Shown: positions 1 to 64,000, numbered from the stretch's first letter. The stretch: DNA of 64,000 nt from Macrostomum lignano (GCA_002269645.1 NIVC01002189.1:124001-188000); one strand, 5' to 3'. A program made the numbers and translations. The notes: generated by a model not told the origin, from the letters alone.

Positions 1-30
1 TCGCCGAGCACTCGATGTAGGAGACGGCGC
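1..30 (-). CDS. RHOA: RhoA/Rho1 GTPase, coding exon 3 (partial, runs off window edge)
   Basis: Reverse complement reads (G)AVSYIECSA after a ...ctgttcAG acceptor; its phase matches the preceding exon ending ATC-G. Confidence 0.9.
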
Positions 31-77
31 CTGAACAGTTCGGGTGGGGACAAATGAGAACTCGGGAGTTACTCGGT

Positions 78-910
78 CCAGCAACTGAGGATCTGGGAGG
101 CTGGCCCAGCAACTGGAAATCTGGGAGGCTGGCCCAGCAACTGAGGATCTGGGAGGCTGGCCCAGCAACTGAGGATCTGGGAGGCTGGCCCAGCAACTGA
201 GGATCTGGGAGGCTGGCCCAGCAACTGAGGATCTGGGAGGCTGGCCCAGCAACTGAGGATCTGGGAGGCTGGCCCAGCAACTGAGGATCTGGGAGGCTGG
301 CCCAGCAACTGAGGATCTGGGAGGCTGGCCCAGCAACTGAGAATCTGGGAGGCGGGCCAAGAAACTGAGGATCTTGGAAGCTGGCCCAGCAACTGCGGAT
401 CTGGGAGGCTGACCCAGCAACTGAGGATCTGGGGACCTGGAAGGCTGGCCAAGAAACTGAGGATCTGGGAGGCTGGCCCAGCAACTGAGGATCTGGGGAC
501 CTGGAAGGCTGGCCAAGCAACTGAGGATCTGGGGACCTGGAAAGCTGGCCAAGCAACTGAGGATCTGGGAGGCTGGCCCAGCAACTGGAAATCTGGGAGG
601 CTGGCCTAGCAACTGGGGATCTGGGAGACTGGCCCAGTAACTGGAAATCTGGGAGGCTGGCCCAGCAACTGAGGATCTGGGAGGCTGGCCCAGCAACTGA
701 GGATCTGGGAGGCTGGCCCAGCAACTGAGGATCTGGGAGGCGGGCCAAGAAACTGAGGATCTGGGAGGCGGGCCAAGAAACTGAGGATCTGGGAGGCTGG
801 CCCAGCAACTGAGGATCTGGGGACCTGGAAGGCTGGCCAAGCAACTGAGGATCTGGGAGGCTGGCCCAGCAACTGGAAATCTGGGAGGCTGGCCTAGCAA
901 CTGGGGATCA
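78..910. repeat. 28-bp minisatellite filling RhoA intron (unit gcaactgaggatctgggaggctggccca, ~28 copies with variants)
   Basis: Tandem periodicity directly visible; occupies almost the whole 887-bp intron 31-917. Confidence 0.95.
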
Positions 911-917
911 GTCTCAC

Positions 918-1215
918 CGATCCGCTCGGCCATAGCGCGGCCGTCTTCGGACCGAACCAGCTCCTGGCGCATCTTGGCCAGTTCGTGTCGGGTCCGCTCG
1001 TCATTGCGCAGATCCTTCTTATTGCCAATTAGGATGATTGGCACATTCGGACAGAAGTGCTTCACCTCGGGCGTCCACTTCTCGGAGATGTTCTCCAGCG
1101 AGTCTGGCGAGTCGATGGCGAAGCACATGAGGATCACATCCGTGTCCGGGTAGGAGAGCGGCCGGAGCCGGTCGTAGTCTTCCTGACCGGCCGTGTCCCA
1201 CAGTGCGAGTTCAAC
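918..1215 (-). CDS. RHOA: RhoA/Rho1 GTPase, coding exon 2
   Basis: Translates [99 protein letters not shown] (G3 and G4 motifs). AG acceptor at 1217-1216, GTGAG donor at 917. Confidence 0.97.
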
Positions 1216-1242
1216 CTGTACACGTGATGAGGCGGTAACAGG

Positions 1243-2105
1243 TGCATTCACCTGGGTTGGGACCGGTCCATTCACCTGGGTTGGGACCGGTGCAGTCACA
1301 ATGGGTTGGGACCGGTGCATTCACCTGGGTTGGGACCGGTGCAGTCACAATGGGTTGGAACCAGTTCAGTCACTTGGGTTGAAACTGGTGCATTCACCTG
1401 GGTTGGGACTGGTGCATTCACCTGGGTTGGGACTGGTGCATTCACCTGGGTTGGGACCGGTGCAGTCACAATGGGTTGGGACCGGTGCAGTCACAATGGG
1501 TTGGGACCGCTGCAGTCACAATGGGTTGGGACTGGTGCATTCACCTGGGTTGGGACTGGTGCATTCACCTGGGTTGAGACCGGTGCAGTCACAATGGGTT
1601 GGAACCAACAGTCACCTGGGTTGGGACTGGTGCATTCACCTGGGTTGGGACTGGTGCATTCACCTGGGTTGGGACCGGTGCAGTCACAATGGGTTGGAAC
1701 CAACAGTCACCTGGGTTGGGACTGGTGCATTCACCTGGGTTGGGACCGGTGCAGTCACAATGGGTTGGAACCAACAGTCACCTGGGTTGGGACTGGTGCA
1801 TTCACCTGGGTTGGGACTGGTGCAGTCACAATGGGTTGGAACCAACAGTCACCTGGGTTGGGACTGGTGCATTCACCTGGGTTGGGACTGGTGCAGTCAC
1901 AATGGGTTGGAACCAACAGTCACCTGGGTTGGGACTGGTGCATTCACCTGGGCTGGAACTGGTGCAGTCACAATGGGTTGGAACCAACACAGTCACCTGG
2001 GTTGGGACTGGTGCATTCACCTGGGTTGAAGCTGATGAAGTCACATGGGCTGGAACTGGTGCAGTCACAATGGGTTGGAACCAACACAGTCACCTGGGTT
2101 GGGCC
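1243..2105. repeat. 24/25-bp compound minisatellite in RhoA intron (cattcacctgggttgggactggtg / cagtcacaatgggttgggaccggtg)
   Basis: Tandem variant units directly visible; source of spurious ORFs 1193-2151. Confidence 0.95.
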
Positions 2106-2267
2106 TGGTGTGTGTTGGGATACCACCTCCATTGGGAGTAGTTCTATTTAAGTGTATCCCATAAGTGCACATCCCAGATAAATTATTAGGACAGAGGTTA
2201 ACCTATGCTTCTTTCTTCGCATCCGCTAATGGCAAAATTAGAATTTAAATCAGACAAATTATTGTTA

Positions 2268-2426
<159 letters not shown>

Positions 2427-3422
2427 CTACAATATTCCTTTGATTTTGAAAATAAAACTTAATTTAAAAGCATGCAATTATTTAATGGTATATGTTTTAA
2501 CTTTACGTAGGATAATTCCTTGAATTATAATTTTTTAAAAATGGTCTAAAGAGCAACAAGGAACTATAGAACCAGGTGTTCCATTTTTTATTTCAGAATG
2601 AAACCAAGTCAACTATGCATATATATTACTAGCACATTAAGCCCCCAGTAGGGGGCATTCAAATTCAAAATTCAAACATTAAAAGCAAAAAAACATTGCT
2701 TTTCAAATATTTGAATCACTTTCAAAATGAAATTTTCATTGTTTAAAATTTAATAGAAGCACACTAAAGCATCCATGGCAGGCATTCAAATTTAAAATTC
2801 AAGCATAGAAAGCATTGTAAATCATTTTAAAAATATTTTTATATACTAATTGTTGTGCCCGTGCACTTGCCTTGCCAAAGTGCACTCTGCACCCCCCACA
2901 AGGCATACCATATTTGTTTTGTAGTGCCCATGTGCTTGCACTGCTAAAGTGTACTCTGCCCCCCCCACGTGGCATACCATATTTGTTTTGGTGTTATATG
3001 CTCAGTGGTGTAAGCTGCTTAGCTGCCATTGTGTTCTCTGTGTGCTAGTTGGCTGAGCCACCCTGTCTGGCCCTAGCCCTGGGCTGCCCCTCCCCTAGCT
3101 ATGCTGTGATTGGCCAGTGGTTGGCTGGACTGGGGTGGTACGGCGTGGCCTTTAAAGGCGCAGCCAGGGTGGGTGGCTGCCTGCCCATCTGTTTTCTGCA
3201 CTCTCTAATGGAGGCCGACTACCATTTCTCTAGACTGTCCTCCCTACCACACAAACAATAAACATTGACCATTGGGTCTGCCAGCCGCGAACAGACTTCA
3301 GCTGCAATTAATTGACTGCATACGCAAGGGTGAGCTATACATGAAGTAAGTCACTGCCTTGTCTCCTTCATTTTGGGGGCTATAGCACGGGCAGTCCATG
3401 TGTCCTGATGCTGAATAAGGGG

Positions 3423-3717
3423 CATACATGCGCAACCTCCAAAATTCGGTCGGCCATGCGACTTAGTTTTAACAAAAATGCGACATAGTTTTTGGCCAAA
3501 AATGCGACTTACATGTAAAAAAACCTAAAGCAAAATTAACGCAACTTTGGGTAAACGGCAGGAGTAACTATGACTGTCTTATAAGGCCAAAATGCCTCGT
3601 CAGCTACTTAGTACTACTACTTGGGTTTTTTTGGGTGGGCATTTTTGCGACTTCCTTGGTTCACCACCAAATCGGTCGGCCGGATCGGCCGACTCGGCCG
3701 ACTGTTGCGCATGTATG
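3423..3717. mobile_element. hAT-type MITE, 295 bp
   Basis: 14-bp perfect TIR CATACATGCGCAAC; perfect 8-bp TSD ATAAGGGG (3415-3422, 3718-3725). Confidence 0.85.
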
Positions 3718-4899
3718 ATAAGGGGGGACTAGGCCAGGTAGTCAGCCAAGGACCACCCTATACCATAAGCCTGCTGTATGTAGATGCTAGCTCATGTGCC
3801 CTGATGCCCTGCTGAAGGTGATTGACATCACAGCGTCCTTACGTGTATGCTGGCCACTTGGGTGCATCTTGACACCCTAGACTTAGGGTCCAATGCAGAC
3901 ACTTGCACCCTGATGCAGGCTAGCATAGGCCTATATACTCTGACCCTCGTACATGCACCTATCCTGAGTACAACATAATTTGCCAAATGAATCTGATTTA
4001 TAATTGGGCCCATTAGCTAGTGCTATCTTCAATTGCACCACCCTCTCTGGTATGTTGTGAAAATAGCACAAGATCATAGCAGTTTAGGGGTTAAAGAAAA
4101 AAAGGCTTGGTCCACACACATTGCATTTCAGACCAGCTTTAACCCCCACCCCTCTCTTTCATTGACATCTTATTAGACTGGTTGGTAAATGAAAAAATTC
4201 AATCAACCCTACAATTTAAATTGCAAAGTGTGAAGGGTCATAAAACTCATGTATACTATAAATTAGCCAAGAAGAGGCCTAAATGGTTGAACTGAGCAAT
4301 TAAATTTAGAAACCGAGCATCATTGAAAGCATTAAAAATCATTTTTCAAATATTTTAACCCTTCCCATTGAATTTTCTTATAAAAAAAGTAATGCATGAC
4401 TGCAAAAAAAATTCTACTCTAAAATTGTTTTAAAAAAATATACATATTTTTATTGTTTTTCATTTTAACAATTATTAAAAAAAATTAAAGCTAATTTAAG
4501 AAAATCAACAATAGACAGACAAACAAACAGACAGAAAAACAATGCAAAATTAGTATATAGATATAGAAAAGCATTTTTTACTTTTACTTTGTCATTTTTC
4601 TCAGGATTCTAAACGTCTTTTGTATGTTGATCTTGCCAGCTTGCTAGCCATAGTTGAAATAGATAGTACAATGTTATTTCATTTAAATGTATAATTGGTT
4701 GGCACACAGCAACAGCTCTTATCATAGCAATGCATATAGTCTGTCATGTTTTATATGAATAAAAAGGTAGTCCAAACAACTTACAATAATAGGAACTTTG
4801 TTTAAGTAGACATTTGCCATTTAATTTTATTAAATAAAAATTAATAACAAGCAACCAATCAGCTACTGAGCAAGTAGTTGCTACTAGGCTAATCAATGC

Positions 4900-5900
4900 T
4901 AAGGGATATGAAATATGATAACAATGAGATTCTCATATTACATATATTGTTCTATTTTCTACTATTTATTTCTTTAAGTCTTCTGTCAATTTAGTGAAGT
5001 CAGTGGTCTTCTGCTATTGGATAATGATAACATTGCTACCAAGCCTAAATTATATATATGATACTGATATAGAGATAGAAGGCAACTCTAAATCTAGTCT
5101 TGATCACATTGATAAACTTAAAGGCAAGCTTTATACCATTGCTGAGCTTAGCAATATTGAAGAAGCTTTGCAATTGGAGCATCATAAGCAACTTCCGCAA
5201 TATTCATTTTGTGGCTAGCATTGCACTGACATGGCTAAAGCATTGAATATAGATTTGCAGCTTTGTACCTAATTTCAATAGGCATTTTGTTAAGGTCTAC
5301 ATTCTGGAATGCCCAACATCAAAGCTCAAAGACTCATCAAAAGCTACTAAATAAAACTTATAGAACCATGAAGCAATTGAGCAACTTGTTCAAGTCCGCT
5401 TTGCAGCTAGTACTGAATCAAATCATGGAGGGTCTTGCCATTTTACTTCTAATGAGGTTTTCTTGCTTTTTAAGGAGTCATAATGACCCTAATAATCATA
5501 GTATTCAATGTATTATAGAAAGAAGAAAAAGCCTATCTTTAGTATTGCTCAGCTGTTATTAATGCAATAGTAGCAAGAATAGAGATTTGGCCTTGAATTT
5601 AACAACTTGGGATACCAATTGGCAATGGCTTTCTACCTTATATTCTGTCTAACTTGGCTACAGAAATATGATTAAAGCAAGATAGTATTAGTCAGAAAGG
5701 CAATACAGGATAATATAGAGAATGAATATATCAATACCAATATTTCTATATCAATTATAGTAGCAATAGAGGACTTGTCCATTCTAAAGTATATAAGCAA
5801 CTAAAATTCTAGACAAATCTAGAAAATGACATGGTTTACCATTATTAGGCAGAATCAATACAAAAAGACTTAGGCTTCTAAAACAAATGCCAATGCTATT
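4900..5900 (+). pseudogene. Possible highly degenerate transposase remnant (hAT-like?)
   Basis: Fragmentary protein-like frames; attcattttgtggctagcattgc near 5200 resembles a decayed IHCxAH motif; many stops. Confidence 0.2.
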
Positions 5901-6809
5901 GTCAATCTATTTCTAGATTACAAGTAGAAGCCAAAATATATAATATTAGATAAAATATTCCAAAAGACCAAAATTTTGGCTAATGAATTATATGTGTAGT
6001 AGGGCATTATTTTAGGAATGGGAATTAGTAGCGAAGCAGATATGCTTTTTGCCTACTGTCAGTAGTTTAGGTTTGGGAAAGTAATTAGAGTGGGGGAAAA
6101 TCGCTAGTTTTCGGGATTCCCTAGAAGTATAGAACAGTTTGGGGCTTGGGAAAGCAGTTTTTTGCTGGCTGGCGGGAGATCTCAGAAATTAGGAAGGTAA
6201 GAGGCAGGGAGTATTGGGAAAATTTTAAGTAAAACTGTTGATGTAGTTGATGCCAAAACAGTACACCTACAGGTAGTCAATGCCTGACATTTTGCACCAA
6301 CCATTGCATGCTATTTTCATTTTGTTTTTTTGAAGTATAAAACTTTTGTCAAATAATTCGGTTTTCCTGAGTCAATCCTTTGTCTCTACAATAATAGGAC
6401 TAGGGAAACAGGAAGCCTGATGGCAGCGATTCTACCAAATCTCAACCAGTAAAATCCACTAATAAAAAATCCTTAGCAATAGAAAACCAGTAGCCTAAAC
6501 CACAGGTAGCACGACTTGTCCATATGTTTAGTATATAGTTTGGCACTAAGCTTTGTCTTTAAATCAATAGTACTATAGTCATGTGCAAAAGTAAGTAAAC
6601 CCCAAACAAAATGAGAAAAACTGTTATAATTTCTGAACAGTTAGCTCTATTTTAATAGAACTGCATCACAGTGATCCTTATTAACTAGTAGTTATTTTGA
6701 TACATCAAGCTTTTAAAAACTCTGAGTGGCTAAGGAGCTGTGGCCAAAAATGCTCAAACATACCTTTGCAAAAGTAAGTACACCTGCCTTTTACTGCTAG
6801 TAAAACCTC

Positions 6810-7310
6810 TTCAGTGCAAATGCAAGCCACTACAAGTACATTGCCAGTAGCCTCACTGCCTATTATGTCACTAGCTACTTAAGAGTCATTTCTTATCTCT
6901 CCTTACACTTCTCTTATCTCTACAATTTTATCTTTTCTCTCTTCCCATTACTTTCTCATCACTCTATTCACCTCTTTCCTTTCTGCTTTCCACTCTCTTA
7001 TCTCCTCTCATCTGCAGCTATTTGCTCTCTTATCTCTACTCTCTTCTTTCTCTCTCTCCTCTTTATTTGCTTTTCTCTACTCCCTCTTCTTTCATCTTAT
7101 CTCTTTTATCTTGCTTCACATCTTTCCTCTCTCCTCTCTCATTGTCCTCACCCTCATCTCTCCTATTATCTTATATCTTTTCTCTTATCTTCTCTTTTGC
7201 CTCTCCCATCTTTTCAAATTGTCTACTTCTTTTTCTTTCCACTCTCATTTGTCCCTTAGCCATTAGCTGGATTCTTTATCTGGCCTTTGAGGTAAGTCTA
7301 CTAATCCCTA
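6810..7310 (-). mobile_element. hAT/Charlie-like non-autonomous element with polypurine core (decayed copy)
   Basis: Reverse complement of 7255-7310 (tagggattagtagacttacctcaaaggccagataaagaatccagct) matches the left ends at 12629 and 61574; CT-rich core 6890-7250. Right end uncertain. Confidence 0.55.
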
Positions 7311-7959
7311 CTTGGAAAGCCAGTTTGTAGGACATAGTACTCTCACAGTTGTTTTCATGCTTTGATCACATCATCTTTCTGGCTAATTTGTGGCCCTGAG
7401 AGAAGAAATGTATTTTTAGCTCCACTGTATTCTGCTGTCTATATCAGTCTAACAACCAAGGAAATATACAGTTCTTAGAAGGTCATTTAAATTTTAGAAT
7501 ACCAACCTTTAAGTGAAACTAAATGTTAAAACTTCCATGGTATGACTTGTATTGTATTGGCATCACTTTTTTACCCTATTGGAATAAGTTGATAAAATGT
7601 GGACAACCATCTGTCACATTTTTGGATTCTCCTGGTGTCAGACACGTGACAGTGGTGTCAAGTGGTGTGTCTTGTTGCGCAACACTGTGGAAACCTGGTG
7701 TCGTCATGCCTCAGTCACGCAGGTTAATCAGGGCTTTTTCATAAATCTTTTGCTTTTATAAACCATGAATCCATGATTGATTGCCTTGATTTGCCAATTG
7801 CTATTAACTATTAAACTGCTCTAGAGTTTGTTTATATATAGGGCAATGGTTAGAATTTCTCATTAAACTGTCATGGCTAAATGTAGCCTCTTTACTCTCA
7901 GGGTGCAAAGAAGTTTATAAATAAAGTTATTCCAAAACACTATATATTGCTATATATAT

Positions 7960-8736
7960 TCAGCCATATTGCCTGACCCTTAATCTAGCTTTGGTCAATC
8001 TAGGGGAATGAGTGAGTGGGTAAGTGGCAAAAGCAAAAACAATAGAAAAAGAAAACAAACTTAACATGCTTACAGTTTCTATACTGATTAAGTTATAGAA
8101 TTGAATCTTTATATTTAGACAGAGAATGAGTTAATGAAGAATTATCAAGTTTGAAATCAATTGCTTAATGTGGAGCAAACTTATGGTAGCCAAAAGTTTG
8201 TCAATTTTATAACCCCTTTTATACATCTAGGCCCAAATTGAAAAAAGAGGCAGACAGAGGTTAGGGTGGCTATCTCATTGAAGAAATAGCCTAACTTTAA
8301 AAATACACACTGCCATTTAGGATTAACTTTAAGATTTTAAATTTGACATAATTATGCCAAATTGTTGAAGATTGTTTGTGTCAAATTTGAAGACAATTAG
8401 TAAAAATAGAATGGCACTAGAGAGGATTTAGTGAAAAATTATGGACAAGCAAATATACAAACCTTAAAGTCATACAGATTTAGATTGCATATTTTAAGCA
8501 CTTTTTGCACTTTTCGGTAAGAAGACTCAAATTTAAGAAATTTTAAGGTAGCCTATAATACTTTCCATAGTAAATTTAGACTAGAGGGGTGCAAAGTTTG
8601 GTTTAATTTGGTTGAGCCCCCCTAGTTTGGGAGTCTATACCAAAGTTAAATAATTTATATACACACATACAGTCATACACAATACACATATATACAGAGA
8701 AAAGAGAGAGAGAGTTTTCATTTTTATAGGTAGAGA
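7960..8736 (-). mobile_element. Helitron/Helentron-like non-autonomous repeat, CpG-decayed copy
   Basis: Starts TCTACCTATAAAAATGAAAAC plus a dinucleotide tract; collinear homology to 11461-12145 in the opposite orientation. Confidence 0.6.
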
Positions 8737-9239
8737 TTTATTTCAGTTACCATGTAAATAACACTGACAGTATTTGCATGGTAGTACAGTACTATGCAAA
8801 TAGTGTTTCAATTGCCAAAATAAAATAGCTAAATAATTTCCTAATTTACACAAAGTCACAAATTTAGACTTGGTTGTGCACAAAATTTCTATTTTATTTG
8901 CTTGATGTTATGTCAATGTTTATGATCTATGACTACAATAGAATAATAATTTATAAATTTGGTCTGTTTTATCCATCTATTATAATTAAATTATAAGTAA
9001 AAAAGCATAGATCATAAAAAGGTTCTAATTTTTTTATCTCGCTCTATGCTTCAATAGTAGTATAATATAATCATATTTATCTATTATCCCTATCTTGTTA
9101 GGGATATATTCAAGGCTTCATCAACATACAATCTATACTATAAAAATATCATGTTACAGCCCTTCCCTAAGGCTATAGATGGACCAATGGCAATGAAAAC
9201 ATTCTTAAAAATGTTTAAGGGCCTTTAAATGTTTTATTT

Positions 9240-9700
9240 CGTGTTTTAATGTTAAGAACCGTTCCTCATAATAAAATGCTATTGTAAATAAATTTATGGT
9301 TCATATTTCGATTTCGATTCACGTAACTAGGCCTATTCAACGAAAAATAAGTTTAACAAGCGGTAAAACTTGAAAAAGTGCGGGAAATTATTTCCTGTTC
9401 GTAAATCACGAAAATGGATTACGTATTCAGATGCAAAGCATTATGTAATTTATGTTATTACGTCGTAATAAATGAAATATTGCAAATTGCGCCGAAAAAT
9501 ATTTAAAAAAGAAACAAAAAATTGATACGATAGATATTCATTTGCAAATTTAAGTCAATTTTAATATTTAAGAATTACTTAAAGAAAAACGACTAGCGAA
9601 CAATTAACTACTTGGCAGGTATTTCAACGATGAAATTATCGAATCGAAAGTAAAAATGCTATTTAAAGACGTAAAGACGGTCTCTGACTGTTTTTACCCT
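9240..9700 (-). promoter_or_regulatory. Candidate RhoA promoter / non-coding first exon region
   Basis: Abrupt return of CpG-rich AT-rich sequence after ~7 kb of CpG-depleted DNA upstream of an acceptor-adjacent ATG. Inference only; TSS not located. Confidence 0.3.
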
Positions 9701-9719
9701 GGTTGCCTCTCTGGTAGCT

Positions 9720-10950
9720 TGTCTAAGGGTTGTGCGCAATCCGATTGGCCTGGCTTCGGCTAGCCCAATTTCTAAGGGTCCGCCCCGGAGGGGCTGTGCC
9801 CATTCTAAAAATAACCCAATTCTTTTTTCGTACATTCCAATAATTTGGCCATCGGCCCTGGGTTAGGGGTGGTGTACCTGGAGTGAGTTGGAGATCTGGA
9901 CTGCAGTGTGGCTAGAACGGGACTTGAGCCCCCCGGTCGCACCCGCCCTGCAGGAAAGACGACCATTCACATAAGTGTACGGTAGAGCCCAGTTGATGCC
10001 AGCCCTGAGGCTGGCCCTGGGTTAGGGTTCAGGTGCTCCTTTCTGCCATTTTTTTTCTGGGCTGGCATCCTAGCGCGGTTTTATCCCCATACTTTTATGT
10101 TTTTATTCTTTTATCTGGCCATAGAAGCCTTCCAATTCTCGGAGTTATTATTGTGTCTAGGCTCTCATCTCTGACAGTGGATTGAAGTCCTGGGAAGGAT
10201 GTTGTAGCGAGCAACTCTAGCTGGTTGTTGCGAGTGTTAGTTAGCCACTCAAAAAGGTGAAGAAATAGAATGTGGCTGTGCCTGTATATTTATTGTCTGG
10301 TTGAACACAGATTTCCGGTTCATTGAGTGCGCGTTGGGATGTGCTCGAGCAGAGGGAAGTGGATAGGCTGGGTGGGGGTCACGGAGTGCAAACTAGGTGC
10401 CCGAACTGCCTGCCTGCGCATGCTACAGATGTTCGTCCCGAATCGGGGAAAACCGGCTGAGTCCGGTTTCCTCTTGCCCCTTGTGCCCCTCCCCCCCCCC
10501 CTTGGCCTGGCCTCCAATATATATTGAGCTGGATAGGTGATGCCCTTGTGGCTTGCAGCCCTATAGGACGCCCTCGGATACAAGCCTTCCAGACTCGCTC
10601 CAATAGTTAAGCCCTTTCCAAGACTTCTGGATTTCCCCGCTATTGACGGCTTTCAGTAGTATATCAAACATTTTCAATTCCAATTCTGTTTTTCGCGCAC
10701 TCCTGAGGATTTGTCTGCTGGGGGGTAGCCTGGGTGGACTCGGTCCTAGTACCGTCTCTGATTCCACTTTTTGGGTTGGCGGTGTCTTGTACCATAGGCT
10801 TGGGCTAGTAGCTCCAAAATTTCCCCCTGGCCTGACTCCGGGGCCCAATCAGGAGGGTATCTCGGGCTTAGGCCCCTGGAAGTGCCCCTCAGCGGCAGAG
10901 CCCCCCCCCCCCCAGGGCTGATCCGCGGGAAGCAAGCTCTTTCCAGCCCG
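9720..10950 (-). mobile_element. Degenerate GC-rich retroelement-like fragment
   Basis: Broken minus-strand frames include LELLATTSFPG and RQILRSARK..SWKGLN, reminiscent of LINE ORF2 linker regions; adjacent (AAC)n tract. Confidence 0.3.
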
Positions 10951-10993
10951 TTTAACAACAACAACAAAAATGCTATTTATAAATATTAAAGAT

Positions 10994-11333
10994 GTATAAC
11001 ATCATTGCGTAATAGTAATAAACGTGAAAACGCGGTTACGAAAAAGAAGCAACAATGATATATTCCTGCACGGTCACGAGTGCGGGAATGACATCTGCAC
11101 GAGTGCGCGCTAGCGCACGAGTGCACGATGTCCTTCACGCACGAGTGAACGTGAAGGAATTCCATTGTCGGATGATTCATCGTGCAGGAATGCACAAAAC
11201 CGTGCAGGAATGCATTTCTGCGCCTAATGCTTTTTCAGTGAGATTTTACCATAGACATCCATTCCTGCACGCAAAAGAGTGCAAGAATGCCATTCTTGCA
11301 TGGGAAATCAGCCGACAATGATATTGGTTATAC
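10994..11333. mobile_element. MITE-like element with imperfect TIRs
   Basis: gtataac-atcattg versus caatgatattggttatac; internal repeats gcacgagtg and gtgcaggaatg in both orientations. Confidence 0.5.
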
Positions 11334-11460
11334 GTGACGTTCGAGTTCGAAGACGAGTGCCAGTATACAGATGAACAAACTGCAACTATGATTGCTGATG
11401 GAGTATCTTTATTAGTGAATAAACGAACATATTTTTCCGTTTACTTACACGATGAAATAT

Positions 11461-12145
11461 CTCTACATATAAAAATCAAAACTCTGTGTGTGTGTGTGTG
11501 TGTGTGTGGACAATTTTGATCGCTATGGACTCCCAAACCACTCAACCAAATTACACCAAACTTTACACCCACCCTAAACTCACTACGGAAAATGTCTTAG
11601 GCTACCTTTTAATTTCCTAGACTCAAGTCTTCCTACCTAAAAGTACAAAAAACTGCTCAAAATGCGCGATTTTTTCACTAAATCCTCCATAGCGCCGCTC
11701 CACTTCTACCGATTCTCTTCAAATTTGACACAGGCAATTTTCAACTATTTTGACACAATCGTGTAAAATTTCAAATCTCAAAGTTAATCCTGAAAGCCGC
11801 TGTGCATTTTTAAAGTTTGGCTGTTTTTTTCAGCGAGGCAGCCACCCCAACCTCCGCCCGCCTGCCTCTCTTTCCCGATCTGGGCCCAGATGTGTAAAAG
11901 GGTTTCAAAATTGACTAACCTTCAGCTGCCATAAGTTTGCTCCAAGTAAAGCGATTGACTTCAAACTTGACACAATTCTTCATTGACTTATTCTCTGTCT
12001 AAATGTAAAGTTTCAACTCTCTAACTCAATCAGAACAGAAACTGTAAACATGTAAAGTTTGTCTGCTTTTTCTGTTGTTTGTGCCACTCAATCACTCATT
12101 CCCCCAGAGCCAGACGAAGGGTCAGGCGATAGGGCTCAATGTACA
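11461..12145 (+). mobile_element. Helitron/Helentron-like non-autonomous repeat
   Basis: Starts CTCTACATATAAAAATCAAAAC plus (TG)n; homologous to 7960-8736. Confidence 0.6.
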
Positions 12146-12628
12146 TAGCGAATGTACAGTGTTTTGGAATAACTTTATTTATAGCCTTCTCTGCACACCG
12201 AGAGTGGAGAGGCTACGTTTAGCCATGACAGTTTAGTGAGAAATTCTAACCACTGCCCTCCCCTCTGTATTGGCAAACTCTGCAGCAGTTTAACAGTGGA
12301 TGGCAATTGGCAATGGGCAAATCGAGGGAATCCACTATCCAGCATGGTTTGTAAAAGCGAAAGATTTATGAAAAGGCGATGCAATGCAATACAACCCTAC
12401 TAAATTAGTCACACCATGGAAATTTTAGGTTTCTCTTAAAAGTACTTTAAATATTAAATGTCCTAAGAAATGCTTATTTCCTTGGTTGTTAGACTGATGC
12501 AGACTGCAGTGGAGCTGAAAATACACAAATTCCTTTCAGGGCTGCAAATTGGCAAGAAAAATGACGTGATCAAAGCATGAGAACAGCCATGAGAGTAGTA
12601 CGTCCCACAAACTGCATGGCTTACCAAA

Positions 12629-13523
12629 CAGGAATGGGCAGACTTTTACTTCAAAAGCCAGATAAAGAATCCAGCTTATGTGCGGGCCAGATGAGAGTGG
12701 AAAGGAGAAGGAATAGACTATTAGAAGAGAGGAGAGGCGAGACGGGGGGTATGAGAAAACATGGAATATAAGAGGAGAGACAAGTGGTGAGGAGAGAGCA
12801 GAGAAGAAGGGAGGAAGAAGTGAGAGGAGGGGAGAAAGGAGGGAGAGGAAAGAGTAAAGGCGAGAAGAGGGGAGAGATGAGACAGAGGATCGATGAGAGG
12901 AGAGTAGAGAAGAGTGAGAAGAGATGAGAGGAGATGAGAGATGAGAGAGCAGAAAGAAGATGACAGAGGGTCAAGAGGAGATGAGAGATTAGAGAGGAGA
13001 GAGTAGAAAGGATAGAAAAGAGAGGAGATAAGAGGGGGAGAGAAGGGGTGAGAAGAGAAGAGATAGAGATAAGAGAGGGGTGTAAGAAGAGGGGAGAAAG
13101 GAGAGATGAGAGAGTAAAGGGAAGAGGAGGAGAGAGGAAAGAGATGAGATTGTAAAGATGAGACAGATCAAAGAAGAGATGAGAGATGAAAAAGGTGAGA
13201 GGAGAGTGCAGAGAGACGAGAGAAGATAATAGAGGAGAGAGAGTATAGAAAGGGAAAAGAAAAGAAGAGAGGAGTAAGGAAAGAGAGGAGTGAGAAGAGG
13301 TGAAGAGAAGAGTACAGAGGAGATAAGTGAGAGAACGTATAAGAGAGTAAAGATGACAGATGAGAGAGCAGATGAACAGACGAGAGATGGGAGAGTGGAG
13401 AGAACAGAGGAGAGATAAGAGAGAAGAGATTACAGAGACTAGAGGAGAGAGGAGAGACAGGGAGAGAGAAGAGGAAACAGGAGAATGAAGAGGGGAGAGA
13501 GTAGAGAGGAGAAGAGAGATGGG

Positions 13524-13604
<81 letters not shown>

Positions 13605-14279
13605 CAGAGCAGAGAGAAACGAGAAGAGATAAGAGAGAAAATATAAAAGAAGAGAAAGGAGAGATGAAAGAGCGGACGAGAGAGAAGAGAGGTGAGGGAA
13701 GAGACGAGCGACGAGGGGAGAGAGAAGAGATAAAACAAGAAAAGAGATGAGAGGAAAGAGAGAGAGGAAAGAGGTGAGGGAAGAGACGAGAGAAGAGGGG
13801 AGAGAGGAGAGAGAGAGGAAAGAGTAGAGAGGAGAGATGAGAGAGTAGAGGAGAGAGTTAAGAGAAGAGAGAAAAGAATAGAGAGGAGAAGGAAGAGACG
13901 AGAGAAGAGAAGAGAGAGGAGAGAGAGAGGAAAGAGTAGAGAGGAGAGATGAGAGAGTAGAGGAGAGAGTTAAGAGAAGAGAGAAAAGAATAGAGAGGAG
14001 AAGGAAGAGACGAGAGAAGAGGGGGAGAGAAGAGAGAGGAGAGGAGAGAGAAAACGAAAGAGTAGAGAGGAGAGAGGAGAGGAGAGAGAAAAGAATAGGG
14101 AAGAGATGAGATAAGAGAGATGAAAGAGAAGAGAGATGAGGGAAGATACGAAAGAAGAGAGGAGAGACGAGAGACGAGGGATGAGAGAGAAGAAAGGAAA
14201 CAGAAGAGACGATAGAAATTTTAAAGGATCCAAGGGACATAGGGAGAGTCAGGGAGAGGCCAGATTTTGCCAATACATG
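12629..14279 (+). mobile_element. hAT/Charlie-like non-autonomous element with ~1.5-kb GA-rich core
   Basis: Left end caggaatgggcagacttttacttcaaaagccagata, right end ggccagattttgccaatacatg (degenerate TIR). Purine-rich low-complexity core with a perfect (GA)n at ~13527-13598. TSD not retained. Confidence 0.55.
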
Positions 14280-15152
14280 TTTTAGAGTCAGACAGACATT
14301 GCCTGGCATTCTGTGGAGTACCCTAGCATTCCAGCAAACAATATCAACGTTTGCCTCAAAACCTAATTTTACACAAATGTGCTCCATTTTATGTCTACCT
14401 CTATCCTACTAACTATTAATTTGTTTGTGTATGGCCTTAGATATCAGAATACATGCAAAAGTAGTTCCGGGGATTGGAATTCCCCGGGTTCAAAATCCGC
14501 GGGTTTCAACAGCTTGTTTTACACTAAAGCTATTTCAAGCGACGTCAAATCATTTTGTGAATACATTTAACACTAATATTCGCTAGCTATTTCTAAGAGA
14601 TAAAATATGTGTGTTATACTTCCTACTCTTAAAAATTCTAAGAATTTTTCCTTAGAACTGTGCGCATACTGTTTAAAGTAGTATGCATCCTCAAGTAGAA
14701 ATTATAGAATATTTTGCTACAATAACAATTTTGATGAGTTTAAGTTGGAATCATTTGCAATTAAACAAACAGCTGGAATCACTAGATATTAGGCAATAAT
14801 AATGATTGACTGCTCATCAGATTTTTTTTATGTACAACAGAACCAGTTAGTAGTGTAAAACAGTAGAGATTAAAAATTCTCTCCCAGCTACCTAAAAATG
14901 GGTCGAACTATGGCCATAAAGTACTGGTTACGTGAAATCAGAAGTAGAATTAGAAGAAGCATTACGCTATACAAGCTACACTCGGTTTTCTTATATTATG
15001 TTATTATCTATTATGATAATATTTGATATTATCTTATCAAAATATAAATTATATATACAGGTTTTAACACCGACACAAACTCACTGACTTCAAGAGAATA
15101 CAGAAAGTAGCCCCGGTCTCCAACTTTTTACTTCCCTAGTATTGAAGGCCCT

Positions 15153-15806
15153 GGTAACGTATATTTTTCGTATCGCTAGCGCATTTAGTATATGCTCTAG
15201 AGAACGCATTGCACTACACCATTTCACCCTCAATTTTGAACAAGGAGAACTTCGAAACTGACAAACTCCTCTTCAATATTGACACTCTATATGGTCGGGC
15301 ACTCAAAATCTACAATCAATATTGACAGATCAAGCTTCAATTTTGACAATGCACGTTTAGTCAACTTCTCCTAGAGAATTCGGTAACAAAGTAATCCAAT
15401 GAAAGCATGAACGGGGCTAAAGTGAGCTGTGCAAAATCAGCTTATTCTGACTTCGCTTTTGGGATCTACAAGTATTGATAAAAAATTTCTCCATCCTTTA
15501 CACACACAGAGACTAAAATAGCCTGGCTGGTTGGGCTGCAAAGTCCGGTTCTATTTTGACAGAGCTGCTTCAAAACTTGTGAAATATGAAGCGGACTTTT
15601 TGGGTACACAAACCATAGAGTGTCAGTTTCGAAGTTCTGAAGTTGCGATTTTGAACCCTCGTTCAAAATCGAGGGCAAAATGGTGTAGTGAACCTGCAGG
15701 GGGGTTTCGCCATAGACAAACTTGTTGAGAAAAGTCAGCACTGAAAAAATCCGAGAATTTTCGAGAGCATACACTACACACTAGCGATACGACAAATATA
15801 CGTTCC
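15153..15806. mobile_element. Foldback/MITE with long imperfect inverted ends
   Basis: aacgtatatttttcgtatcgctag versus ctagcgatacgacaaatatacgtt (1 mismatch in 24); inverted homology continues >100 bp inward. Confidence 0.7.
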
Positions 15807-15845
15807 TTCTAATTTACAACAAAACCGAGTGTAGCGTCCTTCACT

Positions 15846-16332
15846 TCAGTTGTTCAATGGATGGAAGACGTCGACCACTTGACTGCTGTCCCGCTGTGCC
15901 GGCAGCAACTCCCGTTCGCACTCACAACAGATGCCGATCAGGTTGCCAAGTCCCAGTAAATATCCCGTATCTGGTTGATTGTCCGGCACTGGAACTACGT
16001 GCGTGAAGTCAACCATGCAAACCAGCACATCCGGGTCACGTTGCGGACAGCTCTCGACGCCCAGTAGGATTGAACTGGCGTAGAAATGGTACATGCGTTG
16101 AGTCTCGAACCAGCGTTGAAGGCTCTCCAAGCCAGCTAGCAGCTGCTTGACTAAAAACACCCGATGCTGCGCTGGAGCCGTCGACAGCAGTGGCTGCAGC
16201 ACCGCGGTTTGCATGTTAGACGGCGTTACCTCACGACCGTAGCGTTTCCCGTGCAACTCATAACCGTGACACTCCTGACGCCACAAGCGCATTCCAGTGA
16301 CGAAAAAACCAGTCTGTTGCCGGTAGGCGTAC
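15846..16332 (-). CDS. IPMK: Inositol polyphosphate multikinase-like, last exon
   Basis: RYAYRQQTGFFVTGMRLW...YHFYASSILL...VCMVDFTH (SSLL and IDF-like motifs); AG acceptor at 16334-16333, phase 2, ends in a stop. Confidence 0.85.
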
Positions 16333-16512
16333 CTTGAGAAATGAGTTGAAATGAAATATCAACCCTGTGCTTGTGTATCGTTCGATTCGATCCCTGTGTT
16401 GTACACTGCTGGCTAAAATAATATGCATGTATGGAGCAGCAGAAAGTCACCGAATTTGGTCTCAAAAAGATGATCACCACTCGACTATAAAATTAATTTA
16501 GCATGGCCGCAC

Positions 16513-16909
16513 CTGTCCGGTCGTTCCTTCGTTTCGCCGCTGCAATCTGGCTCGTGTCGCCGGGCGCCCATCTTGATGTCAATTATGGACGGTCGAGCGA
16601 ATCCGTCCAGCAAGTCGCTCAGACGGATGTACAGCTTACCAGTTACCGGATGCTGGTGCACACCCAGAAAGCTCGACAGGAAGCAGCGCAGGGCCGACAG
16701 TTGCTGCACCTGATGCCGTTGCTGCGGGTCGAATGGAGGCTCATCCTTCCGCAAGCCAAACACGGCCTCGTAGAAGTTCACCTCTCTCGGCCCTTCGGCG
16801 CCTCCTGGACTGGTTTATAGACGCAGCGCTCGCTCGGCGAGTACAGAACTGCGGATTTGTAGTTGGTGTAGCCCGTTAAGAATAATATTCGCAGGAGGGC
16901 TGCGGGCAT
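16513..16909 (-). CDS. IPMK: IPMK-like, first coding exon (1-nt frameshift near 16790; start codon uncertain)
   Basis: YKPVQEAPKG[fs]REVNFYE...LSDLLDGFARPSIIDIKMG (PxxxDxKxG motif); GT donor at 16512. Confidence 0.75.
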
Positions 16910-18127
16910 CCTGGCGCAGCGCCTTCGGCGACATCATTCTACAACCAGCGCTGAGGCAGCTCAGCCCATGCCGCTGACTCCTGAGCGCATTCAAGTGCGC
17001 CAATACTGTACACATGCACACGCCCCAGACAGGTACAGGGTGTACAGCGAACATGAGTATCTAATCGTCAGGCATGTACACTCTGTGCCATGAGGTTTGA
17101 CCCTCATAGGTGTTAATCGTACGACACACCCCCGGGGCCGATTTTCGTGCACCAGCCCCAAATTAATGTGGCCGGCCGCGCAAGGAATCGAAGCAGGGGA
17201 GCTGAGCCGCGAGGGTCAAACTCGTTTGCCACTGAGCTGCCCTGACCCCCCCCCCCAGAGTAAGCACATTTCCGTGTTACTGCAATAGTACCCTATAGTT
17301 ATTACTTCGTAAAAACTACGAGTTCATGAGAGATGTTTTCTTTACAGGTACTGGCTAGAGAAGAGTCTAAGACTAGACGGAAATAATTAGCGGCCAATTT
17401 AAGTAAATTTGCAGTGTAAATTTGTTCCTCGTAACCTACACTAGAATTGGATTGCTCCGATGAGCCGATAAAAAATAATGTTAAGGGCTAGCTCTTGGTT
17501 TTTAAAGCATGTCAGTCCGGAAACAGAGTCGAATGCTTGAAGTTTAGACGTTGCCAGTTTAGCAATTCATATTGTTGCACATAGCGTTTTGTTTAAACTT
17601 GTTGCACAAACAACTTTAAAAGCCTCCTACAAGTGTTTCTGCTCAGACTTGCTTTTGTCAATAAACTTGCATGTATTTCACATGTTTGTTAGCAGTCAGA
17701 GAGCAAGTTTTGTTTAACTTCCTAGTGGGTCTGGAAATTCGAAATAAATCTTGTAGTTGCCTTAATTGCTGGCTATCAGAACGGGGATCGTAATCCCTTT
17801 CTCTGCGATAAAAAATACTGCTCATAGATAATGTGCGGGATATGTTCGTGCCTTTTAAAAGCTATTAGAAAGAGATTTGGTTTGGATTGAAGGCTAAAGA
17901 TAGAAAAACGTCGAGAGTTTTTTTTGCAAAAATCTGACCCTGCTAAAGAGATACTGTAGACTAGTGCTTAAAATATCAACAAACTTGAAATTTGCAGCAA
18001 GCGAGAAAGTCAAAACACACTGTAGAATAACTAACCTTTGTGTGTCTGCGCTGCGATCTGTCTTAATACAAATAACAGCGCATGTGAGCCACTGTACTGT
18101 TAAACAGCTGAATTACGCAGTTTTTAA

Positions 18128-18330
18128 GGGTGATTTCACAACCGCTAAAAGCATTTGCTTTCATAAACGACAGTCTTTTTAGCGGTTGTGAAGTTTCGCG
18201 GTTGTGAAGTTTCGCGGTTGTGAAGTTTCGCCGTTGTGAAAGTAGATGACATTTAGCGGTTGTGAAGTTTCGCGTTTGTGAAAGTAGGTGATTTAGCGGT
18301 TGTGAAATTTTGCGTTTGTGAAAGCAACCC
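18128..18330. mobile_element. 203-bp MITE with GG-starting TIR and 8-bp TSD (Merlin-like?)
   Basis: gggtgatttcacaa versus ttgtgaaagcaaccc; perfect TSD GTTTTTAA (18120-18127, 18331-18338); internal 16-bp repeats gcggttgtgaagtttc. Confidence 0.7.
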
Positions 18331-18344
18331 GTTTTTAAGTGGCA

Positions 18345-19064
18345 TTATCTTCCAGTTCTTACATTGCCGAGGGTTGTGTCATAAGTTCGCGGATAAAACA
18401 GACTGCAGTAGAAGAAAGCATTGTAAAACTCGGCGTCGCACTTCTTCATACAGTTGCTGCGCACAATTGTGTCATCGTCTCTCTGACAGCTTGCTGAAAT
18501 CGTCAGCAGAGAATTCTGTGAGGCCCTTTCTACCCACTGGTTAACTCTGCTTAACTCAATGCAGACTACAAGCGTATATTGCTGGCAGCCCAGGGCCGGC
18601 AAAATAGGGTAGGTAACCATCTAATTAAATCCCAAGTGTCTGATGGCGTTCACAGTTTCACAACTAGGTGTCAGCATCCAATTGTCAGCAGTTTTGCATG
18701 GAATCCAGCTAGTAACGAAGCGTGTCATCCACGAAAATTATGTGGTGAACGCAATAAAGACTCAACCCAAGGATGTCCCAATCGAGCTGTCGAAACGTCA
18801 CTCGTCGAGCTGCATTCATCACCTGCTGCACACCATGCACCTTTGTTTCTGTCGTTGCAGATCGAGAAATTGAGAAGCACCAAAACGCACAGCATCTTTC
18901 ATGGTTTCCCAGCAGTCTTTCAAACGCTGCATCATCAAATTGAACTGCGTTTTGTGCTGCCTGCATTTGCCAGCGAGCTTTGACATAAACCTCGTACATG
19001 TCACCTTCATATGACCTCTTTCGCTATTAAATTCCGCCCTGCTACACGAGAAGGGAATAAGCAT
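18345..19064 (-). pseudogene. Fragmented protein-like reading frames, possibly GT25-like glycosyltransferase remnant
   Basis: Overlapping short ORFs with W..QNAVQFDDAAF and QLDWDILGLSLYC, loosely like the GT25 LEDD and WDLLYLG motifs; no consistent splicing found. Confidence 0.2.
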
Positions 19065-21173
19065 TGTTCATATAGAAATGTCTGTTCATAGCAGAGGGAC
19101 ATAGCGATAAAAATCCGCGGTCTCTGCATTCGGACTGAGGTATGGAGTGTGCCACTTTGCCTGCACTCATTAATGTACAGCCGCAGGCGCTCAGGCGAGC
19201 AAAATGGTCAGAAAGTTAGATAAGTAGAGAAGAAAATGGATGCTATTTTTATTAGCCATGGTCACTGCAAACAAAACGAAAGTTCACGACAATGTGAAAA
19301 TTGCGCAGCCAAGTCTAGATGTACTTCGCATTTGCTTACATTGACCGAGCGGATCGTCTCCTGAAAAAAGAATTGTTTGTTGGATTCTTTAATAACTGAT
19401 TGTGTCTGTTGCCTAAATTGTGTCAATGTGGTCTATTGAGAAATTTAAACCCCTGTGATCATGTGAAACAATACATACCGATTTTATGTGGTAGCAGATT
19501 GCCATAACCCGTGATTTGATGCTCGTAATTGCATACGTCTGAAGGCAAATGAGGATGTTCTGTTGAAGAGAGATCAGACATATCTATCTCTTTTTTTAGT
19601 TTCATCTGGAAGTGATCGAATTATAAGGATTGATTCAGAATAGTTAATTGTGGAGAAGGTGCAAAAAATCAAAATATGTAAACATCTGCAGTATATGAAC
19701 CATGCATCAGAATAGAAAAAGTGTATATCAGACATAATCATAAGCTAGTTAACACAAGCTCTTGCTAAATTTACCGCCAATAGTATATTGAAAATATACT
19801 TCAATACTCGGAATGCAAAAAACCTATTTGTACACTCAATATTTATACAAGGCAGAATTTTTTAATAAAAGAACATAGCTAGTAACTATAATCAAAGCTA
19901 ATTGGTGTGAATTTTTTAAAAAGCTTTTAATGAGTGTCGAAAAGTCATTTGCGCAATTGAATAACTCAAGAGAGAATCAAATATGAGTTTGATTAAAGAA
20001 TTCAAAACTGCAAAACTATTAAAAATTGTACATTACTAAAAGAAGATATAACTGTTTTTTCGTTATTTTTGCACGGAAACTGTCTGTGTGAAAACGTATG
20101 TGATTGTGTCGGTTGTAAAGTATGCTTTAAAATATTAAATTAAAAGGTCTGAATTAACAACTCTAAAGAAATCGATTCAAAAATTTTAAGACAAGACTAA
20201 TGTATGACTTACCTAGACGACACAAATGGGCCTTAGTGATGATAAAATATAAAATGTTTGTATAAAATGTTAAACAAAGTTTTCGTACAAATATCGTTCT
20301 TCAACGAACCTTGACATTACACTTTTCCTTAGTACTCGTAAAAATTCTCGCAATAGACAAAATTTTATTTTTTATGTTTTACTAATTAAAAAATTCATTT
20401 TTATTCTTCTACTAGGTCAATAGCAAAAAAACGATCTATTTTGTTTAAATTTGTTTTATTTTTTTAAAACACTGCTTAAAGCAGTTCTTGAAACAACGCG
20501 CGCGCGTTACGGGACGGTTTAGGCAGTTCAATGTTTGCAGCGTCGTAGTGGTGGCTAGTAGTTGAAGTCTTACAGGTACATACACTGCTAATTAGAACTA
20601 TATTTCCTGAAGCTACTGTGATACTTCAGAGTTGCCGACGATGGCATTGATTAATTCGGATGACGGCTTACAGTGTTTTTTAATATTTTATAGCACCAAA
20701 CCCAAGAACGTGGTGACCAAAAAATCTCTAAGTACTTTATCACCGTTACGAATTTAAACATAAATCGTCCGCAATTGCATGCAATAAAACAATAGTCGAT
20801 AATCATTATGATGCAGTATAACAATAAAGGAAACATAAATATGTAAATTATGTACAATTACTTCTGAGTTCAAACTCAATATAGCAAATTACACGTGAAA
20901 TCTACAGTAAAAAAACAGGCGTATTGGAATATACTTGAAGAATGTAAAGGGAAAAATTTTTTATAGGAAAGGGGATAGAAAGATTTAGCGGTTTTAGAGA
21001 ACGAAAAATTTTATTTTTGTTTCAAAAAATGTTCCAACTGAAAAAGAGATATTCCTTTCAACGTATTCTCGACAAAATGATACTTTCTTGTATCAGTAAA
21101 TCTTTGTATCCGTATCTTTGTTTTCCGTCGCCGCTAAATGAAGGCGCTTAGATAACACTATAAGCTTAGAAGC

Positions 21174-21560
21174 GGCGATCTCTCTCTATTCGCACGTGAA
21201 TGCATGGAAACGTAAATCAGTTGGAGGTAGAGAAAAATGTGATGGAAAAATTTCATTGGCTGCATAGTTGCCATGGCTCATCAAAAAACATAGACTTCAG
21301 TTGGGTCTGAGATAATAGTGTATTGTACTGAAGTTGGCGATCAATGAGCAGGGTTAGTCATCATTCCGCCCACCCATCTCCAGATCCCAAGCTAGCGTTC
21401 ATGTACTCAGTTCTGTCTGTCTCTTACCTAGTGGAGTACTCAGAATCGCCCTAAGCTCTGTAGGAATAGATATAACCCGCGTAACTGTTTGAGAATTGAA
21501 ATTTGAAAAGTTGCTAGGTAAGCAGTGGGGGTAGAACTTGGGGAGAAAAGGTAGAAAAGT
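21174..21560 (+). repeat. Dispersed repeat, homologous to 40663-41040
   Basis: Collinear blocks ggcgatctctctct, attgtactgaagtt, tcattccgcccaccca, cccaagctag, ctcagaatcgccctaagctc. Confidence 0.7.
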
Positions 21561-22552
21561 TCTACCATCCCAATTCTCAAGGTCGATGCCTTGTCTGCAT
21601 GGGCAGAGAACTGCGATCATGCTGCCCACCCTGACCCCAGGCCGCCTCCTCCCTTCCGTACTGAGACGGGACTCAATCATGCAAATCCCGTACGCATTTA
21701 GGATGGACAGAAAAGGAGAGAAAGTGGGGGCAGCAGAGGAGGGAAGCAATTGCTATCCCCCTTATCCGCCAAAAGCAGGCATTCTGCCGAGGCTGCAGGC
21801 TGAACTGCATGCGTGCATCGCCCGTGCGGCCAGCTGAAGGGATGGGCGATGGACGAACCGGGGGGGGGGGGCGATGTGCACGTGGCCGCTTCTCTGTCCA
21901 ATGCGTCTTGAAGGGAGTTGACAAGCTACATACACAGCAGCATTCCTCAAGCCTAGCTCTAGCTCTCAAGTCTTTCAATCGGTCATGGAAATGTTCTAAC
22001 GTCTACCTAGATCGGCATTATTCGTACGTTGCACCTCGAATTAATTTTCAACCTGTAAGTATAGTTAACGTTCTTTCCTAATATTGTGGGACCTGCGTAT
22101 ATCTTTATTTTTCAAGATTAAATATTGAGTTCTTCGCATTCAAATTCTACAATATAGCAGTCTCCTGCTCAGAACGAACCCTTTTTCTATGCTTCTGCCA
22201 ACATTAGAGTGTGCTCAGTCAACACTATCCCCTGCATGCTTGAGCACACATTTCGTGAGCCCAATGTAGAACAGCTGGGTCGCCAGTAATGCGTTTACGA
22301 GCGAGATTTTTCCTGCATAATAGTTATTGGAAACGCGAGACTCTCTTAACTCTTAGTATTCGAGTGGCAAAAAACATTTCCTACTTCCAGTGCAGCTGTG
22401 AGGCAGCTCACATTACGAATGTCCCGAGAAACAACTCTGCACTCACTCACTATTTGCTGAAATTCAATGTACAGCCTTAATGTATATTTGGGAGCTCAGC
22501 TCGAGAAACTGAAAGCTGAGCAGTTATATGCACAACAGAGGGAACTATGCTC

Positions 22553-22677
22553 AGCAACAGTCAAAAGTTCCACCTGTACAAATCACGCGGAGTTATAGAG
22601 AAAACTTCTCATTTATAACGCACAGTAAAAGGTGAATAAAAATATCTTTGCTTGGTGGGTGGAACTTTTTACTGTTG
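22553..22677. mobile_element. Small MITE-like inverted repeat
   Basis: caacagtcaaaagttccacc versus ggtggaactttttactgttg (1 mismatch in 20). Confidence 0.45.
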
Positions 22678-23039
22678 TTGGGTATAGGTATACAGTGCAT
22701 ATAGAGAAGCCGAACTAAGCTTTCTAAAATTATTTCAGCTCAAACAGGTCTAAAAATCTTTCTTTTGAAGGTGTGTTAAGAGCCATGCTAGCTAGTACGA
22801 GGTGTCACAGCAGTCCCAACAGTGTCACAGCAGTGTCACAACAGTGCCACAACAGCTACTATCAATCAGATGAAGCATAGACGCAGAAACGGATGTAGAG
22901 TATGTTATGCTTGATCACACGGCTTTTACTTCGGGTGTGTCATAAGTAATGTCAATGTGAAAACAGACGACCTTGCAATCGCAGATGAACAAAACTGTAT
23001 CACTCAGCAACATAAGAGTCCCCCAATATCAATCACCCA

Positions 23040-23679
23040 GTGCTCATACAGCTTCACCTCAGCCTGCAGGTGTTTTTCCTCCAGCTGCCGGAACCAGTAG
23101 TGCAACGCGGCCTGTTTGACCTTTTCATGGTTTGCAAAACTCCTCTCGGAAAAGTCAGTCTTGAGCTATTTGAACAGAAATCTGTCGCACAAGTTGAAGT
23201 CCGGGCTGTAGGGACTCTGCCAGAGCAGATTCACTCGCCGTGCAGCCAGAAAATCCGAAACAGCCTTACAGGTGTGCGGCCGTGTGGTGTCCATCTGCAA
23301 CAGCACCTCGTCCAGGTGAATTGGGTTTGACCGGAGAGAGCGCCAGAGGTCTCCAGTGTGCCGGACAAAGTCGATAAAATACTGACCTTCGACATTGGTG
23401 TTCAGTGGAGTTGTGCAGATGGAGACTCGTTTGTTTGGAGTGAAGGCCACCAGCAGCATGGTATTCTTGTCCCGACTTCCTGGTCACTGTCGCCTTGGAG
23501 TCCCCAGCTCCCAGCCAGCAGCAATTGTCTGCCTTGCTGCCCTTGCCCTCCAGGTGAAGCCAGGTATTTTCTTCAACAACCAGGCAGTTTAGAATGTCAT
23601 CCAAGCCCCGGCTGCTGAACACCTTGTGGATCTGCCTGGCGCAGGCGTCTTGTCGAGATTCATTGTGATTTGTGTTCAT
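23040..23679 (-). pseudogene. Mariner transposase catalytic domain, frameshifted
   Basis: QMDTTRPH...WQSPYSPDFNLCDRFLF with 34 residues between the two Asp; first Asp region degenerate (VVEENTW). Confidence 0.85.
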
Positions 23680-24055
23680 TGTTTAGCAATTTGACGATCA
23701 TTATTCACATTTTTAATGCAGAACAATCCATTACTACAGACAATGCATTGTCTGTAGGATCGTCAAATAGAAAAACAATGCAAAGAATCAGCGGTCGCAG
23801 CACGTGACAACGATTTGTCTATGGCTCGCGCCTACCGGCGCTCGCCAGACAATCGTTGTCACGCACTGGGACCGCTGATTATTTATCCATTGCATAGACG
23901 ATTTTTCTCGCGTTGCACTTGCTAAATCTGCTCAACGAATTCTTGCGGTAGGCTGGGCCATAAACATCCTATGCACGTCTCAAATGTACTGGTATTGCTT
24001 TACTAAGTATACTTTGCAACTGAACTACCCACAAGTGCATATGCCTACATACTTC

Positions 24056-24367
24056 GGCATTCCTTCGGTTTACGATCATTGAAATTAGTGAGGATCCCCA
24101 TTGGAGAGATAGGGAAGAAACAAAACTGTTGTTTATTTCATCAAAATGCAAAAAAAGTAGACAAGCACTCCAATCCTTTTTATTTATCCATCATAACACT
24201 AGCTGCATGTTCAAATGAAAAAAGAAGGTAAAGGGGTTATAGTGATCCATTTCACAGTTCCAAGAATCCAAAGATGATCCTATATATCCACTTCGGTTTA
24301 CGATCATTTAAATGGAAGAGATACATGAAATGTGGGTGGAAAAATGATCGTAAACCGAAGGAATGCC
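24056..24367. mobile_element. MITE nested in the mariner
   Basis: 25-bp TIR GGCATTCCTTCGGTTTACGATCATT; 8-bp TSD catacttc/catacttt. Confidence 0.75.
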
Positions 24368-24659
24368 CATACTTTTGACACAGGCATGCAGTGACATTAC
24401 TTATGACACACCCGAAGTAGCAACAGTCTAGTTATTAACAGCGACAATAGACATCAAGGATATGATTTTATACTCGGTAATGGCTACCCCTCTCTAACTC
24501 AAATTGACACGGTGCACAAAAGTTAAAGCAACGCCATTGGTGATTCAGCTGTCAAGTGAGTTCATTAAGCGGCACTAAGCGGTTGGTGATCAAGATGTCA
24601 CGAGTGAAAGCATTGTCGTGCATGGTTCCTTCGTATCCATAGATAGAGTTTAGTGGAGT

Positions 24660-25613
24660 GCTTCAGGGAGATACGCTGGCGCCGTTCCTGTTCGTCCTGG
24701 TGCTTGACTGGGTGCTGCGGACTGCTCTTCCTACCGACGACGACGGCTTTCTGCTGCGGCGACGCGTGGGTCGACGTCAACCGGAGAAGCGGCTCAGCGT
24801 GCTTGGCTACGCCGACGACCTCGCCCTGCTGTCCTCGACCGTCGAGGGCGCCCAACGGCAGCTGGACAGGCTAGTTGCCGTTGCGGCGAGCGTCGGCCTG
24901 GTGGTCAACACGCAGAAGACCGTTGTGCTCTGCGTGCCGGACGACATCGAGGCTGCAATATTCTGCCGAGGCGCTAACGGGCAGGCGACCGAGCTCCCGC
25001 AATGTCAGCAGTTCGTCTACCTCGGCGGTCTGGTTCCAGACGCTCGCGAGGACCTGCGACGCCGCCGCGGGCTTGCCTGGGCTGCCTTTCGTTTTGTGAG
25101 GGCAGTCCTACAGTCTGAGGCCCTACCGGACCGCCAGAGGGCGGCGCTGTTCCAGGCGGTAATCGAGACCATCCTGCTCTACAACGCCGAGACCTGGACG
25201 CTGACGGACTCACTCGAACAGCAAGTCGATGCGGCGCACGCTGGCCTGCTGCGCGCCGCCTTCAACATCGGCGTCGAGCGAGTCAACCACGCGGTACTCT
25301 ATCGCCGCGCTGGCCTGCCACGCCCAAGCGATCTACTGCGCCGTCGGCGACTCTAGCTCGCAGGCCATCTCACCGCGCCGAGTCCTACTACCCACAGCCG
25401 GTGCAGGAGGTGCTGCTGCTCACGCTGCAGGCACCCTACCGGCGAGGTAAAGCGCAAACTCGGCGTTACGTCGACTGTCTGCTGGCTGACGCCGGCGCCC
25501 CGGACACTGCCGGTGGCGCGGCCTTTGTTCGCGCCCAAGCCATGAAGCGCGCCCTGTGACGCTGACTTTTGCCATCCTGACAGCATATTTTGTTGTTGTT
25601 GTTGTTGTTGTTG
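24660..25613 (+). mobile_element. 5'-truncated RTE-clade LINE (RT domain fragment)
   Basis: LQGDTLAPFLF...YADDLAL...FVYLG; (TTG)n tail; 10-bp TSD TTAGTGGAGT (24650-24659, 25614-25623). Confidence 0.9.
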
Positions 25614-25912
25614 TTAGTGGAGTATATCTGATTGCAATTTAATTTCATGTTGTTGTTCTTGAGGGAATTTTGTTAAACAAGAGGAATGGTAGGGACTGTT
25701 AAAACTTTTTAAACACGACGTTGAAAGTGCCTTCGAGTAGTTCAGTGGGAGCACCTAGCGTCAAGATGCACTCAGCATCATGTTAAAGCTCCCCCCGCCC
25801 CCCGAGACCAGTGGTCAACTTTTCCCAGATCTCAGCGCCTAGTGACGCAATTCACAAGCCATTTTTTACCACTCGTTTCCGGGTGGAAACTTCAGCATGT
25901 TGCTGCGTATGT

Positions 25913-26223
25913 ATAGGCTTTTTCCGGTCAAGTATCAAACAGGCACCTCAAAGGTGCAAATAACTCAGTTCAAGTGGCAACAGCCCAAATCAAGTTGCAG
26001 ATTGTTAATTCAGAGTTTTCAAAAGACAAAGTCAAGTGCATCATAGTCATTTCAAGTAGCAGACTCATTCGATTTTGTGTATTTCACTTCTGCCACGGTA
26101 TAACGAACGCAAGAGGCGAATCGGTCCCCATAAAATTTGCAGATAAACTGAATTTGGTGTACTTGAGATTGCCATGTTGAACTTGAGTTGGATATTGTGC
26201 TACTTGTCCAGAAAAAACCTATG
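25913..26223. mobile_element. MITE-like element; left-end homologues at 34757 and 47707
   Basis: ataggctttttccggtcaagta versus tacttgtccagaaaaaacctat. Confidence 0.5.
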
Positions 26224-26430
26224 GTCGGATGGCCGCATTAACTCTGGGTTCGCGCACTAAAATTGATCCCTGACTCATCGTGAAAATGACGCTCAATGGG
26301 GGACTAACACCAAGGGCACAAAGTTTAATGTACAATGCCTGACGATGAAAGAGTCAGGGCCTCTGTACACTAAACCATGTGTGAGTGCGTGCCTGTGTAA
26401 TTATCAATATGTGTGCTGTGCCCCCCTTTA

Positions 26431-26566
26431 AGGCTCGTTCACACCACCAACACATAAGGCCAAATTTCCTGTAATCACAAAACTAGCTTGTACATTAAGT
26501 TTGATTCCTTTGTACATTGGTCGTGTGATTTGGGGGCTCAAAATTGATGGCAGTGTGAAGGAACCT
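26431..26566. mobile_element. Tourist-like (Harbinger) MITE
   Basis: aggctcgttcacac versus gtgtgaaggaacct, flanked by TTA/TTA. Confidence 0.5.
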
Positions 26567-26599
26567 TTAGCAAACTGCTACGAGCATAAACGCTGAGCG

Positions 26600-27380
26600 C
26601 ATTCGCTTTGCTATCTCATCTAGCTTGTTAAGGTGATAAGCGGACAGAGCCCCAAGGGAGTGGGGTTAGCAACCGCTGTCTTTATTGGCCTGGCAGAGCG
26701 AGGGCTTGGTGAGGCTCACTTTGCAGTTGATTGGCGAAGCGGGCATGCTTTAAACCGCCGCCTACCGGGTATTTCAGGCGTCCGAGCGTAGCCGAGAACA
26801 AGCCCCCCCCCCAAACCAGCCAGCTCAGACTGCACGGCACAGAGAAAGCGACAATTCAACAGACAGAAACAGGAAAAGCAGAGAGTTGGAATCGAGCCCA
26901 AGACCTGCCTAAAGACCAGACGAGAGAAACAGCTAGATGAGAAGGCAGGAGTTGTTCATCCGAACAATACTGGTAGTCGGTGTCGTCTATGTAAGTGACA
27001 ACTGTATTATTTTTTACAACGTTTCCGATTTTGGTGTCTCGTAAACATTGATTTTGAGTAGCAATATAAGTTTCACACCAAAACATTAAAACCACATAAC
27101 TTTGATATTTACATTAGCTGGGTCTTTGATATTTACATTAGCTGGGTCGGGTTTGTTGAGAACTTGGGGTACAGTGAGTCTGGCCGATCGATAAAGCAAA
27201 GAAACCGAAAAAAACGCGTTAGTCAGAACAAGCACAAGGCAAACGCACTCCTCTGAGGATCTCGCGAGGCACAGGAGACGAAAAGCAGAGAATTTTTGCC
27301 GTCTTTCCAACATCTGCTTCTCTGCATATTGTGGAACAACGACAAGCACCCATTGGCCACTATATTAAAAGTGCAAATTT
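26600..27380. repeat. Paralogous upstream block, homologous to 60100-60690
   Basis: Collinear moderately diverged match (ctatctcatctagctt ... atattaaaagtgca); reading frames broken in both copies. Confidence 0.75.
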
Positions 27381-27613
27381 TAGCTTTGGTAAATAGATTT
27401 GGAACTGCTTAGAATAGATGATGGAAGCCAAAAAGTTTATTTATTCTATATACTTCTAAAATTGGTTTGAGCAAACTTGGACCCGCAGAGCTATTAGCGT
27501 GTACCGGCTTTTAGTCTAGAATTGGTATGGGCACAAAAACTAGCCAAAGTCTAGTGGGATGACTTTGGACCAAGTCACGGCTTTCCTAGAAAGAGCTATA
27601 GTCTATGGTCTAA

Positions 27614-28340
27614 GTCTATGGTAGCCGCTGCTAGCTGGTGCAATTCTGCATACCTTAGTCTATGGTAGCCACTGCTAGCTGGTGCAATTCTGCATACCTT
27701 AGTCTATGGTAGCCGCTGCTAGCTGGTGCAATTCTGCATACCTTAGTCTATGGTAGCCGCTGCTAGCTGGTGCAATTCTGCATACCTTAGTCTATGGTAG
27801 CCGCTGCTAGCTGGTGCAATTCTGCATACCTTAGTCTATGGTAGCCGCTGCTAGCTGGTGCAATTCTGCATACCTTAGTCTATGGTAGCCGCTGCTAGCT
27901 GGTGCAATTCTGCATACCTTAGTCTATGGTAGCCGCTGCTAGCTGGTGCAATTCTGCATACCTTAGTCTATGGTAGCCGCTGCTAGCTGGTGCAATTCTG
28001 CATACCTTAGTCTATGGTAGCCGCTGCTAGCTGGTGCAATTCTGCATACCTTAGTCTATGGTAGCCGCTGCTAGCTGGTGCAATTCTGCATACCTTAGTC
28101 TATGGTAGCCGCTGCTAGCTGGTGCAATTCTGCATACCTTAGTCTATGGTAGCCGCTGCTAGCTGGTGCAATTCTGCATACCTTAGTCTATGGTAGCCGC
28201 TGCTAGCTGGTGCAATTCTGCATACCTTAGTCTATGGTAGCCGCTGCTAGCTGGTGCAATTCTGCATACCTTAGTCTATGGTAGCCGCTGCTAGCTGGTG
28301 CAATTCTGAATACCTTAGTCTATGATAGCTGCTGCTAGCT
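27614..28340. repeat. 44-bp minisatellite (~16 copies, agtctatggtagccgctgctagctggtgcaattctgcatacctt)
   Basis: Near-perfect tandem array without spacers. Confidence 0.95.
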
Positions 28341-28812
28341 GGCTCGTATTGCGATTCTGCACATCCTGTTGAAGACAGTTGCTTTGAGCTGCGTGCAGCA
28401 CGAATGAGTCGACTGAGAAGTCCCCGGATATAGCTAAGCAGCACTTAGCTAGTAGGGAGAAACTGGCTGCTTTGAGAGATTAGGCAGTGTTGAAGGCGAT
28501 TTCATTTCCGTGTAACTTCCCAGCAGCAATTGTCCCTACTGCGTCCGGAGCAAATAATTCTGGCGTTAATTTTTTATAGAAGCGAGACAGCCAGTTGCAC
28601 ACCAATTTTACTCTATAAGTAATTTTTTCTTGAAATTTCTACAAGTTCTATTTGCTATGATGCCAACAGACCTTCTGTTTCTGGATAGGCCCACTAGCAA
28701 TGAGTCATCAATAAGTTTGCATTGCCACAAATTTTTTTGAGTTGGCCTCGGCAAAGCCATACGGCTCATCAGTCCGCACGCATTTCTCACCTCGACTTCC
28801 GCAATCTCCCAG

Positions 28813-29326
28813 GCAACGTGGAAAACTGCCGGCTGGTACTGGTCTGATGGTGAGGAAATTCCCAGGTCAGTCGTTTCGAGTCAATGGCCTTCTGTTGTGC
28901 CAAAGCCGCTGAACCCTGAGCCAAACAAGCCTCATGCACAGCAGGCTTTGAATTCGTTTCCAACTTCGCTAAAGCTAGCGACGCCAACTGCCAGAACTAC
29001 ACCTACAACTCAGAGTACGCGAACAACCACAAGAGCTGCAGTCGCGCCCACAAAGAAAGCTGCACCAGCGTTCAATTCGTCTGCTCGCATACCGCGAATT
29101 CTGCACCAGGCGTTTGCATCCGAGATGGTCTACGAAAACTACCTGCCTTACATTAACAGCTGCATGGCGCTGAACCCGGACTGGACATATTATCTGTGGC
29201 GGGACAGCGACGCGGAGGCGCTGATCAGCTCCGCCTATCCGGAGTTTCTCGCCAAGTACAAGAAATACTCTGACGTGCTGGAGCGGGCCGACTCTATTCG
29301 GTACATTGTTCTGCACCACTTTGGCG
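28813..29326 (+). CDS. GT32/DXD glycosyltransferase (SUR1/CSH1-like) copy 1, exon A; upstream exon not found
   Basis: Pro/Thr-rich stem then RIPRILHQ...LNPDWTYYLWRD...ERADSIRYIVLHHFG; tcccAG acceptor (alternative at 28741), GTGAG donor. Confidence 0.85.
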
Positions 29327-29942
29327 GTGAGCGGCTTTGAGGACTTGTTAGTTACCCGGAGCTTTGAGTGCCGCTTCAGGAAAGCATTTGAAGCTGAATC
29401 ATGCTTAATATAGATGCAAAATTGGTCAAATTGGATTGAAAGAAAATCTATAATTTCACATAGAAGCATACGAGCCAGCCCGTAAAAATAGACACACTCA
29501 AGCCCTGCCACTTGTAAAGTGCTCGCAACCAATTTTTCTATTGCAGCTCAGCGATGCTACCCTATTACAGCCGGGTGGGTGGTCAAATACCTCAGCATGA
29601 TAGATCATTCTCTTATTAACTGCCTACCTACGTACTAACCGCGGCCTGCTCTGCTTAACTAGCAGCGCTGGCGGTAAATGCGCTATTCACTTTGCTCTAT
29701 TCGCTAACGACCCCTGTAGGGTTTTCATAAGCGCCTTTAAATCTCATATAGGAGTGATATCAGATGTCTTTGCTAGTTTCTAGAATTGTTTTCCGGCTCT
29801 TTGCCAGTTACAAATTACAATGCTTCAGGTGTAAATGTTGCATAGACAAAATAATTGCCTATTTTGTCAAAAGGGTTCGGTCGTTCCTCAGTTACCAGGC
29901 ATGCATCGTTATGTTCCGACACTCCCTGCTCCGTTATTTCAG

Positions 29943-30311
29943 GAATTTACCTGGATATGGACGTACAGTGCGTCAGGCCATTCTTCCCAGCACTGGAGAA
30001 TTTTAACAGCTTTTTGGACCAGGAGCGAATCGAGCAGACGAACATCTTCTGGGGCTGGCCGTTCAGCGTGATGAACTCAGCAATGGGCTCCGCTCCCGGT
30101 CATCCGTTCTTCCGCGAGGTGATCAACGAAATGTTGCACAAGTCTCAGATTGGCAACGCGTTTGCCACCACGGGCCCGGCCATCCTCACCCAGGTGTACA
30201 AGCAATATACGGCTGTCAAGCCCGCGGTGCCGGTCACCCTGCTCGAGCCGAATGTGATGTCGCCCCTCATGGATGGCAACAAGAACTGGCGCAGCATGTG
30301 CGGCTCATTGG
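29943..30311 (+). CDS. GT32 glycosyltransferase copy 1, exon B
   Basis: Splicing gives GGIYLDMDV (DXD) ... NSAMGSAPGHPFF ... TTGP; canonical AG/GT, phase 1/1. Confidence 0.9.
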
Positions 30312-31912
30312 GTGAGATCCCTTTTGGAGCTTAAATTAATTGTGCAGAGAGTTTAGGCAGGGAAAAATGACTAGTGACAAAAATAAGCAGAACGCTCAAC
30401 GACTCGGACTGCTGCGACCTCATTCTGGGTTGTTTAGTGGTTGTTGTTGCTAAATCACAGACGTTATTTGCGCAGAGGAAATGCTCGATTGATCAGTCAC
30501 CACTTAGCTTCTAAAAGTATACTTGCTTGTAAAACTTGACCTTGCAGTGCCGAAGCATTCACTTTGGAAACCTTACTATGATAACAGCGACGAGTATTGC
30601 TCTATGTAGCTGTTGCTCGTGCAGTACAGCGGCTTAGAAAGTCGTACTTAGCGATTCTGTGCATATTTTAGCCTAGATAACAATTGGTGAGGTAGCTCGT
30701 ACATGCGCTTAAATTTGGTAGTAGTATTTCACTATCAGCTACATGTGTGTGTACTAGCATGAAATGAAGCTCATCTTCAGACTGGAGCTGAAGGGTACGA
30801 GAATACAATGTAGAGACGTAATTAGGGGTTAAATAGGAGATCAATTTTCATAGCAGTCGTACTTATGCAATTCCGCCGCAATCAATAACTACGGCCCGGC
30901 ATACATGGGACACGCTGCCAAACATAAAAGAGACGCGCGACCGCCATGCATGTGGATATGAAATACGTCTCACAACCCGAGCAGTTGTGAGACACTCTGC
31001 TGCACAATTTTTCTCTTACTGCAATGCTTAGTATTGGCAAACGTTGGTCTTATCTACGTGTGAGTCACATTTAGCAAACCCTGAATAGCTAGCGATATAG
31101 CTGAGAGCGAGCAAAGTCTTGCGGAAGAGAGTGGAAATATGAATTCACATTTTTCCAAGTCGAGTCTTTGACCGGCTAGCTGGGTGCGTGCACAAGTCTG
31201 TCAGTTAATCTGCTTTCAAAACTTTTGCTTGACTGAATCGATAGGCACAAATAGCTGAAGGCGTGCAATTTTTCTACTTTTAAAAGCAGACAACACTTCA
31301 GTAAAGTTAGCAGATCCTGTAAGCAGGCGTCTATTCAGCTGATTCAACAAGAGCGGATTAAAACTAGAGTGACATGCGCGAATGACACACACAGACACAC
31401 GCGGAACTTTTTCCCTGACGATTTTCGGGTTGATGAAATTGTTGACACGCACGGAGTGAAGGCGCGGGTTTTTATTATCGATAGTTGAGAAAACTCTGCA
31501 AGAACAGTAGTCGAATGTTTTTTGTGAAAAAAGGGTTCCTAGGGGAAACAGGCACGCCATCAAGCCGCTCTGTTTTGCATGCGTAAGCTCTACAATTTCA
31601 ACGCTGGCTGTCAGAGAAGATTTTAGTCAGATCTGATTTGTCATTCAGTGAGGACTGAGGATCAAACAGCAGTGAGGATCTTGATTGCGCTGGTAGTTTC
31701 ATTCTATGAACAATGAGAGACCGGGAGGAAGCAGTAGGATCCCAGGCAGTAGTCGCTCTCTCCCGCATTACCATCGCCGGACTGGGGCTGCACGGTTCTC
31801 TCCTCCAGATACTTGTAAAGGCAGTACAATGCTTGGCCGTCAAGAGAGTTTACTAGCTATACTACTAGATTAGAATCTATTAATAATTTAATTTTATGCC
31901 CCTGCTTTTCAG

Positions 31913-32127
31913 CTGCAGCCAAATCGAAGCCGGACTCGCGGCGCAGCTGGAAAGAGCGCGGCTGCATCATGCTTGAGTCGAAGAACTGGCGCTACGATGA
32001 CTCGGACAATTCCACAATCTGCGTTCACAGATTCCTTCATCTTGGCTACGGCTTCGCTGCCGGGGCGCGCAAGAAGCCGTTTAATGTCACTGCCCGCTTC
32101 TGGCCCCGGGTTCGAACTTTCAAATGA
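31913..32127 (+). CDS. GT32 glycosyltransferase copy 1, last exon
   Basis: ttttcAG acceptor, phase matches; AAAKSKPDSRRSWKERGC...TICVHRFLHLGY...RTFK-stop. Confidence 0.75.
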
Positions 32128-33679
32128 AGAGGTAACAGGTGGCTGACTGTCAAGTGCCTAAGCTTCTAGTGATGCCATTTCATAACAGAAGGAAAGTTCA
32201 CACTGCGAATTCAAAGAAACGCTTTGGAATGTCTCGTAGCTCGTTGGTGTTGCAATTCACAAATTTGATGGACTTTAGCCGCAGGACAGAAGCAGTAGTG
32301 TTAGTGTTTTAGAACATTTTCCTGTGCAAGAAGTGTCAAATACTCGTATTCCATGTCAAATGCAATAGTGTTTGCTTATTTTAAACAAGATCTTGCTCTT
32401 GTACTGTTTTGTCATTGAACCTTGATCCGAATTGACCCGATGGCTTAGCATGCACATGCACTATTCATCAGCTCATGCATCTCTACAGGTGCTTTGGAGG
32501 ACAGATTCTACTGTAAACTAGCCATAATTACGCTCGTTGTTACTTACCATCATTCGGTGGATGAGAGCACTGCCGCGTCTTGGCTGAATTTTGCGTATTG
32601 TTTGATTGAAACGAATTCTGACGGCTTGATGCGTGTCTGCTCATTCTGTCATATTCATCCTCCGCAGATGCAGCTATATTTTGCATGCGGCACCAATAGA
32701 TTTGTGATGAAGCGTCAGACGGACATGAAAACTTCAGTTATGAGCACAATTTCGTATAAAGATTCCCTATGACTCACAATTTACCGTACGGATATATTTT
32801 ACACATAATGCAATTGCGTTTCCGAGACTGTCAGATGCATTAGAAATTACATTTTTGCCAATCAGTTCATGTTCCAATGTGCTGTGATTAGTTTTGTTAC
32901 AAATAAGTAGCCGAATTAATTAATCTATAAAAGCTACAAATTCCCATGTAGGTTAAAGCATTGTAAGAGCGAAAATGACATTCCATCACTATAATCTATC
33001 TAATACTTGTATATCTAATATATAGTCTTTATTATGTTTCTACTTACTAGCTCTTATTATTTCAATACCTCGTGACTGAGGTGTGTCAATGTTTTCGCTT
33101 CAATTTTTCCAGCAAATGCCTATCGTAATGAATGCGACGAAGATTCAGATAGATTTAACTTCTTAAATTTAATTTGCGTTGAAAATTGAGTCCTGGTAGT
33201 AAGCGGCAGTCTTCGTGGCTGAGAGGCCGTGCTCTTAGAGCTACTGACTTGTGCAAGATTCATTTAGCTTGCACTATAAATGTAAAGCTTACTTCCCTAC
33301 GACTGCTTATAAAATCAAGAAAATTAGCCTATCAGGTAAGCCAGATAAAGCTGCATGTACGCGCGTTACTCACTTGTAACTCTACAGCCGCGAGATAACG
33401 AGAAAACCTACTTATAATGTACACCCGTAACAAAAAATTACCTGCTTTAAAAGTACTCGCATATTCTTCTAGCCAATAGGCATTACTCGTCAAGGAAATA
33501 CTGGATGACTCGAAAAAGATGCAGGAGCGTGTGGACTACTAGACGTAGTCGAAGACGTAGACGCTACTCTTGCAATTTCATTTTGATGCTAAAGATCAAC
33601 CTCTTCTTATTTTGTGGGCAGACATCGCCCTTCACTTAAAGAATTATAGCGTCTTTCTAGACGTATGTCACTTAAATCG

Positions 33680-34165
33680 TATGACGGCCGGTATGTATGG
33701 TCTAAGACGGCCGATGTATGTAGTCTAAGAGGGCCGATGTCTATGGTCTAAGACGGCCGATGTATGTAGTCTAAGAGGGCCGATGTCTATGGTCTAAGAC
33801 GGCCGATGTCTATGGTCTAAGACGGACGATGTCTATGGTCTAAGACGGCCGATGTCTATGGTCTAAGAAGGCCGATGTATGTAGTCTAAGAGGGCCGATG
33901 TTTATGGTCTAAGACGGACGATGTCTATGGTCTAAGAAGGCCGATGTCTATGGTCTAAGAAGGCCGATGTATGTAGTCTAAGACGGCCGATGTCTATGGT
34001 CTAAGACGGCCGATGTATGTAGTCTAAGACGGCCGATGTCTATGGTCTAAGAAGGCCGATGTATGTAGTCTAAGACGGCCGATGTCTATGGTCTAAGACG
34101 GCCGATGTATGTAGTCTAAGACGACCGATGTCTATGGTCTAAGACGACCGATGTCTATGGTAGAA
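33680..34165. repeat. 23-bp minisatellite (gtctatggtctaagacggccgat variants, ~21 copies)
   Basis: Tandem array visible; paralogue at 46650-47105. Confidence 0.9.
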
Positions 34166-35804
34166 GACGGCCGGGGGTCGGACACTGATTCAACTTGAAG
34201 CTTAACTCAGTGACTCAGCTCACAACGTTTCAGAAGCCTTCAGAGCGAAAAATGAAATTTCGAGCGTCTTTAACGCCTTGTAGGCCCTAAACGGTTTGAT
34301 ATGTAAAAAAATAAATTACATGCACTATACAACAAGACGGGACTTGATAAAACTAACATTTTTTACTTTCCTAAATTCAACCCTATAATGTACCGTGCTT
34401 TTCCTTTACAGATTGGGCCGTACCTCAGCTAGGAAACTTTACAAATAGCTCGATCTGTTGCACTTCCTGCCCACGGATATCTTTTTTATAGAAAAAGTTT
34501 CGTGACATTCGCTTGTACCATTGGCTGAGAGAGGAACCTTTCAGCTGCCTTTCTGCCTGCCCTATCTATGAGTGTAGGGTGAACACGAATTGTCCACCCT
34601 ACAATCCGTGCTCATTCTGAGTTCTATGGTTCTGTAGGGTGTAGAGAGCGTCTAGTCCAGTTTTACACAATTAATTTACGAGGGCCCGAGACAGGGTCAG
34701 AGCAGGAAATCTCAGTCTACTAGTGTGCTACATTGAGAAGTTATCGATCCTATTCTATAGGTTTTTCCTAGTCAAGTAGTCAACACAGCCAACTCAAATG
34801 CAATTAATTCAGTTTCAAGTTGCAACAAGTTGTAAATTGTCAATTTAGAGTTACCAAAAGACCAATTCAAGTGCGCCATAAGTGACGACTCATTGGGGAA
34901 TGGCCGATATGCTGATAGGCGGCTAGGCCGATATGCTAGGGTTAGGGTTTGGATTACGGCTAGGTTTAACAGTCGGATGCCGAAGCTATTTTTCCACTGC
35001 ACGGATGCCGATGGGGGGGGGTATTTCAAATACCCAAAAAGTTATCCACGCCATAACTCTTGAACCCGACGATGGATTCGTCTGAAAATTCACAGTACGG
35101 GCTAAAATTTATCGAGGAATCTGATGAAGCCATCGCCGGCTCTCTCCGACATCGAGATCGTTGAGATATTCAGCGATTCTCAAGGAGGTCCCCCTGTTGG
35201 CAGTAAGGTGCACAAAATGATCCCAAACCTCATTTCAGCCATTGGTGAGGTAACCCAGAACACTTTTAGTGCGCTACAACAATGCCCCGTGGCCACCGTC
35301 GACCATCGTCAGGACATTCAACGAGCACATTCTGACATCATCGGAATTTGAGATCCGAAACAAATTTCGGTCAAATATTTATTATGAAATCTTGTCAATG
35401 AGCAACCTACGACTCCTTCTTGCATTCAACCTACTTCCTGCACCACCCCGACCGTCTAAACGACCATCGGGACCTTCAACGGATGTTTCCATCGGACTTC
35501 TGGCAGTCTGCAATGATCTACAATAAACAGCATGCAATGGACGCATGAACCAAAAGTGTACATAGCAAGGCCTCCACTTTTTTCATTCACCGCCATGTCT
35601 TGTCCCACCGAAACTCATAAACCTGCCTTTGTGCCTGTCATTAAATTTGCAAGTTGCATAGTAAAAAAATTGTTTCCGCTCTGACAACAATCAAAATTTC
35701 AGTCCGAAATTAGACCATAACCGTTATAAGAGCATTTCGAATTTCTACTGCAAATTTATGTCGGCAGTTTTAAGCATAAAGCTTTCCAGTAAAACATGAT
35801 TAGG

Positions 35805-38800
35805 CCGAGGCGGGAACTTGTGACTGAGTTCTCGGGTTGGGCCCGAGGTAGTTGAGCCGGTCTGAATTGAAGGCCGGGCAGTATCAAACGAAGTCTTCAT
35901 TCTCGAGGTTGCAAAAGGGGCAGAGTTTGCTCCGTCGGTCGGACGCCTCGGAAGTTAATTGTGAGAGCGCAGATAACGCTGGCCCAGACTAGGCCGACGT
36001 AGGTATCAGCCGGCCGGACCATTGCGGTGTAGATCCAACAAAGCCGCCCAGGTGGAGAGCTGCTCAGCTGCGCAAGAATCGCGAGGGCTTTTTTGGTTTT
36101 GGCATGAACATGGGTAGACCAGCTCAGCCTGTGGTCCAGCGTAACGCCGAGACATTGAATTCGCTTGCAGGATGGAATTTCCACTCTCTATCTCTATCCA
36201 TGACCATGTTCCAGGGAAATGGAGAGCGAACACCGCCTTGGGGGTTGCCTTTACAGACGGTTACTGTCCGTTGGTGGCCCAGCAGGGGCGCAGTGGCAGT
36301 ACGGTGGCTGATCATATGCATGATCCCCCGAATAAGGTGTGAGTGGGTTCCTCTAGCACGTAGAGCTCTGTCGAAGGCCTCGAAGAAAACATTATCGAAG
36401 GCTCTAACAATGTGAAGGAAGACAGCAAGAGGGTAACCGTTGCCCAGAATGACTTTCTCCAACAAGTCGAGCAAGACATGTAGCATTTAGCATGCTCTCC
36501 GTGGACCTGCCTTCCTGGTCGACCGGGCTTGCGGATAAAAACCACCCCAGCCTAAGTCAAGGATTTTAGAACAAAGCTGAGTACCACACCAGCTGGCAGG
36601 CCACATCATCCGCGCCAAGTCTGATGAAAGTCTAACGCTGCAGGCACCCTACCGGCGCGGCCAGGCTCGAACTCGGCGTTTCGTCGACTGCCTGCTAGCC
36701 GACGCTGGCGCCCCGGACTCTGCCGGCGGTGCGGCCTTGTTTGCGCCCAAGCTCTGAAGCGTGCCCTGTGACGCTGCTTTTTTCCACCTGACAGCGTACT
36801 CTGTTGTTGTTGTTTTTGTTGAGTACGAGCTACCACGCAGGCTTTCAGGATCCGGCAAAGGTTCCGCAGGAAGGCTGGCTCAATGCCATCCGGTTCTGTG
36901 GATTTAAAAGGTTAGAAGGAGGAGGCCGCCTAATAGTAATGCGTTCCTCTGTGATGATATTAAATTAGCCAGCTGAGTGATCAGGGGGTCGGGCCTGGCT
37001 GGCTAGTTCCGGAAAAATGCTGTAAGCATCGTCTCCAGTGTTTCTCCAGGATTCTCAGTGAGTGAGCCGTCGGCTCTTTTGACTGAGAAGTGTTTGGAAA
37101 TTTTGTCCAGCGTAAGGGCTTTAACGATCCTGGAGGTGAGACGGGAGCCCTCGAGTTCCTCACAGTATTCGCGCTACTTGTTTGTTTTGGCGTTTCTGAC
37201 CTGCCTCTTGAACTCATGGATTGAATTAAGGTAGGTTTTTAGTTTTCTGGACCCTGCGGGTTCCACCATGTTGCCGACTGTTTGCCTTTTTATGTATTTA
37301 GCGCTTTAGTAGGCTTCGTAGGCAGCAGTGAGCGAGTCCGTGAGTCGCAAAGTCATCTGATCCTCGCACGTGCTGATGGAGACTGGAATGCTACGGCTAC
37401 GAAAGGTCTCCTCCAAGACAAGGCTGAAGGTCGTCCAGTCGGTACTTCTAGCATTCCGTTTCCAGTAGAGATGGCTAGCGTTTCGGGCGCCAGCCAGTTT
37501 GAAAAAAAATGAACTTGTGGTCGGAGTGGGACGCTTCAGGAAACACTCGCCACTTCTTAATGCTCTGGGAAAGCCTGATGTGGCAAGGGTGTCATCCAAC
37601 ACCTCTAATCGGCGGCCGTTTTAGGACGTAGGGGTATTACCCGAGTTGCAGAACTCAAGGGTTGTAGTGGTACCTCGTAATATAGGCCAGGAAGGCTTCG
37701 CCTCTCTGGTTGATGTCAGAACTACCCCGGTGGGTGTGGTGGACGTTGATGTCACCCGCCACAAGCAGCTCGCAGTTCCTGATGGAGCAAAGCTCAACCA
37801 GTGTGACAAGCTCTTCTCGGATCATCTCACCGTCGCCCGGTAGGTAAACCGAGGCGATAAGGGAGGGTTAGTCCTCCCAGGGAGTATGTCTTCAGATTGG
37901 ATGAAACAGATGTCTTTGGTGGACAGGTCCGATCTGAACCATGCCTTAAAAGAGCGGGACAACATGATACAGGATCTTGGTTCCAGGTTTCCCTCACGGC
38001 TGTCAGCGGTTAAACACTGGCAGCCGAGAAGACATATTTGGGGCAACCTCTGAGCGTCAAGGTTTCCTGGATTAGGATGATCCCTGGTGTTTAGGTCAAT
38101 GTGATTCAGAAGATTGAGGGAAGCAGCAATGCTGTGCTGCAGGTTGACCTGCAAGCAGTGACGACTGCCCTAGGAGACAGTCATATCTACTGTCCAGGGG
38201 AAGAAAAAGACGTATCCTTAGACAACTCAGCACTAATCGATGAGGCTATGTCCATTGGCTCAGGCTCAGCCGCCTCCCCAGCCGCAGAGGTGGACGCGGC
38301 GCCCGCGGCAGGTGAAACACTTAGCGACTGGCTGCTGAACTCACCTTGCGCCCCGCCGTCAGGAGTCTGGACTCGGCCGGCAGCATCCTCCTGGTAGCAA
38401 TCCCACCAGTTGGATGACTGCCGTCCTCCAGCTCCTTCGGCAAGCTTTGGTTAGCAGTTTGACGAGCAGCACGAGTCTGCTCGAGGTGAAGTCTTAGAGA
38501 CTGAGCTTCATCAAGTGTGCGCGCGCTGAATTAGCCCGGACCGCCGACTACTGCGGCCGGGTCTACGTCCGCGCGAGGCAGACTCAGCAGCGCGAATAGC
38601 ATTGTTAGGCTCTGGATTGGGTTGCTGCTGTCGCTTGGTCGGCGGAGCCTGAGCCCCAGCTTCGGGTGCGGTGCGCTTCCCGTCGTTCTTGGCCTCCGTC
38701 TTGCCCTCCTCATAGCGGAGGATGGTCAGTTGATGGAGACTAAGGTGGAGGGTCGAGCGTTACGATGGCCGCTTGGTCATGCCCTTCGTCAGTCCGAGGA

Positions 38801-40095
38801 TAACGGTGGCCCCGGTTGTGGTACATGCAGGCCATGTTGTGGTGCATGAGACCACTGGCGTCGAGATCCGGGTGCTGCTTGAGCAGAAGCTGCCGCAGCT
38901 GCTCCCCGGACTTGATCCGCGCTGGCGGTCGTAATCCAAATCCGATGGCAGATGGTCTTCGGCCGCTCAAGCAACCCATGTTGCTGTGCCAGTCGAACTT
39001 GGGCAGCTCTTCTTGCAGGAGTTGGGTGCTCTCCTCGGATTTGCACCACAGGAGGATGCACCCGTGTTGGTCAGTGCAAGTCGAGAGCAAAGAGTTTGCA
39101 CAAGGCCCAACAACCCGTTTGTCTTGGTGGACTTGGCGATGTCCACGAAGACCCCCTTCAGGGTCAGGTTTAGCAGGCCCTCATCGACGTTACACCACGC
39201 GACACCGAGCTGCTCGGGTGTAGGGTCACTGTCCCCGCCGAGAAACATTACGGCAGGTTGAAGCGGCTGCTTGACCTTAGAGGCGTAGGTCTCCAAGATC
39301 GTGTGCGGGGCCGCTTTTTCGTTGGAAGGCGGTAGGCTGGCAGGGCTGACCGAGGACACGGTGGTTCCTGACGGTCCAGCTCGCCACCAGACTCCCCAGA
39401 GGCCTTCCCCGCCGCGGTGGCTTCCGAAGGCCTCACCGCGGCTTGCCCGCCCTCCACGGATGCAGCAGCAGCCGTTTGAGGTTGCGACGGATGTTGCGCT
39501 GGCGCCGAGCTTCGGCTGTGGCGCGGCCGGTTGGACTGACTGCCAGGTCGATCGGCGGCAGCGTTGGCTGGTCCGGTTGGACCAGGTTGTTCCGGGTTGG
39601 AGCTACCAGTTTTAGCTGCCGGAGCGGCTGATCGCGGTGGGCCAGTGGCGACTGGGTCAGTTTCGTCACTGGCGTTAGTGGCCATAGCTGAAAAGCGGTG
39701 GAGGGCTACTCGTTACGCGATTTAAGTACCCGACTGGCCGACACCCCCAAGACAGCTGGTTAAAAAAGGGACCGCTAGTGACCGGACTACTCCCCGGCCT
39801 TCCAGCCCATCAGCACGGTCAACACTTTATGCATTGGAGGGTACGTTATCAGTACAACGGCCTGCGGGCTGGCGAGCCTGACCAGCATACCCAAGTTCGG
39901 CCGAAGCCACTGGATAAGTTGCCAGCGTCGGAGCCCAGTCTGTCCAGCAGCCCTAGGGTCAGCCTTGAACACTCGCGGGGACGAGCAACACCTTGGTCGA
40001 CTTACGAAACAGCGTGGGTGGGGGTCTGCGTCTGCCCGAGGCAAATAGGGGTGCAGACCTCCCACCGGCCTTTACCTGCTGAAGATAGCTGGGCA
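35805..40095 (-). mobile_element. Degenerate near-full-length R1/LOA-like LINE (ORF1, APE endonuclease, RT; internal deletion removing RNase H)
   Basis: ORF1 from 39685 with TYASKV; MQVNLQHSIAA endonuclease start at 38154; RT fragments AFDNV and GNPQGGVRSPFPWNMVMD; C-terminal remnant ENEDFV*YCPAF; many frameshifts. Confidence 0.85.
36585..36819 (+). mobile_element. RTE LINE 3' fragment nested in the R1/LOA-like LINE
   Basis: Matches the 3' end of 24660-25613; (TTG)n tail; 7-bp TSD TGAGTAC. Confidence 0.8.
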
Positions 40096-40099
40096 GATT

Positions 40100-40482
40100 G
40101 ACTGATTGACTAACTGACTGACTGATTGAGTGAGTGGGTGACTGACTGACTGACTGACTGACTGACTGACTGACTGACTGACTGACTGACTGACTGACTG
40201 ACTGACTGACTGACTGACTGACTGACTGACTGACTGACTGACTGACTGACTGACTGACTGACTGACTGACTGACTGACTGACTGACTGACTGACTGACTG
40301 ACTGACTGACTGACTGACTGACTGACTGACTGACTGACTGACTGACTGACTGACTGACTGACTGACTGACTGACTGACTGACTGACTGACTGACTGACTG
40401 ACTGACTGACTGACTGACTGACTGACTGACTGACTGACTGACTGACTGACTGACTGACTGACTGACTGACTGACTGACTGAC
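40100..40482. repeat. (TGAC/TCAG)n microsatellite, ~90 units
   Basis: Directly visible. Confidence 0.97.
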
Positions 40483-40489
40483 CGCAAGT

Positions 40490-40575
40490 TTATAAGTGAG
40501 ATTGAGCTGACTGAGGCTGAGAGGCTCCGGGCGTCCGGATGCAGCAGTGAAACGTCCCCGTCCATTCCGCTAGAG
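40490..40575 (-). mobile_element. Short 3'-terminal fragment of R1/LOA-like LINE
   Basis: ctagcggaatggacgg...gctgcatccggacgccc matches the 3' end of the LINE at 49345-49405. Confidence 0.65.
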
Positions 40576-40662
40576 TGGGGGGGGGGGTAAAGTTGCTAAC
40601 TATGGTTCGTAGTTTTCCTGTCCCTGCGAATGGAAGCTGGGACAGCATTATGGGCTTAAAAT

Positions 40663-41040
40663 TGGCGATCTCTCTCTGTTGCAAGTGAATGAGAAACTAG
40701 ATCAGTTGAGTGGTGGAGAAAAATGGGGTGGCGGAATTCCATTGACTGGTTGTCATGGCGCTCCGAAAAACAGCTAGACATCAGTTTGAGCCTTTTATTG
40801 TACTGAAGTTAGCGCACAGTGATCATTCCGCCCACCCACCCCTAGATAACTCCGCGACTCAGACCCAAGCTAGAGTTCGTGTACTCTCAGTCTATCGGTA
40901 CTCTCGATAGACTGTACTCTCGTGTACTAACGATTTCAAAATCTCTTGCCTAACTCAGAATCGCCCTAAGCTCAGTTGGAATCTTGCTTGGTGAACAGTG
41001 GGGTAAAACTTCTGCGTGGGATAGAAGAGGTAGAAAAAGG
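40663..41040 (+). repeat. Dispersed repeat, homologous to 21174-21560
   Basis: Same collinear conserved blocks. Confidence 0.7.
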
Positions 41041-41793
41041 AGCAGAGAACTGATTCATCCTGACTCCAGGGCCTGTTGTGAGCTGCCACCAGCTCGCTTT
41101 GCCAGCCGCATGTGCTCTCAACGGGCTGGAGTTTGCTGAGCTCTGCACTGAGTAAAATTTTCCTTGCAGTTTCTTACTTTCCATTTGCTATGATGCCAGC
41201 TCGATTTCTACTCGTAGATACTCGTAGATGAGTCGTGTTGCGCGTTTTAAACTGTACTAAACATTCCAAAATGCATTGGAAACAAGAATGCTTCGCTTCC
41301 AGATCCTGCAGGCTTTGAATTCGTTTCCAACTTCGCTAAAGCTAGCTAGGAGAAACTGGCTGCTTTTAGAGATTAGGCAGTGTTGAAGGCGATTTCATTT
41401 CCGTGTAACTTCCCAGCAGCAATTGTCCCTACTGCGTCCGGAGCAAATAATTCTGGCGTTAATTTTTTATAGAAGCGAGACAGCCAGTTGCACACCAATT
41501 TTACTCTATAAGTAATTTTTTCTTGAAATTTCTACAAGTTCTATTTGCTATGATGCCAACAGACCTTCTGTTTCTGGATAGGCCCACTAGCAATGAGTCA
41601 TCAATAAGTTTGCATTACAAATCAGAATGCTTCATTTTCATATCCTGCTATTCCAACTTTAGCAGTCTTTGTGAAAAATATGTGATACTAAAGGTAGCGA
41701 TTTTGCCAAAAATTTTTTTGAGTTGGCCTCGGCAAAGCCATACGGCTCATCAGTCCGCACGCATTTCTCACCTCGACTTCCGCAATCTCCCAG

Positions 41794-42307
41794 GCAACGT
41801 GGAAAACTGCCGGCTGGTACTGGTCTGACGGTGAGGAAATTCCCAGGTCAGTCGTTTCGAGTCAATGGCCTTCTGTTGTGCCAAAGCCGCTGAACCCTGA
41901 GCCAAACAAGCCTCATGCACAGCAGGCGTTGACGCCGGCTCCAACTTCGCTAAAGCTAGCGACGCCAACTGCCAGAACTACACCTACAACTCAGAGTACG
42001 CGAACAACCACAAGAGCTGCAGTCGCGCCCACAAAGAAAGCTGTACCAGCGTTCAATTCGTCTGCTCGCATACCGCGAATTCTGCACCAGGCGTTTGCAT
42101 CCGAGATGGTCTACGAAAACTACCTGCCTTACATTAACGGCTGCATGTCGCTGAACCCGGACTGGACATATTATCTGTGGCGGGACAGCGACGCGGAGGC
42201 GCTGATCAGCTCCGCCTATCCGGAGTTTCTCGCCAAGTACAAGAAATACTCTGACGTGCTGGAGCGGGCCGACTCTATTCGGTACATTGTTCTGCACCAC
42301 TTTGGCG
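41794..42307 (+). CDS. GT32 glycosyltransferase copy 2, exon A
   Basis: Same structure as copy 1, open frame, same splice sites. Confidence 0.85.
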
Positions 42308-42923
42308 GTGAGCGGCTTTGAGGACTTGTTAGTTACCCAGAGCTTTGAGTGCCGCTTCAGGAAAGCATTTGAAGCTGAATCATGCTAAATATAGATGCAA
42401 AATCGGTCAAATTGGATTGAAAGAAAATCTATAATTTCACATAGAAGCATACGAGCCAGCCCGTAAAAATAGACACACTCAAGCCCTGCCACTTGTAAAG
42501 TGCTCGCAACCAATTTTTCTATTGCAGCTCAGCGATGCTACCCTATTACAGCCGGGTGGGTGGTCAAATACCTCAGCATGATAGATCATTCTCTTATTAA
42601 CTGCCTACCTACGTACTAACCGCGGCCTGCTCTGCTTAACTAGCAGCGCTGGCGGTAAATGCGCTATTCACTTTGCTCTATTCGCTAACGACCCCTGTAG
42701 GGTTTTCATAAGCGCCTTTAAATCTCATATAGGAGTGATATCAGATGTCTTTGCTAGTTTCTAGAATTGTTTTCCGGCTCTTTGCCAGTTACAAATTACA
42801 ATGCTTCAGGTGTAAATGTTGCATAGACAAAATAATTGCCTATTTTGTCAAAAGGGTTCGGTCGTTCCTCAGTTACCAGGCATGCATCGTTATGTTCCGA
42901 CACTCCCTGCTCCGTTATTTCAG

Positions 42924-43292
42924 GAATTTACCTGGATATGGACGTACAGTGCGTCAGGCCATTCTTCCCAGCACTGGAGAATTTTAACAGCTTTTTGGAC
43001 CAGGAGCGAATCGAGCAGACGAACATCTTCTGGGGCTGGCCGTTCAGCGTGATGAACTCAGCAATGGGCTCCGCTCCCGGTCATCCGTTCTTCCGCGAGG
43101 TGATCAACGAAATGTTGCACAAGTCTCAGATTGGCAACGCGTTTGCCACCACGGGCCCGGCCATCCTCACCCAGGTGTACAAGCAATATACGGCTGTCAA
43201 GCCCGCGGTGCCGGTCACCCTGCTCGAGCCGAATGTGATGTCGCCCCTCATGGATGGCAACAAGAACTGGCGCAGCATGTGCGGCTCATTGG
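42924..43292 (+). CDS. GT32 glycosyltransferase copy 2, exon B
   Basis: GIYLDMDV DXD exon, 369 nt, canonical splice sites. Confidence 0.9.
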
Positions 43293-44896
43293 GTGAGATC
43301 CCTTTTGGAGCTTAAATTAATTGTGCAGAGAGTTTAGGCAGGGAAAAATGACTAGTGACAAAAATAAGCAGAACGCTCAACGACTCGGACTGCTGCGACC
43401 TCATTCTGGGTTGTTTAGTGGTTGTTGTTGCTAAATCACAGACGTTATTTGCGCAGAGGAAATGCTCGATTGATCAGTCACCACTTAGCTTCTAAAAGTA
43501 TACTTGCTTGTAAAACTTGACCTTGCAGTGCCGAAGCATTCACTTTGGAAACCTTACTATGATAACAGCGACGAGTATTGCTCTATGTAGCTGTTGCTCG
43601 TGCAGTACAGCGGCTTAGAAAGTCGTACTTAGCGATTCTGTGCATATTTTAGCCTAGATAACAATTGGTGAGGTAGCTCGTACATGCGCTTAAATTTGGT
43701 AGTAGTATTTCACTATCAGCTACATGTGTGTGTACTAGCATGAAATGAAGCTCATCTTCAGACTGGAGCTGAAGGGTACGAGAATACAATGTAGAGACGT
43801 AATTAGGGGTTAAATAGGAGATCAATTTTCATAGCAGTCGTACTTATGCAATTCCGCCGCAATCAATAACTACGGCCCGGCATACATGGGACACGCTGCC
43901 AAACATAAAAGAGACGCGCGACCGCCATGCATGTGGATATGAAATACGTCTCACAACCCGAGCAGTTGTGAGACACTCTGCTGCACAATTTTTCTCTTAC
44001 TGCAATGCTTAGTATTGGCAAACGTTGGTCTTATCTACGTGTGAGTCACATTTAGCAAACCCTGAATAGCTAGCGATATAGCTGAGAGCGAGCAAAGTCT
44101 TGCGGAAGAGAGTGGAAATATGAATTCACATTTTTCCAAGTCGAGTCTTTGACCGGCTAGCTGGGTGCGTGCACAAGTCTGTCAGTTAATCTGCTTTCAA
44201 AACTTTTGCTTGACTGAATCGATAGGCACAAATAGCTGAAGGCGTGCAATTTTTCTACTTTTAAAAGCAGACAACACTTCAGTAAAGTTAGCAGATCCTG
44301 TAAGCAGGCGTCTATTCAGCTGATTCAACAAGAGCGGATTAAAAACTGGAGTGACATGCGCGAATGACACACACAGACACATGCGGAACTTTTTCCCTGA
44401 CGATTTTCGGGTTGATGAAATTGTTGACACACGCACGGAGTGAAGGCGCGGGTTTTTATTATCGATAGTTGAGAAAACTCTGCAAGAACAGTAGTCGAAT
44501 GTTTTTTGTGAAAAAAGGGTTCCTAGGGGAAACAGGCACGCCATCAAGCCGCTCTGTTTTGCATGCGTAAGCTCTACAATTTCAACGCTGGCTGTCAGAG
44601 AAGATTTTAGTCAGATCTGATTTGGCATTCAGTGAGGACTGAGGATCAAACAGCAGTGAGGATCTTGATTGCGCTGGTAGTTTCATTCTATGAACAATGA
44701 GAGACCGGGAGGAAGCAGTAGGATCCCAGGCAGTAGTCGCTCTCTCCCGCATTACCATCGCCGGACTGGGGCTGCACGGTTCTCTCCTCCAGATACTTAT
44801 AAAGGCAGTACAGTGCTTGGCCGGAGAGAGAGTTTACTAGCTATACTACTGGATTGGAATCTATTAATAATTTAATTTTATGACCCCGCTTTTCAG

Positions 44897-45111
44897 CTGC
44901 AGCCAAATCGAAGCCGGACTCGCAGCGCAGCTGGAAAGAGCGCGGCTGCATCATGCTTGAGTCGAAGAACTGGCGCTACGATGACTCGGACAATTCCACA
45001 ATCTGCGTTCACAGATTCCTTCATCTTGGCTACGGCTTCGCTGCCGGGGCGCGCAAGAAGCCGTTTAATGTCACTGCCCGCTTCTGGCCCCGGGTTCGAA
45101 CTTTCAAATGA
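44897..45111 (+). CDS. GT32 glycosyltransferase copy 2, last exon
   Basis: 215 nt, in phase, ends TGA. Confidence 0.75.
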
Positions 45112-46649
45112 AGAGGTAAACAGGTGGCTGACTGTCAAGTGCCTAAGCTTCTAGTGATGCCATTTCATAACAGAAGGAAAGTTCACACTGCGAATTCAAA
45201 GAAACGCGTTGGAATGTCTCGTAGCTGGTTGGTGGACTTAGCTGCAGGGCAGAAGTAGTAGTGTTAAGTGTTTTAGAACATTTTCCTGTGCAATAAGTGT
45301 CAAATACTCGTATTCCATATCAAATGTAATAGTGTTTGCTTATTTTAAACAAGATCTTGCTCTTGTACTGTTTTGTCATTGCACCTTGATCCGAATTGAC
45401 TGGATGGCTTAGAATGCACATGAACTATTCATCAGCTCATGCATCTCTACAGGTGCTTTGGAGGACAGATTCTACTGTAAACTAGTCATAATTACGCTCG
45501 TAGTTACTTACCATCATTCGGTGGATGAGAGCACTGCCGTGTCTTGGCTGAATTTTGCGTATTGTTTGATTGAAACGAATTCTGACGGCTTGATGCGTGT
45601 CTGCTCATTCTGTCATATTCATCCTCCGCAGATGCAGCTATATTTTGCATGCGGCACCAATAGATTTGTGATGAAGCGTCAGACGGACATGAAAACTTCA
45701 GTTATGAGCACAATTTCGTATAAAGATTCCCTATGACTCACAATTTACCGTACGGATATATTTTACACATAATGCAATTGCGTTTCCGAGACTGTCAGAT
45801 GCATTAGAAATTACATTTTTGCCAATCAGTTCATGTTCCAATGTGCTGTGATTAGTTTTGTTACAAATAAGTAGCCGAATTAATTAATCTATAAAAGCTA
45901 CAAATTCCCATGTAGGTTAAAGCATTGTAAGAGCGAAAATGACATTCCATCACTATAATCTATCTAATACTTGTATATCTAATATATAGTCTTTATTATG
46001 TTTCTTCTTACTAGCTCTTATTATTTCAATACCTCGTGACTGAGGTGTGTCAATGTTTTCGCTTCAATTTTTCCAGCAAATGCCTATCGTAATGAATGCG
46101 ACGAAGATTCAGATAGATTTAACTTCTTAAATTTAATTTGCGTTGAAAATTGAGTCCTGGTAGTAAGCGGCAGTCTTCGTGGCTGAGAGGCCGTGCTCTT
46201 AGAGCTACTGACTTGTGCAAGATTCATTTAGCTTGCACTATAAATGTAAAGCTTACTTCCCTACGACTGCTTATAAAATCAAGAAAATTAGCCTATCAGG
46301 TAAGCCAGATAAAGCTGCATGTACGCGCGTTACTCACTTGTAACTCTACAGCCGCGAGATAACGAGAAAACCTACTTATAATGTACACCCGTAACAAAAA
46401 ATTACCTGCTTTAAAAGTACTCGCATATTCTTCTAGCCAATAGGCATTACTCGTCAAGGAAATACTGGATGACTCGAAAAAGATGCAGGAGCGTGTGGAC
46501 TACTAGACGTAGTCGAAGACGTAGACGCTACTCTTGCAATTTCATTTTGATGCTAAAGATCAACCTCTTCTTATTTTTGGGCAGACATCGCCCTTCACTT
46601 AAAGAATTATAGCGTCTTTCTAGACGTATGTCACTTAAATCGTATGACG

Positions 46650-47105
46650 GCCGGTATATATGGTCTAAGACGGCCGATGTATGTAGTCCAAGAGGGCCGA
46701 TGTCTATGGTCTAAGACGGCCGATGTATGTAGCCTAAGAGGGCCGATGTCTATGGTCTAAGACGGCCGATGTATGTAGTCTAAGAGAGCCGATGTCTATG
46801 GTCTAAGACGGACGATGTATGTAGCCTAAGAGGGCCGATGTCTATGGTCTAAGACGGCCGATGTATGTAGTCTAAGAGAGCCGATGTCTATGGTCTAAGA
46901 CGGACGATGTATGTAGTCTAAGAGGGCCGATGTTATGGTCTAAGACGGCCGATGTCTATGGTCTAAGACGGACGATGTATGTAGTCTAAGAAGGCCGATG
47001 TCTATGGTCTAAGACGGCCGATGTTTGTAATCTAAGACGGCCGATGTCTATAGTCAAGACGGCCGATGTCTATGGTCTAAGACGACCGATGTCTATGGTA
47101 GAAGA
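46650..47105. repeat. 23-bp minisatellite, copy in duplicate 2
   Basis: Same unit as 33680-34165 with a different order of variants. Confidence 0.9.
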
Positions 47106-48449
47106 CGGCCGGGGGTCGGACACTGATTCAACTTGAAGCTTAACTCAGTGACTCAGCTCGCAACGTTTCAAAAACCTTCAGAGCGAAAAATGAAATCCGA
47201 GCGTCTTTAACGCCTTGTAGGCCCTAAACGGTTTGACATGTAAACAAATGAATTTCATGCACTATACAACAAGACGGGACTTGATAAAACTAACATTTTT
47301 TACTTTCCTAAATTCAACCCTATAATGTATCGTGCTTTTCCTTTACAGATTGAGCCATACCTCAGCTAGGAAACTCTACAAATAGGTCGATCTGTTGCAC
47401 TTCCTGCCCACGGATATCTTTTTTATAGAAAAAGTTTCGCGACATTCGCTTCCTAATATCGAATTATCCCTTAGCAGAAAGAGGAATCTTTCAGCTGCCT
47501 TTCTGCCTGCCCTATCTCTTTGAGTGTAGGGTGAACACGAATTGTCCACCCTACAATCCGTGCTCATTCTGAGTTCTATGGTTCTGTAGGGTGTAGAGAG
47601 CGTCTAGTCCAGTTTTACACAATTAATTTATGAGGACCCGAGACAGGGTCAGAGCAGGACATCTCAGTTTACTAGTGTGCTACATTGAGAAGTTATCGCT
47701 CCTATTCTATAGGTTTTTCCTGGTCAAGTAGTCAACACAGATTGCTTCCATGTCAAGGCTTCATGAAGAGAATTACTGAAATGCTGGGGCTGCTGGGGAG
47801 AATTTCTGAGACGTCAAGGTTCATTAGAAAAATTGCTGAGATATCTGTCATGACTTATGGGGTGGGGCCGCGCGGTAGGGGTGAAGCTTGTTTAGTAAGC
47901 CTTGTGAGCAGTACGTACGGTATGTACATGCGCGGGCCACCGTGCCCCTTGGCCTATAAAATATACAGAGCGTGGAGGGTTTTGCCTCAAGTGAGTTACT
48001 CCAAAATAAGCGATTGACTTGACTTCATTACAATATCAACAATGGAGTTGCTGAGATGTCAAGGCTCATGAGGGGATTGCTGAAATGCTGTGGCTCATGG
48101 AGGGGGTTGCTGAGATGCCAAGGGTCAATTGGAAGCTGTTGGTAGGCCAAGCCGAAGGTAGATCAAAGAGGAGTTAGGATTAAGCCATGGCATAAAAGGG
48201 AAGCTTTGATGCCAAAGCTCACAGGGGATGCTAATATCTTAGGCTGGATAGCTGACTTTCAGGGCTCATGACTTTTACATTAAGCATCATTTTACTTCGA
48301 ATACTAACAATGGAGGCTTTTCCCCTCCTTTTTCGCTCTGGCCTGGCGCGGAAGCGGTTAGCTTCCTCGTCTTGGTCTGCTGGTGGAGGACGGATCCCCC
48401 CTGCTGCTTTTTTGCAGGGCAGGTGGCTGCTAAGTAGTTGGCTGCTGGC

Positions 48450-51499
<3,050 letters not shown>

Positions 51500-51957
51500 G
51501 TATTAAACTCACAAGAGACTGTACATTTACGAGCTATATTGTCTAATTTGTGTAAAATAGGGTTAAAAAACTAATTGTTGTCCTGCTGAATGCTACTTGA
51601 CGCAATATTATCAGCGCTTCAAATTTATTCAGCAGATAATTTCAGCAATCATAGAATATAGAAGAGAGCAGGGTAAACGTTAAGGATATTCAGGTTATCA
51701 AAAACCGAAAGACATTGACACATCTCAAATAGCTTTTTTCTGACACGAATTATTGTAGCTAGTTTTAGTGCCACCACCACAAAAATAATTCTGTAGCGAA
51801 ACTCCACTGTTCATGAACATGTACTTTTTTATTATGACAGTAACATCTAAAATTACTCAAAAAGATTCGGCACATGAAATCCGTGTCAGCTATTTGGACC
51901 CGCTAAATACTAACCTAATAGGAATGGAAAGAATCACACTATAACACAATAGTGCGG

Positions 51958-52115
51958 CTGTCCCAACAATGCTATCATAGCCAGTGTGGATAGGGCTGTC
52001 CCAACAATTCCATCATAGCCAGTGTGGATAGGGCTGTCCCAACAATTCCATCATAGCCAGTGTGGATAGGGCTGTCCCAACAATTCCATCATAGCCAGTG
52101 TGGATAGGGCTGTCC
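51958..52115. repeat. 38-bp tandem repeat, 4 copies
   Basis: tcccaacaattccatcatagccagtgtggatagggctg repeated. Confidence 0.9.
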
Positions 52116-52359
52116 CGAAAATTACACTAACACCATATTCATCAAGCGAAGTTTGAACTCTCCAAACATGCTAATATAAATCACTACTGTGTTGAAAGCA
52201 CACTCTAGAGCTCTACCGAGTTCATTGCACAGGTTCAAATTATAGACAGGTTGCAAAAAAATTGCGTCCACTGAGTAACACATTGTTGAGGCACACAGCA
52301 GTTAACTGACTTCACGATTCTGAAACTTTAAAAAACCAGCTCCACAGGACGAATCAAAG

Positions 52360-53825
52360 GACTGGCTGCAGCCTGCCTGCGTGGGAAGTGTCTGTTGCTG
52401 CTCCTGAGCAGCTAGTAAACAAGATGTGGCTAATGCGTCCGCGATATCGGAATGCTCGCTGTTAATTGTTGATGTAGGTCTTCTCTTTAAGGCATGTCGC
52501 TAGCGTTGCTGACTTCAGAAGCTGCGAAGAAAAGAAATTAAGATAGGTTTGATTTAGTAATAATTAATGGTCTAATCGAGAACTCTTTAATAGAATGTGT
52601 TCAACTAATGCTGGGTCTGTTTCAAAAAGTCAGAAGGAGTCGCGACTAGAATCAGCACTGTCCCAATAAGTGCGACATAAAATAGGCTGAAAAATAAGCC
52701 CAGCTGCAATGATGTCCCAATAAATGCCCCGCAAATTACCACACTTGAGCTAGGCTAGGCTGTGTTTGCTAGGCGTAGATTGTGTCCCAACAATGCCTCT
52801 GAGATTGCTTACATTGATTTTAAAGTGCCAAGCTGCAATGATGTCCCAATAAATGCCCCGCAAATTACCACACTTGAGCTAGGCTGGGCTGTGTTTGCTA
52901 GTCGTAGTTTGTGTCCCAACAATGCCTCTGAGATTGTTACATTGATTTCGAATTGTGCTCTACCGGGCAACACAAATACTCTGGTTACTTCCACAGCAGA
53001 TAATGCTCACCCAGAACAGATCGCCTCTTTCTCTTTAATCCTTTGCCGGACGAGTTGTCTTTAGCTCCACAAGACAAATCATCAATAGACTGGCTGCAGC
53101 CTGTCTGCATGAGAAGTGTCCGTTGCTGCTCCTGAGCAGCTAGTAAACAAGATGTGGCTAATGCATCCGCGATATCGGAATGCTCGCTGTTAATTGTTGA
53201 TGTAGGTCTTCTCTTTAAGGCATGTCGCTAGCGTTGCTGACTTCAGAAGCTGCGAAGAAAAGAAATTAAGATAGGTTTGATTTAGTAATAATTAATGGTC
53301 TAATCGAGAACTCTTTAATAGAATGTGTTCAACTAATGCTGGGTCTGTTTCAAAAAGTCAGAAGGAGTCGCGACTAGAATCAGCACTGTCCCAATAAGTG
53401 CGACATAAAATAGGCTGAAAAATAAGCCCAGCTGCAATGATGTCCCAATAAATGCCCCGCAAATTACCACACTTGAGCTAGGCTAGGCTGTGTTTGCTAG
53501 GCGTAGATTGTGTCCCAACAATGCCTCTGAGATTGCTTACATTGATTTCGAATTGTGCTCTACCGGGCAACACAAATACTCTGGTTACTTCCACAGCAGA
53601 TAATGCTCACCCAGAACAGATCGCCTCTTTCTCTTTAATCCTTTGCCGGACGAGTTGTCTTTAGCTCCACAAGACAAATCATCAATAGACTGGCTGCAGC
53701 CTGTCTGCATGAGAAGTGTCCGTTGCTGCTCCTGAGCAGCTAGTAAACAAGATGTGGCTAATGCGTCCGCGATATCGGAATGCTCGCTGTTAATTGTTGA
53801 TGTAGGTCTTCTCTTTAAGGCATGC
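52360..53825. repeat. Tandem ~600-730 bp duplication (units at 52360, 53088, partial at 53688)
   Basis: Near-identical units; unit 1 has an extra ~128-bp internal duplication. Confidence 0.9.
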
Positions 53826-55247
53826 CACTTAGCGGCTGAACCTGTGCGTACAAAGGAAAAAGGAAAACAGAAATCTATGTCGATGTCCTAATAAATTCTT
53901 CATTGCAAATGAAATTATGGTGTGTAACTAAAATGTGAGCGTGTAGTTTGTCCCAACAGTGCCGTCTATTTAGTCATTCAGATGAACTTTACATCTCACT
54001 GTCCCAATAGCCCTGCACAAATTCACTCTCTCACTCTAGCTGTCTGCAGACTTGTTTGTTCCAATAAGCCCCTAGAAAGCAAAACACATTCCGATTCAGT
54101 TCCAGTTATGGAATGTGCAAGTTTCTGAGATTCTTTTTTTTGCCATCTTCCCAACCAAATCTTCCATAGAGAGCATTTTTGCTGCTGGCTTTACTCTGTT
54201 TGTCTTTGCAATATGCTCTTCGCGGTCTAGAACATTCTCATTTTTCATATTGTCCGAATAGAATAATTTAAAATTGGCCAAGCGCTCAATAAGTATTGTT
54301 TTTGGCTCCGCGCATGGCTGTGGCGCTGCAGCGATTTGGATGTGCCCAAAATGCTACTTGCGAAACCGATGTCAATTTCATTCAATAAACAACTATTTTG
54401 CTTCTCGTAGTGGGCTGCTTCTAAATTTTTACCATGCACAAAAATATCCACATATACATGTAATATGACTTACTTGACAATAAAGGCAATTCGCTTGATA
54501 GAAGAAAACGATTGCTGAGCAAATTTACATGTACATATATCTGGAATTGTAAAAATACATTTTAAGCTTGATTAGTTAAGTTTAGTTAAGTTAAGTTTAT
54601 GAATCCTAAAAAGGATCTTTAAATTCAACTTACATATTTGTAATGGTTCCTACGCTCGTATAGCCAAGTTTCCATGGAAAGAGGTCATGGAACTCTTGTG
54701 CCTTGGGCACATTTCGCCTGTGTAGGGCAGGCCTCGTAAATGAACTACATTCTTTTACCATATGCAGGATGCTGTTTGCCAAAGCGAACTTCTACCATTC
54801 TATTAAGATTTCGGGCCCGTTCTATAAAGCCATTGTAAGATAAGATCGTTCTTAGCTCCTATGGGCCCGTTCTATAAAGCTTGCGTATCCTTAAGTTCGA
54901 ACTTACGTTCGTACCGTGTCGTAAAATGTTCGGTGAAACCATCGTATCTTAAGACCGTTCTTAGATTTAAGAAGCTTCTTAAGTCATCGGGCACGCGTAA
55001 ATTTGCGTTCGGTGAAACTTTCGTAAGTCACTTCGGCTTCTTAAGTTCCGCCGTAAATCTAAGACAGGTCGGACCTGTCGTAAGTCACTCTTTAGTTGTG
55101 AAAATGCACAGCGCCGACTTCATTCAGACAAAAAAATTGCATTTAAGTTTAAAGCATGTAAGTTTAAAGACTGAAAAAATCAAACAATAGCGAAATTTGT
55201 TAATTTGAAGTTTGAGTAGCAAGAAACACAAATTTTGTTTAAGTAAG

Positions 55248-56285
55248 TCACGGTGGGAGTAGCTCAATGATCCGCTGCCTTTCTGCTCGACCAGCAGCGG
55301 TGTCTTCAGCCAGTGCGGCTTCATTTTCAGCAGTTGCTTCCATGGCTAGCGGCTGATGTTCAGGTGGAAGTGGAACGGCTCTGGCCACGGCGAAATTGTG
55401 GAGCACGCAGCATGCAACAATGATGTTGCACACTTTACTCGGATTGAATTGTAAAGCTCCTCCGCTGTGATCGAGGCATCGAAATCTTGCTTTCAAAACA
55501 CCAAAAGCCCTCTCGATTGTTACGCGCGTTTTGCTTAGTCGCCGGTTGAAATTTTGCTCGGAATTTGTTTGTGGATCCCTAAATGGCGTCATCAGAAACG
55601 GTCGGAGTGGGTAGCCCGCATCTCCAACCAAGAAGCCAGCGACCTTCCCATCCGCGAGGAGATCTTTCAGTGCAGATTGTTGAAAAATGAAGGAGTCGTG
55701 GCTACTGCCAGGCCAACGTGCGACAACGTTTGTAAATGCGAGATTGGCACTACATACGGCCTGAACATTAATCGAGTGAAATCCTTTTCGATTAATGAAG
55801 ATTCCACCGTCATCGGTAGGGCGCCGGATGCGGATGTGCGTGCAGTCTATGGCTCCGAGCACCTGAGGCATTCCGGCAATTTAAAAAAATGCACGTGCTG
55901 ATGCTGCTGCTGCTTGCTGATTGCTTGGAAACGAAATGCAAATGGGTGCCATGTCCTGAAGTAGCAGGCAACCTCCAGTCACAACTCCGGACACCGTGAC
56001 GCAGCTACAGTTGAAAACGTCCCCAATGACTTTGAGAAAGCTGCCTGTTGCAAAAAATCGGAGGGCAAGGCAAACCTGCAGTTCGACGGAAATAGCTCTG
56101 TTGCGACGCGTCTGACGTTGTAGTTGCGGCCGCAGCAACTCAATGAGCTCCAGCAAAAGTTGACGTGGCAGCCGGTACCGCTCGAAAATTTCCCGATTAC
56201 TGAAGTCGAGAGGGTCAAGTCTGTCTCGAAACCTTCTCTCAGTTCTCAAAGCATGCTGAGCGAATGCGATGTCCAAAAAATTCAT
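55248..56285 (-). pseudogene. Harbinger DDE nuclease (HARBI1-like) with one in-frame TAA at 55883-55881
   Basis: LALRFFATGSF...GAIDCTHI...LVGDAGYPL...IERAFGVLKARFRCL; the two track ORFs are in the same frame. Confidence 0.9.
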
Positions 56286-56689
56286 TCTCGGATCTGACTT
56301 TGGCAATTGCAAGTGAGTTAGCAATCCGATGGGGAATTTCAGCGCTAAGTTCTTGAAGCATAAGTTGCTTCAAATAGATAATTAGATAATAGATTTTATT
56401 GGTTAATTAAGTAAGTTTTAAGAGGGCCCGGGGCTGGTGTCAAACCACTCTAATTATCCTTAACTTTATGTCCCCTATACTGTGTGACTGGCTGACCGTC
56501 TTATCAGGCCGACCTGATAATTGCTCCTCAAATATACGTTCGCATCACATAATTGATTTTGCCGTCGAAGGGTTGCAAACAGCCTTGACCAATCGACATT
56601 TAAGTAGAGTGGCAATTACGCTCGTATAGCTCGTATAACAGCATAAAGAGAAGCTGATACGGTCGAAAGTGCCAAATAATTGGAATGCA

Positions 56690-57473
56690 ATGAATTCTTA
56701 CGCAGCACAAAAACGCGCGGCGAACTGGTCAACGGCGGAACTGGAGACGCTGCAAGAAGCAACGACCGAACGGAAAAGTTACCTGGAGAGCCCCAAGCGA
56801 ATTTTCGCAAGAAACGCGGATGGCAGCAAATTGCCGATATCGTGAATGCAGTCGGTGGACAAGGACGTTCTGGAGAGAACTGCCGAAAGCGGTGGTCCGA
56901 CTTCAAGAGTCAACTGAAGCACAAAGTAGCCAGCATCCGCAAGGAGCAAGCTAAGACGGGAGGCGGTCCATCGCAGGCCCCACAGCTGTCGAGTTTAGAG
57001 GAGAAGGCGGCGCAGTCCATCCGAAAACAGGTCGTGGAAGGCGTGCCACGTGGTGTTGACACGCTGCAGCTGCCTAAATCCAATAGTGCAGCATCAAGCT
57101 TGGCGGCCAAGTACATTGATATCGCAAGTGCGCCTGCTGATGAATTTTCCGAAGCTGTTGGCAGAAGCACATCGCCTGAGTACGAGACAGCTGACGACGA
57201 AAAAAGTGAAGAGTCTGTTGCTAACCCCGCTGCCAAGAACACGAAGCGTCAGCGAAAGCAGAGCAAACTTGGGCTGATCGAAAGCTTAGAAATAAAACGT
57301 CTTCGGGTGGAGGAAGCTCGATTGGAAGTTGAAAACGACAGATTGTTTGTCGAGAGAGAGAGAGGCTGAAGATCGAGACGGAACGTCTACGCGTTGAGCA
57401 GGAAAGACTGACGATAGAAAATAAAAATCGAGGCAATGAGAGCAGTCAACAGCTTAATTTTAATGACATGTGA
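56690..57473 (+). pseudogene. Harbinger Myb/SANT-like DNA-binding protein with two frameshifts
   Basis: MNSYAAQKRAANWSTAELETL..[fs ~56790]..WQQIADIVNAVG..RSGENCRKRWSDFK..[fs in (GA)n ~57360]..coiled coil. Confidence 0.85.
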
Positions 57474-59204
57474 TGCGTCAAAATGGCACTAGGAACGTAA
57501 TTAAGGAATTCTCTAGGCCTTATTTGTATATGCGAATGAATAAGGCACCCTTGTTTGAATGTTTTTTAATGTGCCTAAATACAACAGTGGAATCGACCTG
57601 TGTCAAAATGGTCATAGCTCATATTGCTTGTAATGGTAATGGATAAATGAGCTTAATTTTGTCTTACTTTAATTTAAGAGTGCAACGTGTTTTTTACGAG
57701 CTAAGTTCCAATTACGGTAAAATCAGTTCCAAAAAGACCACTGGCAGAGGAAAAAGTCAGGCATGAATTCTTAAGTTTGATCGCAGCTACTGCGTAAGTT
57801 ATGACGCATCTGCGAAAGTTTCACCGAACGCACTTAAGAACGTTCTGAGACGGTTCTCAACTCTCGTGCGTAAGTTGGATCGTACGACAGAACTTACGAA
57901 AGTTTTATAGAACGGGCCCTATGTCCGCAGTGTAGAAGTTCCGACGTACGATCAAACTTATGCTACGACAGCTTTATAGTACGACCCCTTTGTATGCCTC
58001 TCGTAGGCTCCAATCTTAGCTCTACCTCCTCCGTAGGCCTCCGCCTCAGTGTTAAGGTGAAACTCCACCCCCTTGCGCCCGCCTCTCCTCCTCCGCGCGC
58101 TTCCCCTCCGCCTGGATAGGAATGTACACAATTGGCCCGGGGGAAGGAATTTCTTGGGTCTTGTACACGCTTGTCCTAATACTTCTGAATATATGCACAC
58201 GGGTTTTATCTTTACGATCGAATGAGAAAGAACTGTTTTCCAGAGAGGGCTGTACAACTTTAAGTGGTCTAAGATACTATGTTGGAGGGTAATAGACTAA
58301 CGCGACAATCTGGTTCTGTTAAGAGTACTCGTGCGCTAGTTAGTTTATGGCCAACAAATCGCCTTTGACCTTACAGTGACAGGCTAAAATGAGCTAGCAG
58401 TCCATGCAGTGATCTAAGTCTCATTGTTTCTCAGTACATCAAATCACTATACCAAATAATAACTCTATGGAATATTTTGCAAATATGCTCGTAATACGAG
58501 CGTATAGCTAACCACAAACTCAGGCCAATTAAGAAGCCTTAGAGAACACGCTTCCTTTTAGTAACGTGGAATAACGTACTTTAACTACTATATAATAAAA
58601 TCAACGATACTTGTTGGGGGAAAGCAAAGTTTTTCTTTGTCTTGCTAACACATTTCATATTTGAAAATAGGATTTTGAATCTTTATAGAATTATTTTTTA
58701 TATCCGAAATTCAGAAAATACGCTGTCAAATACCATTGGATCCTTAGAGCGTCGATTAGCAGCTCTGTGGTGTACATACTTTGTTACTTTTACTAGAACT
58801 TCCACTATAATTGTAAGAAACATTGTAAAAGAGCGTGAATTCCTATTGTGACCCAATAGTTATGTTGGGTCAAAAGAAAATTTTCGCATAATTTTTTACC
58901 CTCTTGGGACGCTACAAATCATTACATAGCTCGTGTTTGATTTAAAATATGAAAAAATGACCTTGATTTTTGAAAAGAGAATTGAAAGACGGTTCCAATG
59001 AATATTTTTTCATTTCTAAGGCTTTCATTTTTTGGTGTGTTGGGACGCACTTGTTGGGCCTGGCCCAACACTTTTTTGGTCCTAATAGCACGGGTCACTT
59101 TATACACGCACACACACACACACACTGATTTTTGGCCTGACGAAGAGAACGGAGGCTTGAAACCGGTAGACTATATTCGAAAAAAATTTTTAACACGCCG
59201 TGAC

Positions 59205-59206
59205 CT

Positions 59207-59283
<77 letters not shown>

Positions 59284-59285
59284 AC
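59205..59285. repeat. (TC)n microsatellite
   Basis: Directly visible. Confidence 0.95.
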
Positions 59286-59639
59286 CTCTTTCCCCACCTC
59301 TGTAGACGCTCATAGAGCTGTTGTTCACGACCAGCTTGTGAAAGACCTCTCGCTGAGCTAGCTCTGGTTTGAGCTGTTTGGTTGTAAAATTGCATGCGCT
59401 TTCCATGACGAGCGAGCGACGTGGCGCAGAGGGCGGCGCGCAGATGAATAAGCTGGTGAGCAAACCCCCCACCCCACGTAGGGGTACAGAGGACAGCGCA
59501 CAAAAGCGCACAATGTACAGCGCGAGGAGGGGTGGATGGCTAACACCCATTTCACTCCAGGCTCACAAAGGAGCCCTAAGAGAAATGGAGGCATTGGCTC
59601 GGATATGAATACATACAAGTCTATATAAATTCGTCTCCC

Positions 59640-59740
59640 TTTGGCGCCCCAGACACTCATTTTGCGCCTCAGACACACATTTTTGCGCCTCAGACACATA
59701 TTTTTGCGCCTCAGACACTCATTTTGGCGCCTCAGGCATT
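59640..59740. repeat. ~21-bp tandem repeat (tttgcgcctcagacacacat, ~5 copies)
   Basis: Directly visible. Confidence 0.8.
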
Positions 59741-60099
59741 CAGGCAATTAAGGTAGGGCGGAGGGACAAAGCATTGGCATTTCCCCCTTGGTGGCGACGT
59801 GTCTGTTATTTTTTATGCGTAAAAGACGGAAATGCATAACATGGATGGGTGTACATACACTCAGCAACATGTTAGTTTCCACCCCAGTGTTGTCAACAAG
59901 TAGGCAGCTTTAACCCAACTCTAGCCATCACTCTCCACTCCTCACCAGCCTAAGCTGGGGCCTTGTCCGCGAATTGCATCACCCGACAGTTAAAACGAGA
60001 ACCGCTGGGTGTTGCGAATTGCGTCACTCGGGGCTGAGATCTGGGAAAAATTGGCCACTGGTTTTTTAGAGTGGAAACTTTGGAGTGGAAATGCAATGC

Positions 60100-60690
60100 T
60101 CTTTGCTATCTCATCTAGCTTATTAGTGATAAACGGCCGTTTGGGATAGCAATCGGCCGATAGCCGATCGGCAGGGCAGAGACAGGGCTTGGTGAGGCTC
60201 ACTATGCAATCGACTGACGGATGCTTTACACGAACTTTATACCGCCTCCATTTCAGGCGTCTGAGCGTAGCCGAGAACAAGCTGCTCCCCCCAGCCAACT
60301 CAGACTGTGTGAGCACAGAAAAAAGCGATAATTGAACAGAGCGTTGGAATCGAGCCCAAGGGCTGCCTAAAGACCAGACAAAAGAGGCAGCTCGATGACA
60401 AAGCAAGAGCTGTTCTTTCGAACACTACTTGTATTCGGTGTCGTCTTTGTAAGTCACAGCTGTTACTTTTTACCTCATTTCGGACTTTGGTGTCTGTCTA
60501 AGCATTAATTGTTAATCATTGAGTGTAAGTCAGAGCAAGCACAAAGCAAATGCAATCCTCTGAAGCTCTCACGAGGCACAGGAGATGAAAAGTTACGAAG
60601 ATTTTGTTCCGACCTTCCAATTAACATCTGCTTCTCTGCATGTTGTGGAGCGGCGAAAAGCACAATATTAAAAGTGCACATTTAGCTTAG
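60100..60690. repeat. Paralogous upstream block, homologous to 26600-27380
   Basis: Collinear match. Confidence 0.75.
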
Positions 60691-61010
60691 TTTGTTACGT
60701 TAAATATATTTATATATATTCGGAAACGGAAACTGCCGAGTGTAGTTGATATAGGAGCCAAAAAGGTTATTCAACTTAACAATTATATTTGCTAACTAAC
60801 TAAATAAATCTTAAATTCTTTCTTCCACCGATATTTAGCAACTTATTACAGCATTGATTAATTACTCTGACGTACAAGGCTGTAGGGTAGGCACAAAACC
60901 AAAAACAAAACACAAGGCTAGCGCGGACTCGCTACGAGCACGTAGTTTAGACTAGAGTCTTAAGGCCGGCTCACATTACCGCTACCAATGTACAGTTGGT
61001 TGGCATGCCT

Positions 61011-61520
61011 AGTCTATGGTAGCTGTTGCTAGCTGGAGCTATTCTGCATAGTCTATGGTAGCTGTTGCTAGCTGGAGCTATTCTGCATAGTCTATGGTAG
61101 CTGCTGCTAGCTGGTGCTATTCGGCATAGTCTATGGTAGCTGCTGCTAGCTGGTGCTATTCGGCATAGTCTATGGTAGCTGCTGCTAGCTGGTGCTATTC
61201 TGCATAGTCTATGGTAGCTGCTGCTAGCTGGTGCTATTCGGCATAGTCTATGGTAGCTGCTGCTAGCTGGTGCTATTCTGCATAGTCTATGGTAGCTGCT
61301 GCTAGCTGGTGCTATTCTGCATAGTCTATGGTAGCTGCTGCTAGCTGGTGCTATTCGGCATAGTCTATGGTAGCTGCTGCTAGCTGGTGCTATTCTGCAT
61401 AGTCTATGGTAGCTGCTGCTAGCTGGTGCTATTCTGCATAGTCTATGGTAGCTGCTGCTAGCTGGTGCTATTCGGCATAGTCTATGGTAGCTGCTGCTAG
61501 CTGGTGCTATTCTGCATAGT
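61011..61520. repeat. 39-bp minisatellite (~13 copies), paralogue of the 44-bp array
   Basis: agtctatggtagctgctgctagctggtgctattctgcat tandem. Confidence 0.95.
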
Positions 61521-61573
61521 CTGCTCGTACTGCATAATTTCTCAAAGCAGCGATTTTCTCCCGACTATCTAGG

Positions 61574-61905
61574 TAGGGATCGGCAAACTATTTTACCTTA
61601 AGGGCCAGATAGAGAACCTTGCACCGGCCCAGAAGAGGAGGAGAGAGGAGAGAGGAGAGAAGAGAGAAGAGAGAAGAGAGAAGAGAGAAGAGAGAAGAGA
61701 GAAGAGAGAAGAGAGAAGAGAGAAGAGAGAAGAGAGAAGAGAGGAGAGAGAAGAGAGAAGAGAGGAGAGAGAAGAGAGAAGAGAGGAGAGAGAAGAGAGA
61801 AGAGAGAAGAGAGAAGAGAGAAGAGAGGAGAGAGGACAGAGAAGAGAGCAGAGAGGACAGAGAAGAGAGCAGTGAGGAGAAAAAGAATGTTTAGCGATTT
61901 TCTAG
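61574..61905 (+). mobile_element. hAT/Charlie-like element with GA-rich core
   Basis: Left end tagggatcggcaaactattttaccttaagggccagatag, core ~61630-61885; right end weak. Confidence 0.5.
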
Positions 61906-62360
61906 ACACCTGTTATCTTATGCCTTCAGACAGTGGAGGAAAAAACGACAGCACCGAAGATGCTTTTTGTCGTCACATTTTAGATATAAAACCAGCAGTG
62001 CCTCTTTGGGCCTCAAGATCGTGTGCGTTCTCTACAACTTCATCCCCTGCCACCGATGGTGTTGGATACCGCTTAGTTAGCGGGTTTACACAACAGCGCA
62101 TGCAATCAAATCAGAAATAGACCTGCCCATTACTACGGGGCGAGGGTTAGGTGGTTAGCTGGTCGGGGTTGGCCATCAGTCCCGGACGTGCCAGCTGCTC
62201 CTCTCAAGGAGCGGCCTCCGCGCCGGGCTCATTTAGAATCCTCCGGCCGGCCGTGTCGGCCTGTCAACCGTCTGGGTCAACTTTCCGCCTCGCCTTTGAG
62301 TCTAAAATGAATGGGAACTGCTGTAGCCTTTCCATGCGCTGCTTGTACTATTGTAGACCC

Positions 62361-63652
62361 TATGAGCTGCATAGAATGCCGCCATATTTCCGAAGTGCGG
62401 CTGCGCCTAAAACGCGTAATTTGCATTTTTTCGATGTAGCATAAGAGTTTACGGTCCCACGCGCATGTTCTTCAGTGTTTCAAATAAAAAGGAGAGACAG
62501 TGGAGGCGCTCGCTTCACTTTTCTCTCGCCCGCATTTGCGGGCCTAAAGGCATGGCCACTGACCGTGCTTCGAGTTCAATTCTTTGTTATCCGACGTGAG
62601 CAGAAGGTGCAGGCAGGACGCAAAATCCTACCTGTTACAATGGTTCCCTGACCTCGTGAGTCTGCTGGACGAAATTCCTGTCACGAAGGATAACAGAGGG
62701 TTGAATAGAAGCCAGTTGACGGACAGCACAACATCAACAAATCAGGATCCGGCGACCAGAGGACATCTTGCGTCGTTGGTGTGCTTGACGGCATTAAGTC
62801 GGAACGGTGGTTCAGTTCAACTGCCACCACGGTGCAGCCGCAGCCCCAGCTGACGCGTGTTCAACAGCCGTTCGGATGGATCGACAAGAAGAGTCAGCCC
62901 CGACGTCACTGTCTCGGCGACCGGCATGCAGATCAATTTTCCTGCCCTGAGAGGCGATCCGTCTCAAAAGCGGAGCAGTGTTTCGGTCCAAAGGCCAAGA
63001 GTCGTCTCTCCACAGCAAGAAGTCTGTGAGGGAAATTTGCGGTGCATCCGGAAAGAAGACCGGAGCACGATCGATGCATGCAATGGACATGCCAGTCAAG
63101 CTACTTAAGATAGCTCACGAGGACTGCATGCCCGCGTTTCCGAGGTGGCGGACTTCGATGCTGACCCCCTTAGAGCAGCGCGTATTGAGGAATGGTGCGA
63201 CCCGGCTGGAGGAGTTCAACATTACTATACTAATGGCTGGTATTTTCAAGTACGGTTCAACTTTCAACAATACTTCGGGGTGTCGAAGTTTTTTGAACCA
63301 CGGAGGGATATGAGCTGCATAAAATGCCGCCATATTTCCGAAGCGCGACTGCGCCTAAAACTTGCTGCGTAATCTGCATTTTTTCTATGTCCCCCACAAG
63401 AGTTGTGGGGCATAAGAGTTTACGTTAACACGCGCAAGTTCTTCAGTGTTTCAAATAAAAAGGAGAGACAGTGGAGGCGCTCGCTTCACTTTTCTCTCGC
63501 CCGCATTTGCGGGCCTAAAGGCATGGCCATTGCCTCGGCTGGGCTGTAGACCGCAGCAGCCTGGGCCCAGAAATACCGTGCTTCGAGTTCAATTCTTTGT
63601 TATCCGACGTGAGCAGAAGGTGCAGGCCGGACGCAAAATCCTACCTGTTACA
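62361..63652 (+). mobile_element. Non-autonomous LTR retrotransposon (TRIM-like), 1292 bp
   Basis: LTRs 62361-62639 and 63309-63652; 5-bp TSD GACCC on both sides; PBS TGGTTCCCTGACC (62641-62653, tRNA-Glu 3' end); PPT GGAGGGA (63302-63308). Confidence 0.88.
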
Positions 63653-63851
63653 GACCCTGCCTGTTTACCCAGCTCTATTGTTCTAGCTTAATTTCTAAGC
63701 CCTGAGGGAGAGAGGAGAAGCAGGGGAGAAAAAGAGAGGAGAGGAGAGGAGAGAGAAAAGGTAGAGCGGAGGTGAGAGAGAACATAACTGAGAAGCGAAT
63801 TCCGCAATCTGTACTTCTATACTTCTCACCTCGACTTCCGCAATCTCCCAG

Positions 63852-64000
63852 GCCGCATGGAAAACTGTCGGCTGGTACTGGTCCGGCAGTCAGAAAATGT
63901 CCAGGTCAGTTATTTTGAATCAAGTGCCTTCTGTTGTGCAGCGGCTGCTGAACCGTGAGCCAAAGAAGCCGCCAACACAGCAGGCTTTGAATCTGTCTCC
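63852..64000 (+). CDS. Third, diverged GT32 paralogue, start of exon A (partial)
   Basis: Conserved acceptor ...gcaatctcccAG then open frame AAWKTVGWYWSGSQKMSRSVILNQVPSVVQRLLNREPKKPPTQQALNLS, homologous to copies 1 and 2. Confidence 0.7.

Follow-up and report, generated by a model that had tools for sequence, protein, structure and literature searches.

The locus analysed here raises the question of what kind of unit occupies positions 62361-63652 of a 64-kb stretch of Macrostomum lignano DNA (the whole stretch analysed, referred to as the window), where two long direct repeats enclose a short interior, and whether this unit belongs to a family that moves. The window is repeat-rich eukaryotic DNA that contains RT/RNase H open reading frames (ORFs), a PIF/Harbinger transposase with its Myb partner and tandem arrays, and none of the families in Rfam was found in its 64 kb. 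The unit (the mini-LTR element) is very probably one copy of a non-autonomous, non-coding TRIM-like family of LTR retrotransposons from M. lignano or a very close relative. The window copy has a total length of 1292 nt, and a second complete copy, described below, measures 1320 nt. The parts of the window copy are as follows.

62356-62360, plus strand: left target-site duplication (TSD) GACCC, equal to 63653-63657 and directly abutting the LTR end; TTAAG in this position in the second copy
62361-62639, plus strand: 5' LTR, 279 nt, TATGAG...GTTACA, lacking a 42-nt segment carried by the other three LTRs
62483-62488, plus strand: AATAAA, candidate poly(A) signal or TATA-like box of putative function, opening a block conserved between the copies
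62492-62543, plus strand: two hairpins in the R/U5-like part of the LTR, seen in fold prediction only
62567-62599, plus strand: U5 arm of the predicted U5-leader stem, pairing with 62681-62712
62640-63308, plus strand: non-coding interior, 669 nt, with no Pfam match and no significant open frames
62641-62653, plus strand: primer-binding site (PBS) TGGTTCCCTGACC, 1 nt (A, 62640) past the 5' LTR
62681-62712, plus strand: leader arm of the predicted U5-leader stem, 100% conserved between the two copies
63302-63308, plus strand: polypurine tract GGAGGGA, abutting the 3' LTR, in the same context in the second copy
63309-63652, plus strand: 3' LTR, 344 nt, with an 18-nt palindromic insertion of its own and retaining the ancestral 42-nt segment
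63653-63657, plus strand: right TSD GACCC, equal to the left TSD

Repeat finding and pairwise alignment recovered the two direct repeats (279 nt and 344 nt) whose lengths had been given in a preliminary description of the locus, and the exact 5-bp TSD named there was found on both sides, so that the junctions (marked by a slash) read GACCC/TATGAG...GTTACA/GACCC. The first ~10 nt of the LTRs are TATGAGCTGC and the last ~10 nt CCTGTTACA. Alignment of the two window LTRs gave 267 identities over 279 positions (95.7%; K2P 0.044; 6 transitions and 6 transversions); they differ in addition by three indels (5, 18 and 42 nt), with the extra nucleotides lying in the 3' LTR in each case. The 18-nt palindromic insertion (63391-63408) is private to the window 3' LTR; the 42-nt segment (63533-63574 in the 3' LTR) is ancestral and was lost from the window 5' LTR. 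Between the window copy and the second copy, the R/U5-like two-thirds of the LTR are 94-96% identical and the U3-like first third 77-80%. As a separate observation, 10 of the 12 mismatches within the window pair fall into the U3-like first third (8.8% divergence) and 2 into the R/U5-like part (1.2%). Even decay is expected after insertion, and the LTR pair of the second copy is free of such a U3 skew. Only part of it is accounted for in the window pair by a complex local event near the palindromic insertion.

The PBS lies 1 nt past the 5' LTR, as proposed in the preliminary description, and its 13 nt are the complement of ...GGUCAGGGAACCA-3', the 3' end of human tRNA-Glu (the sequence used being the human one and not that of the host). 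A tRNA-Glu gene with a 3' end of ...CGGTCAGGGAA (plus CCA) would match the PBS. A published reverse primer for human tRNA-Glu-TTC-4-1 begins TGGTTCCCTGACCGGGAATCGAA..., and its first 13 nt equal the PBS of the window copy (PMC12217144). The PBS string occurs a single time in the 64-kb window. In the second copy, the corresponding sequence is A followed by TGGTTCCCTGACCG, which lengthens the complementarity to human tRNA-Glu to 14 nt. No tRNA genes were found in the window (searched with ARAGORN) or in the 20-kb locus of the second copy. The purine tract reported next to the 3' LTR was likewise located, although it comprises just 7 nt (GGAGGGA); it is kept in both copies, and the junction CAACCACGGAGGGA/TATGAG is the same in the window copy and the second copy.

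RNA folding predicted an uninterrupted 19-bp helix (62574-62592/62688-62706) that encloses the PBS and is prolonged by two 5-bp extensions (62567-71/62708-12 and 62595-99/62681-85). The fold of region 62560-62720 has a minimum free energy of -62.8 kcal/mol (z = -5.5), and a helix of at least 19 bp was obtained in 0 of 500 dinucleotide shuffles, the longest being 15 bp. The predicted U5-leader stem is thus statistically exceptional. The same fold was predicted for the second copy, and both arms are invariant, the U5 arm in all four LTRs and the leader arm in both interiors. Since nothing varies in the arms, there is no covariation, and the support for the stem consists of statistics and conservation. 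Placement of the PBS within a U5-leader stem is typical of retroviral and LTR-retrotransposon leaders. Further upstream, the AATAAA motif at 62483-62488 precedes the two predicted LTR hairpins, the first formed by GAGAGA..AGUGGAG with CUUCACU..UCUCUC and the second by GCCCGC-AUUU-GCGGGC. Taken as a whole, the architecture of the window copy is far beyond chance.

The second complete copy was located through an M. lignano protein record matching the element (P0004; GenBank PAA68538.1, 'hypothetical protein BOX15_Mlig010462g1'), which led to contig NIVC01001389.1 of assembly GCA_002269645.1 (Mlig_3_7) and, within it, to a 20-kb locus (L001) holding the full copy. This copy consists of an LTR at 9388-9712, an interior of 670 nt at 9713-10382 and an LTR at 10383-10707, with LTRs of 325 nt each, and is bounded by the 5' junction CTTAAG/TATGAGCTGCAT... 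and the 3' junction ...CCTACCTGTTACA/TTAAGAAA. Its TSD is TTAAG, its ends are TATGAG and GTTACA as in the window copy, and the two loci have no sequence in common beyond the element. The two known complete copies thus occupy independent sites with unrelated flanks, each with its own TSD (GACCC and TTAAG), and multiple copies with distinct 5-bp TSDs, which the preliminary description had put forward as the observation that would support it, have been found. The unusual TATG start reported for the window LTRs recurs in all four LTRs, and the boundary is fixed by the TSDs. Because the termini of the second copy are identical, TA...CA is a trait of the family and not a boundary error. An alternative boundary, with a TG...CA LTR and an imperfect 7-bp TSD, was ruled out, since the TATG of the L001 copy directly follows its own exact 5-bp TSD. 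The core of the earlier reading, a miniature non-autonomous LTR element with TA...CA ends and a PBS of the tRNA-Glu type, therefore holds, and the mini-LTR family is transposing, non-coding and TRIM-like.

The LTR pair of the L001 copy is identical at 319 of 325 positions (98%), with no indel and a K2P distance of 0.019. By this lower LTR divergence, the L001 insertion (1.9%) is younger than that in the window (LTR divergence 4.4%). No empty site was seen for either of them.

The interior was examined for coding capacity in view of the alternative that the element is a gag-only (TR-GAG-like) or LARD-like derivative, whose interior would be a decayed, lineage-specific gag of a once semi-autonomous family. 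Two observations speak for such an origin: one frame of the window interior contains just 2 stops in 222 codons, and gag proteins of flatworms are poorly conserved, as remarked for the element 'lennie' (PMC4558846). Dinucleotide shuffling, however, yielded a frame with 2 or fewer stops in 10% of cases and an open run of 119 codons or more in 40%. The near-open frame is moreover not preserved in the L001 interior, whose plus-strand frames contain 6, 6 and 11 stops. The two interiors are 91% identical (K2P 0.091) and are separated by indels of 2, 1, 2, 1 and 1 nt; as these shift the frame, no ORF is conserved between the copies. The longest ORF in the window interior comprises 111 aa, and one of 60 aa is also present. 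Among 1.84 billion representative proteins, no homologue of the 111-aa ORF was found beyond copies of the mini-element. A weak match to it (E=2e-7, 41% identity, four stretches) was obtained with P0005, a 222-aa tandem-repeat protein, and is most likely repeat-driven and spurious. No Pfam domain was detected in the 669-nt interior in any of the six frames at E<=10, a profile search that the preliminary description had called for and that bears out its statement that the interior carries no recognisable gag or pol. The ORF of PAA68538.1, in turn, is not conserved in the window copy, and the gene models that cover copies of the element read them in differing frames and on both strands. Conservation of the interior is highest in its first ~90 nt (PBS and leader) and its last ~30 nt (the region of the polypurine tract), and variation is highest in alignment columns 570-660, proximal to the tract. 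The interior is without coding capacity, and descent from a decayed gag is improbable, although it survives better than the other alternatives.

A second alternative would make the window copy the singular product of an internal deletion in an ordinary autonomous LTR retrotransposon, a dead end from which no family propagates. Internal deletions are frequent in LTR elements, and the interior contains no recognisable function beyond the PBS, the leader and the polypurine tract. The copies found at other sites stand against it. In addition to L001, an unrelated locus at which the same interior of 669-670 nt and the same borders occur next to a different 5-bp TSD, the interior was found in at least three further copies. 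When six-frame translations of the interior and the LTRs were compared with protein collections, the matches listed included only M. lignano proteins (P0001-P0004). P0001 (UniProt A0A1I8IHV5, 'Anoctamin') contains two separate stretches that correspond to window positions 62757-63133, with shifting frames. P0002 and P0003 have one stretch in common, on the minus strand, that covers LTR positions 63640-63478 (the 42-nt segment among them) followed by interior positions 63039-62856 and so keeps the LTR-interior order of the mini-LTR element. The copy count thus amounts to at least five (the window, L001, two in P0001 and one in P0002/P0003), with counts based on proteins being lower bounds. No second copy was detected inside the 64-kb window by blastn with the LTR and the interior, and there were 0 matches in metagenome contigs (searched with two exact patterns) and in viral contigs. 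The presence of the same short interior at several loci indicates that the short form itself was repeatedly reverse-transcribed and integrated. The one-off deletion is thereby largely refuted and has become very improbable, in favour of a propagating TRIM-like family. The P0002 copy is nearer to L001 than to the window copy, which suggests that the family may comprise sub-families, as judged from sequence similarity.

The weakest alternative, in which segmental or tandem duplication or recombination, rather than retrotransposition, produced the repeat pair, could appeal to the many tandem arrays and the 13-kb segmental duplication in the window, but is refuted, and its probability close to nil, given an exact TSD, PBS, polypurine tract and U5-leader stem all at canonical positions and a second copy with a different TSD in unrelated flanks.

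The duplications of the window were recorded in their own right. A segmental duplication of ~13 kb connects 28447-34788 with 41340-47740 through collinear blocks of 94-100% identity at a distance of 12.9-13.0 kb, and each of its copies contains a 23-bp tandem array (33542-34232 and 46528-46965). Further tandem arrays occupy 24-991, 1174-2103, 12830-14090, 27478-28481, 39992-40500 and 60928-61881; periods of 28, 24/71, 44, 8/12 and 39 bp were found, besides long GA-rich tracts. An ORF of 578 aa inside a GA-rich tract (12651-14387, minus strand) has no Pfam match and is probably spurious. At 52353-53980, a ~300-nt repeat occurs three times at a spacing of 600-728 nt, interleaved with a 110-nt repeat (52698-53535). 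An ORF for a PIF/Harbinger-type DDE_Tnp_4 transposase (E=8e-42) adjoins a Myb/SANT-like DNA-binding ORF (55248-55871, minus strand, and 56680-57369, plus strand), a pairing of two genes that is usual for Harbinger elements. The mini-LTR element itself is preceded, at ~480 bp, by the end of the 39-bp array and of a GA microsatellite. The glycosyltransferase exon that had been placed just downstream of the element was not recovered: neither flank contained a Pfam domain at E<=1 (the downstream flank comprising only 348 nt), and no protein matches were obtained from the flank frames.

Among described elements, the taeniid tapeworm family ta-TRIM (Koziol et al. 2015, PMC4558846) comes closest. Like the mini-LTR family, it consists of flatworm LTR mini-elements of ~1-1.3 kb that encode no protein, and the two share a PBS complementary to a tRNA (human tRNA-Glu in the case of the mini-LTR family) next to the 5' LTR, a polypurine tract ahead of the 3' LTR, short TSDs and interiors of ~600-670 nt without ORF or BLASTX match. 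According to the same publication (PMC4558846), ta-TRIM has LTRs of 198 nt with TG..CA ends, a PBS of 9 nt for tRNA-Leu placed 4 nt from the LTR, a polypurine tract of 15 nt, TSDs of mostly 4 bp and 'lennie' as its proposed partner, whereas the mini-LTR family has LTRs of 279-344 nt with TA..CA ends, a PBS of 13-14 nt of the tRNA-Glu type at a distance of 1 nt, a polypurine tract of 7 nt, TSDs of 5 bp and no known partner. Moreover, ta-TRIM was reported to be absent from non-taeniid flatworms (PMC4558846). Membership in ta-TRIM was ruled out on the basis of the tRNA-Glu-type PBS and 5-bp TSD, as opposed to tRNA-Leu and 4 bp; set apart by the published description of ta-TRIM, the two are analogous and not related.

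With classical plant TRIMs, as summarised in PMC6934838 and PMC4558846, the family shares the order LTR, PBS, short non-coding interior, polypurine tract and LTR, the 5-bp TSD and, presumably, the dependence on a partner. The same sources describe these elements (Witte et al. 2001) as shorter than 1 kb, with repeats of 100-250 nt and TG..CA ends, whereas the copies of the mini-LTR family found so far measure 1.29-1.32 kb overall, with longer LTRs (279-344 nt) and a TA start. As regards size, the class assignment depends on the definition applied. Two terminal direct repeats around a short interior are present in the window copy and in L001. At 1292 and 1320 nt, both copies lie within the broad limit of <4 kb in the Wicker classification, as quoted in PMC4558846, and both exceed the strict limit of <1 kb, as their LTRs (279-344 nt) exceed repeats of 100-250 nt. 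Canonical TG...CA termini are lacking, as all four LTRs begin with TATG and finish with TACA. Because TA..CA is a recognised non-canonical type of end, this makes the family a variant of the TRIM type and does not exclude it from the class. TA...CA ends are on the motif list of LTR_retriever and were detected in an annelid genome survey. They are also found in Hopscotch of maize and in Copia families of lotus, a comparison that extends to the terminal dinucleotides only; those are autonomous Copia elements of plants, whereas the mini-LTR element is non-autonomous and comes from a flatworm. Copia elements usually make 5-bp TSDs.

Helenus, Ajax, Cassandra and the LTR retrozymes are likewise TRIM-type elements of animals or plants, and some Helenus families of bivalves use a tRNA-Glu primer, as proposed for the mini-LTR family; the TSD of animal Helenus comprises 4 bp, in contrast to the 5 bp found here (PMC10886601; PMC4918200). 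Helenus, Ajax and Cassandra contain LTR promoters derived from small RNAs, and retrozymes a hammerhead, neither of which was found in the LTRs of the mini-LTR element: no tRNA-like sequence was detected there by ARAGORN and no 5S-like or hammerhead sequence by Rfam, at the gathering threshold and at E<=5. Assignment to the Helenus, Cassandra, Ajax or retrozyme sub-type was therefore ruled out. Heat-shock elements as in other M. lignano LTRs were also searched for in the mini-LTR element and not found. TRIMs have been reported in ants, taeniids and bivalves, and Helenus/Ajax in six animal phyla. The view that animal TRIMs are sporadic, as expressed in the preliminary description, is somewhat dated, as TRIMs, well known in plants, have been reported from at least eight animal phyla; its taeniid example, ta-TRIM, stands. 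With TRIMs on record in several phyla of animals, their presence in a flatworm is expected biology. The family is new, the class of mobile DNA to which it belongs is already known, and its mechanism is unsurprising.

The anatomy is consistent with the general cycle of LTR retroelements, the steps of which are summarised in PMC4558846. An RNA would be transcribed from the 5' LTR and packaged, through its leader, by Gag that an autonomous LTR element supplies. The minus strand would then be primed by host tRNA-Glu annealed to the 13-14-nt PBS held in the predicted U5-leader stem, and the plus strand by the GGAGGGA tract. Finally, the integrase of the partner would insert the TA...CA-ended cDNA at a 5-bp staggered cut. 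Priming by tRNA-Glu is proposed from the complementarity of the PBS to the human tRNA, and mobilisation in trans by an autonomous LTR element from the general cycle. Transcription of the mini-element is likewise indicated indirectly, as PAA68538.1, a gene model derived from a genome-guided transcriptome annotation, sits in sense orientation inside the L001 copy (10001-10270), where it represents an ORF within the TRIM interior. The GenBank annotation of Mlig_3_7 was based on a genome-guided transcriptome, from which transcripts overlapping annotated repeats had been removed (PMC5730564).

An autonomous partner with the same LTR ends or PBS was not found inside the 64-kb window by blastn and PBS search; for M. 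lignano as a whole, consensus sequences of 137 LTR retrotransposon families have been published (Ustyantsev et al. 2025). Two window ORFs carry a reverse transcriptase, namely an open frame of 909 codons with RVT_1 and RNase_H domains (48776-51502, minus strand) and a second RT fragment (24643-25353, plus strand). No integrase was detected in them and they have nothing in common with the mini-element, and they were rejected as the autonomous partner.

The family was probably overlooked by the published M. lignano repeat pipelines. In the 2017 annotation, LTRharvest was run with '-motif tgca -motifmis 0 -mindistltr 1000 -seed 100' and unclassified elements were discarded (PMC5730564). In the mini-LTR family, the LTRs begin with TA, the distance from one LTR start to the next is 948 nt in the window and 995 nt in L001, the longest exact run common to the two window LTRs measures 92 nt, and no protein is encoded by which the element could be classified. 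A re-mining published in 2025 began from RT domains (DARTS; PMC12801592), which made it blind to non-autonomous elements. The filters used, demanding TG..CA ends, at least 1000 nt between the LTRs and a 100-nt exact seed, or else an RT domain, would account for the omission. That the element is apparently unannotated, as previously suggested, gains indirect support from these filters, which exclude the family, and from the survival of the gene model PAA68538.1 through the removal of repeat overlaps. In the literature searched, no mention was found of Macrostomum together with 'retrotransposons in miniature' or of the gene ID Mlig010462.

As a consequence of this omission, gene sets have been contaminated: mini-element sequence is carried by at least three chimeric UniProt models and by a 'hypothetical protein' of GenBank. 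In UniProt, TRIM-derived 'exons' are part of the chimeric models A0A1I8IHV5 ('Anoctamin'), A0A1I8HEF9 ('PARP catalytic domain') and A0A1I8H3Z5 ('Apple domain'), and the four public M. lignano protein records with mini-element sequence are annotation artefacts. The strongest form of the proposal, in which an undescribed TRIM family of M. lignano with TA...CA ends is still active and transcribed and is absent from every published repeat annotation, is put forward tentatively and is, as it stands, rather unlikely.

For M. lignano itself, the finding is of use in cleaning up the annotation. The mini-element further provides a clean example of a conserved, predicted U5-leader stem around the PBS of a non-coding element, and a defined cis-only substrate that could reveal its autonomous partner in an animal in which transgenesis works. 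If the family were indeed active and transcribed, it could give rise to chimeric transcripts and to abundant non-coding RNA driven by its LTRs, similar to ta-TRIM in the stem cells of tapeworms, and it would represent the first TRIM whose host is tractable for transgenesis and thereby for tests of trans-mobilisation.
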